Shown here: piece after piece, positions 1-49,350 of the stretch | Numbering within the stretch: position 1 is the first letter of the stretch | How the letters are laid out: every line of letters starts with the position of its first letter | DNA from: an uncultured archaeon | GTDB taxonomy: Archaea > Asgardarchaeota > Lokiarchaeia > Sigyniarchaeales > SOKP01 | Direction: 5' to 3' | NCBI GenBank assembly: GCA_964388035.1 | Contig: CAYLZE010000029.1 | Location: 1-49,350 of the forward strand | DNA length: 49,350 nt | The notes under the pieces: generated by a model | Seen by the model: the letters and a program-made list of their open reading frames with translations, nothing else | Database searches by the model: none | Told to the model about the DNA's origin: nothing | Translations under genes and position numbers: made by a program

Positions 1-322
1 TAGCATGGATCGTGAAAACATATCTATGAAGTTCTGCGGAACATGGCCCTTCATAATATAATGTTCCAAAATCATTTTCTATCTCCTCTCCCTTAATTTC
101 TCCTCCTTGTGGAATTTCCTTGATTTCTTTCGGGATATTCACTATATACCAATGGCTCCAATAACCTTGCTCATTATCAATATCTAAGCAAGAAAGAGCA
201 AAACTCTTGGTAAAGGGTGGTTCATCATACCATTTTAAGTGGGGATGAATATCAGCATCATCACAGGTAAATAAGGGATTCATTTTTTCATTATCTTTGA
301 TATCGTTACTTATCAATTTCAT
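1..322 (-). CDS. YbhB/YbcL (PEBP/Raf kinase inhibitor-like) family protein, truncated by window edge
   Basis: Manual translation from ATG at 322: MKLISNDIKDNEKMNPLFTCDDADIHPHLKW...SFALSCLDID...WSHWYIVNIP...NDFGTLYYEGPC...HRYVFTIHA. The TCD, HW, NDFG, YxGP and HRYxF motifs match this family. Not in the ORF track. Confidence 0.88.
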   Translation of the reverse strand, partial: MKLISNDIKDNEKMNPLFTCDDADIHPHLKWYDEPPFTKSFALSCLDIDNEQGYWSHWYIVNIPKEIKEIPQGGEIKGEEIENDFGTLYYEGPCSAELHRYVFTIHA

Positions 323-634
323 ATTTTAGTCCTTTGTGGTTTAATTGGAATTAAATTAAAAATAATTAGGAGGCAACATTAAGTTTTTTATTTAAATTGC
401 TAAATATAATTAATATAATAGGAATTATTAGGTTTTCCAAGGATAAAATTTAACATGGTTGATAAAGAAATTAATTTATTTTTTGATATAAATTAATAAA
501 ACTGTAGTTACATTTGGAAGTATGAAAAGATATATATTTATGGATTATGTTTAATTATTAAGTAAAAGTTCTTGACCTCAATACATTTTTCCCTTTTCCC
601 TTCATTGAATAATAATTGGAAATAGTAAGAGAAC

Positions 635-3454
635 ATGCAAAACAATCAGAAGTTACTAAAGACTATTATTGATAATTTGGATGATCTAATTTGCGTTATT
701 GAGGCGAATGAGGATTTCAAGATAGATTTTCTTAACGAACCTCTGTATCAAAAAGTATTAGGATATTCACGTAAAGATCTATTAAATACCTCTTTATTAT
801 CAATTATCCATCCAGACGATCGCGAAAAGGTAAGAGACACACTAATCCATCCATTTGTAACATCAGAAGATAAGCGAGAGTGCCGAATAAAAACAGAAAA
901 AGGAAAATATGTTTGGTTTGAATTTCATATTAACAAAAGGCACTTAAATCAAACAGACTCAAACATTCTAATTGTTTTAAATGTAATTGAAAAACAAAAA
1001 GCTTTAGAAGAAAAAGTTAAAGAAAGTGAGGAAAAATTAAAAAAACTAACGCAATTAATTCCAGAAATACGATTCTGGAAACTTTTTAGCCCTAAAAAAT
1101 TTGAAGAGGCTTTAAGGACTTCTTATGAAATGTTAGAGACTGTGATTGAAAGTATACCCCAATATATTGCATGGAAAGATTTGAATTTAGAATATCTGGG
1201 ATGTAATCAGAATTTTGCTGAATTTATCGGAATTAATCAACCTGAAAATATAATCGGGAAAAAAGATAAGAATTTAACCTGGTTTGAAGATAATAACCTT
1301 ACCCATTATGAATCTCAAGAAAGAAAGGTTTTAAAAGATAACCAACCAGAATTCAATATAATTGAATCTTGGAATCTTCAGAAGAAAACTAAACAATGGG
1401 TGAACGTAAATCGCATCCCCTTACACGATTCAAAAGGGTATGTGGTTGGCTTATTAATCACCTACGAAGATATTACAAAACGCATTATTGCCGATAAAAA
1501 ATTAAAGGAATCGGAGCAAAAATACAGGCATTTATTTGATAATTCTCATAACATGATCTTATTGAGCGATACCCAAGGAAATTTCATTGATGTTAATGAA
1601 GCGTTTTTGGAATTTACGGGATACGAAAAAAAGGAGTTAATTAGTGAAAATTTTAAAAACATTAATTATTATCCTGCTAATTTATCGCTTTTACAAAATT
1701 CTTTAAAAATTATCCGAGAAAAGGGTTCAATAGGTCCAATCGAAGTACAATTACAAAACAAGGAAGAAGATTTTAGGTGGTTTTCAGTAAGAGCATCGTT
1801 AACCGAAATAGATAACCAGAAATTAATACATATTATAATGGAAGATATCCATGAAAGAAAACTGGCTGAAAATCAAATAAAAGAGTCTGAAGAACGGTAT
1901 AGAGATCTTTTAGAAACCTCTTCAGTGGGTATAATTGAATTAGATTTAAGAAAACAAGAAATCCTTTATATTAACCCCAAATTGCTGCAGATCTTAGGAT
2001 ATGAACAAGAAACTAGCGATGGGGAAGAAATTGTTAAAAAAATCATCAAGACTAAAGGATATAATAAAATCTTGAAAGCATCCGATGAGGAAGAACTCGA
2101 ATTTCAAATCCATGATAAATTTGGAAAGCTAAAATGGTTATCTGGAAAGAAAGTAACACATTATAATGAACGGGGAGAGTTAATCAGCTTTCGACTTTGG
2201 TTAGAAGATGAAACTGACAAAAAAATGTATGAAAAGATTCTTTATGAATTAAATATCAATTTTCTTAATTTCACAACCGATATTAGAAATAATATTTTTC
2301 TACTTCTCTATAATTGTAAGAGTTTGTTAAATTCTGCGTTGGTAGTCTACGTATTAGAAGATATAGAACAAGATGGTGATATATTTCGGGTCATGACGAG
2401 TGAAAAGGAGACCTTCTTAGTTGAATCAAGTGAATTTTTCAAAACATTTTTCATGAGTAAACTTTTTCTTGAATCTCACGATTTTCCTCAAATTTTCATG
2501 AATATTGATGAATCTGAGTATAAAACCACGGATCCTTTCTTCAAAAGTAAATTGTATAAAGGATGTTATGGTCGACGTTTAAAAACACAAAAAGAATTCA
2601 AGGGATGTCTTTGTGCTTTTTTTACGGAAAATCCTACCATTTCAAATTATGATCAATATGTATTATTTTTAATCAGTGTAGCTATTGATATAGAAAAGAG
2701 AAGATGGGAAGGTCAAAAACACTTAGAAAAACAAAATATCATGCTAAGTGATATCAGTAAGTTAAAAACAGAATTACTTTCGAGAACTTCTCACGAATTA
2801 AAAACACCTTTAATATCTATTAAGGGATTTACAGAATTACTTTTGACGGTTCACAGCGGAAAATTGGATACCGATGTCATGTCCATCCTCTCAGAAATCA
2901 AGAATGGAAGTAACAGGTTAGAAAAAATTATCAATTCCTTATTAGAAAGTTCAAAATTAGAACAAAATAAGCTCATGCTTAAGCGTGAAGTGGAGGATCT
3001 CACTTTTTTAATTAAATACTGCATTAAAGAAGTAAAAGGATTAATAGATTTAAGAGAGCAAAATCTCATTTTAGACCTTTCTGAAGATCTAATAACTAAA
3101 TTTGATAAAGAACGAATTTATGAAGTTTTTTCCAATATTTTGATTAATGCCATAAAATATACTCCTCCAAAAGGAACAATTAGGGTTAAATCCGAACTAA
3201 CAGATGGATTTTATATAATATCCGTGCAAGATAATGGAATTGGATTTACGGAAGAGGAAAAGACTCGTATTTTCAAGCAATTCGGTAAAATTGAACGATA
3301 CGGAAAAGGATGGGACTTGGATATAGAGGGAACGGGATTAGGTCTTTATATTTCCAAAAAACTTATAGAACTTCATGGGGGCGAAATTTGGATGGAATCT
3401 GAAGGAAGAAATCGAGGAAGCACGTTTTGTTTTTCCCTACCAATAGAAAGATAA
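635..3454 (+). CDS. Cytoplasmic multi-PAS sensor histidine kinase (4 PAS/PAC, GAF-like region, HisKA, HATPase)
   Basis: PAS signatures (IHPDDRE, ESEQKYRHLFDNS, ESEERYRDLLE); H-box SHELKTPL; N-box NILINAIKYT; G1 DNGIG; G2 GTGLGL; no transmembrane segment. Confidence 0.95.
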   Translation: MQNNQKLLKTIIDNLDDLICVIEANEDFKIDFLNEPLYQKVLGYSRKDLLNTSLLSIIHPDDREKVRDTLIHPFVTSEDKRECRIKTEKGKYVWFEFHINKRHLNQTDSNILIVLNVIEKQKALEEKVKESEEKLKKLTQLIPEIRFWKLFSPKKFEEALRTSYEMLETVIESIPQYIAWKDLNLEYLGCNQNFAEFIGINQPENIIGKKDKNLTWFEDNNLTHYESQERKVLKDNQPEFNIIESWNLQKKTKQWVNVNRIPLHDSKGYVVGLLITYEDITKRIIADKKLKESEQKYRHLFDNSHNMILLSDTQGNFIDVNEAFLEFTGYEKKELISENFKNINYYPANLSLLQNSLKIIREKGSIGPIEVQLQNKEEDFRWFSVRASLTEIDNQKLIHIIMEDIHERKLAENQIKESEERYRDLLETSSVGIIELDLRKQEILYINPKLLQILGYEQETSDGEEIVKKIIKTKGYNKILKASDEEELEFQIHDKFGKLKWLSGKKVTHYNERGELISFRLWLEDETDKKMYEKILYELNINFLNFTTDIRNNIFLLLYNCKSLLNSALVVYVLEDIEQDGDIFRVMTSEKETFLVESSEFFKTFFMSKLFLESHDFPQIFMNIDESEYKTTDPFFKSKLYKGCYGRRLKTQKEFKGCLCAFFTENPTISNYDQYVLFLISVAIDIEKRRWEGQKHLEKQNIMLSDISKLKTELLSRTSHELKTPLISIKGFTELLLTVHSGKLDTDVMSILSEIKNGSNRLEKIINSLLESSKLEQNKLMLKREVEDLTFLIKYCIKEVKGLIDLREQNLILDLSEDLITKFDKERIYEVFSNILINAIKYTPPKGTIRVKSELTDGFYIISVQDNGIGFTEEEKTRIFKQFGKIERYGKGWDLDIEGTGLGLYISKKLIELHGGEIWMESEGRNRGSTFCFSLPIER

Positions 3455-3541
3455 GAGGTATTTCTCACGGAATGTTAGTAAATGATACCCTAAAATCAGC
3501 TTCGCTTTCCCTGCCAATTGAGAGATAGGAAGGGATCTAAT

Positions 3542-4261
3542 TTATAGATTGGCACCAATTGCGTAAAAAACTAATAGCTCCAAGGGAATTAAGAATAAGG
3601 AGATAATTATCCATACAAGATCAAAAAGAGTATTTCCAAAAGTATTAAAGAAAATCACCCCATAAAAAGCGATTGCATAACAAACTATTCCTACTATAAA
3701 ATATTTATATTTTTTTTTTAACGCTTCATCTTTAAATGTTTTATAGATTTTAGAGGCATAAAATACAGAAGGTATGAATAGGATGACAGTAAAAAAGCAA
3801 GCAAATAGAAGGGAAAAGGTAATGCTATATTTTGGGCGCCACCCGGTCGCTTCATTATAGGTGATTCCGTTAGGAACAGAAAGAAGGAGAAAACTCGCAA
3901 GAGCAAATAAAATAATAATAACATAATCTTTTGGTCTAAATTTTACCGCTGTAAAATGAATCATCTTAACCAGAAAAAAAACTAAGAATATGGGAGAGAA
4001 TAGGTTAATATAGAGAGAAGTCATGTACATCAGATAAGAATAAGGATCAATTTTAATGGGAAATAAAAATGCTATGAGGAAAAAACTAAGAGCTTGTAAT
4101 AGGAAAAAGGTGCTTAGAAGAGAAGATAAAAGAGTTTTGTTTCTCCTTAAAATTCTTATAGAAAGAATAAAAAAAATGATTCCAATACTTAATTGAGTGA
4201 TATATACTCCAATAAATCGCGTGAGATCGAAAGCATCAATTAATAACATTTTACTGTTCAA
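3542..4261 (-). CDS. Multi-pass (about 7 TM) membrane protein, putative stand-alone sensor-type domain
   Basis: Seven hydrophobic segments with basic cytoplasmic loops (RILRRNK, LKKKYKYF); same layout as 16772..17497. Confidence 0.7.
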   Translation of the reverse strand: MNSKMLLIDAFDLTRFIGVYITQLSIGIIFFILSIRILRRNKTLLSSLLSTFFLLQALSFFLIAFLFPIKIDPYSYLMYMTSLYINLFSPIFLVFFLVKMIHFTAVKFRPKDYVIIILFALASFLLLSVPNGITYNEATGWRPKYSITFSLLFACFFTVILFIPSVFYASKIYKTFKDEALKKKYKYFIVGIVCYAIAFYGVIFFNTFGNTLFDLVWIIISLFLIPLELLVFYAIGANL

Positions 4262-4478
4262 TGATTCAATGATGAAAAATTTTAATTATATCTTTTTACC
4301 CGCATAAAACCCCTTGATATAATCAATAAGGGATTACCCTATTATAAAATTATGCAAAAATATCACGATAAAAAATATATTTCTTCCTGTAGCTCCGTCA
4401 TAAAAAGCTTGCATGGCTCATTTTATTATCTAATTCAATTGAAATTTACATTATTGGAAGAGATGTTTAAAAATTTTG

Positions 4479-4510
4479 CAAAAAAGTTTTATATATCAGA
4501 AAAAATAAGA
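4479..4510 (+). promoter_or_regulatory. Putative BRE/TATA promoter of the first small membrane-protein paralogue
   Basis: AAAAGTTTTATATATCAGAAAAAA resembles AAAACTTTTTATACTGAAAAAA upstream of the paralogue at about 5424-5445. Confidence 0.35.
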
Positions 4511-4643
4511 ATACTTATACGTCCAAAATTTAATTATTAAAAACGACATCTATAATTAATTCGAAGAATTAGTTCTTTCTGAATTAATTCTATTTGAATT
4601 GATTCTTTATAAAATAAAAAATTAAAATAGGAGTGAAATATAA

Positions 4644-4970
4644 ATGGGAAATGGCCTAGGAATAGCTTCTTTAATATTGGGAATTATTTCAATACCCTTA
4701 GGTTTCATATTTTTATTTGCAGGTGCTATATTATCTGTGTTTGGATTAGGTGTGTTCGCAATTATTTTTCCGATTATTAGCATCATTGTAGCCATTATCG
4801 CAATTATTCTGGGAATCGTAGGGATCGCAAAGGGTTCTGGAAGGGGTATGGGGATCGCGGGTTTAATATTGGGAATTATCGGGTTAATCATTTCTGGATA
4901 TGCCTTGTATGTTATTATAATAGTAGCATCATATTCTCCATATTCTCCATATTCTCCTTATATCTTTTAG
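4644..4970 (+). CDS. Small DUF4190-like membrane protein, copy 1
   Basis: GIASLILGI...GRGMGIAGLILGIIG pattern typical of DUF4190; GGAG/GTGA SD-like motif upstream; C-terminal YSPYSPYSPY. Confidence 0.8.
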   Translation: MGNGLGIASLILGIISIPLGFIFLFAGAILSVFGLGVFAIIFPIISIIVAIIAIILGIVGIAKGSGRGMGIAGLILGIIGLIISGYALYVIIIVASYSPYSPYSPYIF

Positions 4971-5495
4971 TAAAAAAACCATAATTAACTAAAATCTTCA
5001 TTTTTTTTAATTAATTACTTTAATGTAAAAAAAGGATTCTTCGATATATTATCCAATTTCATAAATTATTCATCGAAGGTAACTCTTTTTAGATAATTTG
5101 ATTTGATTCTATTCTAAATCCCTAAGAATTTATTCATAAATAAATTTTAAGCTATTTTCTAAAACCATTAATTTTAATGGCTAGATCCTATTCAGGAAAA
5201 ATGCTTTAATTCTATCGGTTTAGAAAAAGCTAGGTTATCAAATTATAATTATTTATCAGAATTAATAACCAAATTAAGTAAAAAGAGTCAAGAATTTATA
5301 TTCCTCCGGATTTAAAAATAAAAAATTTTGAGATTTATTGAGGATTTATTATATTAACGAATTTTGTTTTCCATGAACACTCAGAGTGCACATTTCTGTG
5401 TATCATAAAAAGGTGATTATAGTAAAACTTTTTATACTGAAAAAAGTTTAGATCACTCATATCCAAAATAATTTTTTAAAAGTAGGTGAAAAAAT

Positions 5496-5777
5496 TTGGC
5501 AGGAAATGGTCCAGGTGTAGCTTCTCTGATCTTAGGGATACTCTCAATACCAATAGCTATAGTAGCCAACTTCTTCATGATCATATTTATAATTTTAGGT
5601 TCAATATTATTAGCTCTAGGCGTGGTGGTATTAGGTCTATTATTCGGACTCCTCGCCTTTATTTTAGGGATTGTAGGCATAGCTAAAGATAAGGGAAGAG
5701 GGATGGGAATCGCAGGTTTAATATTGGGAATCATAGGTATGGCTATTTCTGTTTTTGGCTTATTAGTTATCATCTAA
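5496..5777 (+). CDS. Small DUF4190-like membrane protein, copy 2
   Basis: Paralogue of 4644..4970 (GVASLILGI...GRGMGIAGLILGIIG); TTG start after AGGTGA SD motif. Confidence 0.78.
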   Translation: MAGNGPGVASLILGILSIPIAIVANFFMIIFIILGSILLALGVVVLGLLFGLLAFILGIVGIAKDKGRGMGIAGLILGIIGMAISVFGLLVII

Positions 5778-5903
5778 TTCATAAATGTTTTAAATTATTA
5801 GCTAACCCAAAAATTAGAATAAATTAATTTGAATTTTTTTTTCTTTTTGATATAATTGAAATAGAGTAATATATAATTAACTAAATGGTATTAGGAGCAA
5901 AAA

Positions 5904-6004
5904 ATGGGAAAGGAGTTATTGGATTAGTCATATCTGGGAATGCTTTTTATATTGTTCTTGTATAAACAGCATGTTCTTCATTATCTCCTTATTCCTTTCC
6001 TTAA
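5904..6004 (+). pseudogene. Internally deleted third copy of the DUF4190-like gene
   Basis: AGGAG SD and ATGGGAAA, followed out of frame by GVIGLVISGNAFYIVLV*TACSSLSPYSFP*. This aligns with the copy-1 tail GIIGLIISGYALYVIIIVASYSPYSPYSPYIF*. The downstream TAAAAAAAC(C/T)ATAA is also shared. Confidence 0.75.
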
Positions 6005-6078
6005 AAAAACTATAAGTATTCAAATATTCTTGTTCTTACATTTTTAAAATTCCAAAATTCTTTTAAAAAGAAGTATGA

Positions 6079-6239
6079 TGGGAAAGGAGGGATGGATTCC
6101 TTCCAAAATAAGTTTCGGGAAGTTTGAACCCCCGGCCTCTTGGTTTTTTGCTAAAAAGGAAATCGGTTTAGTTCCGAACCAAGAATCAATTCAGGAAAAA
6201 TCTATAAAATGAATTCTTACCAAGCTAGACCACTTTCCC
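6079..6239 (-). tRNA. tRNA-Pro(CGG) with three introns (21/22, 37/38, 58/59)
   Basis: Removing 6217-6189 (29 nt), 6172-6145 (28 nt) and 6123-6094 (30 nt) gives a 74-nt cloverleaf: GGGAAAG TG GTCT AGCTTGGTA TGAT T CTTGG TTCGGAA CCAAG AGGCC GGGGG TTCAAAT CCCTC CTTTCCC A. Each junction folds as a BHB/BHL motif. CCA is not encoded. Confidence 0.88.
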
Positions 6240-6247
6240 TTAATGAT

Positions 6248-6532
6248 TTACGCATCTTTTACCTTTTCAAGGACAGAGAGTATTCGATATATGGTCGTTC
6301 GTGAATGGAAAGGAATATTGGGATCTGAAGTTAGATCATCTACCATGTACATGACATTTGATGATAAGATTCCGGGTGTTTCATCTCGTTTTGCTAGTTC
6401 TTCTATTGCCCTTTGGGCAATTCGTTTAATATTTCTGGGTACGGAGCGATCTTTTAGCATTCCTTCGAATAATACTTTCACATTTTCGAAGGCTTTAAGA
6501 ACCTGCTCATTAAAACTTTTATCTTCGGACAT
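6248..6532 (-). CDS. UPF0147 family archaeal protein
   Basis: DRSVPRNIKR and DPNIPFHSRT signatures; the real start is probably MSEDK at 6532 rather than the TTG at 6610. Confidence 0.9.
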   Translation of the reverse strand: MSEDKSFNEQVLKAFENVKVLFEGMLKDRSVPRNIKRIAQRAIEELAKRDETPGILSSNVMYMVDDLTSDPNIPFHSRTTIYRILSVLEKVKDA

Positions 6533-6700
6533 TCTTATAAATACTCCATTTATGTGATTAGGAGAATATTGATCTTGATAGTAATAGAAGTTGTAAAGTA
6601 TAAGTAGCAAAAATTAAGCAATAAATTTATTTTTTTTGAATTTAAATGTTAAAGGTTTAATTTTTAAATGGAGTTATCTCCGTATCAACCTTTAAGGTTA

Positions 6701-9628
6701 TTAATAAATTCCAAATTCTCGTAATTTTCGAATTAATTCGGGTGCTTTTCCGCTAAACTCCTTAATTCGCCCATTATATCTTTCATATAATTCCCCAAAA
6801 TTCAGTGTATTTGCTTGATCCATTTCTTCAACAAATCCGTAGGATAACTTTTGAATTTCATCAAAAATGGAATTAAATTCTTCGCTATATTCCAATAATT
6901 TTGAACTAACCTCTTTACGCTTCTTTCTGACCATGTTGCGCAATCTTCCTCTGGGGATTCTTATACGTTCGATGAGATCATCGCACTCATTCAGGAATTT
7001 GTAAGCATCTCCCCTGTTTTCTGCTTTTAATTTTGCTTCAATCTTTTCCGTCCTCCACGTGTTAATCCTACCTTTTGCAAATGTATCAAAGTTCAGGGAA
7101 ATAGAATCTATTCCTTCCCTGACGAGAAATCTTAGAAATTCAGGATCATCGCTTGGAGCTTGGCCACAAATACCTACTTTTCTGCCTTGTTCATGTGCGG
7201 TTTTTATCAAATGAGAGGTTGCTCTCCGGATTGCCTCACTATTGGTAATATAATTATATTTGTTGGAGAGGGGAATGAGTTTTTCATTATCACGTCCACA
7301 ACCATAAACAAGTTGCGTTAAATCGTTCGAACCGATGGAGAAGCCATCAAAATACTTGCAAAAGATATCTGCAAGTAAAATATTTGAGGGGATTTCTGCC
7401 ATGCAATATACTTTTAATCCATCCTCCCCTCTTACCAATCCTTCCTTGTTCATTATATCTTCAATGGCTTTCGCTTCCTCGGGGGTTCGACAGAAAGGTA
7501 TCATGGGAATGATATTTTTCAATCCCCAGGAGCGAGCTAAAGCAATCGCTCTTAATTCTAGAATGAAAGCATTTTGAAATTCTTCCGAGACGTACCGAGA
7601 AGCACCACGAAAACCGAGCATGGGATTATTTTCCTCGCTTTCATATAGCCACCCTCCCAATAGGTTATGATATTCATTGGTTTTGAAATCGGATAATCTT
7701 ACCACGCAAGGGGCGATAATTCCACTCGGTAATTCTTTCCACACCCCTGCTGCAATGGTAGCAATGCCTTCGGCAAGCCTTTCCACGTAATATTCCTCTT
7801 TATCTTCGTAACTAATGGTGAGAGCCCTGATCTTATCTAAGGTTAATTTAAGATCCCGAATTTGTTGATTAAATGGGTCTTTGTAATACAAATCTGATTT
7901 TTTAATTTGTTCGATTCTTTTTCTCTGTTCTAATAAAATATCATATCTCATCACTAAAGAGTCAAATTCAATTAATGCATTCGGGTGAATTTGGATGACA
8001 TCATTTATAATAAATTCCAATCGGGCTAAGCCCGTGCCATCGGGATGTTTACCTGCAGATAGGGCACCTTTCGGAATTCCTAAATTTACTAATACTTGGG
8101 TTTTAGTACGGGGCAATTGAGCAAATTCAATCACGTCATAATCATATTCTACTCCCTTTAACCATATGCGAGCTTCTCCTTCACTGCAATCGATGGTAAT
8201 TTCTTCAACGGGAGCTTCTCTTTGCTTTTCTTTTATGATATTTATTATATTATCCGCCCCCACTATGGAGGCGATGTTTAGTTCCCGCGATACGATGGCA
8301 GCATGACAAGTAGGGCCTCCTCGTTCCGTGATCACACCCCCCAGGTTTTGCATGTAAGATGTCCAATCGGGATTGGTTTCCTCCGTTATTAGAATATCTC
8401 CTTCCTCTAATTTATAAGCTTCATTGATGGATTCAATAATTTTTAATTTGCCATATCCAATTCTTCTTCCAATTGCAGTTCCCGTATTTTGAACGTGCAA
8501 TCCTCCTTCCATTAATTTGGCAGGATCTTCTAATAAATAGAATATTTCTTCCGTGTCTCCTTTTTGACTGTGAACCGTTTCCGGTCGTGCTTGAACTATG
8601 TAAATAAATCCATCGTTCCCTAACGCCCATTCGATGTCCATTCTTCTCCCATAATGCCCCCTTATCTTAAGGGCATGCCGTGCTAACGTCAAGACTTGGT
8701 CATCTGTCAAGCAATAAACTAATTGCTTGTTTTCAGGTACGGGTATAATTTGTGTTCCTTGCTTTTCGGAATCAAATACCATCATTTTTTCTTTTTTTAT
8801 CAATTCCCGACTAATGATTCTTAATTGTTGGGGGTCATGTTTAAATACGACAAATTCATCTCCCTTCTCTATGCCTTGAACAATTAATTCTCCCAATCCC
8901 CATGTTCCCCTAATTACTATCACGTTAGGATTCCCTGAATCGGGATCTTCCGTGAACATCACACCCGATGCCATGACCCCTTCCTTGCCTCCCGCTATTT
9001 CTTGAACCCCCACGGATAGTTTTACGGCAAAATGATCAAATCCTGCACGTTCTCGATAAGCCGTAGCTCTTGTGGTAAAAACTGAAGCCATGTCTTTTAA
9101 AATATATTCTAATACTTGATCCTTCCCCGTGATATTCAAGTGAGTATCTTGCTGACCCGCAAAAGAAGCATCAGGAAGATCTTCTGCGGTAGCAGAACTT
9201 CTTATTGCAAACGTGGTATCATGTCCGATTTTATTAAGCAATTTTTCATAAGCATCCAATATTTCATCTCTCAAAGAATCCGGCATTTTGGCTTGCTCAA
9301 TATGGGTTCTTATATTTGCACATATTTTATTAACCGTTTGTATGGATTGAATATCTTCCTTTTGAAGCTCGCTGGAAATTTTCTGGATCTGCTCGTGAAT
9401 ATACTCTTTTAGGGAGATGAGGTTACCATCATATAGGATATCATTCGATTCTAACACGTAATCAAAGGCACTAGCTAATACGGCAAATCCTAAGGGAACA
9501 GGAATGTCAAAACTTAGCAATTCTCCTAGAGAAGCATTCTTCCCTCCAACGATGTTCACATTGTTTGCTCTTACTTCTTCGAAAAATTTAATGTATCTAT
9601 ACCCATTTTCGGATTCTTTTTCAGACAT
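6701..9628 (-). CDS. ppsA: Phosphoenolpyruvate synthase (pyruvate, water dikinase)
   Basis: VGGKNASLGE, RSSATAEDLPDASFAGQQDT, phospho-His motif GGPTCHAAIVSRE, RLSDFKTNEY, FSIGSNDLTQ, GICGQAPSD. Confidence 0.97.
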   Translation of the reverse strand: MSEKESENGYRYIKFFEEVRANNVNIVGGKNASLGELLSFDIPVPLGFAVLASAFDYVLESNDILYDGNLISLKEYIHEQIQKISSELQKEDIQSIQTVNKICANIRTHIEQAKMPDSLRDEILDAYEKLLNKIGHDTTFAIRSSATAEDLPDASFAGQQDTHLNITGKDQVLEYILKDMASVFTTRATAYRERAGFDHFAVKLSVGVQEIAGGKEGVMASGVMFTEDPDSGNPNVIVIRGTWGLGELIVQGIEKGDEFVVFKHDPQQLRIISRELIKKEKMMVFDSEKQGTQIIPVPENKQLVYCLTDDQVLTLARHALKIRGHYGRRMDIEWALGNDGFIYIVQARPETVHSQKGDTEEIFYLLEDPAKLMEGGLHVQNTGTAIGRRIGYGKLKIIESINEAYKLEEGDILITEETNPDWTSYMQNLGGVITERGGPTCHAAIVSRELNIASIVGADNIINIIKEKQREAPVEEITIDCSEGEARIWLKGVEYDYDVIEFAQLPRTKTQVLVNLGIPKGALSAGKHPDGTGLARLEFIINDVIQIHPNALIEFDSLVMRYDILLEQRKRIEQIKKSDLYYKDPFNQQIRDLKLTLDKIRALTISYEDKEEYYVERLAEGIATIAAGVWKELPSGIIAPCVVRLSDFKTNEYHNLLGGWLYESEENNPMLGFRGASRYVSEEFQNAFILELRAIALARSWGLKNIIPMIPFCRTPEEAKAIEDIMNKEGLVRGEDGLKVYCMAEIPSNILLADIFCKYFDGFSIGSNDLTQLVYGCGRDNEKLIPLSNKYNYITNSEAIRRATSHLIKTAHEQGRKVGICGQAPSDDPEFLRFLVREGIDSISLNFDTFAKGRINTWRTEKIEAKLKAENRGDAYKFLNECDDLIERIRIPRGRLRNMVRKKRKEVSSKLLEYSEEFNSIFDEIQKLSYGFVEEMDQANTLNFGELYERYNGRIKEFSGKAPELIRKLREFGIY

Positions 9629-9870
9629 TGCAAATAACTCGGAATAATATTTTAAAAACTTTTATTTCTTTAACTAGTAATTAAACGTTTTAAAAAAAAG
9701 TACGCATGAATATAACCAACGTTTATTAAGCCTTCTTAGATATTAAAAAAACCCCTAATATTTCTTACATTTTAAAAAAAAGTAAAAAGATTATAAATTC
9801 TTCAAAATAAGAAAAAAATTTTGGATTTCTTTTAAAGGAACATTAGATAATTAGGATATTTAACTCTATC

Positions 9871-10713
9871 TTAAGAAATAGAAATCATGAGTTCTGCATC
9901 CATTACGGGAGTAATCACTTTTGTATCGGGATAATTTTTTTTTATTTCTTCATAAAACGGTTTTAGATCGATTAAATTGCTTATGGGGGGAAAAAAATCA
10001 TCCCAATGAACAGGAATCACTATCTTTGGTTTTAATATTTTAATTACTTGGCTAGCTTTTTTAACCAATTTACGATTACTATTTCCAGCTATAGGAGCAA
10101 TGAATACCTCACAGTTCGAAAATTTTTGAAGCACATCTACATATCCATGCCATAAACTTCCCATTATAACTATTTTTTTACCCTTGAAATACACGCAATA
10201 ACCGAAAACTTTTCCCATGGGAAATCCTTTTCCATATTTAATTGCTGTATTTAATTTTTTCAAGAACTTATAAGAGAAAAGGCGAGATAAAATTAATTTA
10301 GTGTCAAATTTCACGTGTGCTGATTTGAAAGATTCTACAATTATATCTTCGCTTATAATTATCTTTTGACCATATTCAATTACATGAATATTATTTTTTG
10401 CTTGTTCTGATAATTCATGACAGTAGTCTTCGATTATTTTTCCTTCCGACCATTTAATCATATTATCCTTAGCAGTAAGAGAGCAATAAACGGGTACGTT
10501 TAAATTCTGGGCAAACCATCCTGCATCAGTGCAATGATCGAAATGCGCATGTGAAATAAAAATAGCGTCAATCTGGGAGATTTCTTCTTTCTTTGCATTC
10601 AACACGGGATAGGAATCGGCATTTCGAAAGAAAAAGGGATCAAACATTAACCGGGTGGTATCCAATTCTAAGATATAACTTGCCGTACCTAACCAAGTTA
10701 TTTTCATTATCAT
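9871..10713 (-). CDS. MBL-fold metallo-hydrolase (UPF0173/UlaG-like)
   Basis: ITWLGTA, SHAHFDH (HxHxDH), IPVHWD. Confidence 0.9.
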   Translation of the reverse strand: MIMKITWLGTASYILELDTTRLMFDPFFFRNADSYPVLNAKKEEISQIDAIFISHAHFDHCTDAGWFAQNLNVPVYCSLTAKDNMIKWSEGKIIEDYCHELSEQAKNNIHVIEYGQKIIISEDIIVESFKSAHVKFDTKLILSRLFSYKFLKKLNTAIKYGKGFPMGKVFGYCVYFKGKKIVIMGSLWHGYVDVLQKFSNCEVFIAPIAGNSNRKLVKKASQVIKILKPKIVIPVHWDDFFPPISNLIDLKPFYEEIKKNYPDTKVITPVMDAELMISIS

Positions 10714-10811
10714 AAAACACTCATGAAAATAATCTATTTTTAACTTTGGTGTTTTAGATTAAAAAGAGAAATATACCATTTCAGAATTAAAAAAAAGAAA
10801 ATTTAAAAAAA

Positions 10812-11345
10812 TTACTTCAATTCACGTTCAAATACTTTAAAATCAGCTTGAGAATACAAGCAAAAGATTACTTCTTCAATTAGCGTGGTACCTTGTAGGT
10901 AATTCTTTGCGGTTGAGATCATTATTTTAGCACAGCGATCGATGGGATAGCCAAATATTCCCGTTGAAATTGCCGGAAAGGCAATAGTCTTTAAGTGATG
11001 TTCATCCATGAGCTTGAGACTATTTAATGTAGCATTTTTTAGTTTCTCATCCTCATTCCCTTCCCCCATTCTCGGGCCTACGGCATGTATTACGTATTTT
11101 GCTTTCAAGTTTCCTCCCGTAGTGATTACGGCACCCCCAACGTAAGTCCCACCAATTTTGTTGCATTCTTCCTGGATTTTTGATCCTCCTTTCCTCCGGA
11201 TTGCTCCAGCAACTCCACCGCCCATGATTAATTGGGAATTTGCTGCATTTACAATGACATCCGTGCTTAATTCCGTGATATCTCCCTTCACAAGTCGGAT
11301 CCTTGAATTTTTCACATTAATTTCTTGCATTCTTTTTTCCTCCAT
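10812..11345 (-). CDS. Macro domain protein (O-acetyl-ADP-ribose deacetylase / ADP-ribosylhydrolase)
   Basis: GDIT, IVNAAN, GGGVAGAI, VIHAVGP, FPAISTGIFGYP. Confidence 0.95.
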   Translation of the reverse strand: MEEKRMQEINVKNSRIRLVKGDITELSTDVIVNAANSQLIMGGGVAGAIRRKGGSKIQEECNKIGGTYVGGAVITTGGNLKAKYVIHAVGPRMGEGNEDEKLKNATLNSLKLMDEHHLKTIAFPAISTGIFGYPIDRCAKIMISTAKNYLQGTTLIEEVIFCLYSQADFKVFERELK

Positions 11346-11550
11346 TCGAATATTAAGAAAAAATCCGCTAAATATTTATCCTCACGGAGCTTTAAATACT
11401 TAGTGTTGATCCTTACCAAATTAAATATCACTTCAGGGGTTCATTACCTTCAATTTTCAATCAGAAATTTAATTATTTCCCCAGCATAGAAATAAGAAAA
11501 TAATAATTTTATACATGAAAAATGTAAAAAAGCAAGAAATAAAAAAAAAA

Positions 11551-12294
11551 TTAGGGCGTGTCAGGGGTTTCCATACCTTTTCCCAAAATTTCGTCCAGCT
11601 TTTTTCTATCTTCGTCAGATAACTTGGACATTGTCTCCATTTGTTGCTTCATTAAATCCATCATGAGTTTGCGCGAAATGATTTGGTTTAATACAGGAAG
11701 GGAAATGCGGATTCGGGTTAATTCATAATTCATGAGAATGGCGGTTTCTCTCATTTCCTTCAATTCTTCTTTAGTCATGCCTTCTTCACCGATTCCCGGA
11801 CAATCCACATCAACCACGCTATAATGTTTTCCATCAAATTCTAAAGGATAAGTGCGGCAACTTAAAGGGCGATTATCATAAACCAAACATTTTTTTTGCT
11901 CTGTATTATAGAGGGGACACTTTTCTTCAAGCAACATTTCAATAGGCGTTTCCTTAAACGGATCACTTGGAGTTTTTTCCTCATTTTCTTCTTTAGGTGG
12001 AGCCAAGGGCTTTAAGATAAGGTCAAAACTTCCATCAGGCTTGGTATATATTTCTAAATAGGGCATGAAGTTAGCAAGAACTCCATTTCTCGCCCACATT
12101 TCTAAATCCCAAAAGGTTATGGGAATAGGCCCTCTTGCGAGGCAACATTCATCGCAGCGGGTACATCTAAACGTGAATTTTGCCTTTTCTTTTTGGGAAT
12201 CCGCTTTTTCTTCGCACTTTTCTTCTTTTTCTTCTTTAACCGCTTCTTCTTTTACAGTTTCTTGATTTTCATTTTCATTTGTATTATCAGACAT
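11551..12294 (-). CDS. YkgJ family (CxxCxxCC) cysteine-cluster protein
   Basis: FRCTRCDECC, CPLY, CLVYDNRPLSCRTYP, CPG. Confidence 0.9.
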   Translation of the reverse strand: MSDNTNENENQETVKEEAVKEEKEEKCEEKADSQKEKAKFTFRCTRCDECCLARGPIPITFWDLEMWARNGVLANFMPYLEIYTKPDGSFDLILKPLAPPKEENEEKTPSDPFKETPIEMLLEEKCPLYNTEQKKCLVYDNRPLSCRTYPLEFDGKHYSVVDVDCPGIGEEGMTKEELKEMRETAILMNYELTRIRISLPVLNQIISRKLMMDLMKQQMETMSKLSDEDRKKLDEILGKGMETPDTP

Positions 12295-12440
12295 CTTATT
12301 TAGATCAGACCTTTTGTATTTTAGTTTTCAAATAGGGATATTGAATTTAATAATGCACTGAAAAAAAAAATTTCTATTTTTATTAATAATATGAATTCTT
12401 TATATTTCTCATAAATACTTAAAATAAAATAAAAAGATCG

Positions 12441-13529
12441 ATGTACATGATATTTGAAGAAGATTTTAAAATCATCAAAAAGCTTGCTGAAACCCAAAGC
12501 TGCACGGGCAATGAAGCAAATATCAGACAGCTAATAATTGATTTGGTTGAGGATTATTGTGATAAAATCGAAGTGGACGTGCTTGGTAATTTATTTTGCT
12601 ACATAGAGGGGAAAAAATCGGGAAGTGACACCAAAAAACGGGTATTATTAGATGCCCATCTTGATGAAATAGGATTCATGGTGCGGTTTATTGATAAAAA
12701 CGGTTTTATAAGATTTTCTTCTCTGGGAGGGCAGAATGCCAGGATTTTGCCGGGACAAAATGTAACTATTCATTCTAGCTCTGGAGAGGAGATAATGGGA
12801 ATCATTGCGGAAAAAGCAATCCATTTACTTCAAAAAGATGAAAGAACAAAGGTAACTAAGATAGTGGATTTATTCATTGATATTGGATTATCATCCGAGG
12901 AAGAGGTTAAGAAGCATGTTTCGGTAGGAGATTACATCACCTTAAAACAAGAATGCTATGCATTATTGGGCAACAATAGAATTGTATCTAAGGCATTTGA
13001 TGATAGAATAGGATGTTTTGTGCTAATTAGAACAATAATGGAGTTATCTCCTTTAAAGAAAGATTTGGATAAAGATATAATATTCTTGTTTGCGGCTCAG
13101 GAAGAAATCGGAGTAAGAGGAGCAACGGTGGGGGCATTCAAAATAAATCCTGATTTTGCAATCACCTTAGAGGTTACTCATGCAATAGATTATCCGGGAA
13201 TAAGTAAAGAAAAACATTATGATTGTTATCTGGGATGCGGAGTATCTATTGCTCTTGGTCCTAATTTTTATCCTAAGCTTACAAAGGCATTGATAGATAT
13301 AGCAAAAGAAGAACAAATTCCCTTTATTTTGGAAGCAGAACCATATCCTTCTCCTAATGATGCTAGGGCAATTCAAATGACAAGATCTGGTATTCCTTGC
13401 GCTTTAATTGCACTGCCCTTGCGCTACATGCATACTAATGTCGAGATGATAGAATATAAAGATGCTTTACATGCTATACAGTTAGTAAAATCTTTTCTTT
13501 TAAAGGAAATAAATTTCAAGTTGGATTAA
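12441..13529 (+). CDS. M42 family (TET) aminopeptidase
   Basis: DAHLDEIG, SKAFDDRIG, QEEIGVRGA, LRYMHT. Confidence 0.93.
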   Translation: MYMIFEEDFKIIKKLAETQSCTGNEANIRQLIIDLVEDYCDKIEVDVLGNLFCYIEGKKSGSDTKKRVLLDAHLDEIGFMVRFIDKNGFIRFSSLGGQNARILPGQNVTIHSSSGEEIMGIIAEKAIHLLQKDERTKVTKIVDLFIDIGLSSEEEVKKHVSVGDYITLKQECYALLGNNRIVSKAFDDRIGCFVLIRTIMELSPLKKDLDKDIIFLFAAQEEIGVRGATVGAFKINPDFAITLEVTHAIDYPGISKEKHYDCYLGCGVSIALGPNFYPKLTKALIDIAKEEQIPFILEAEPYPSPNDARAIQMTRSGIPCALIALPLRYMHTNVEMIEYKDALHAIQLVKSFLLKEINFKLD

Positions 13530-13675
13530 AGTAATAAATAGAAGGCTTGATTTTTAAACGGATGATAATTATTTAATTTCAATGTTTTTTATCCACATAA
13601 ATAAAAAAAATAAAATAATAGTAATCTTTCATGATCTATATTAAAGAATTCTTAAAGATTTAATATTACATCATC

Positions 13676-14761
13676 ATGAACTATTCAAATATTAAAAAAT
13701 TCCTTTTTTATTTTCTGATCACGTTTCCTTTTCTCTCCTTTTTATTAGGACTATTTTTGTCGCTCTCTAACGAAAATTTCAGTATCGCTTGGAATATTTT
13801 TTTCCTTTGTGTTTTATTGGCTTTAACCTTTTATATTTTATTTATTAGACAAAAACAAGGAGATGTACATGATTCAAGAATAGTGGGTCTCTATGGAACT
13901 TTTATTTGTATTAATTTGCTGTTTTGTTTTTCCATAGGATTTACTATACCTTTAATGGAATCCATTTCTCGTGTTAACATGGGAATTGTAATGATTCCCT
14001 TACTTACCGTATTAAATGCAATCATATTAAAGCAATTTAATTATCGCAATATGGGTCAAACGATTGAAGATAATTCCAAAGAGAAAGATAAAGGAATTCA
14101 AAATAAGAAAAAACTACCAGTAATCGAGTTTGAGGGAAAAAAATATAGTTTCACGGTAAGATCATTAGTTGTATTTGCTATTGGAGCCCCTTTACTCGCT
14201 TGGTTCACTTATTTTTTATTTGATTTACAAGTTAATTATTGGTTGCATGAAATTGTAGTCAAGCAGACCGTATTTGTTCTTAACCTACTTTTTAACATGG
14301 GTGTAAAAGGTGTGTATTATCCCGTTGGCAAGTATCAATGGTATTTTAGCATCCCTGGAAGACCAAATATTTATTTTGAAACCTTTTGTACGGGAATTCA
14401 AGCGATTAATGTATTTGTTGGAATAATTCTTTTTATCCCGCATTCTTTAAACAAGGAAAATAATGAAGATATCATCTGGAGGAAGACAAAAGCTTTAGTA
14501 ATATCTTCTGTCATTTTCTACTTTGTGAATATCCTCCGAATGGTGATACAGTTATATTTATACTATATCGGTTATGCTTGGGATGACATTCACGTCTCTA
14601 TAAGTGCTGCCAGCTCTTTTATCGCTGCAATAATTGTCCTTTTACTTCATAGATGGATCCCCGAATTTATAATATCCATTATTTTTGCAGGTACCTTGAT
14701 TTATCGAAGATTAAAGGCTAAATCAAAAGAAGAAGAAATAAAAACCAATTCGAGTGAATAA
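13676..14761 (+). CDS. Archaeosortase/exosortase family transpeptidase with an extra N-terminal 4-TM domain
   Basis: Catalytic-triad-like motifs FCTG (Cys), VNILR (Arg) and WDDIH (His) in a multi-TM frame. Confidence 0.85.
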   Translation: MNYSNIKKFLFYFLITFPFLSFLLGLFLSLSNENFSIAWNIFFLCVLLALTFYILFIRQKQGDVHDSRIVGLYGTFICINLLFCFSIGFTIPLMESISRVNMGIVMIPLLTVLNAIILKQFNYRNMGQTIEDNSKEKDKGIQNKKKLPVIEFEGKKYSFTVRSLVVFAIGAPLLAWFTYFLFDLQVNYWLHEIVVKQTVFVLNLLFNMGVKGVYYPVGKYQWYFSIPGRPNIYFETFCTGIQAINVFVGIILFIPHSLNKENNEDIIWRKTKALVISSVIFYFVNILRMVIQLYLYYIGYAWDDIHVSISAASSFIAAIIVLLLHRWIPEFIISIIFAGTLIYRRLKAKSKEEEIKTNSSE

Positions 14762-14824
14762 AGGACAAAATTTTATTTAATTAATCTTCCTATAAAATCT
14801 AAAAAAAAAGAATGAAGCAACATC

Positions 14825-15727
14825 ATGTTAGAATTTGAACAAGAACAAAAAGTATTAGAGATTGGATCAGTTCGTATTGGAGGACAACCTGGTGAAAATC
14901 CTGTCGTCATGGTAGGAACCGTTTTTTATGCGAACCATAAGGCATTATTGAATGAAAAAACGGGAGAAATTGATAAATCATTGGCAGAACAAGAGATTAA
15001 TGACTTTCTCACGGTAGTAGAGGAAACGGGAATGCAAGCAATAATTGACATTGTAGGTGCACATTCTGATGCTTTAATTAAGCAATGCGAATACGTTGCG
15101 GATTTAGTGGACTGTCCTTTTTTAGTGGATGGATTGAATGATGAAATCCGCATTCCTGCCATGCAAGGTCTTAAAGAGAGAGGACTTATAAATCGAGCCA
15201 TCTTGAATAGCTTGGAGGAAAGTACCAGTGATGAGAATTTAAATAAATTTAAAGAGATAGGAGTATTAAATGCAATTCTCCTTACCTTTGGGAGCAAATA
15301 TATTTATCCCAAGCAAAAGGTTGACTTATTAAAAGAAGTTTTGATTCCTAAAGCAGAGAAAGCAGGTATAAAAAATTACATGGTAGATACCGCCGTATTA
15401 GATTTGCCTTCAATTTCTATAAATCATGAAACTGCGCGGTTAATCAAACAGGAAATGGGAATTCCCGTGGGGTTCGCCCCGGCAAATGTGATCTATGCAT
15501 GGAAATTTATTAAAGAATATGGTGATATTTCAAGATGCGGAGCGATTGCTTCCTTGATGACATATTGCGCCGGCGCAGGAAGCGATTTCATTTTATTTGG
15601 ACCTGTTAAATTTGCAAAATGCGTGGTGCCCTCGTTATCGTTAATTTGCGGAATAAATGCTTATTATAGGAAAAGAATATTACGGAAAAATATCTCAGAA
15701 GTAACGCCTTTCAGAAAGATTTTTTAA
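14825..15727 (+). CDS. mtrH: MtrH/MtgA-like pterin-binding methyltransferase
   Basis: IGGQPGENPVVMVGTVFY start, PFLVDG, DTAVLD, GSDFILFGP. Confidence 0.88.
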   Translation: MLEFEQEQKVLEIGSVRIGGQPGENPVVMVGTVFYANHKALLNEKTGEIDKSLAEQEINDFLTVVEETGMQAIIDIVGAHSDALIKQCEYVADLVDCPFLVDGLNDEIRIPAMQGLKERGLINRAILNSLEESTSDENLNKFKEIGVLNAILLTFGSKYIYPKQKVDLLKEVLIPKAEKAGIKNYMVDTAVLDLPSISINHETARLIKQEMGIPVGFAPANVIYAWKFIKEYGDISRCGAIASLMTYCAGAGSDFILFGPVKFAKCVVPSLSLICGINAYYRKRILRKNISEVTPFRKIF

Positions 15728-15741
15728 AAGGAAAATCCATC

Positions 15742-16563
15742 ATGCAAAAAGATTTAACGCCATATCAAGAAGTGGGTCTTGCCTTTGAAAAATTCTTGCG
15801 AGTTTCCAGCTATCCTTTAGCCATTAAATTGATTCATGATGAATCGGAAATTCCAGAAGCTTGTAAGCGCCCTCAAAAAGATTTAAATGCTAAAAATTTT
15901 TTATGCCAAAATTTTAAAGTAGCACGATCTTATGGATGGACAATTGCCGTCATGAAGGATGATTGTATTTGCAAGCTTGCTAGATTAGTATATGGGTGGG
16001 ATTCATATTCTCAAGAGGTGGCAGAATGGGGGCATCAATTTGATATCGGTCTTTATTCAAAAGATCTTGAAATCTCCCAGAAACTAGAAAAAGAACTCTT
16101 CTATTTCAATAACAAATATCAAGGCATGGTGATCTCTCCATTAACTAGAACTAAAGTAGTACCCGACGTGATCCAAATCTATTGCTTACCTGCCCAAGCC
16201 ATGCGATTAATTCAAGCATATCTCTACATGCAAGGTGGAGTCATGAACTTTAGCTCTGCAGGAAGGATAGGTTCTTGTCATGAAGGGATAATCAAGCCAA
16301 TTTTAACTAATCAACCTCAAATTGTGCTTTTAGGTAATGGGGATCGCGTTTGGGGCGGAGCGCAGGATTCCGAAATTTTATTTTCTCTTCCCTCCAGCCA
16401 ACTATTTCTTATTTTGGAGGGATTGAAAAAGACTCATGAGGCGGGCTTGAGATATCCCATTCCCCAATACATGAATTATCAGCCAGGTTTCCAGATATAT
16501 TTTGAAAAAAGAGCTAGAAAACGGTCTGGAGGAACCTTAGTAAAAGAAAGCATTGAGAAATAA
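15742..16563 (+). CDS. DUF169 family protein
   Basis: PLAIKL, LCQ...AR, C.C...GW, PDV, QAMRL, GSC, GDRVWGG; starts 14 nt after mtrH. Confidence 0.85.
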   Translation: MQKDLTPYQEVGLAFEKFLRVSSYPLAIKLIHDESEIPEACKRPQKDLNAKNFLCQNFKVARSYGWTIAVMKDDCICKLARLVYGWDSYSQEVAEWGHQFDIGLYSKDLEISQKLEKELFYFNNKYQGMVISPLTRTKVVPDVIQIYCLPAQAMRLIQAYLYMQGGVMNFSSAGRIGSCHEGIIKPILTNQPQIVLLGNGDRVWGGAQDSEILFSLPSSQLFLILEGLKKTHEAGLRYPIPQYMNYQPGFQIYFEKRARKRSGGTLVKESIEK

Positions 16564-16771
16564 TAAAAAAGGCATCGATCATTTCATCCCTTTTTAAACC
16601 CCTATAATGTTTCTCTCAAACTTTTCATAGATTTGTAAAAAAATAAATTAGTCCTAGTAAAAAAGACATATTTGAGTATTTTTATTGAATCTCTTTTCAT
16701 ATTTATGTCTCCAACCTTTTGTAGGATTTTGAATTTAATAAAAAAAAAAGAAAATATAAAACCCAATAAAA

Positions 16772-17497
16772 TTATTTTAAAAATAATTTTTTAATTCTTT
16801 CAGGCAAGATAAAACCAATGTAGAATGTAATAGATGACAATAAAATAATTAATCTACTAACTACATACTTAAAAAAGAACACGAATGGAAGAATTTCAAT
16901 CCCTATCCCTATGGCAAAGGTTATAAATGCAATAAGTAAAAATCTTCCTTTTAGACGGATTTCCCCTTTATCTGCTCTAATGCTTCGGAAGGTAAAGATA
17001 AGCCCGGTGATCAAGAAAAGGAGTAGGGAAAAAATGAAATAAAAAATAGTAAATGCTCCCCATTCTATATGCGACATGGGAACCGTAACCCCGATACTGG
17101 AAGGAACTATAATTAAAAGAAAAAGAAATAAAATTTCAAATACAATTGCTTCGATTACAAAGATTAAGAATACTACTTTTTGTTTAGTACCGGTAAAAAA
17201 AAATTGGGAAATGGCTTTCATCCATGTCACGTGAGCAACTGGAAGAAGCCCGACGGTTATTAAAAAGTAATAGAAATCACTTAAGGGAGTGTTAAAAAGT
17301 ATTCTTCCAAACATTGTAATTATATCTGCCCAAAATACGCTTGTAACGAGACACCACGTTGCACCAACATATAACAATTCACTTTTTTTATACTTGAAAT
17401 ATCTCAAAATCATGAAGATTCCTAAAATTAAAGAAATTGCAGTGAAAAAAAGCGTTAATGCCAGCTCAATGGTATTTATAAAAGTATATTCGGACAT
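16772..17497 (-). CDS. Multi-pass (about 7 TM) membrane protein
   Basis: Seven hydrophobic helices, EIRLKGRFLLIAF, GFILPERIKK terminus; same class as 3542..4261. Confidence 0.7.
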   Translation of the reverse strand: MSEYTFINTIELALTLFFTAISLILGIFMILRYFKYKKSELLYVGATWCLVTSVFWADIITMFGRILFNTPLSDFYYFLITVGLLPVAHVTWMKAISQFFFTGTKQKVVFLIFVIEAIVFEILFLFLLIIVPSSIGVTVPMSHIEWGAFTIFYFIFSLLLFLITGLIFTFRSIRADKGEIRLKGRFLLIAFITFAIGIGIEILPFVFFFKYVVSRLIILLSSITFYIGFILPERIKKLFLK

Positions 17498-17668
17498 TAA
17501 ATATCCTCCTCCTATTAATATAGAGAAATTTTAATAATGATTTCTAATGATATAATAATTGGGTCTAACATTTAAAAGATTATATATTTTTACTCTTCAA
17601 TAAATAGTAGGATACCTTTTCAGCAATGTAGATTATTTACCCTCCTTAAACCTTATATTCCAATACCA

Positions 17669-18352
17669 ATGGTTTACGAATTCGAATTGATAAAATACTT
17701 TTTTAACTCACCCTTGATTAAAAAAACTATGAACCATATTCCAAGTGGCGAAGATGAGATCAGTAAACCCGCCAGCATCGCTTTAAATTTCCTTGAAAAA
17801 AATATAAATAAAGCAATCCAATTCAAATTTCTGGACATTGGATGTGGGGATGGTCGCGATATTGCCTTTTTATCATCGAATTTAGATAATCTCATCATGC
17901 GAGGAATTGATATTTCATTCCAAGCAATAACAAATGCAATTAAGCTTAATTCAAACAAAGAGAATGTTAGTTTTGATTGCATGGATTGGAAGGATTTGGA
18001 TGAGGCGCAATATGATATTATTTACACTTCTGGGGTATATCATTTCTTTAATATGGCTGAAAGAAAAAACTTTATGATCAAAATCGAGAAACTTCTAAAA
18101 TCTCATGGCTTTTTTTTCTTGAATACCCTTAGCTCAAAAGACACGCAATATTTTGGAAAAGGTACCCCCGTAGAGAACGATCAAAATTCTTTTCAAAGTG
18201 AATATTTCCTTCATTTCAGCTCAGAGGAGGAACTTAGGGAGGATTTCAAGTTTTTAGAAATTATAGATTTAGTAGGATATTTTCATAAAAATTATGCGAA
18301 CGATACAGAATTTCATGCAATGTGGTTATTAATAGGTCAGAATGCCAAGTAA
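17669..18352 (+). CDS. Class I SAM-dependent methyltransferase
   Basis: FLDIGCGDGRD motif I, GIDIS, YDII, LLKSHG. Confidence 0.9.
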   Translation: MVYEFELIKYFFNSPLIKKTMNHIPSGEDEISKPASIALNFLEKNINKAIQFKFLDIGCGDGRDIAFLSSNLDNLIMRGIDISFQAITNAIKLNSNKENVSFDCMDWKDLDEAQYDIIYTSGVYHFFNMAERKNFMIKIEKLLKSHGFFFLNTLSSKDTQYFGKGTPVENDQNSFQSEYFLHFSSEEELREDFKFLEIIDLVGYFHKNYANDTEFHAMWLLIGQNAK

Positions 18353-18379
18353 GATCCATTTAATATCTTTATTTCAAAC

Positions 18380-19885
18380 TTAACTTAAATACTTAATTAA
18401 TAAATCCGCTGTTTTCTCTATGAATTCTGGTAAATATTCTTTGATTTTTCCTTTCTTATTTTCATCATCCATTAAACACATTAAAAACATTGGACTTTCT
18501 GCGATTTGAATTCCTTTCACAAGAATGATGAATTCTGCAATTTTAAAAACGGCTTCATCTTTTTTAAGAGTTTTGAATTCAGAAAAGATTTTCCAAATTA
18601 TCGCAAATTGAGGAGCGGTAAATTCCCATACATTTCTAAGCTCTTGTGATAATAATTCTTCCCCCGAGTTAAGTTGATGCCAAAACTTTTTTTTGGCTTT
18701 CTCTGAATAGTAATCTGCCAAAACCAACCCATCAATATTTAAGAGGAGACTAATTGAAATTCCACTTTTAGTAGATAATTCTTTTAAATTACTTTGAATT
18801 TTTTCCCGATATGGACTTAATTTTGAAATACCCGAAGAAAAAGCTCTTAATATGCTAAAAAGAGAAAAAATACTAGTTAAATAAATTTCAGGTTCGCATT
18901 CTAAACGACATGCTTCCATCAATCGTGATTTAATCCTCTTGATATTTTCATTAATTTCTTTGGTTCTAAGGATGTCGGGATCCGCCTTACTTAATATGAA
19001 AAGGATGGGTGGTTTTTGAACAAATTCCTCTGAAATTTTATTTATAATTTCGTTAAGATAAAGAATACTTTGATTAAAACGAGCATGGTCTTGAATATCG
19101 ATAAAGTAAAATAAAATATCTGTCTCATATAAATAGATTTGAGGTTTCTTCAAATAGCCTTCTCGTGAACGCTGTTGCCCACCTAAATCCCATAAAAACA
19201 TGGTAGTACCGCCAAAAGTTTCCAATGTTGTAATGCTTGCACCAAGCGTGGGTTTTAGGCCAATTAATTTCGAGAATTTCTTATCTAAAGCTAATAGGAA
19301 TGATGTTTTTCCGGAATTGTCTAATCCTGCGAAAAGGAACTTTAATTTTCTGGGTTGTGCAATTTTCATTAAAGGCACTTTTTCCATTTCGAGTAATTGA
19401 GAAAAAAGTGACTCGAAAAGGGGGGAAATTTCTTCCTTTTTTTTTATTCCATCTTGAAGTTTCAGATCTAATTGGTTACTGAATGTTTCAATAAGGAGTT
19501 TTATCCGGTTATTATTATTATATAAGAAGTTCCTGTTTTTTTCGTCAAGGAATAGGGTTATAGTAGAAGGGATTAAGAATTCGTCTTTAATTCGATTAAT
19601 TAAATGGAAAAAGGCGATTGCCATTAACTTGAAATCTGGAAAAGGTATGATGGCAAAATGGCGCATGTCCTTAAACTTTTCTTTTTCCACGAGTATTTTA
19701 TCATCAATGATCAAGCTTAAACTTTTAATAGATATCTGAATGTAATCCAAGTATGATAACCGAGAACCTGTTTCATGAACACCTTCCTCCCCTCCGGGAA
19801 ACATATAAATTGGTTCGGGACCTAATTCTTGAATAGTGCTGAAAACTATTCCGCTGAACACGGATTTCTGTATGAATTTTTCCAT
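18380..19885 (-). CDS. Longin/uDENN-like domain + Rag/Arf-like GTPase + roadblock fusion (paralogue of 35498..36913)
   Basis: N-terminal FSTIQELGPEP; G1 GLDNSGKT, G2 PT, G3 WDLGGQ, G4 SKAD, G5 TSIF; C-terminal LLLNIDGLVLA roadblock-like strand. Confidence 0.85.
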   Translation of the reverse strand: MEKFIQKSVFSGIVFSTIQELGPEPIYMFPGGEEGVHETGSRLSYLDYIQISIKSLSLIIDDKILVEKEKFKDMRHFAIIPFPDFKLMAIAFFHLINRIKDEFLIPSTITLFLDEKNRNFLYNNNNRIKLLIETFSNQLDLKLQDGIKKKEEISPLFESLFSQLLEMEKVPLMKIAQPRKLKFLFAGLDNSGKTSFLLALDKKFSKLIGLKPTLGASITTLETFGGTTMFLWDLGGQQRSREGYLKKPQIYLYETDILFYFIDIQDHARFNQSILYLNEIINKISEEFVQKPPILFILSKADPDILRTKEINENIKRIKSRLMEACRLECEPEIYLTSIFSLFSILRAFSSGISKLSPYREKIQSNLKELSTKSGISISLLLNIDGLVLADYYSEKAKKKFWHQLNSGEELLSQELRNVWEFTAPQFAIIWKIFSEFKTLKKDEAVFKIAEFIILVKGIQIAESPMFLMCLMDDENKKGKIKEYLPEFIEKTADLLIKYLS

Positions 19886-20030
19886 TTATTAATTTATCTT
19901 AATTTTTTCTCTCTGTATTTAACTAAATTGAATATGTTTTTAATCGTTTTAAATCTTATCTCAATGGAATTCGTAGTTTTCACGAGAATATAATGAAACA
20001 TCAAATATTCACGCAATAGAGGGGTATATT

Positions 20031-20072
20031 TTAATTCTTAAAAGATTAATTCTTAAAAGATTAAAAGATTAA
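20031..20072 (+). repeat. Tandem 15-bp direct repeat (TTAATTCTTAAAAGA x2 plus partial copy)
   Basis: Directly visible upstream of the AIR-synthase-like gene. Confidence 0.6.
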
Positions 20073-20103
20073 TAATAATCAAAGGCTTATTTAAAGAACT
20101 GAT

Positions 20104-21075
20104 TTGAACTACACCATGTTAAATAAGATTGCAAAGTCTATAATGAATAATAAAAATATCCTAGAAAAAAGAGCAATAGACCCCATCGTAAAATATATTG
20201 ATGAAAATTCTTATAAAAGTGAACGAATTTTTACGGATATTGGTGAAGATGCCGCTTCAATAAAGGATGGAGAAAAATATATCCTCATCACTACTGACCG
20301 TATAAAAACTGAATTTGTGGAAAACTATCCTTTTGGTGCAGGTTTTAGCTCAATACTCGTGAGCGTGGATGATATATATGCATGCGGAGGAATTCCATTA
20401 GCTGCTAGTGTTATTCTTTCTTTTTTTGACAACCAAAAGGGTCAGAAAATTATAGAGGGAATTTGTGAAGGCTCAAGAAAATTTAGAGTTCCTATCATTA
20501 GAGGTCATACAAACATCCAAGGAAAGCAGGTAGAATTAAGCACGACTATGATCGGAGAGATTAAAAAAGAACATTATATCTCTGCAGGGAATGCTAAAGT
20601 GAATGATAAAGTGATGTTAATCATGGATCTGGAGGGAAGAATAGGGAAAGCAAATCGTTTATTTTTCGATACTACCACGTTTAAGGAATCTGATGAAGTT
20701 CTAGATAAAAGAAAATCCATGAATGTTGTTGCGGAACTAAATTTAGCTCATTCTTCAAAGGATGTATCTAATGGAGGGATTTTCGGAACCATTTTACAAT
20801 TAATTCATTATTCGCGCATGGGAGCAGATATTAATATTAATAAGATTGAAATTCCTCCCACACTCCTCCAGCAAGGATATGATTTGGAAATCTTCATCCA
20901 AATGTATTTAACTACCTCCTTCATACTTACCGCATCGGAGAGAAATTGTCCTGATTTGATCAAAATATTCGATAAATATCATTTGCATGCAAAAATGATT
21001 GGAGACATAATTGAAGAACCGAATCTCTTGAGAATTAATGATGGAAAAAATACCATGGATGTTTTCAAAGGTTGA
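20104..21075 (+). CDS. AIR synthase/PurM-like ATP-binding protein (methanogenesis marker 2 / sll0787-like)
   Basis: IGEDAA, LVSVDDIYACGGIP, GHT, SKDVSNGGIFGT; start may be the ATG at 20116. Confidence 0.85.
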   Translation: MNYTMLNKIAKSIMNNKNILEKRAIDPIVKYIDENSYKSERIFTDIGEDAASIKDGEKYILITTDRIKTEFVENYPFGAGFSSILVSVDDIYACGGIPLAASVILSFFDNQKGQKIIEGICEGSRKFRVPIIRGHTNIQGKQVELSTTMIGEIKKEHYISAGNAKVNDKVMLIMDLEGRIGKANRLFFDTTTFKESDEVLDKRKSMNVVAELNLAHSSKDVSNGGIFGTILQLIHYSRMGADININKIEIPPTLLQQGYDLEIFIQMYLTTSFILTASERNCPDLIKIFDKYHLHAKMIGDIIEEPNLLRINDGKNTMDVFKG

Positions 21076-21194
21076 TTGCCCTTCTCTTTAACATAATTAA
21101 TGTAAAAATAGCTTGAATGCTCATAAAAAATTTCATATTGAGGGATGTATTTATTTAAAGCAATATTTACTAAATTTATCCTAGATGGTAAAAT

Positions 21195-21686
21195 ATGATT
21201 CATTTAGAAGTTGAGCTCCCTGATTCACCAGGAAACTTGGTAGAGCTGATTAAACCTATCTCGAATAATTTCGGTAATATTTACGGGATATTACACCATC
21301 ATGACAAAAAGCTCAATAACATGATTCCTGTTTCCGTTTCCTTCGAATTGAGTGAAGAAATTCGAGACGCTAGCTTGAAAAAAATTAAAAAAGAATTGGA
21401 AGAAAAAAATATAAAAGTAGATAGCGTTACCCTCGGGGAAGAAAAAAGATACTTGACCGTAATTTTAATGGGGCATGTTTTTGATTCCGACATTGTAGAT
21501 ACCATAAAGAGATTAGCTAAAAAGAAAATTAAAGTATATGAATTACAGGCTAAATTTACCGAAGTCTCCGATGTAAGCAATGTAAAATTAAAAATAGAAT
21601 TTCCCTTGTTCATGAGCAAGGAGGAGTTAATAAAGGAACTAAATACCATTTGTGAAGAAAAAAATTTATTTTTAATTCGAACTTAA
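21195..21686 (+). CDS. Tandem ACT-domain protein, predicted allosteric partner of homoserine dehydrogenase (COG2061-like)
   Basis: ELPDSPGNL, ILMGHVFDSDIVDTI; lies upstream of hom. Confidence 0.85.
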   Translation: MIHLEVELPDSPGNLVELIKPISNNFGNIYGILHHHDKKLNNMIPVSVSFELSEEIRDASLKKIKKELEEKNIKVDSVTLGEEKRYLTVILMGHVFDSDIVDTIKRLAKKKIKVYELQAKFTEVSDVSNVKLKIEFPLFMSKEELIKELNTICEEKNLFLIRT

Positions 21687-21711
21687 TGCTTATATGAAGG
21701 ATCTACTGATT

Positions 21712-21843
21712 ATGCCTCGAGATAAACTGCCAAAAGGAAAAATTAGATGTCCCGAATGTAAGGAAATAATTGATGAAGGATTGATTTTTTGCCCCGAATG
21801 TGGAAATCGGATCCCCGAATTTCTGAGATATAATCCCACGTGA
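21712..21843 (+). CDS. 43-aa zinc-ribbon micro-protein
   Basis: MPRDKLPKGKIRCPECKEIIDEGLIFCPECGNRIPEFLRYNPT*, with two CPEC knuckles; below the ORF-track size cutoff. Confidence 0.8.
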   Translation: MPRDKLPKGKIRCPECKEIIDEGLIFCPECGNRIPEFLRYNPT

Positions 21844-21897
21844 TATTCACATTAATTCTTTTTCATTATTCCATTTTCACTCTTAGGGGACAAAAAG

Positions 21898-21929
21898 ATT
21901 AGAAAAGAAAAGTATTAGAAAAGAAAAGT
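21898..21929 (+). repeat. Tandem 16-bp direct repeat (ATTAGAAAAGAAAAGT x2)
   Basis: Exact duplication ending 27 nt upstream of hom. Confidence 0.65.
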
Positions 21930-21956
21930 GCACTTAGCGAAAAAAATAGTGATAAT

Positions 21957-23018
21957 ATGAGCCCCAATACAGAAGCTTCTTTAAATAAGGCAAATAAAGG
22001 CAAGAATAATGATTTTCGGTGTATTTTGATTGGAAAGGGTACCGTAGGCACGAGTTTTCTGCATCTCCTTTCAGAGAAACTCGGGGTTTTTCAACAAAAC
22101 TACGCTCTAAATATCAAACTAATTGGACTGTTTGAATTTGATGGAGCTTTAATTAAAGAAGAAGGAATTAATATCGATGAAGTGCTTAAAATAGGGAAAG
22201 ATTTTAGAGCACTTCCTTATTGGCAAGCAAATGCCAAGCCATTAGATTATATATCGAAATCGAACATCAATGCATGCATTGATTCCACCCCAACCAATGC
22301 AAAAACTGGGGAACCCGCGATGGGTCATTTATTCAAATGCCTAAATAATGGTGTAGATTTTATTACTTCTAGTAAAGGGCCTTTTTATTTAAAATATAAA
22401 GAAATAAAAGAATTAGCTCAAAAGAAAGGATGTCTTGTAAAATATGAAGCCACGGTTGCCAGCGGAGTTCCCGCATTGGCTATAAAAAGGTCTTTAAAGG
22501 GAACGGACATTATAAGCATAAGAGCTATATTAAATGGCACCTCAAATTACATTCTAAGTAGGATGAGTGCAGAAAGTCTTTCCTTTTCCATCGCACTGAA
22601 AGAAGCTCAAGAATTAGGATATGCAGAAGCTAATCCCTCTTTAGATATAGAAGGATTAGATGCTGCTGGAAAATTAGTTATTTTAGCAAATGAGATATTA
22701 GGATGGGAAAGCACGATTTCAGACGTTATCATTAAAGGAATCACTAAAATAACAACTAATGCTATAGAGCTAGCGAAATCTGATGGTTATGTGATTAAGC
22801 ATCTTGCCATTGCAGAAGAAAATAAACTAATCGTAGAACCTCGACTGGTCGAGAGAGATTCTCCATTAAATATCGGAGGTACCTTAAATGTCATTGAATA
22901 TACTTCAAAATTTGCAGGTCCAATAATACTAATTGGTCGTGGAGCAGGTGGCAATGAAGCAGCCTCAGCTTTAATGAATGATTTGTTTGATGTACTCCAA
23001 GCAAGAGGTTTTATATAA
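21957..23018 (+). CDS. hom: Homoserine dehydrogenase
   Basis: GKGTVG, YEATVASGVP, ILNGTSNYIL, AQELGYAEANPSLDIEGLDAAGK, GRGAGG. Confidence 0.95.
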   Translation: MSPNTEASLNKANKGKNNDFRCILIGKGTVGTSFLHLLSEKLGVFQQNYALNIKLIGLFEFDGALIKEEGINIDEVLKIGKDFRALPYWQANAKPLDYISKSNINACIDSTPTNAKTGEPAMGHLFKCLNNGVDFITSSKGPFYLKYKEIKELAQKKGCLVKYEATVASGVPALAIKRSLKGTDIISIRAILNGTSNYILSRMSAESLSFSIALKEAQELGYAEANPSLDIEGLDAAGKLVILANEILGWESTISDVIIKGITKITTNAIELAKSDGYVIKHLAIAEENKLIVEPRLVERDSPLNIGGTLNVIEYTSKFAGPIILIGRGAGGNEAASALMNDLFDVLQARGFI

Positions 23019-23082
23019 GATTATCATTTAAAATTATATTCATTAAATAAAATTTACCAATCTGCAAAATGAGATTAATAAT

Positions 23083-23643
23083 ATGAATTTAAAATATAGA
23101 GAGAACGTTAAAGCCGTCATCTCCATAATTGGAGCAAGTAAAATTGATAAAAAAATAGAAAAATTAGCCATTGAAGTAGGAAAATTACTGGCAAAAAATG
23201 GATTTGCTATTGCATGTGGAGGTCTTACGGGTGTCATGGAGGCCGTATGTCGGGGGGCTAAAGAAGAAGGTGGTTTTACTATAGGGATTATTCCTCAGAA
23301 AGAAAAATCTGCAGCAAATGCGTATGTGGACCTTGCAATACCCGTTCCATTTTCTCAAGCTCGAAATATCGTGGTGGTGCTTACAGGGGACCTGGTCGTT
23401 GCAATAGGGGGAAAAGCGGGAACTCTAACTGAAATGGCTCTTGCCTGGATATACGGAAAACAAGTTATTGCATTAACTGGTATTGAAGGTTGGAGTTCAA
23501 CTTTAGCTGGAAAAGCTATAGATGATAGAAGACCTGATAAAATTTACCCCGCAAATTCCCCCGAGGAAATAGTACAAAAAGTACAGGAATTATTGGGGTT
23601 AAATCACGATGAAAGGGATTTTGCGGCGACTAATGATTTCTAA
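23083..23643 (+). CDS. TIGR00725 / LOG-SLOG family nucleotide-binding protein
   Basis: CGGLTGVMEA, ARN, IGGKAGTLTE. Confidence 0.9.
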   Translation: MNLKYRENVKAVISIIGASKIDKKIEKLAIEVGKLLAKNGFAIACGGLTGVMEAVCRGAKEEGGFTIGIIPQKEKSAANAYVDLAIPVPFSQARNIVVVLTGDLVVAIGGKAGTLTEMALAWIYGKQVIALTGIEGWSSTLAGKAIDDRRPDKIYPANSPEEIVQKVQELLGLNHDERDFAATNDF

Positions 23644-23740
23644 TGAATGCTCCAAGTTAAATTGAAAATAAGAGTACTTTAGAAAATATTAAATTGAATG
23701 CTAAATAGTTAATTAAAATTCAATTTTATTACCAAAATAA

Positions 23741-25096
23741 GTGATATTCATGGAACATAAGGAAACGAAAACATGGACTGGTTTAAAAGTAAAACCCCAT
23801 TTTACTGAATTTTACAAGTGGTTTTCTAAATTCGGAATAATTTTAATAATATCTGCAATTTTGGGCCTCATTTGCGGCTTTGTCATGGTAGGTTTCACTT
23901 ATCTTCTGAACCTTTTCGCATTGGGATTTTCTTATATTCCCTATTTTATATCTCCCTTAATTGCAGGGGGTCTAACCAGTCTATTAGTACGTGTAGGATA
24001 TAGGAAGAATCTTTTCCTCGTTATGGGTACAGGAGCATCTGAATTCGTATCAGAAGTCACGGAAGGAGAATTAGGATATAACAGAGTTCCAATATTGTTC
24101 GGAAAGACCTTTGCAACCTCATGGACATATGGTTCCGGAATTCTTTGTGGATTAGAAGGTCCAGGATTATTAGTTGGTGCGAATATAGGTTACGTGCTTG
24201 CTCAAAAATTTGAAAAGTACAAAGAATTAGATAAACAAGATTATTATTTTATTGGAGCAAGTGCGTGCACGAGTGCCATTTTAAAGACACCTATCAGTGG
24301 GGCTTTATTTTGTGCTGAATTACCGTTCACGAATCATCTTAAATATCGATCCTTGTTACCTTCAATCTTTTCTTCCATAATTTCATTCTTAATATACACA
24401 GCATTCTTTGAATTTCAACCTTTCATTATCACCGATCTATCAGCATTAGAACAAATAAACTATTTTGATTTATTGCCTCTTTTAATCATTTTTGCAATAG
24501 GAATCGGTTTTTTTGTGCTTATATTCATAACTCTATTAAGAGGATGGATGAAAAAGTTACACGAATATTTTAAACACAAAACAGGGTTTTGGATGCTTCC
24601 TCTTTTTGGTGGTGGGCTTTATAGTCTTTTTCTTTTCATAATCATACCGATTATTGATCCAAATTATTACATTATTTATATAAGTCCTGAAACGTCCGTA
24701 TTATCATATATTATAGATTCTGTTAGAAATATAGATAGTATCTCTTTTCTGCTTTTAACATCATTATTTCTTTTTGCTATTCTCTTCTCAATAGGTTTTT
24801 ATAATTCTGCAGGATTAATTCTTCCCCTAATGCTGCTCGGAGCATTATTAGGAGGTTTTTTTGGAGTAACTTTTTTTCCTGAATATCCTGAACTATTTGT
24901 TATATTAGGAATCTCTGCAGTTTTAAGCGCTGCTATTAACAATCCCATTACTGCTATCATTATTATCGTAGAAATGACATGGGACCCATTCTTATTCATC
25001 CCGGCAGGTATCACGACTATTTTAGCATATATATGCAGTGGTCCTAATACAATCATTCCCGGTCAACGCAATGTAAAATGTATTCAATTAGAATGA
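23741..25096 (+). CDS. ClC chloride channel family protein, divergent, no CBS domains
   Basis: GLEGP, GASA...LKTPISGALFCAE, PITAIIIIVEMT. Confidence 0.88.
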   Translation: MIFMEHKETKTWTGLKVKPHFTEFYKWFSKFGIILIISAILGLICGFVMVGFTYLLNLFALGFSYIPYFISPLIAGGLTSLLVRVGYRKNLFLVMGTGASEFVSEVTEGELGYNRVPILFGKTFATSWTYGSGILCGLEGPGLLVGANIGYVLAQKFEKYKELDKQDYYFIGASACTSAILKTPISGALFCAELPFTNHLKYRSLLPSIFSSIISFLIYTAFFEFQPFIITDLSALEQINYFDLLPLLIIFAIGIGFFVLIFITLLRGWMKKLHEYFKHKTGFWMLPLFGGGLYSLFLFIIIPIIDPNYYIIYISPETSVLSYIIDSVRNIDSISFLLLTSLFLFAILFSIGFYNSAGLILPLMLLGALLGGFFGVTFFPEYPELFVILGISAVLSAAINNPITAIIIIVEMTWDPFLFIPAGITTILAYICSGPNTIIPGQRNVKCIQLE

Positions 25097-25281
25097 TATT
25101 GAAAGGATTTGTCGAAAAAGGAATATTTATAATTTCATTATGTTATTCATATTTACATTAAAAAGGAAATTAGGAAATTAGGATGATTTGAAGAGTATTT
25201 AAAACTCAAAAAATTGCATTGTACTATAAAATGCAGAAATATTAAGGTAGTATCTATCTTATCAAACTTAGGATTGATATC

Positions 25282-27042
25282 ATGAGCAAGCTTGGATTTT
25301 TCAGTAGATGGCTGATTTTAGCGACGATTGTAGGTGTTATAGCGGGATTAGGTGCAGCAGGGTTTTTTTATGCTCTTGAACTTTGTACTTCATTCTTGTT
25401 AGGATACCTTGGAGGATACTATCCCCTAACAGCGGCAGGAGAACCTCATTTATTTTTTTTCTCAGCGACTAGTGCCGTCACATGGAAAATCATCTTAATC
25501 ATTACATTAGGGGGCTTAATATCCGGTATCATTGTATACAATTTCGCTCCAGAAGCTGAAGGGCACGGTACGGACGCTTATATTTCAGCATTTCATAATA
25601 ATCAAGGAAGAGTCCGACCTCGTGTTCCTCTCATAAAAGCAGTAGCTTCTGCGATTATTATTGGCAGCGGCGGTAGTGCAGGGAGGGAAGGGCCTATTGC
25701 TCAGATTGGGGCAGGTTTAGGATCTTGGTTAGTCACCAAATTAAAGCTCAGTGATAGAGACCGTAGAATCGCCCTAATATGTGGTTGCGCTGGAGGAATA
25801 GGAGCTATTTTTAAGGCCCCTCTGGGAGGTGCCATATTTGCATTAGAAGTGCTGTATAAAAAAGATATAGAATCTGAAGCCTTGTTGCCAGCTTTTCTCT
25901 CCTCAACAGTTGCATATTCTATTTTTGGGCTTTTCTTTGGCTTCCAACCCATATTTGCAACTCCTGCATTTGTTTTTAACCTCAATACCTTAATTTTTTA
26001 CGTGTTCTTAGGAATTTTATGTGCACCTCTCGCTTATGCCTACATTTTTATTTTTAATTTCTTGCGGAAACAAGTTTTTATTACCAAAAAAATTCCAAAT
26101 TACATGAAACCCGCGATAGGTGCATTTTTTGTAGGTCTTTTAAGCCTTTTCCTCCCACAAGTTCTCGGACCTGGTTACGGCTGGATTCAACTCGCTATTT
26201 ATTGTCAATTAGGCCTCTTCCTTTTATTACTCATTATAATTGCAAAAATCGTTGCTACTTCTTTAACTATAGGTTCGGGAGGGAGTGGAGGCGTGTTTGC
26301 ACCTTCTCTTTTTATTGGGGCAATGATTGGAGCAGCATATGGCTTAGCTCTTAGTATCATATTTTCTCTTACAGACTTGGATAAAGGCGCTTTTGTAATC
26401 GTGGGGATGGCTGCTTTTGTCACTGCAGCAGCCAATGTATTGATAGCTCCCATTATCATGGTTTCAGAAATGACCGAAACCTATACGCTTTTGGTACCAT
26501 GCATGATCTCGTGCACGATAGCTTATATTCTAGCTTCAAAATGGACAATTTACGAAAGTCAAGTGCCTAATAAGGCTAATTCCCCCGTGCATAAGGGTGA
26601 ATTTACCATTGATATATTAGATGCCATAAATGTTGAGGACGCAATGAGTAAAGAGATAATTTCGATACATCCTGAGGATAGCCTAAAGGTATTTTCTAAT
26701 GATGTCGATCTAACGGGCCACATGACATACCCCGTTTTAGAAAACAATAATTTAGTAGGCATGATTGCATATAAAGATGTGTTAAAAGTGCCAACTGAGA
26801 ATCTTCTTAATACTTATATTAAAGATATAATGTCAAAAAATGTCGTTTCTATAACACCTAAAGAGAATTTATCTGAAGCATTGCTTAAAATGAATTCACA
26901 TGGTTATGGCCATTTGCCTGTCGTGGATCCAGAAAATCCTGCGAAATTGATAGGGTTTATTTCTAAGGGAGACATAATTAAAGGACATATCTTAAAAAGA
27001 AGTCAAATTTTCAGTACGAAAAATGAAGAAAAGACCTACTGA
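25282..27042 (+). CDS. ClC chloride channel family protein with C-terminal CBS pair
   Basis: GHGTD, GSAGREGP, GGSGGVFAP, TIYESQ, two CBS repeats. Confidence 0.95.
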   Translation: MSKLGFFSRWLILATIVGVIAGLGAAGFFYALELCTSFLLGYLGGYYPLTAAGEPHLFFFSATSAVTWKIILIITLGGLISGIIVYNFAPEAEGHGTDAYISAFHNNQGRVRPRVPLIKAVASAIIIGSGGSAGREGPIAQIGAGLGSWLVTKLKLSDRDRRIALICGCAGGIGAIFKAPLGGAIFALEVLYKKDIESEALLPAFLSSTVAYSIFGLFFGFQPIFATPAFVFNLNTLIFYVFLGILCAPLAYAYIFIFNFLRKQVFITKKIPNYMKPAIGAFFVGLLSLFLPQVLGPGYGWIQLAIYCQLGLFLLLLIIIAKIVATSLTIGSGGSGGVFAPSLFIGAMIGAAYGLALSIIFSLTDLDKGAFVIVGMAAFVTAAANVLIAPIIMVSEMTETYTLLVPCMISCTIAYILASKWTIYESQVPNKANSPVHKGEFTIDILDAINVEDAMSKEIISIHPEDSLKVFSNDVDLTGHMTYPVLENNNLVGMIAYKDVLKVPTENLLNTYIKDIMSKNVVSITPKENLSEALLKMNSHGYGHLPVVDPENPAKLIGFISKGDIIKGHILKRSQIFSTKNEEKTY

Positions 27043-27349
27043 TTCGAGGTCAGTTATTTCATGGCTTTGTAATGTAATTCTGATAAAAGAAACGGTTTTT
27101 AATTTCGAAAAAAAGAAGAGAGATTCTATTAACTATACCTTTTTGAAACAAGAAGATTTATCTTTTTAATAAAAAGGCTTCGTAATTTTCTTCTTTATTG
27201 TGCTTCAACCATTAATAAGATAAATTATCAGATTTCACTATATATTAGCAAAATTTACGCAATATGGGTTCATTAATTTACTAATTAGAAAAAATTTTGA
27301 ATCATGGTTACTTACTAAAATATAATTCGATTTCAAACCGTACGATCCC

Positions 27350-28717
27350 ATGGCAGATCAAGGAATAAGATTTCACTCAACGAATTTTCAGACAGCAGAA
27401 GTAGATTTTAAAACTGCTATTTTAAAAGGACAAGCCCTTGATAAAGGGCTTTACATGCTAAATGAGATTCCTAAATTTAGTTCTGACGAAATATATAATT
27501 TTAAGCGGGATAGCTTAATAGAGATTGGTTTCAAAGTCATCTCAAAAATAATAGGAAATAGCATTCCGCGACCGGACTTGCAAAAAATTCTTAAGCAGGC
27601 TTTAAATTTTAAACTACCTATAGCACGAATAGACAATAATGACTTCATTTGTTATTTAGATAAAGGACCCACGTGTAGTTTTAAAGATGTTGGTGCACGC
27701 ATATTAGCTCGAATAATGGAATATTTCATTAACCTTGAGAACAAGAATATCACGATTTTAACCGCTACTTCAGGTGACACGGGAGGAGCTGTTGCTCAGG
27801 CCTTTTATGGAATGAAAGGAATTAATGTAGTGGTCTTATACCCCAAACAAGAAATTAGTGAATTACAGAGAAAACAAATGACTACGCTAGATAAAAATGT
27901 CACTGCTTTAGGGATTGAAGGGAAATTTGATGATTGTCAAAGATTCGTGAAAACTGCCTTTGCAGACAACGACTTGATTGATTTAAATCTATCTTCTGCA
28001 AATTCAATCAATTTCGGAAGATTACTTCCCCAATCGCTCTATTACATGTGGAGTTACACCCAGATTATAGAACAAAAAGATGAGCAAGTTATATTCTCCG
28101 TGCCCTCGGGTAATTTTGGAAATTTGATGGGAGGTTTAATTGCATGCAACATGGGACTTCCCGTGAAAAAATTTATCGCCGCAGTAAATGAGAATGATGA
28201 GTTTCCCCGATTTTTAGAAACGGGTACTTATAAAAAAGTGGAGCCCTCTAAAAAATGCATTTCGAATGCCATGAACGTGGGAAATCCCTCAAATCTAGCC
28301 CGACTCATTGATCTTTATGGAGGACAAATGGATGAGAGAGGAAGCATGAAGAAATTACCAAACATGGAAGAGATTCGGCGAAATATCACGTCCTATTCAA
28401 TATCGGATGACTTAACAAAGAAAACCATTCAAAACTTTTATATAAAGTATAAAAAAATAATAGAGCCACACGGTGCTGTTGGATGGAATGCATTAAGGAA
28501 TTATAGGCACGCATTTCCTCGGGAAGTTTCTTATAAAGCCATTTCTTTTGAAACAGCAGATCCCGCGAAGTTTCCCGAAGAAATAATTTCTTTATTAAAA
28601 GTGAATCCAAAAATACCCCCTAGTTTAGAAAAGATCCAGAATCGTAAAGAAAACCTAATAACAGAAGAAATAAGCAATTATGCAGAATTTAAGGCATATC
28701 TAAAGTCTTGTTTTTAA
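27350..28717 (+). CDS. thrC: Threonine synthase
   Basis: GPTCSFKD (PLP lysine), ATSGDTG, SANSINFGRL, VPSGNFGN, TADPAKF. Confidence 0.96.
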   Translation: MADQGIRFHSTNFQTAEVDFKTAILKGQALDKGLYMLNEIPKFSSDEIYNFKRDSLIEIGFKVISKIIGNSIPRPDLQKILKQALNFKLPIARIDNNDFICYLDKGPTCSFKDVGARILARIMEYFINLENKNITILTATSGDTGGAVAQAFYGMKGINVVVLYPKQEISELQRKQMTTLDKNVTALGIEGKFDDCQRFVKTAFADNDLIDLNLSSANSINFGRLLPQSLYYMWSYTQIIEQKDEQVIFSVPSGNFGNLMGGLIACNMGLPVKKFIAAVNENDEFPRFLETGTYKKVEPSKKCISNAMNVGNPSNLARLIDLYGGQMDERGSMKKLPNMEEIRRNITSYSISDDLTKKTIQNFYIKYKKIIEPHGAVGWNALRNYRHAFPREVSYKAISFETADPAKFPEEIISLLKVNPKIPPSLEKIQNRKENLITEEISNYAEFKAYLKSCF

Positions 28718-28733
28718 TTTTTGATAAAAAAAA

Positions 28734-29642
28734 TCACTTAGAAAGGAGTTCTTTTAATTCTCTTTTAAAGATTTCAACTGCGGTTTCATTAAATTGATCG
28801 TTTTCTTTCAATATTACTAAATAATATGGGAGCTCGCTCCCGTCGAGAAGGATCGGCTTGAATAGGAAAAACTTATTAAAATGTTCTATTACCATTTCTT
28901 CCATGGAATTTTCAACATCTTCATCCGTAACAACAAATGCATCATTTAAGGTTAGCAAATAGGGCGTGGAGCTATAGAATATTTTTTTCGTATCTTCATT
29001 TTTATAATGTTCGCCTACAATAAGGGAATTGTCATCTAATAAAATTGCTCCATCTGCTGCCATTGCCTTAGCCAATAATTCTATTTGGCTATTTATTTCG
29101 GTCGATTTAGGATGGATTTCTAAGAAGATTTCAGATATGATTTTCATTAATTTAGCAAAATCGTAAATGGAAGTTTTGTAGAAGTATAATTTTTCGTAGT
29201 GCAAGTCGTTGCGAAGTTTATGCTCAATTTCCTCGCACTTTTTTTCAATTTCCATCTTTTGGGAATCGAATAGAAGAGGATCGTACTTATGAAAGAAAAT
29301 ATGTATCGTGGGTTGGAGCTCTAACTCTGTATATTTTTGGACCAGTTCCTTTAAATAATCTAGCGATTCGGGAATTCTTTCTTCATTTTGAATGTCAATG
29401 GTGTAAATGCAAATGGCCGTATTATCAAGATATTTATCAGGATTACTAATATATGTTATTCGATAAGTAGATTGCCCCCCCAAATCGTGCTCAGTAATGC
29501 TTTCTCCAAAAAATGTGAAAAATCTTCTTTCAATTCCTTTTGTTGGTTTCAAATAAGCGATTTTAGAAAATTCTCTTTGAAGTGACAAAATGATTGAACT
29601 TTTTCCTGCATCATCTAATCCTAAAAAAGTGATTTTTTTCAA
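28734..29642 (-). CDS. Rag/Gtr-type small GTPase with C-terminal roadblock domain (copy A)
   Basis: GLDDAGKS, PT, DLGGQ, Rag-type HKYD (G4) and TSIYD (G5); C-terminal ADGAILLDDNSLIVG. Confidence 0.88.
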   Translation of the reverse strand: MKKITFLGLDDAGKSSIILSLQREFSKIAYLKPTKGIERRFFTFFGESITEHDLGGQSTYRITYISNPDKYLDNTAICIYTIDIQNEERIPESLDYLKELVQKYTELELQPTIHIFFHKYDPLLFDSQKMEIEKKCEEIEHKLRNDLHYEKLYFYKTSIYDFAKLMKIISEIFLEIHPKSTEINSQIELLAKAMAADGAILLDDNSLIVGEHYKNEDTKKIFYSSTPYLLTLNDAFVVTDEDVENSMEEMVIEHFNKFFLFKPILLDGSELPYYLVILKENDQFNETAVEIFKRELKELLSK

Positions 29643-30121
29643 GTAATATTCTCGTGCTCTTTTAATTTAAGACATTAGAAAAACTTTAAATTAGATTGCT
29701 CTTCTCGGAATAAAATAAATATTCGAACAATTTATTTTTTTCTTTTTTAAATATTAAAAGTGAATAAAGTATGGGAAAATAATAAAGCAAATCTAGCAAG
29801 AGCAAGAATATCTTTCTATTACTCGAATAGTGTAGAATTGAGTACTTGTTGGCTTTATTTCCTCACATTCTCTCTCCCACAGTATTAATTTAATACACCA
29901 TCAAAATTCATCGAAGTTCGAGGATCTTGCTTTTTTATTACCCGATCTGATAGGAAGAAATTATCTCCTTTTCTGGAAAAACTAATATATTCTATAAATT
30001 AAAAATTAATCAAAAACGCAATATGAAATTATTAATACAAAACTTTATTTTTTAATGTTAGCATGTATTTAAAAGTGATATTATTTAATTCATGTGAACT
30101 TTATAAAACTTAGAAATAACA

Positions 30122-31081
30122 ATGAGCATCCCTTACCTTAACGAGAAGAAAAAAGAGTCCGAAGAAGCGGAAAAGATTCTTTTTACCGGATTGGATAATG
30201 CGGGGAAGACTACCATTATCTATGCATTACAAAGGGAGTTTTCAAAGATAGCACTCCTAAGACCCACGAGGGGGGCTCAGAGAAGGGTCTTCGACTTTCT
30301 GGGCAAGGAGATCGGCGAATGGGACCTTGGAGGACAATTAAAATACCGGATCAGTTATCTCAAGAATCCGAGTAAATATTTTGACAAAACTTCAATTTGT
30401 ATTTACGTCATAGACATCTTGGCAAAAACTCGATACCGAGAATCGATAGATTATTTGAAAGACGTGTTGGAAAAATTCAAGGAATTATGCATTTCGCCTC
30501 CTGTTTACATCTTGCTTCATAAATATGACCCCGCTTTAATTAAATCGGCAACTAATAAAATGAAAACTCTTGAACAGGATGTTAAAACAACCATAAGGCG
30601 AGAGATTTCCTATGATAAAGTATTTTTTTACAATACCACAATTTTCGATCTGCCTCAAATCTATAATGTCGTGTCTGAAATCTTTTTACAGCTATATCCG
30701 AAATCCGAATTAATTGATAAAATTATCAGAGAGTTCGCAATTAAAGTGCTAGCGAATGGGGTGGAAATCATAGATGATAATTCTTTAATAATTGGATCTT
30801 ATTATGATGGAGATGAAACGAAGCGGTTAATCTCTCGCTCCACGCCTTATTTCCTGACTCTAAACGAATCCTTTAAAAAGGCAGAAGCAATGGGAATTAC
30901 CTCAGAAGAAAAGAACCATATTTTGGTACAACGATTTCGTAAATATTTTATATTCAAAGAAATTTCCTTAGGAAATGATTCTCCACCTTATTTTCTGTTA
31001 ATTCTTAAAAGTAATCCGAATTATAACGTTGAAGATTTCGATGCTCTCTCAAATCTATTAAAAGAAATATTATATACATGA
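30122..31081 (+). CDS. Rag/Gtr-type small GTPase with C-terminal roadblock domain (copy B)
   Basis: GLDNAGKT, PT, WDLGGQ, HKYD, TTIFD; clear paralogue of copy A (LQREFSKIA, DDNSLI, STPY). Confidence 0.88.
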   Translation: MSIPYLNEKKKESEEAEKILFTGLDNAGKTTIIYALQREFSKIALLRPTRGAQRRVFDFLGKEIGEWDLGGQLKYRISYLKNPSKYFDKTSICIYVIDILAKTRYRESIDYLKDVLEKFKELCISPPVYILLHKYDPALIKSATNKMKTLEQDVKTTIRREISYDKVFFYNTTIFDLPQIYNVVSEIFLQLYPKSELIDKIIREFAIKVLANGVEIIDDNSLIIGSYYDGDETKRLISRSTPYFLTLNESFKKAEAMGITSEEKNHILVQRFRKYFIFKEISLGNDSPPYFLLILKSNPNYNVEDFDALSNLLKEILYT

Positions 31082-31272
31082 AAAAAAGATCAAAATGCAT
31101 TGAGCATTTTATCTTTTATAAGAATGTGGATAAAGGACATTGAATTAACTTAAATTTATATTTCTGAAACGTCTTCTTATTCATAAGCAAGTTAAATTAA
31201 TATCATTATTACTTGCACAAATATAAAGAAGATTTTGTTTTTAAACGAGAATATAGCAAGGAAATTGTAGTC

Positions 31273-32481
31273 ATGCGTATCTGTCCAAATTGCGGTGCCA
31301 CTAACTCAGAAGCTGATGGTAACGTGTGTCGAAAATGCGGAGCTCTCCTTCCTATTTCCTCTCAGCCACCACGGATGAGGATTTCTTTTGGGAAAAAGAA
31401 AGATAAAGCAGAAACTCAAATTCAATTTCCAAATAATACATCCGGGATTGAAATTGACCATCTTTCAAATCAAATAACCGCTGAGGCAAAATTTTTCGCC
31501 ACTACTAAAAAAAAACCTTCACTTCAAGAGAGTAATGAATTTGAATTAAATGAGATCCCTAAAGAAATGGAGACTGAATCCGGGAATCTTGAACAAGATG
31601 AAAAAACCAATCGGCAAATGCAGCAAGATGTAGATACTTTCCCCCCAACACCTACTGAGAATAGCCAGACTGGAGCGTATTTAAAAGAAATTCCAGTACG
31701 ACCTTTTGAAGGGTCCTTAATTACTAAAAAAGGAGTATTTGGATCCCCACGAGTTAGACAATCTGAGAATCAAAACTTAGAACAAGCTACAGATTCCAAT
31801 CTTGTTGCAGATTCCGCTAAATTTTTGGATAAAGAAGTATCTAGTCCCGGAATTTCAAATAAACGTCCTCAAGTATCTTCATTACCTAAAAAGAATATTT
31901 TAAAAGAGGATGCTCAACCAGCTATAAATGGATCTAAATCGCCCAAAAATGTCAATTCAGATGAATTAATCAATGACATGCAAAATGTACTTTCAGATCT
32001 TTCAAGTAAATTAGATATACCCGAGGAAGAAATAAAAAGTAACGCACAGCACGTAAAGGCAGTACCATCTAAGCACGACCTTGCTCCCAACAGCATGAAT
32101 GAGATCTTAGAAAATTTATTATCCTTGGACCTGCATATTGAAGCTGCCGCCATCTTAAAAGAAGATGGAAGCATTTTAGCTTCCGGAATTTCCAGCATGA
32201 TCTCTGACTCATTATTTGGGACAATCGGGAAAAACTTATCTTCTATTGGTAATGATATAATTGAATGGTTAAATGCTGGACCTTTAAGCAACATTTCTAT
32301 CAAGGGTCAGCACGGAATTCTAGATGTTGCTCCCATTGATAGAAGCGTCCCTGAATTGGAGAATTTAATCTTGATAATTTTTTCCCATCCTAAAGCTAAA
32401 AGAGGTATTATTAGGCTGGCAATAGGGATCGTGAAGAAAAATATCATGGAATATTTAGGAATCGATAAATATACTCCTTAA
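31273..32481 (+). CDS. Zinc ribbon + disordered linker + roadblock/LC7 domain protein
   Basis: CPNCG...CRKCG at the N-terminus (probable start ATG 31273), low-complexity middle, C-terminal IEAAAILKEDGSILAS...RGIIRL roadblock. Confidence 0.8.
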   Translation: MRICPNCGATNSEADGNVCRKCGALLPISSQPPRMRISFGKKKDKAETQIQFPNNTSGIEIDHLSNQITAEAKFFATTKKKPSLQESNEFELNEIPKEMETESGNLEQDEKTNRQMQQDVDTFPPTPTENSQTGAYLKEIPVRPFEGSLITKKGVFGSPRVRQSENQNLEQATDSNLVADSAKFLDKEVSSPGISNKRPQVSSLPKKNILKEDAQPAINGSKSPKNVNSDELINDMQNVLSDLSSKLDIPEEEIKSNAQHVKAVPSKHDLAPNSMNEILENLLSLDLHIEAAAILKEDGSILASGISSMISDSLFGTIGKNLSSIGNDIIEWLNAGPLSNISIKGQHGILDVAPIDRSVPELENLILIIFSHPKAKRGIIRLAIGIVKKNIMEYLGIDKYTP

Positions 32482-33281
32482 ATAATTCTTTTTTGACGAT
32501 AAATCTTACTAATCTTTATAATTCTTAGATATGGGATATTACATGTAATTTCTTGAAGAAATGCATTTAATCTATAAATAGAAACCAAAGGTACATCTTT
32601 AGCATTAAAACGCGAGCCATTTTCTTCTAAAGTGACGATAATTGGAATTAACATCAAGGGAAAATTAATTTTAGTGCGTGATGAAATTCCAATAGTTGAT
32701 TGAAGTAGACTTGAAAAGGTCTCGGGATTTTCTTTTAAGGCAAGGATTCTCTGAAGTTGAAGATTAGCGGCCTTATTAATAGAACTGAAAGAATCCTTTC
32801 TTTTCCATTGTTTTGCATCAATACAGAGAACATGAGGATTTTTAAAACCTATAACATCAATCTCATATCTTTTTTGTTTGGTTGCATGCTTAAAGGTTGA
32901 TTTATCGGAAAAATAGAAATTTTGGGTGGTGAAATACCCATTTATCTTTAATATTTCTTGGATTAAGGTCTCAAAATCATGGAAGCTTAACAAATTGGAC
33001 AAATCCCTGAGATCTTTCTGCAGAAACTCCATGGCTTCTAAAATAAAGGATATTTTATTGATTGCAACATGATTCCACCGCTCTCTTTTTAAAAAAGGAA
33101 GTTCATCAATGAGCAAGGCACATTCTTGCTCATCCAAGGTTTTAAAAGATTTGATCTTTGAAATTTCATGCCACACTTCATTTAGTTCTGCATCAGATTG
33201 AGCAAGGATGTGAAATATTTCCGAAAATACTTCCTTAATTCTAATGGAAGTGGAATACTTGACCATGTATTTTTCATTCAT
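32478..33281 (-). CDS. PD-(D/E)xK nuclease (Mrr/restriction endonuclease-like)
   Basis: FETLIQEIL...GY, YEIDVIG, IDAKQW. Confidence 0.8.
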   Translation of the reverse strand: MNEKYMVKYSTSIRIKEVFSEIFHILAQSDAELNEVWHEISKIKSFKTLDEQECALLIDELPFLKRERWNHVAINKISFILEAMEFLQKDLRDLSNLLSFHDFETLIQEILKINGYFTTQNFYFSDKSTFKHATKQKRYEIDVIGFKNPHVLCIDAKQWKRKDSFSSINKAANLQLQRILALKENPETFSSLLQSTIGISSRTKINFPLMLIPIIVTLEENGSRFNAKDVPLVSIYRLNAFLQEITCNIPYLRIIKISKIYRQKRII

Positions 33282-33486
33282 TTAATGAATTTTAAATAAG
33301 TAGAGGGTCATTATTTAGAAATTTATGAGAATAATTCGTGGTCATGGACGTTTTTTAGGACATTTCCTATTTTTTTAAACTATTCCCGATAAAATATACT
33401 TAAAAATTACCTAATCCATTAATAATAGTGTTTTTTAAGATTATCATGTATTTATCTAATGATAATTGAATTAAAAAGAGGTTGGG

Positions 33487-35319
33487 TTGATGAACGATTA
33501 TAACGGGGAATTCTTACCTAAAATTTTACCTAAGGTTTTTCGTACCGAAGGGGATATGGTCGATTATGATCCAAATAAAATCTTTATTAGCTTGATTAAA
33601 GAAACAAGAATGGAAGAAATGGATGCTAACAAGATTACTGAATTAGTTACCCGCAGAATTATCAGTTCAGGAATCAAATTCCTTTCAGGACCCCATATTC
33701 GGGAAATCGTATGCTCTATTTTATCGGAACAACATTATGAAAAGGAAAGAAAATTGTACACCAGGATCGGCATGCCGCTCATGGATTATGAAGATATGTT
33801 GGAAAATCCACCAAGAAATTTAGAAAGGTATCCCGAAAGAGTCCATCAAATTGCTGCGAATCAATTATCTGTGGAATATACTCATTTAAGAATTCTCAAT
33901 GAAGAGGAATCTCAAGCGCATCTTTATGGAGAAATTCATATTCATGGTTTAGAGTATTTCGATCAAAGACCTACGAGTCAAAATTGGGATCCCAGATTAA
34001 TTCTCAAATATGGTCTTCCTCCCATTCAAGCTTATCAAGAATGTTGTAAGTATAATCCTGCCAAAAATCTTGATGCAGCCATCTTACACTTGGCAAAATG
34101 GTTAGGAATGACCTCTCAAGAATTTAATGAACTTCAAGGGTATAATCTAATCAATATTTTTTTAGCTCCCTATATCATTGGATTAAAGCGGGAACAAATC
34201 GCACCAAAAATAGAAACCTTAATTTACGAATTAAATCAATTAAATCTCCTTACCGGTAGAAAAATTCCCATGACCTATCTTTCAACCCTACCTAGAATTA
34301 TTAATCCTCTCATGAAGGTTCCAGCCATTGGACCTAATGGTAGGGAACTCGACACTTATGAAGATTACCAAGAGGAAAGTTTAAATTTATTTAATATTAT
34401 AAGTGAAGTTTTCAAGAAAGGAATAAGTAATGGAAAACCCTTCACAAATCCAAAACATGTTATATTCATGGATTCACTCTATTATAATAATGCTAATGAT
34501 GAGGCATTTGAAGAGATATGGGAAGAAATTATCGGGCCTCATGTCCCTATTCTTATAAATTACAGAGAAAATGATATTTCAACAACCAATCCCTTTTTTT
34601 CTCCCTCAAAGACTTTATATAATCAAGGGATTCTTCAAAAAATTACTCTTAATTTACCTCGATATGCGTACATTTCAAGGGATGAAAGCGAGTTTTTTAA
34701 GGTGTTGAAGGAGAAAGTAAAATTGAGCACGGATATCTTTGAAAAAAAAAGAGAAATTATTAAAAAAAGGTTAATAAATAAACAATTACCTTTATGTAGT
34801 GGAGAATATGAAACTGGAAAAACAATCTTCAATTTAAATGAGCAGAAATCCTGTATCGGATTTATTGGCTTGAATGAAACGGTTAAAATCCTTACAGGAG
34901 AAGAACTTCATGAGTCAGAAAATGCCTTCCAGATGGGATTGAATGTAATAAAGACTATTGATGAATATTGCCATCAATTATCTTCCAAAAAAGAACATTC
35001 GCTTGCATTATTTGATTGTAACTCCTCAAAAGTACGTGCCAGGTTTGCACGACTTGATCTGAAGCATTTTTCCAAAAAAGCAAAGCTTATCATGAAAAAT
35101 TCTGAACCACAATATAGTGCATCCAGTAAATTTAAAGATCATCTTGCCATGAATCCAGAGTTAATAATAAAGAAACAAGGAGAATTTCATGAAATCATTA
35201 AAAATGAAGGTATTGAATACCTAGCCCTTAAAATTATTCAAAATATTCCGGATAAATTTAGGGATTTGGCTCTTACTGCTCTAAATCATTCGAAATTAAA
35301 TGCTTATACGTTTTACTAA
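33487..35319 (+). CDS. ATP-cone-containing class III ribonucleotide reductase (NrdD) homologue lacking the glycyl-radical domain
   Basis: N-terminal ATP cone; AHLYGEIHIH, ITLNLPRYA, IGFIGLNE core motifs; no C-terminal CxxC/CxxC or RxxGY. Confidence 0.82.
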   Translation: MMNDYNGEFLPKILPKVFRTEGDMVDYDPNKIFISLIKETRMEEMDANKITELVTRRIISSGIKFLSGPHIREIVCSILSEQHYEKERKLYTRIGMPLMDYEDMLENPPRNLERYPERVHQIAANQLSVEYTHLRILNEEESQAHLYGEIHIHGLEYFDQRPTSQNWDPRLILKYGLPPIQAYQECCKYNPAKNLDAAILHLAKWLGMTSQEFNELQGYNLINIFLAPYIIGLKREQIAPKIETLIYELNQLNLLTGRKIPMTYLSTLPRIINPLMKVPAIGPNGRELDTYEDYQEESLNLFNIISEVFKKGISNGKPFTNPKHVIFMDSLYYNNANDEAFEEIWEEIIGPHVPILINYRENDISTTNPFFSPSKTLYNQGILQKITLNLPRYAYISRDESEFFKVLKEKVKLSTDIFEKKREIIKKRLINKQLPLCSGEYETGKTIFNLNEQKSCIGFIGLNETVKILTGEELHESENAFQMGLNVIKTIDEYCHQLSSKKEHSLALFDCNSSKVRARFARLDLKHFSKKAKLIMKNSEPQYSASSKFKDHLAMNPELIIKKQGEFHEIIKNEGIEYLALKIIQNIPDKFRDLALTALNHSKLNAYTFY

Positions 35320-35497
35320 CACCAAATAAATGCTATTTTATGAATTTTATAATGAAATGATGAATTCCAAAATTTTATATAAGTTAAATTTACTTAATCT
35401 TTAAAGAGCTTCAATTATTTCATGTCGTGTAATTGAGTTTTTATGGCGTAATTTAAATAGATGAAACGTGATAAGCATCGTTTAACAGAAATTAAAT

Positions 35498-36913
35498 ATG
35501 AGCTTAAATAAAGATAATAAAATCATTCAATCGATAATCTTAAGCATTTTCGATGTGAACGGACCAACTCCCATAAATATCTGGCCTGCTACCCTTAGTG
35601 ATACGGATGGGCTTTTAATTGCTATTAAGACCATAAGTTTACTGATGGGGGAAAAAATATATCAATCCGGAACGGATACTGAAGGAGTAAATTATTTTGG
35701 TATTCTTCCCTTTCCTGATTTAGGGTTAAATGGCTTAACATACTTTTTTTTGATTCCCGATAAAAAAGCAAGAGGTAATGCCAAAGCAGCAACGATTACC
35801 ATCCTAATTAATCAAGAAAATAGCACTTTTTTTTACGATAATATGAAATACTTGCGAATTATAATGGATGCAACGGCAACTAAAATTCAGAAAACGCCCG
35901 ATTATGAATTTTATAAGAAGCCAATGGAAGATTTGCGCGAAGAACTCTTGGAATACACCAAAAAACTCAAGGACCCATTTTCTTCTAATAGAAAAATTAA
36001 AATTCTATTGAGTGGACTAGATCAAGCAGGAAAGACAAGTTTCTTGTTAGGGGTAAAAAAAAAGTATTCCGAAATCATCAAATCCATGCCCACAAAGGGA
36101 GTGTCTCGGTCTTCGGAGGAAATTTTTGCGGAACAAAATTCCCAAATCTCGGTGTGGGATATGGGAGGGCAAAGTAAATATAGAGAAAAATATATAGACC
36201 AATCAAAAGCTTATTTATACAATATTGATTTATTATACTATTTTATAGATGTACAAGACATAATAAGAACGGATGAATCTCTTTCACTTTATCAAACGAT
36301 CATAGAAAAATTAGTAGAGTTGGACGAGTATCCGCCTATTGTAATATTATTAACCAAATACGATCCAGACTTGAGAAATTCATCAGAAATTCAAAAAAAT
36401 GCAAGGAAAATCAAACAAAATGTGCAAAAATCCTCTCAAAACTTTTTTGCGAAAGTATTCGAAACGTCCATTTTTGATCAATGGTCTTTGATATCGGCAT
36501 ATTCCTTTGGTCTCTCTCAATTAAGTCCCAACAGAACACTATTTAGAAATCAATTAAAACAACTGGCTCATGACACTAGATCCAGCGCTTTACTACTATT
36601 GAATGAAAATGGTATCATTTTGTCTGATTTTGCTAAAGATCAAATATCTGGACGAGTATTTGAAATTTCTGCGCCTCATTTCCAAACCCTCTATAAAACT
36701 TTCAAGGAATTCAAGATGCTCGAGCAAGACTTTATTGTTTCATCAGGGGTTACGGATGAAGGAAAAAACGTGGTCTTCAAAAAAATTAAAGTTGATAAAT
36801 ATAATTTATATTTACTCTTTTTTCTAGATAAGAGCTCGGGAATAAACAGAATTAACAATTCTATTGGTAAATTTTCGGAAAATATTAAATCCATAATAAA
36901 GGTCTACATATAA
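35498..36913 (+). CDS. Longin/uDENN (folliculin/SMCR8-like) domain + Rag-like GTPase + roadblock fusion
   Basis: ILSIFDVNGP and FLIPDKKARG; GLDQAGKT, PT, WDMGGQ, TKYD, ETSIFD; LLLLNENGIILS. Confidence 0.86.
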   Translation: MSLNKDNKIIQSIILSIFDVNGPTPINIWPATLSDTDGLLIAIKTISLLMGEKIYQSGTDTEGVNYFGILPFPDLGLNGLTYFFLIPDKKARGNAKAATITILINQENSTFFYDNMKYLRIIMDATATKIQKTPDYEFYKKPMEDLREELLEYTKKLKDPFSSNRKIKILLSGLDQAGKTSFLLGVKKKYSEIIKSMPTKGVSRSSEEIFAEQNSQISVWDMGGQSKYREKYIDQSKAYLYNIDLLYYFIDVQDIIRTDESLSLYQTIIEKLVELDEYPPIVILLTKYDPDLRNSSEIQKNARKIKQNVQKSSQNFFAKVFETSIFDQWSLISAYSFGLSQLSPNRTLFRNQLKQLAHDTRSSALLLLNENGIILSDFAKDQISGRVFEISAPHFQTLYKTFKEFKMLEQDFIVSSGVTDEGKNVVFKKIKVDKYNLYLLFFLDKSSGINRINNSIGKFSENIKSIIKVYI

Positions 36914-37116
36914 TATCCTTTTATCTATCCCATCCTCTCTTTTCTAATTTTACTCTTATCTTTTTTGAAAGTTTAAGGAGATACCACAAAAACACCTTCT
37001 TTGAATTGAATTAAAAAAGCATGTTTAACTGGTTTTTAAAAGAATTAAAAATCTATAAAAATATAAACCAAAATTTCCATTATAATTCTAAATAATAGCA
37101 ATATCTTTCATTAATC

Positions 37117-37761
37117 TTGATTTATAAGTTGTTTTTAATTGATTCAGAAAGTGGTATTTCTCTATTAGAAGTAAACATCAAAGAATTTCAAACGTCCGAT
37201 TTCTCTAAACGAATTGTTTTTCCCAATTTCTTTAAAGCTATTAATGAAACCATTGATAATATTCATACCGCCATGGCGAAAGGGAGAAAGGTAAATGAAA
37301 TGATACGTCTTATTGAATCAGAAGATTCGACGATCATTATCTATTATCATCCCCTATCTAGAATTTTATTTTGCTCGATATCTGATGCTGATGATGACAT
37401 AAGTCAACTGAAAGAAGTTATCCAGAAAATAGGCATGAGATTTTGGAAAAAACATCAATCGGATATTGACATTTTTAGAGCAACAACCGAGAAGACCAGA
37501 TTTTCCAGTTTTAAAATTGATATTGAAAATTTAACCATGGGAGGGAGGATTGGAGAAAACTTTCCCAAATTATTATTAATTAAAAATGTGTTAGAAAAAG
37601 TTCTGTCAATGGGCATAATTGATGATATAGATTATCAAGTTGCTTTAAAGTGTACGGGAGATAATTCTTCTCTTAAAATTGCCCGCCTATTAGATAAAAA
37701 AAGAAATGAGGTTCAGGAAATCCTAAAGAAACTAAAAGAGTTAGATATCATTTCGTTATAA
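37117..37761 (+). CDS. Longin-like domain + C-terminal winged helix protein
   Basis: LFLIDSESGISLL beta-hairpin and ILFCSISD strand typical of longins; C-terminal KIARLL...VQEILKKLKELDII helix-turn-helix. Confidence 0.7.
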   Translation: MIYKLFLIDSESGISLLEVNIKEFQTSDFSKRIVFPNFFKAINETIDNIHTAMAKGRKVNEMIRLIESEDSTIIIYYHPLSRILFCSISDADDDISQLKEVIQKIGMRFWKKHQSDIDIFRATTEKTRFSSFKIDIENLTMGGRIGENFPKLLLIKNVLEKVLSMGIIDDIDYQVALKCTGDNSSLKIARLLDKKRNEVQEILKKLKELDIISL

Positions 37762-37935
37762 GAAATAATAAGATTTTTCATATTAATTCCTATTTGTTCC
37801 TTGTAGTAGAAAGAATCGGAGGATAAACAGAACTCAAGGTTGAAAAGTGCTTCTCTTTCTTAAATCAATAGAAAAAAATAAAAACTTTCCATTTTTATTT
37901 TACTTGTTTTTTAAAGTGAAGAAAGGTTTCGTGAA

Positions 37936-38592
37936 ATGTCAGAAAAAATAATTGCTATCGTTAAATCTCCTTCTCAAGATAAACATTTACGAGAGGGAAA
38001 TGGGTTTTCGTTGGCTGAAATTCAGAAGGCGGGAAAAACAGTGAGCATGTTAGAAGCATTAGGGATAAAAGTGGATTATCGTAGAAAATCCGTGCATCAA
38101 TCTAATCTAGAAAAGTTGAATACCTTAATACCAAGTGAAAAAAAAGCAGTAAAAAGAGAACCCTTCAAACCTAAAGAAAAGAAAAAGAGAGCTCCTAAAC
38201 TTAAAGTTGAAAAGATCGTTGAAGAAGAGAGCAAAATAGAGGAGCCTAAGAAAGAGAAGATTAAAAAAGAGAAAGCTAAAAAGGAAAAACGTCCAGCGAA
38301 GAAAAAAGAAGTTAAAAAAGAAAAACCTTCCGAGAAAATAGAGAAAAAAGAAGAAATAATCGAGCACGACGTGATCGAAGAAGCCAAGGTCCCCGAAGAA
38401 GAACCCATTGCTCTTACAGAACTTACTGGTTGTGGTCCAGCAACTGCAAGTAAATTCGCCCAAATAGGAATTAGCAGCATCCAAGACTTAATAGAGGAAG
38501 ATCCGGAAGAATTAGTGTTGCTAACCAAGGGCGTATCGTTAGAAAGAATTAAAGAATGGCAAGATGAAGCAAAAAAGTTACTGGAAAGTTAA
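37936..38592 (+). CDS. rpl13e: 50S ribosomal protein L13e fused to a Lys/Glu-rich linker and HhH domain
   Basis: REGNGFSLAEI...GIKVDYRRKS...N (L13e); C-terminal LTELTGCGPATASKF (HhH). Confidence 0.85.
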   Translation: MSEKIIAIVKSPSQDKHLREGNGFSLAEIQKAGKTVSMLEALGIKVDYRRKSVHQSNLEKLNTLIPSEKKAVKREPFKPKEKKKRAPKLKVEKIVEEESKIEEPKKEKIKKEKAKKEKRPAKKKEVKKEKPSEKIEKKEEIIEHDVIEEAKVPEEEPIALTELTGCGPATASKFAQIGISSIQDLIEEDPEELVLLTKGVSLERIKEWQDEAKKLLES

Positions 38593-38645
38593 AAAAATAG
38601 CCAAAAAATCACTTTCTTTTGTATAAAATACTAATTTTTGCATTT

Positions 38646-39626
38646 TTAAATGCAAAATTCTCTATCTTTAAAGAATTCTTCAAAGCACTCACAACAAGGA
38701 ATTCCACAAGTAATTTGGTAGGTACCATAATCATTAACATTCCTCTCAACTTCCATTAATTCTAACAGTTTTTCCTTAATTTTCTTTTTTCGACTGTCTC
38801 GGCTGAAAAAGAATTTTTCAAGATAACTTCCATGATTTTCTTTTTTACATATAGGGCAGGTTGAATAGAAAATCAAAAAAGATCTAAATTCTTTTTTCTC
38901 TTTTTCGGATAAAGATTTAAACCGATAATTGGTTCCTCTCTGAAATTCTCCAATAAGTTCTGTTAATCTGTGAATTTCTAATAGTTGTTCAGCACGTAAT
39001 TTAATATCATGTTCTTTCGAGAACTGATTTGCATCTTGATTGGGGACCATCCTACTTGATGAAGATCTCAAGTTAGGGTCAGCATTTAAAAAATTTAATC
39101 GTTTGTGTTCTACTATTTCTCGATATTTCCCGTAAAAATATTCAGCAAGTTGCTGGAAGATTTTTGTTCTAAATCCTAAATTTTGTATTGAACCAAGAGA
39201 ATAACCCATTAAATTGTAGTAATGAACAAATCTTTCAATTTCTTCTAAAGAAACCTGCCAATCTAAATCAGATTTTGTACCTACTAAAAATAGTGGAATA
39301 CTATCATTAACTAAACGAATAGTTCTAATCCAATGAGGTAAGTAATCAAGGGTAAGCCGGTTAGATAGATCAAAAACTAAGATGGTGCCATTAACTCCTT
39401 GAAAAAAGTTTGGTGTTAAATTCATGAATTCAATTCTACTCTTCATATCCCATATCTGAAATACAAAATTTATTTCTTCATAGAGCAAATTCACGATTTG
39501 AAATGAAACCCCAATATTACAATTCCCTTCATAAAACTGTAGATTATTAAAGTTGCCCCCATTAAGGAAAGTAGATTTCCCAACATGTGGAAACCCAACG
39601 GCTAATATCTTAAAAACACTTGCCAT
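38646..39626 (-). CDS. Degenerate Rab-like GTPase with C-terminal Cys-rich zinc-binding domain
   Basis: FKILAVGFPHVGKST, IGVSF, FQIWD, ILVFDL, LVGTKSD; C-terminal CPIC...H...GIPCCEC. Confidence 0.8.
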   Translation of the reverse strand: MASVFKILAVGFPHVGKSTFLNGGNFNNLQFYEGNCNIGVSFQIVNLLYEEINFVFQIWDMKSRIEFMNLTPNFFQGVNGTILVFDLSNRLTLDYLPHWIRTIRLVNDSIPLFLVGTKSDLDWQVSLEEIERFVHYYNLMGYSLGSIQNLGFRTKIFQQLAEYFYGKYREIVEHKRLNFLNADPNLRSSSSRMVPNQDANQFSKEHDIKLRAEQLLEIHRLTELIGEFQRGTNYRFKSLSEKEKKEFRSFLIFYSTCPICKKENHGSYLEKFFFSRDSRKKKIKEKLLELMEVERNVNDYGTYQITCGIPCCECFEEFFKDREFCI

Positions 39627-39810
39627 GAGAAATTATTTTAACTTTATGTTCAATAAGCGGGGATTTATACTTATTGTTTACAATATAGATTTGAAGCTTT
39701 TATATTTTACGTGTTTGATTTTGTAATTTATCAAATGTTTCGATTATAACAAAATTTATTACATTTTTCGGCTTCTTCTTTTTAAAAGAATTCGTCTTTA
39801 CTACATTATA

Positions 39811-40302
39811 ATGGAGAAAACAAGTTACATTTACCAGAAAACAGAATCAAATATCGTTATCAATAAAATGCCCGTTTGGTTCGAGGAAGCCACAACAGAA
39901 GGAGATAACAAGAATGGATATATATCATGGAAAACACCCAATCAATATGATGAGATTTGGGGGTCTTTAGGCAACATGAATCTAGAATATTCTAGCCTGG
40001 AACGAGGTAAATTCTTTCATCCCAAGGAGGTACAGAGAACTATTGACCAATTTAATGCCATTAATGTTATCATATCTAAGAAGGAAAATGATTGGATCAA
40101 CTCTCACGAATTTACAATATGGTATGGAACCCGGAGAAAATTAATTCGAAGACGTTATTATAAAGAAAATTCCATTCATGGCATTTTTTATTGCGATGTG
40201 ACAGAACGTGTATTTTCAATTCATGCCGCAATAATTGAGGATCATTATGAAGGATTTAGACCATATTTGTTAAATTGTTTTAATTCAATCGCCTGTCATT
40301 AA
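39811..40302 (+). CDS. Hypothetical protein
   Basis: 163-aa ORF with normal composition; no confident family. Confidence 0.65.
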   Translation: MEKTSYIYQKTESNIVINKMPVWFEEATTEGDNKNGYISWKTPNQYDEIWGSLGNMNLEYSSLERGKFFHPKEVQRTIDQFNAINVIISKKENDWINSHEFTIWYGTRRKLIRRRYYKENSIHGIFYCDVTERVFSIHAAIIEDHYEGFRPYLLNCFNSIACH

Positions 40303-40337
40303 CCCGATTTATTACCCCTTTTATATCACTTTTTTTA

Positions 40338-41093
40338 TCATGAAGAAGCGGAATTGCATTTGCGTTCTTCTTTTCTGGCTAAGAGAAAAAAATTATCCTT
40401 GGAAGTGGGACCACCCATGGTCCGAAATTCTTCAATTTTAAAACAAATGAAATATCTTTTTATCTCTTTTTTAGAGAAAAAATGATAAAATCTGTAAATA
40501 GTGATCTTTTCTTTATTTACCACCCAAGGAATCTTTTGATCCCCGAAGTCGGGCAATCCTCGCTTTTTTTGCTTACGGGAATAGCCAGGAACTAAAATTC
40601 TTTTTATTATCTCGTAAAAAAAGTACTTTTTATATTTCTTTTGCCATCTTCTCCAGACAGTCATCAAGCAATGGCCATTGACTTGCAGTACTTCAAAAAT
40701 TTGGGTCATGACTGATAATCTCAAGGGCTCCGATTCGACATGATGAAAGCTAGCAATACAAAAAATGTTTTGAATGGATTCTTTCCGAATTGGCAATCCT
40801 TTCATATCTGCTTGTAGTAAATGAATGTGATATTTATTCCGGAGATTGATATTCGGATTATCCTTTATCCGTTTTTGGGCAATTTTCATGAACTTCCAAG
40901 AGTTATCAAGTCCTACCACATGACTATCCTCTTTACTAAATAATTCGAAATTTCTGCCATTTGCACATCCCATATCAAGACAAATTCCCTTAAATTGATG
41001 TCGTTTATCCTTTACATTATTCATGAATGTTATTAACGCTTTCCACGGTTTATTTCGTTTTAAAGCATAATCATCAGCAATTTCATTAAACAT
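40338..41093 (-). CDS. Trm9/ALKBH8-like SAM methyltransferase (putative tRNA wobble-uridine methyltransferase)
   Basis: FNEIADDY..KR.KPW, LDMGCANGR, IASFHH, VW, YRFYHFF match the Trm9-family pattern. Confidence 0.8.
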   Translation of the reverse strand: MFNEIADDYALKRNKPWKALITFMNNVKDKRHQFKGICLDMGCANGRNFELFSKEDSHVVGLDNSWKFMKIAQKRIKDNPNINLRNKYHIHLLQADMKGLPIRKESIQNIFCIASFHHVESEPLRLSVMTQIFEVLQVNGHCLMTVWRRWQKKYKKYFFYEIIKRILVPGYSRKQKKRGLPDFGDQKIPWVVNKEKITIYRFYHFFSKKEIKRYFICFKIEEFRTMGGPTSKDNFFLLARKEERKCNSASS

Positions 41094-41265
41094 GTAATCT
41101 CCTACTCGACATTAACTAAAGGCGGTCTAAATGATAGTATAGACTATTAATTAGAATTTATCCTTCTACTAAAAATAGTGGATTAATTAAAACATGTGAA
41201 CAATAATTAAAAAAAGTGAGAAAATTATTTTCTTTTAGTTAAATTAACATGAATTAATCATTTCT

Positions 41266-42021
41266 TTATTTTATAACCTTTTTTATGGAAATACCTCTCG
41301 CTGTAATGATTAGGGTATAAATTCCCGTTGAAGACGTCATTAAAGTAAATATACCTCGTTCAAAAACCCATGTGAGTGCTGCAAATAAGGTTAACCATTC
41401 CGAAAACATGACTAATTCTTCCGTGATGAAGGGAATGATTAAGGCTCCAATGGCGATCACGTTATAATAAATAAAAAACGAACCAACCACGAAACCCAGA
41501 AAAACTTGATACTTCGGAATGTCTTTACTTTTATACTCAAGAATTCCAAAGGTAATACACCAGAAAAAGCTTCCGTAAAAATAGAGAGATGCTGCAATTC
41601 CATGAAGCACTTCTGAAAGACTCAATGGAAATACTCCCACGAAAAACAACCCAATTAACGCACAGGCGCAAGAAATCTGTGCCAACTTTCTCAACGCTAC
41701 ATGAATCTCTTTTTTCTTAAGATCTCGAATTAAATAATATTGGAAGAAAAACAGGGATAAACTGGATAACATCATTCCAAGATTAAATGCAATGCTTGCC
41801 CCATTCGGTCCTCTCCCTAAATCACTGATCCAATTAGAGTAAAGAGTAAAATGATTAACGGAAGAATATAAGGCGTAAGCGAGGATAATCGAGATTATTG
41901 AAATGAAAGCCGATAGCACGGCAAAATACCCCGCATTTAAATTATGGTATAAATTTTCCATCATCAGATCCGATCTAATGAGAAAATCCTTTAACTCCTT
42001 TATTTGTTTTACTTCTTTCAA
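41266..42021 (-). CDS. DUF998 / Frag1-DRAM-Sfk1-like membrane protein
   Basis: NWISDLG, FNLG, VGVFP, LHGIAA, SEW. Confidence 0.82.
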   Translation of the reverse strand: MKEVKQIKELKDFLIRSDLMMENLYHNLNAGYFAVLSAFISIISIILAYALYSSVNHFTLYSNWISDLGRGPNGASIAFNLGMMLSSLSLFFFQYYLIRDLKKKEIHVALRKLAQISCACALIGLFFVGVFPLSLSEVLHGIAASLYFYGSFFWCITFGILEYKSKDIPKYQVFLGFVVGSFFIYYNVIAIGALIIPFITEELVMFSEWLTLFAALTWVFERGIFTLMTSSTGIYTLIITARGISIKKVIK

Positions 42022-42242
42022 CCCAAAACCCCCAATGACTAATAATTGAAGTTATTAAAGAGTAATACGATTAATAATCTTCATAATATTAATAAGATAA
42101 AAGGTATTTAAACCTATCTATCTTCCCTAAAACCCATTAGAGCACCACCATGGGTTTAACTTACTAAAAACGAGAGAGATAATTTGGAGTGTTAGCCGGA
42201 ATCTTTTTTTGTAACATTTGTTTTTTCCTGAATATTTTATGC

Positions 42243-43235
42243 CTATTGTTGAGAATTAGATTTCTTTTCTTTTGATTTCCTTTTCTTTTCTTTAGGTTGC
42301 TCTTTTTTTTCATTAGATCCTGTTTTCTCTGCCTCAAGTTGCGATGAGCTTTCTTTTAATTTTGGAGGCGCTTCTTCTAAGTCATCAACTTTTCCTTTTG
42401 ATCCCAATTTCTTTTCTTTTAGTTCCGTCTGGGATTTTTTAGTCTTTTTTTTAATAATATTCAAACGACTGAATACTTCTTTAAACTGTTCTGGATATTT
42501 ACTATAAACAAGGGAAATAATAGCAATCGCCACAATAAGAAGAAAAAAAATCAAGGAAATCCAATAATCATTAAATAGTACATACCCTAGAGGAAAAATG
42601 GTAAGACAATAACATGCGATTTGAATGACAGCTATTTTCTTTTTAGGCAAATAACGGATACAATATATAATTGAACATATAATCAAGATTACCAGAAAAA
42701 GACCGTATAGTTCAATATTATTTAACACAAATTCTTCCGTATCATTCGTTAAAACATAAATAAATGCAAAAAAAGAAGCAAGGGAAATTCCCGCCCCGAT
42801 GTAGGGAAAGATCAATAAAACCGCTAGAATTATCGTTCCTGCTATTAACTGAAATATTAAATTCTCCGAGGGCGGACCAACATAAACTTTAAAGGAATTA
42901 ATTAGGAGCAATATAAGGGGTAAGATATATAATATGGCTTGAATAACAAGGAGAAATCTAATTCTTCCCTTCAATCTTATTGCTAAATAGAGATAGAGGA
43001 ATGTAAAAACAGCCAGCAATATCATGAGAAGACTTATATGAATGTCATTTCCTATATCCCCGCTAACCACTAAAAAGTTTTCTACCGTTAGAATACCAAC
43101 AAAAAGTATGATCGAAATAACACTACCTGCTACGGGAATTACCAATAACAATGCAATCACAATAATAAAAATGATAAGAGCTTCAATAGATGCGGGATGA
43201 GTGGTAAAAAAATCTAAAAAATTTTGATATATCAT
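42243..43235 (-). CDS. Multi-pass membrane protein with internal duplication and Lys-rich tail
   Basis: Two similar halves (LLVIPVAGSVIS / LLIFPYIGAGIS; VIQAILY / VIQIACY); charged C-terminus. Confidence 0.7.
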   Translation of the reverse strand: MIYQNFLDFFTTHPASIEALIIFIIVIALLLVIPVAGSVISIILFVGILTVENFLVVSGDIGNDIHISLLMILLAVFTFLYLYLAIRLKGRIRFLLVIQAILYILPLILLLINSFKVYVGPPSENLIFQLIAGTIILAVLLIFPYIGAGISLASFFAFIYVLTNDTEEFVLNNIELYGLFLVILIICSIIYCIRYLPKKKIAVIQIACYCLTIFPLGYVLFNDYWISLIFFLLIVAIAIISLVYSKYPEQFKEVFSRLNIIKKKTKKSQTELKEKKLGSKGKVDDLEEAPPKLKESSSQLEAEKTGSNEKKEQPKEKKRKSKEKKSNSQQ

Positions 43236-43369
43236 GATTGACTTTTAAGCGAATCTCTATTTTTTTAATGCAATTTTTATTCCAAATTAATTTATAAAAT
43301 ACATCTTGCTTTATAAAGAGAGACCAATTTAAGGTATATCCTTTCTTTTTCAAATTCTGGCATTTTTCA

Positions 43370-44227
43370 CTAGTATTGAGATCGTTTTTTCATCAATTCT
43401 TCGAGATAAGCAATTTGTTTAGAAAAATCACATTGAATGGCACGCTGAGGGCACTTTAAATCACAAATATAACACCGATCACAATCCTTGATCCAACTCG
43501 GAAATGGATCAAGCACGATAGCATCCCATGGACATACGTCTGCACATAGACCGCATCTATTGCATTTTTCTTCTACCAAGTTAAATTTAGGAAACCAAGA
43601 TTGAATTCCTTCAAAACTCCACATTTTAGCCGAAAAATTTTCTTTACTCCAAAAATCTTGTTTCTCGGGAGTAGAGGGGTCTAATATTTTCTGAATCAAC
43701 CTCATGCCAAATTGTCTTGCATCTTCTAACTCGTCTTTATTAGGATGACCGTGCGAGGAGGGTAACCAACCATAATGCCCGTTTGAGTTTGGTTGATGTG
43801 CATACATTTGATGGACATCCCATCCCATCCATTTATCTTCTCCATCTATTATTTTGAGACCTTTCTTATTTAAGATTTCTTTCATTTGAAATAAAGTACT
43901 GCCGGGATTTCCCCCACTTGTACAAAAAAGAAATCCCTTCTTACCTTCTAAGGAAGGAAATGATCTTAATTCTTTTACAACATGATAAGGAGGATGGAAA
44001 TAATAAACGGGTACTCCAACCCCTATTAGATTATATTTTTCGAAAGAGAAAGATTGGATGAGTTTTAAATCAGTTTCATATTTGGTTAAAGGAATTAATT
44101 CACAGGCATTTTGGCTTGAACGAAGTCCTTCTGCGATTTTTTCTGCGATTCTCTTAGTATTTCCCGTTACAACTTGCGAAAAATAAAAAATCACGCTGGA
44201 TATTTTATTCTGCATTTTGAGCTTCAA
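43370..44227 (-). CDS. EFR1-type flavodoxin-ferredoxin fusion
   Basis: YFSQVVTGNT, GVPVYY, FCTSGG, HP; CNRCGLCADVCP and CDRCYICDLKCP. Confidence 0.9.
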   Translation of the reverse strand: MKLKMQNKISSVIFYFSQVVTGNTKRIAEKIAEGLRSSQNACELIPLTKYETDLKLIQSFSFEKYNLIGVGVPVYYFHPPYHVVKELRSFPSLEGKKGFLFCTSGGNPGSTLFQMKEILNKKGLKIIDGEDKWMGWDVHQMYAHQPNSNGHYGWLPSSHGHPNKDELEDARQFGMRLIQKILDPSTPEKQDFWSKENFSAKMWSFEGIQSWFPKFNLVEEKCNRCGLCADVCPWDAIVLDPFPSWIKDCDRCYICDLKCPQRAIQCDFSKQIAYLEELMKKRSQY

Positions 44228-44299
44228 TCCTTTCGATAAATTAGATTAGAACGAAAGTGGATAACTTATTTTTGAAGGGATATATTTCAATATCACAAT

Positions 44300-44953
44300 T
44301 TAATGAACGGATTTATTTTTTTCCAATTTCGACTTATCACCTAAATTAGATAGAGTAAGCAAGAAATTCTCCACAGTAGGTCTAATTTTTCCTTTTTCAA
44401 CTGCTTCATTCCATTTCTCCAGCAAGACCGCATTAGCATTCATTTCTTCCAGAGTGGTTTTCCCTATTTTGATCCATTCAAGCTCATCGATCATTGGAGC
44501 ATTAGGCGTAATCCCGGGACAATATTTTTTGGCTTTTTCGGTATAGTACATCTTTATCTTCCCTTTTGTTTTGTCCATCTTATTCAATAACAAGCGAAAG
44601 GAAAACGGGAACGTGCGACAGATCATGGGTCTGACGGGATATATCTTGCACTTTTTATTTTCCTCATCGTAGAAATAGCAAGCTCCTGAAGGTTTTTTCA
44701 AGATTCCAATGTACGCCTTTCCCTTCTCCGTGGTAAGAGGTGTCAGTACCATCTTCTCTTGATCTTCTTGATTATTAGCTTCTTCATATAAATAAAAACA
44801 TAAAATATGCTTGAGCTCCCCTTGCGTGAGACTTAACGCTTGTTTAATACGTAAAATATCAGAATAAGTCACGTTTACCAGCGTATTTTTATCAATGCAA
44901 CAATTTCCGCATCTCGTGCATTCAAACTTAAATTCTTTCTCGGTAGTGTCCAC
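44300..44953 (-). CDS. YkgJ family (CxxCxxCC) cysteine-cluster protein
   Basis: FECTRCGNCC, CYFY, CKIYPVRPMICRTFP, CPG. Confidence 0.9.
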   Translation of the reverse strand: MDTTEKEFKFECTRCGNCCIDKNTLVNVTYSDILRIKQALSLTQGELKHILCFYLYEEANNQEDQEKMVLTPLTTEKGKAYIGILKKPSGACYFYDEENKKCKIYPVRPMICRTFPFSFRLLLNKMDKTKGKIKMYYTEKAKKYCPGITPNAPMIDELEWIKIGKTTLEEMNANAVLLEKWNEAVEKGKIRPTVENFLLTLSNLGDKSKLEKNKSVH

Positions 44954-45248
44954 CTTTACCTCACGGTGGTTTAAAATAATTGAGTCCTATAACTATATAA
45001 TAATTAATCCCAATTATGCTTTTCCTTAAATTATTTATCTTTCTTTTTAAAAGAAAAAACCTTGAGAAATTAAAAGGGTATCATATCTAATTAAAATAGC
45101 AAGAACTATTTTGAAGTTATTTTAATAGTCTTTACGGTGGCTAAAATAAAGTGATGTGATTTTTAACATTTTAATAACCCGATCAAGAAAAAGATACAAG
45201 ATGTCCCATTTGGAAAAAACCAACTATTTATATTAATGTTTCGACTTT

Positions 45249-47948
45249 TTAGTATCTAAATCGATGCTTTTTTAGGGAAACAGCTCCTTCTCTCATTCCT
45301 TTTCTCATAATTGTAGCTATTATTGTGGAAACAACGCCCATGACAGATAAAAATGCACTCATTAATATAAAAGAAGAATTTTTCGAAGAGTTTTCAATTA
45401 TATTGGGAGTACTTAATGATAATTTGAGAACATGCTCCTCGCTTGATACTGTAGAATTACCAGCATTTACAAATTTTAAAAAAACTTCTTTTGCTTGTTC
45501 TTTAAAACTGGGCAGCGAGAAATTCAAAAATAAACTCCCCTCACCATTGGTAATATAAAGATCACTTCTGAGAAGAGAACTTTCATTAAATAAGAAAACC
45601 GAAACATTTTCATTCATTAAAGGAAAGCGATGATCATGCCTATTGAGAAAGTACTTAACTTCGCCTATAATTCGGTTCTCTTGTAAAGTAATGTTGATCA
45701 CTCTGAAAACCACGTCTATTTTTCTAAGAGTGATTTCTGTGTCAAAGATGTAATTTTGATGATTAAACACGCTTGTTAAATTAAATAAAAGCAAATTTTT
45801 CCCTATATTCAAGTCTTTGGAGGATATCTCAATGGTTATTACATCGCAGTCTAAGCAAATTACATTCTTGCTGAGCCAAGTATTATCTTTAAATATTGAA
45901 ACCACTAAAGTACCATTCTTAATAGCTATTTTATCATCATTCAAATTATAATATTGAACGTGAATTATTTGCTCTTCTCCGCATTCCATGCTATCTTGAA
46001 AGGTGATTAATCGATGGGATATCAATCCTTTAAAAACATGAATAGGGAGTGTTTCGGTAATTTCTATGCATTCTCGTACTGTTTCATTCCAATATAATAA
46101 TAGCATCTGCACGCGCAATTTAATAGGATTGTAAATGCTGCAATTTAATAAAAGCCGGGAAGGAAGTGAATACGATGCCTCAATCCTGTCAGTATTCGTA
46201 TATTCCGTGCTATTCCAAATTAAATTGCCCGATATATCTTCAATAACACAAATCTGAACTGCTGGTTGAATGTTATAAGCATCATGTAGAGTCCAAGCAC
46301 AATTCAAGTTAACATTTTCTCCATAGGTATAGTTTTCCTTATTTGTCAAGAGAGAATATACCTCCACACACGATTCCACGTGAGGAAGAATATAAAACAT
46401 GCAGGTATATTCTTCTAAAAACAGATCCTCAATACATCCTTCTCCAAAACTGGAAAATAATCGAATTTTAATATAGAATTCTGTATATAATTGAGTCAAA
46501 TGCATGTCCAAATTTGTTAAATTTATCTCCCATTTCAATTCTAGGGGATAGGTCTTCCGAAATTCCGAACTATTCCATAAAAGAACATTAGTCTCATTAT
46601 ACAAGCAGACTTGGAGAAAGACATCCTCAAGGGGAGGGCTAGGAATGGGATTCATCGTCCAAGAGGCATTCACGTGCAGGCACTCCTCCGGAAAAGAAGA
46701 AGCTTTATTCATGGTAAGATAATGTACTTGAACATAAGAAGACGCAATTATTGAAATGTTGAAATTGCAAGTAAACTCCTCAAGATAGAGATCCCCTGTA
46801 TCGCTTTTCCCAAAATAATAAAAGAAGCGCAACTTAAAATAAAAGACATTCATCATTCGGGAGATTGGCAGCCCCATGCTCATCAAGTCAAATACTTCAT
46901 TCAATTCAATGGTAGTATTGTCATGATATTTCGTGCTATTCCAAATTAAATTATCCGAATTATTAAATAAGCAAAGTTGCACAAAGGCTTGAAATGGTAG
47001 GTGACTCGTGGTATAATTTAACGTCCACGAGGCGCTTAATTGAAGGTGCTCGTTAATGAAGTACTCATCCTTATCCGTTGACATGTCATGTACTTCAAGA
47101 CAAGTCAAACCTCTCTTGGACACGTTAAAGAATGTTGAATGCTGACTCAAATACAAATCGTCCGTATCATCTTCATGAAAATAATAATATAAGCGAACCA
47201 TGATGGAACAAGTGGTATTTATCTCAGTAAAAGTAAGATTTGACAGGACAATTGGTTGAACTATTTCCATCGAAGTGGGCTCGTGATATTCCGTGCTATT
47301 CCATAAAAGAGCATCGGACTCGTTAAAAAGGCAGAATTGCAGGAAGGCATCCACCAATGGTGGAGCGGGAACATAGGTTAACGTCCATGAGGCATTCAAT
47401 ATAACGGATTCATCGATGTAATATTGACCTTTATCAATCTCAAAATGGTTAATTTCCAAGCAGGACATTCCCCTTTTATGTATATTAATCTCAATGGTAT
47501 GGGATTCCAAGTAGATATTTAAATTTTCAGTAGGTTCATAGATATTAAAATAATAATACCGTATTTTCAAGTAGAGATTTATATACTCTATAGAAGGAAA
47601 AATCACCCCTAATTCCAAAATAGTGAGATTAAATTCTTTCGTTATTTCTCCCCCATCGTGATATTCTGGACCATGCCATATTAATGATTCGTCATCTTCT
47701 GGCCCTGCGGTACTGCTATTTACCAGGCATATTTGGAAAAAAGAATCCACCAAGGGAGGAGCAGGCTCATAATCAAGATATCCCGAGAAATTAAAGTAGA
47801 TCGTCTCATCAACGTAATAATCTTGCTTGTCGCTTTGAAAATAGTTGACAGCATAATCCGTGGCTCTCACGGGCCCAATGAAATTCATGCAAATACCGCT
47901 AAATAAGAAAAGTCCCAAAATGAAACTAACGATCCGAATTTTTTGCAT
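45249..47948 (-). CDS. Secreted, C-terminally anchored surface glycoprotein with five roughly 120-aa beta-rich repeats
   Basis: Signal peptide ending in VRA; repeats (D/N)K..Y...E.....ASW...Q.C.....LIWNS.EY; many NxS/T sequons; C-terminal TM plus basic tail. Confidence 0.82.
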   Translation of the reverse strand: MQKIRIVSFILGLFLFSGICMNFIGPVRATDYAVNYFQSDKQDYYVDETIYFNFSGYLDYEPAPPLVDSFFQICLVNSSTAGPEDDESLIWHGPEYHDGGEITKEFNLTILELGVIFPSIEYINLYLKIRYYYFNIYEPTENLNIYLESHTIEINIHKRGMSCLEINHFEIDKGQYYIDESVILNASWTLTYVPAPPLVDAFLQFCLFNESDALLWNSTEYHEPTSMEIVQPIVLSNLTFTEINTTCSIMVRLYYYFHEDDTDDLYLSQHSTFFNVSKRGLTCLEVHDMSTDKDEYFINEHLQLSASWTLNYTTSHLPFQAFVQLCLFNNSDNLIWNSTKYHDNTTIELNEVFDLMSMGLPISRMMNVFYFKLRFFYYFGKSDTGDLYLEEFTCNFNISIIASSYVQVHYLTMNKASSFPEECLHVNASWTMNPIPSPPLEDVFLQVCLYNETNVLLWNSSEFRKTYPLELKWEINLTNLDMHLTQLYTEFYIKIRLFSSFGEGCIEDLFLEEYTCMFYILPHVESCVEVYSLLTNKENYTYGENVNLNCAWTLHDAYNIQPAVQICVIEDISGNLIWNSTEYTNTDRIEASYSLPSRLLLNCSIYNPIKLRVQMLLLYWNETVRECIEITETLPIHVFKGLISHRLITFQDSMECGEEQIIHVQYYNLNDDKIAIKNGTLVVSIFKDNTWLSKNVICLDCDVITIEISSKDLNIGKNLLLFNLTSVFNHQNYIFDTEITLRKIDVVFRVINITLQENRIIGEVKYFLNRHDHRFPLMNENVSVFLFNESSLLRSDLYITNGEGSLFLNFSLPSFKEQAKEVFLKFVNAGNSTVSSEEHVLKLSLSTPNIIENSSKNSSFILMSAFLSVMGVVSTIIATIMRKGMREGAVSLKKHRFRY

Positions 47949-48689
47949 GCATCTCTCTTTCTACATGAAAATATATAAATTCACATATTCTTCTTCGAGG
48001 TCTCTTTTAACTAATAATCAACTAATTGCTTCTCATCGAAACTTTCTTCCCTTCTATTATTGCAAATATTTAAGAATGCATGCTTCTCACATTCATCAAA
48101 AAATTATTGGCCACGTTAATATCTGGCTTTTTTAAAAATTAATTTGATATTAAAGATTTCGCCCAAAATTTAATTCAAGCAATTTAATGTATTTACACTC
48201 GAAAATACCGACCCATCGAAATATTATTTTTATATTGAAACTATTTAAATACTTTCGAGCTTCTTCCATCCGTCCTTTATAAAGGATGGAGAATTCTAAA
48301 AAAAACTTGCCCTTTTTGAAAGTAGAACGTTGATTCTTCTTGTAAAACTCAAGTTGATCCTGCAATTCTGATTGAAATACACCCAAAAGAGTAATGGGTT
48401 GAATACGTCAAAATTCTGAAATCCGTAAATCTCCTTTACACATTTTATAATTTCTTACATCCATGAAGATAAAAAAGAATTTTGCTCGATTTTCCCCGAA
48501 TCGATTTTCATCGAGCTTCATTTATATATGGGAAGAATTTTTGATAATGCTCGAAAGAACAATCCAAAATTCACGATCCCCCTACATTGCCACTAAACTC
48601 TTTCTAATAAAAAGCACCCCAGGAAAAAGAATCTGGAGGAAAAAATATGACAAATCCTCCATGATAGTTTCGATACTTTCGGTTACCTT

Positions 48690-48767
48690 TTTAAAATCCG
48701 GAATATTCTCTGATTAATAGAAAATTATATACGCGTCATTTTTATATAGTATTATATATATATAATA
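48690..48767 (+). promoter_or_regulatory. Putative CRISPR leader (proximal part)
   Basis: Very AT-rich stretch with TATA-like tracts abutting the first repeat, on the 5' side of the ATTGAAA-ending orientation. Confidence 0.5.
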
Positions 48768-49350
48768 GTTGCTGAGAAAATAGCTTCATAAAGAAGATTG
48801 AAATACTCGGCATAAATATGGATTAACCGCAACTCCAGATCGGTTGCTGAGAAAATAGCTTCATAAAGAAGATTGAAATCATTATTATTCAAATTGGAAT
48901 GGGGACGATTCCTGCAAGGTTGCTGAGAAAATAGCTTCATAAAGAAGATTGAAATTTTATGTAATTTATGTTTTGCGGGTAGTAGGTCTCATCGTTGCTG
49001 AGAAAATAGCTTCATAAAGAAGATTGAAATTCGTCCATAATAGGGAATGTGAATGAGATTCTTTACTAATGTTGCTGAGAAAATAGCTTCATAAAGAAGA
49101 TTGAAAAAGAATTAACATTGGATAATGATTATCCTCCCAACACGGTTGCTGAGAAAATAGCTTCATAAAGAAGATTGAAATTCGTCCATAATAGGGAATG
49201 TGAATGAGATTCTTTACTAATGTTGCTGAGAAAATAGCTTCATAAAGAAGATTGAAAAAGAATTAACATTGGATAATGATTATCCTCCCAACACGGTTGC
49301 TGAGAAAATAGCTTCATAAAGAAGATTGAAATTCGTCCATAATAGGGAAT
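48768..49350 (+). CRISPR. CRISPR array, at least 8 repeats, continues past the window end
   Basis: Identical 36-nt repeat GTTGCTGAGAAAATAGCTTCATAAAGAAGATTGAAA at 48768, 48843, 48919, 48994, 49071, 49145, 49222 and 49296. Spacers are 38-41 nt. A CTTC-ATAAA-GAAG hairpin precedes ATTGAAA(N). Confidence 0.97.

Follow-up and report, generated by a model that had tools for sequence, protein, structure and literature searches.

A conserved neighbourhood of Rag-type GTPase, roadblock and longin genes in a Loki-lineage Asgard archaeon

Rag-like proteins have been described in MK-D1 (Ca. Prometheoarchaeum syntrophicum), with either a longin-GTPase-roadblock or a GTPase-roadblock architecture (Tran et al. 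2024, PMC10933270). According to the accessible part of that paper, one Rag pair of MK-D1 is placed in an operon, and as a rule the GTPases do not share operons with regulators. Asgard longins of the FLCN/SMCR8 type, which carry an arginine finger and a GP motif defined as lying between the first two strands, are also on record, with the partner GTPase left open (PMC12290439).

The window analyzed here is a stretch of 49,350 nucleotides from a Loki-lineage Asgard archaeon, belonging to an order within Promethearchaeia. ORFs were found at the coordinates of every gene listed in an earlier note on this DNA (table 1), and the component types of the locus are already published kinds of Asgard GTPase-signalling genes. 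The note had named two Rag-type GTPase-roadblock genes (g1 and g2), an NrdD without radical machinery (g5), a fusion of an arginine-bearing longin with Rag and roadblock domains (g6), a longin/winged-helix protein (g7), an L13e-HhH gene (g8), and a degenerate Rab-zinc protein (g9, Ras-like in the present analysis), and these readings agree with the evidence given below. In its zinc-ribbon/roadblock protein (g3) the zinc ribbon stood, and the roadblock is probable but weak by sequence.

Table 1. Genes of the locus and of its surroundings in the window
Gene	Product	Coordinates	Strand	Evidence or remark
g0	longin-Rag-roadblock paralogue	18380..19885	-	outside 28734-39626; Gtr1_RagA 8.7e-20
g1	Rag-type GTPase + C-terminal roadblock	28734..29642	-	Gtr1_RagA 3.7e-22; 8yl2
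g2 (R2)	Rag-type GTPase-roadblock	30122..31081	+	Gtr1_RagA; 8yl2
g3	C4 zinc ribbon, linker, probable roadblock/LC7	31213..32481	+	Zn_ribbon_3, orthologue alignment
g4	conserved protein, PD-(D/E)xK nuclease-like	32478..33281	-	weak Mrr_cat
g5 (N)	NrdD-derived pseudoenzyme	33487..35319	+	Pfam NRDD 6.8e-60
g6	predicted folliculin-type longin + Rag-type G domain + roadblock	35498..36913	+	Pfam, alignments, AF2
g7	predicted longin + C-terminal winged helix	37117..37761	+	AF2 + structure search
g8	eL13 fused to HhH	37936..38592	+	Pfam L13e, HHH_5
g9	Ras-family, degenerate G3	38646..39626	-	Pfam Ras 2.5e-17
g10	163-aa conserved protein	39811..40302	+	always after eL13; no Pfam family

Domain content of the encoded proteins

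The Gtr1_RagA family is matched by g1, g2, g6, and g0 with 71.6-85.9 bits against a Pfam cut-off of 22. Arf scores close behind in all four, and the G domain alone is therefore best described as Rag/Arf-like. For g1, g2, and g6, the C-terminal roadblock is backed by full-length matches to PDB entry 8yl2 and by RagA matches which continue past the G domain. For instance, 8yl2 is matched by g2 over residues 8-313 (E 3.9e-81) and by g1 over residues 2-279 (E 7e-63), and the g6/g0 profile aligns with RagA residues 7-278 and 8yl2 residues 20-342 (4e-47). Direct reading of g2 gave the G motifs GLDNAGKT, DLGGQ, and HKYD, and the protein appears to be a close homologue of the crystallized LokiRagO (8yl2). 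This entry, the closest homologue of the Rag-type proteins, is a homotetramer by its PDB title.

The g1 gene is a paralogue of g2 and a duplicate at the genus level only. It is found at this divergent position only in G001, a genome of the same genus, and is absent from all 80 species-level loci. The P-loop of g9 is intact, its G3 reads WDMKSR, and its C-terminus is Cys-rich. About 100 related loci were compared, and none had g9 at the equivalent position; this gene is a species-specific insertion outside the conserved block.

The orthologue alignment of g3 (A3) shows a C4 zinc ribbon, a variable low-complexity linker of about 250 residues, and a conserved C-terminal domain. Zn_ribbon_3 was found in eight of the nine orthologues and Robl_LC7 in just one. 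The C-terminal domain weakly resembles the Robl_LC7 protein 7f8m (E 0.018), the nearest named Atlas clusters of g3 are Robl_LC7 (score 0.90), and hhalign against the g6 roadblock gave a weak result (probability <1%). The C-terminal domain of g3 is probably a roadblock/LC7 domain.

The NRDD match of g5 covers profile positions 5-499 of 562, and its Pfam ATP-cone match is weak (18.2 bits, under the cut-off of 25.8). Over its N-terminal region, g5 is nearly identical with the genome's canonical NrdD (C23:41306-43441). The alignment shows that g5 and its orthologues lack the strand Cys, the finger loop with its Cys pair, the CPxC...CPxC zinc site, and the RxxGY glycyl-radical tail, all of which are present in the canonical paralogues of the same genomes. 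A working class III ribonucleotide reductase was therefore rejected for g5, as the radical loop, the zinc site, and the thiyl-radical Cys are absent.

Among the remaining genes, g4 gave a Mrr_cat match under the Pfam cut-off (E 0.0025) and no match in a PDB sequence search. In g8, the only PF01294 (eL13) match of the genome (30.7 bits, cut-off 24.9), a Lys/Glu-rich linker joins eL13 to a helix-hairpin-helix, which is matched by HHH_5. For g10 there was no Pfam match, and Atlas returned unnamed archaeal clusters only.

Longin domains of g6, g0, and g7

The longin domain of g6 has a GP motif at residues 22-23 and an arginine, Arg92. In alignment A5 the GP motif is invariant in all 25 g6- and g0-type sequences, and the arginine is kept by the g6 type (20/20) and lost by the g0 type (5/5). 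The g0 protein is a twin of g6 which retains the GP motif without the arginine (alignments A2 and A5), and its gene is syntenic with AIRS-SLOG in f1, f2, and G032. Pfam Folliculin is matched by 20 of the 25 aligned longin domains; on g6 itself (residues 80-146) the match is borderline, with 22.8 bits against a cut-off of 23.3.

The AF2 model of the g6 longin domain (pLDDT 84.7) was matched by VIA to GAP-type longins with Z 10.3-12.6, that is, Lst4 and C9orf72-SMCR8 (both 12.6), the FLCN complex (12.1), and GATOR1 (10.6), with FNIP2 and SEA-complex entries in the same range; generic SNARE, AP, and TRAPP longins reached 9.1 at most. Foldseek gave the same ranking. The N-terminus of g6 is predicted to be a longin of the folliculin/NPRL2/SMCR8 type, with a modelled fold closest to the longins of GAP complexes. 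Arg92 is located in the loop that joins strands 77-87 and 95-105 of the model, a region spanned by the Pfam Folliculin match, and from this match region and the fold class it putatively corresponds to Arg164 of FLCN.

In g7 both the GP motif and the arginine are absent (alignment A1). Its AF2 model, with a pLDDT of only 66.8, has its best longin matches (Z 10.5-12) in synbindin (Z 12.0), VAMP7 or Sec22 (about Z 11), and AP sigma, and residues 151-214 match the TFE-alpha winged helix (Z 7.7, rmsd 2.1 over 62 residues). These matches point to a longin of the TRAPP/SNARE type followed by a winged helix. An NPRL2/NPRL3-like partner was considered for g7 and rejected, as the protein is without GP and its model (pLDDT 66.8) matches the GATOR1 chain 8fw5_B with Z 9.5 and an rmsd of 13.3.

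The arginine-bearing g6 is recurrently encoded close to an arginine-less longin, and this proximity outlasts synteny. In the window these longins are g7 and g0. In f4 (G033, G027, and G029, three genomes of two genera) a stand-alone longin of the g0 type is found about 1.4-1.9 kb from g6, and the three g6 proteins retain both GP and Arg. Outside f1 and f2, the association comes from this one further family, so that it adds a single independent observation. In G032, g6 is retained but has no close g7 adjoining it.

Gene order, control locus, and chance clustering

Among species-level Promethearchaeota genomes, 80 share the order R2-g3-g4-NrdD-g6-(transglutaminase)-g7-eL13-g10, which is also largely kept in the sister family f2, so the absence of a conserved gene order, named by the earlier note as a ground against its model, does not apply. 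Neighbors were counted with g7 as the anchor and with the loci of sufficient flank as denominators. g6 is located upstream in 67/67 cases and eL13, the ribosomal protein gene already noted at the locus, follows g7 in 77/77; the respective counts are 73/75 for g10, 60/61 for g4, 53/56 for g3, 47/52 for R2, and 56/63 for the NrdD-like gene.

The surroundings of the canonical NrdD were used as the control locus. Among family relatives, 9-14 of 18 neighbors are collinear at the control versus 6-13 of 18 at the test locus; at the distance of f2 the values are 6-8 versus 7-8 of 18. Because the control reaches the same collinearity, gene-order conservation does not show coupling.

Three of the eight named parts, that is, g9, g1, and the NrdD-like gene, are not stable members. 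The last is missing from the f2 and f3/f4 loci and from two nested f1 clades, and was probably gained at the base of f1 and afterwards lost at least twice. In loci without it, g4 is the divergent neighbor of g6, and the two still adjoin in G032, G036, and G038. The block is split in G032, where R2 and g3 are apart from g6, and the same separation is found in f3/f4; in all of these, g6 and the Rag-roadblock gene are either 42-250 kb apart or located on different contigs. Genes of unrelated kind are interleaved, namely the PD-(D/E)xK-like g4, a transglutaminase, eL13, and a methyltransferase. A single operon or transcription unit was rejected, given that both strands are used, median gaps are 125-250 bp for co-oriented genes (125-192 bp for co-oriented neighbors), and in many genomes other genes are inserted among the members.

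With uniform random placement, three Rag-type genes within 7 kb have a P of about 0.005 and four small GTPases within 11 kb a P of 0.008-0.03. This null is too generous, because g1 and g2 are a tandem duplication and other GTPase clusters exist (C2, C18, and C4).

Explanations of the locus and comparison with known systems

With modest confidence, the region is regarded as a vertically inherited neighborhood of known GTPase-signalling genes and unrelated genes, and not as one operon or obligate module; the mechanism that we infer is centered on g6. This protein would be a self-contained switch plus regulator, in which the longin, with its GP motif and invariant Arg, probably serves as a GAP of the arginine-finger kind; its target would be a Rag-type G domain, located in g6 itself or in a dimer partner. 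Dimers may form through the roadblock and longin domains, in analogy to the C-terminal domains of eukaryotic Rags, FLCN-FNIP, and NPRL2-NPRL3. The likeliest partners would be the arginine-less longins encoded nearby, that is, g7 and g0 in f1 and the stand-alone g0-type longin in f4. g2 and g3 may be a second pair of GTPase and platform, whose linkage to g6 is lost outside the collinear range. The NrdD-like protein would be an insertion that came late and is dispensable; the conservation of its ATP-cone region suggests nucleotide binding without catalysis, a role which by analogy with the usual action of pseudoenzymes is likelier to concern RNR/dNTP regulation (e.g., by pairing with the canonical NrdD) than the GTPases. 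On present evidence, eL13-HhH, g4, g10, the methyltransferase, and g9 appear to be bystanders.

A less probable but serious alternative is that all the genes are bystanders, adjacent only through slow rearrangement in this clade and its many GTPase, longin, and roadblock paralogues, with no special pairwise cooperation. The collinearity of the control locus fits this well, as does the genome, in which about 19 matches of the Rag type are strong, 33 matches are of the longin type, small-GTPase ORFs number at least 54, and further clusters are found on C2, C18, and C4. The small GTPases inserted in this neighborhood also vary with the lineage, with g9 here but Arf-like and Ras-like genes in G032, and PMC10933270, in its accessible part, states that MK-D1 GTPases do not generally share operons with roadblock or longin genes. 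However, in f4, where every other neighbor differs, g6 still has a longin of its own subfamily nearby, g6 and g7 are the most conserved proteins of the block (median identity 62% and 61% vs 43% for eL13), and g6 itself, as a fusion of these domain types, shows that such domains do work together.

The earlier note had gone further and joined the Rag GTPases, the roadblock scaffold, the longin GAP with its partner, and the ATP-cone pseudoenzyme into one nutrient- or nucleotide-sensing switch coupled to a ribosomal gene, which, if true, would be a prokaryotic precursor of Rag-Ragulator-GATOR/FLCN signalling. Its domain reading of each protein stood, every domain class needed is present, most genomes of the family retain the order, and in 56 loci g5 is found directly upstream of g6 and co-oriented with it (median gap 161 bp), with catalysis lost and the ATP-cone region strongly constrained. 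On the contrary, synteny is at background level, R2 and g3 part from g6 in G032 and f3/f4, both g1 and g9 are lineage-specific, and the other parts persist without g5 in f2, f3/f4, and two f1 clades; the single switch is thus improbable. A similarly low probability is given to a Rag/Ragulator/longin-GAP-like complex of g2, g3, g6, g7, and g0, in which the g6 Arg finger would switch a Rag-type G domain and g5 of f1 would report (d)ATP, and which would represent a pre-eukaryotic nutrient-sensing GTPase circuit. Marginally less probable is the reading of g5 as a decaying, functionless remnant whose presence at the locus is meaningless. All its radical-chemistry elements are gone, its barrel shows a median pairwise identity of 44% among orthologues versus 84% in canonical NrdD paralogues, and it was lost in at least two clades; yet an intact ORF of about 600 aa remains in 56 of the 63 species-level loci, and the ATP-cone region is 76% identical, a conservation equal to that of the active enzyme.

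In comparison with known systems, g1, g2, g6, and g0 have the same architectures as the Rag-like proteins of MK-D1, in so far as the accessible part of PMC10933270 describes them, and the crystal structures of LokiRagO (8yl2) and LokiRagM (8zla/9m28) serve for comparison; that part gives no account of a conserved multi-gene neighborhood or of the Arg and GP status of the longins. g5 is a clear paralogue of class III NrdD with an N-terminal ATP-cone, but differs in its missing radical and zinc elements. The C-terminal domain of g3 is roadblock-like (weak by sequence) and its gene directly follows a Rag-roadblock gene, recalling Ragulator/LAMTOR and MglB, with a zinc ribbon and a long disordered linker in place of the LAMTOR1-type wrapping subunit. 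As regards g6, DENN or other C-terminal domains of GAP complexes are absent from this putative GAP longin, which shares one polypeptide with a Rag-type GTPase and a roadblock, a fusion not mentioned in PMC12290439. Its longin is, by the model, structurally closest to those of FLCN-FNIP, GATOR1 (NPRL2-NPRL3), and C9orf72-SMCR8, with which it shares the GP motif and, putatively, the conserved arginine.

Gene content of the neighbourhood

The window is contig C29 of the source genome G000 (5.47 Mb in 211 contigs, estimated completeness 96.7%), whose relatives, as found by sequence, are MAGs of Promethearchaeota/Promethearchaeia, that is, Loki-lineage Asgard archaea. All genes listed for this region by the earlier note were found as ORFs, and their domain calls were confirmed by Pfam, including the fused L13e-HhH protein. 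No sequence match in the PDB was found for g4, and the atlas clusters of g10 are all unnamed.

Genes of the neighbourhood and related features (presence: loci with the gene over loci with enough flank, among the 80 loci centred on g7)
Feature	Source	Coordinates	Strand	Assignment	Presence
g0	window	18380-19885	-	fourth Rag-type gene; g6 architecture; 15.6 kb upstream of g6	
g1	window	28734-29642	-	Pfam Gtr1_RagA	
g2 (R2)	window	30122-31081	+	Pfam Gtr1_RagA	47/52
g3	window	31213-32481	+	zinc ribbon (Pfam)	53/56
g4	window	32478-33281	-	weak Mrr_cat match (Pfam)	60/61
g5 (N)	window	33487-35319	+	Pfam NRDD 6.8e-60, profile positions 5-499 of 562 only	56/63
g6	window	35498-36913	+	Pfam Gtr1_RagA, preceded by borderline Folliculin match	67/67
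g7	window	37117-37761	+	no Pfam family	
g8 (eL13)	window	37936-38592	+	Pfam Ribosomal_L13e and HHH_5	77/77
g9	window	38646-39626	-	Pfam Ras	
g10	window			no Pfam family	73/75
g7 paralogue	C23 (G000)	12956-13669		full-length longin/winged helix	
Transglutaminase-like	L024	12429-13721	-	PF01841	
Transglutaminase-like	L035	10661-11950	+	PF01841	
Small GTPase	L137 (G032)	10900-11520	-		
Small GTPase	L138 (G032)	9572-10129	+		
Stand-alone longin	L141 (f4)	12066-12605	+	Arg-less g0 subfamily	
Stand-alone longin	L142 (f4)	12550-13059	+	Arg-less g0 subfamily	
Stand-alone longin	L145 (f4)	9476-9985	+	Arg-less g0 subfamily	
NrdD-like, full length	L032 (G037, f2)	4274-6397	-		
NrdD-like, full length	L033 (G030, f2)	8706-10934	-		
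NrdD-like, full length	L034 (G034, f2)	8689-10767	-		
NrdD-like, intermediate	L026 (G017)	8935-10809	+		
NrdD-like, intermediate	L029 (G006)	623-2497	+		

Both g1 and g2 carry the motifs GxxxxGKS, DLGGQ and HKYD and match PDB 8yl2 (E 7e-63 for g1; E 3.9e-81 over residues 8-313 for g2), titled as a homotetrameric RagA-like GTPase, LokiRagO, of an Asgard Lokiarchaeota. A profile of g6/g0 orthologues matches the same entry (4e-47) and human RagA over residues 7-278, which cover the G domain and part of the C-terminal roadblock domain. Based on these matches g1, g2, g6 and g0 are Rag-type GTPase-roadblock proteins, a kind already crystallised, as had been claimed for g1 and g2. A literature search returned no relevant paper for 8yl2, 8zla, 9m28 or LokiRagO. 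In g9, which the earlier note described as a degenerate Rab-zinc protein, the P-loop is kept, G3 is WDMKSR and the C-terminal end is Cys-rich.

In the case of g3, proposed as a zinc-ribbon/roadblock protein, the zinc ribbon stands. In its orthologues the ribbon is followed by a low-complexity linker, which varies, and by a C-terminal domain of ~125 residues, which is conserved. Several weak lines tentatively place this domain with roadblock/LC7; its hhalign match to the g6 roadblock domain is weak.

The AF2 model of g7 (pLDDT 66.8) is weaker than that of the g6 longin domain. Residues 1-146 match TRAPP/SNARE/AP-type longins (synbindin Z 12.0; VAMP7 and Sec22 ~11) and residues 151-214 the TFE-alpha winged helix (Z 7.7, rmsd 2.1 over 62 residues), while the GP motif is absent; therefore the longin/winged-helix reading holds and a specific relationship to NPRL2/3 does not. 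A second full-length paralogue of g7 lies on contig C23 of G000. A phylum-wide search with a broad g7 alignment gave matches in 285 of 301 genomes. No Rag neighbours lie beside the strong distant matches, which probably correspond to this paralogue and were not counted as evidence.

The ribosomal gene g8 is the sole eL13 match in G000, with a Lys/Glu-rich linker joining eL13 to the helix-hairpin-helix domain. The fusion is also present in the sister family f2 (L139), and its median identity of 43% is below that of the GTPase neighbours.

Gene order and its background

The order is conserved. At g5 orthologues of nine genomes from seven genera it reads R2 - g3 - g4(-) - N - g6 - g7 - eL13 - g10 - methyltransferase(-), and the consensus derived from 80 species-level loci centred on g7 is AIRS, SLOG, (ThrC), R2, g3, g4(-), N, g6, transglutaminase(-), g7, eL13, g10, methyltransferase(-), CxxCxxCC protein(-). 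The gene g9 occurs at no other locus, and g1 is found at its position solely within the same genus. The transglutaminase-like gene (~430 aa) lies between g6 and g7 on the opposite strand in 56 of the 80 loci, adjoins g6 in the further family f3 and in G032 of f2, and was lost in several other clades. It appears to be ancestral and has been lost from the window.

The earlier note regarded the co-located parts as one switch. Their conserved order does not exceed its background. At the single control locus, an unrelated one around the canonical NrdD on C23, relatives of the source's family f1 keep 9-14 of 18 neighbours, with nine consecutive genes in 8/8 genomes, and the same relatives keep 6-13 of 18 at the GTPase neighbourhood; at f2 distance the values are 6-8 and 7-8 of 18. 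At the latter, synteny is as high for the flanking housekeeping genes as for those of the GTPases. Since the control is equally collinear, the conserved order within this order-level clade is no evidence of coupling, and similar claims call for caution because in this clade little can be learnt about function from gene order by itself. The members are spread over both strands. Neighbours of the same orientation have median gaps of 125-192 bp, and in many genomes other genes are inserted between the members.

Chance clustering had been raised in the earlier note as a possible refutation. G000 contains ~19 strong Rag-type matches and at least 54 small-GTPase ORFs. If genes were placed uniformly at random, three of the Rag type would fall within 7 kb with P ~0.005 and four small GTPases within 11 kb with P 0.008-0.03. 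The clustering exceeds this expectation, but the genome has further GTPase clusters and the paralogues g1 and g2 arose recently, so that tandem duplication explains part of the excess. As a whole, the integrated switch is only partly supported: the parts are present and their order is kept, but no better than at the control locus, N is dispensable, g1 and g9 are lineage-specific, and R2 is unlinked from g6 in f3 and f4.

A denser cluster is located on contig C2 of G000 (~31-43 kb), with about seven small-GTPase ORFs in 12 kb, of which several are Rag-type (PF04670 58-90 bits). Tandem expansion, or else a functional cluster, may be better exemplified there.

The NrdD-derived protein

G000 has a canonical NrdD (711 aa, on C23). 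Canonical paralogues show RPFCQ, a finger loop with the QCCR Cys pair, CPxC...CPxC and SR[IV]TGYYS. The g5 protein and its orthologues have another residue in place of the first Cys, lack the finger loop (~25 residues), and end ahead of both the zinc site and the loop of the glycyl radical. The claimed lack of radical machinery is borne out, and g5 cannot act as a radical ribonucleotide reductase. Among g5 orthologues the median pairwise identity is 76% in the N-terminal ATP-cone region and 44% in the barrel, and among canonical NrdD it is 70.5% and 84%, respectively. This contrast argues that in g5 selection preserves the regulatory domain but not the catalytic domain. With its conserved ATP-cone region and lost active site, g5 is a clear candidate pseudoenzyme that would bind nucleotides.

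Gene history was read on a quick IQ-TREE tree of g6, in which f2 branches outside f1 and the branch of L036 is very long. N is missing in f2, present in the earliest f1 branch, and missing again in two nested f1 clades with otherwise intact loci. Most simply, N was gained at the base of f1 and later lost at least twice; it is a late, dispensable addition to the locus.

Other NrdD-like forms were seen elsewhere. In f2, three full-length proteins (L032, L033, L034) occupy the canonical NrdD context (6-8 of 18 neighbours in common with C23), with the radical glycine replaced (SKITDYY/SKITNYY) and neither active-site Cys kept. They look like another NrdD pseudoenzyme, which would have arisen independently at the ancestral locus. 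An intermediate form outside the GTPase neighbourhood (L026, L029) retains the RPFCQ Cys and has lost the finger loop and radical tail.

The longin-Rag-roadblock fusion and known systems

The proposed longin(ARG)-Rag-roadblock fusion is upheld in g6 by its longin motifs, together with the Gtr1_RagA and 8yl2 matches. Among 25 aligned N-terminal domains (20 g6-type, four of them from f2, and five g0-type) the GP motif is invariant (25/25), the Arg in its ARG[N/Q/K] context is invariant in 20/20 g6-type and lost in 5/5 g0-type, and 20 of the 25 match Pfam Folliculin. The AF2 model of the g6 domain (pLDDT 84.7) is closest to the Lokiarchaeota longin 8yqg (Z 18.1), followed by longins of GAP complexes (Lst4 and C9orf72-SMCR8 12.6, FLCN complex 12.1, GATOR1 10.6, FNIP2 and SEA complex 10.5), with SNARE, AP and TRAPP longins at Z <=9.1. 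Profile and single-sequence PDB searches made to align the loop of Arg92 with FLCN chains at residue level did not return FLCN.

The full architecture was found within the order only and was not found in eight other Asgard families sampled. In G032 (f2; 4.36 Mb, single contig) the block is split in two. One half, R2 ... SLOG-AIRS-g0, is at 2.93 Mb; the other, g4-g6-(Arf-like GTPase)-transglutaminase-methyltransferase-CxxCxxCC, is at 3.01 Mb and lacks g7, eL13 and g10. A 206-aa ORF adjoining g6 was rejected as a diverged g7, being the Arf-like GTPase. The split halves hold an Arf-like and a Ras-like GTPase (L137, L138), comparable to g9 in the window; the region seems to have received small GTPase genes more than once.

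The families f3 and f4 have one g6-type gene each, and their best R2-type genes lie 42 kb (G027) or 250 kb (G033) from it or on other contigs. In f3 the transglutaminase gene is still beside g6. In f4 its neighbours are an HD-domain, a DUF1464 and a pterin-binding protein; the g6 proteins retain GP and Arg, no g0-type fusion occurs in the genomes searched, and a stand-alone Arg-less longin (169-179 aa) lies ~1.4-1.9 kb from g6 in 3/3 genomes with flank. Therefore the sole association outlasting collinearity is that of an Arg-less longin near the longin-Rag-roadblock protein that bears the Arg, although one extra independent lineage is not proof. The neighbourhood and f4 give as candidate partners g7, g0 or the stand-alone longin, g2 and g3.

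Two published threads converge here. In Tran et al. 2024 (PMC10933270), GTPase-roadblock and longin-GTPase-roadblock proteins are described in MK-D1, with one Rag pair in an operon and predicted to be a heterodimer; GTPases generally lie outside operons with roadblock or longin genes, and Asgard GTPases could not be matched to their regulators by genome layout. Asgard longins with a GP motif and arginine finger, the eukaryotic GAP signature, are the subject of a 2025 Traffic paper (PMC12290439), which raises the question of their partner GTPase family and leaves fusions unmentioned. Judged by the g6 fusion, that family would be the Rag-type GTPases. No paper describing an NrdD-derived pseudoenzyme in Asgard archaea was found in the literature search. 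New in this analysis are how far the conserved neighbourhood reaches, with the control showing its low information content, the conserved ATP-cone/diverged barrel pattern of the NrdD-derived protein, and the Arg-less longin near g6 recurring in a second, non-collinear lineage.
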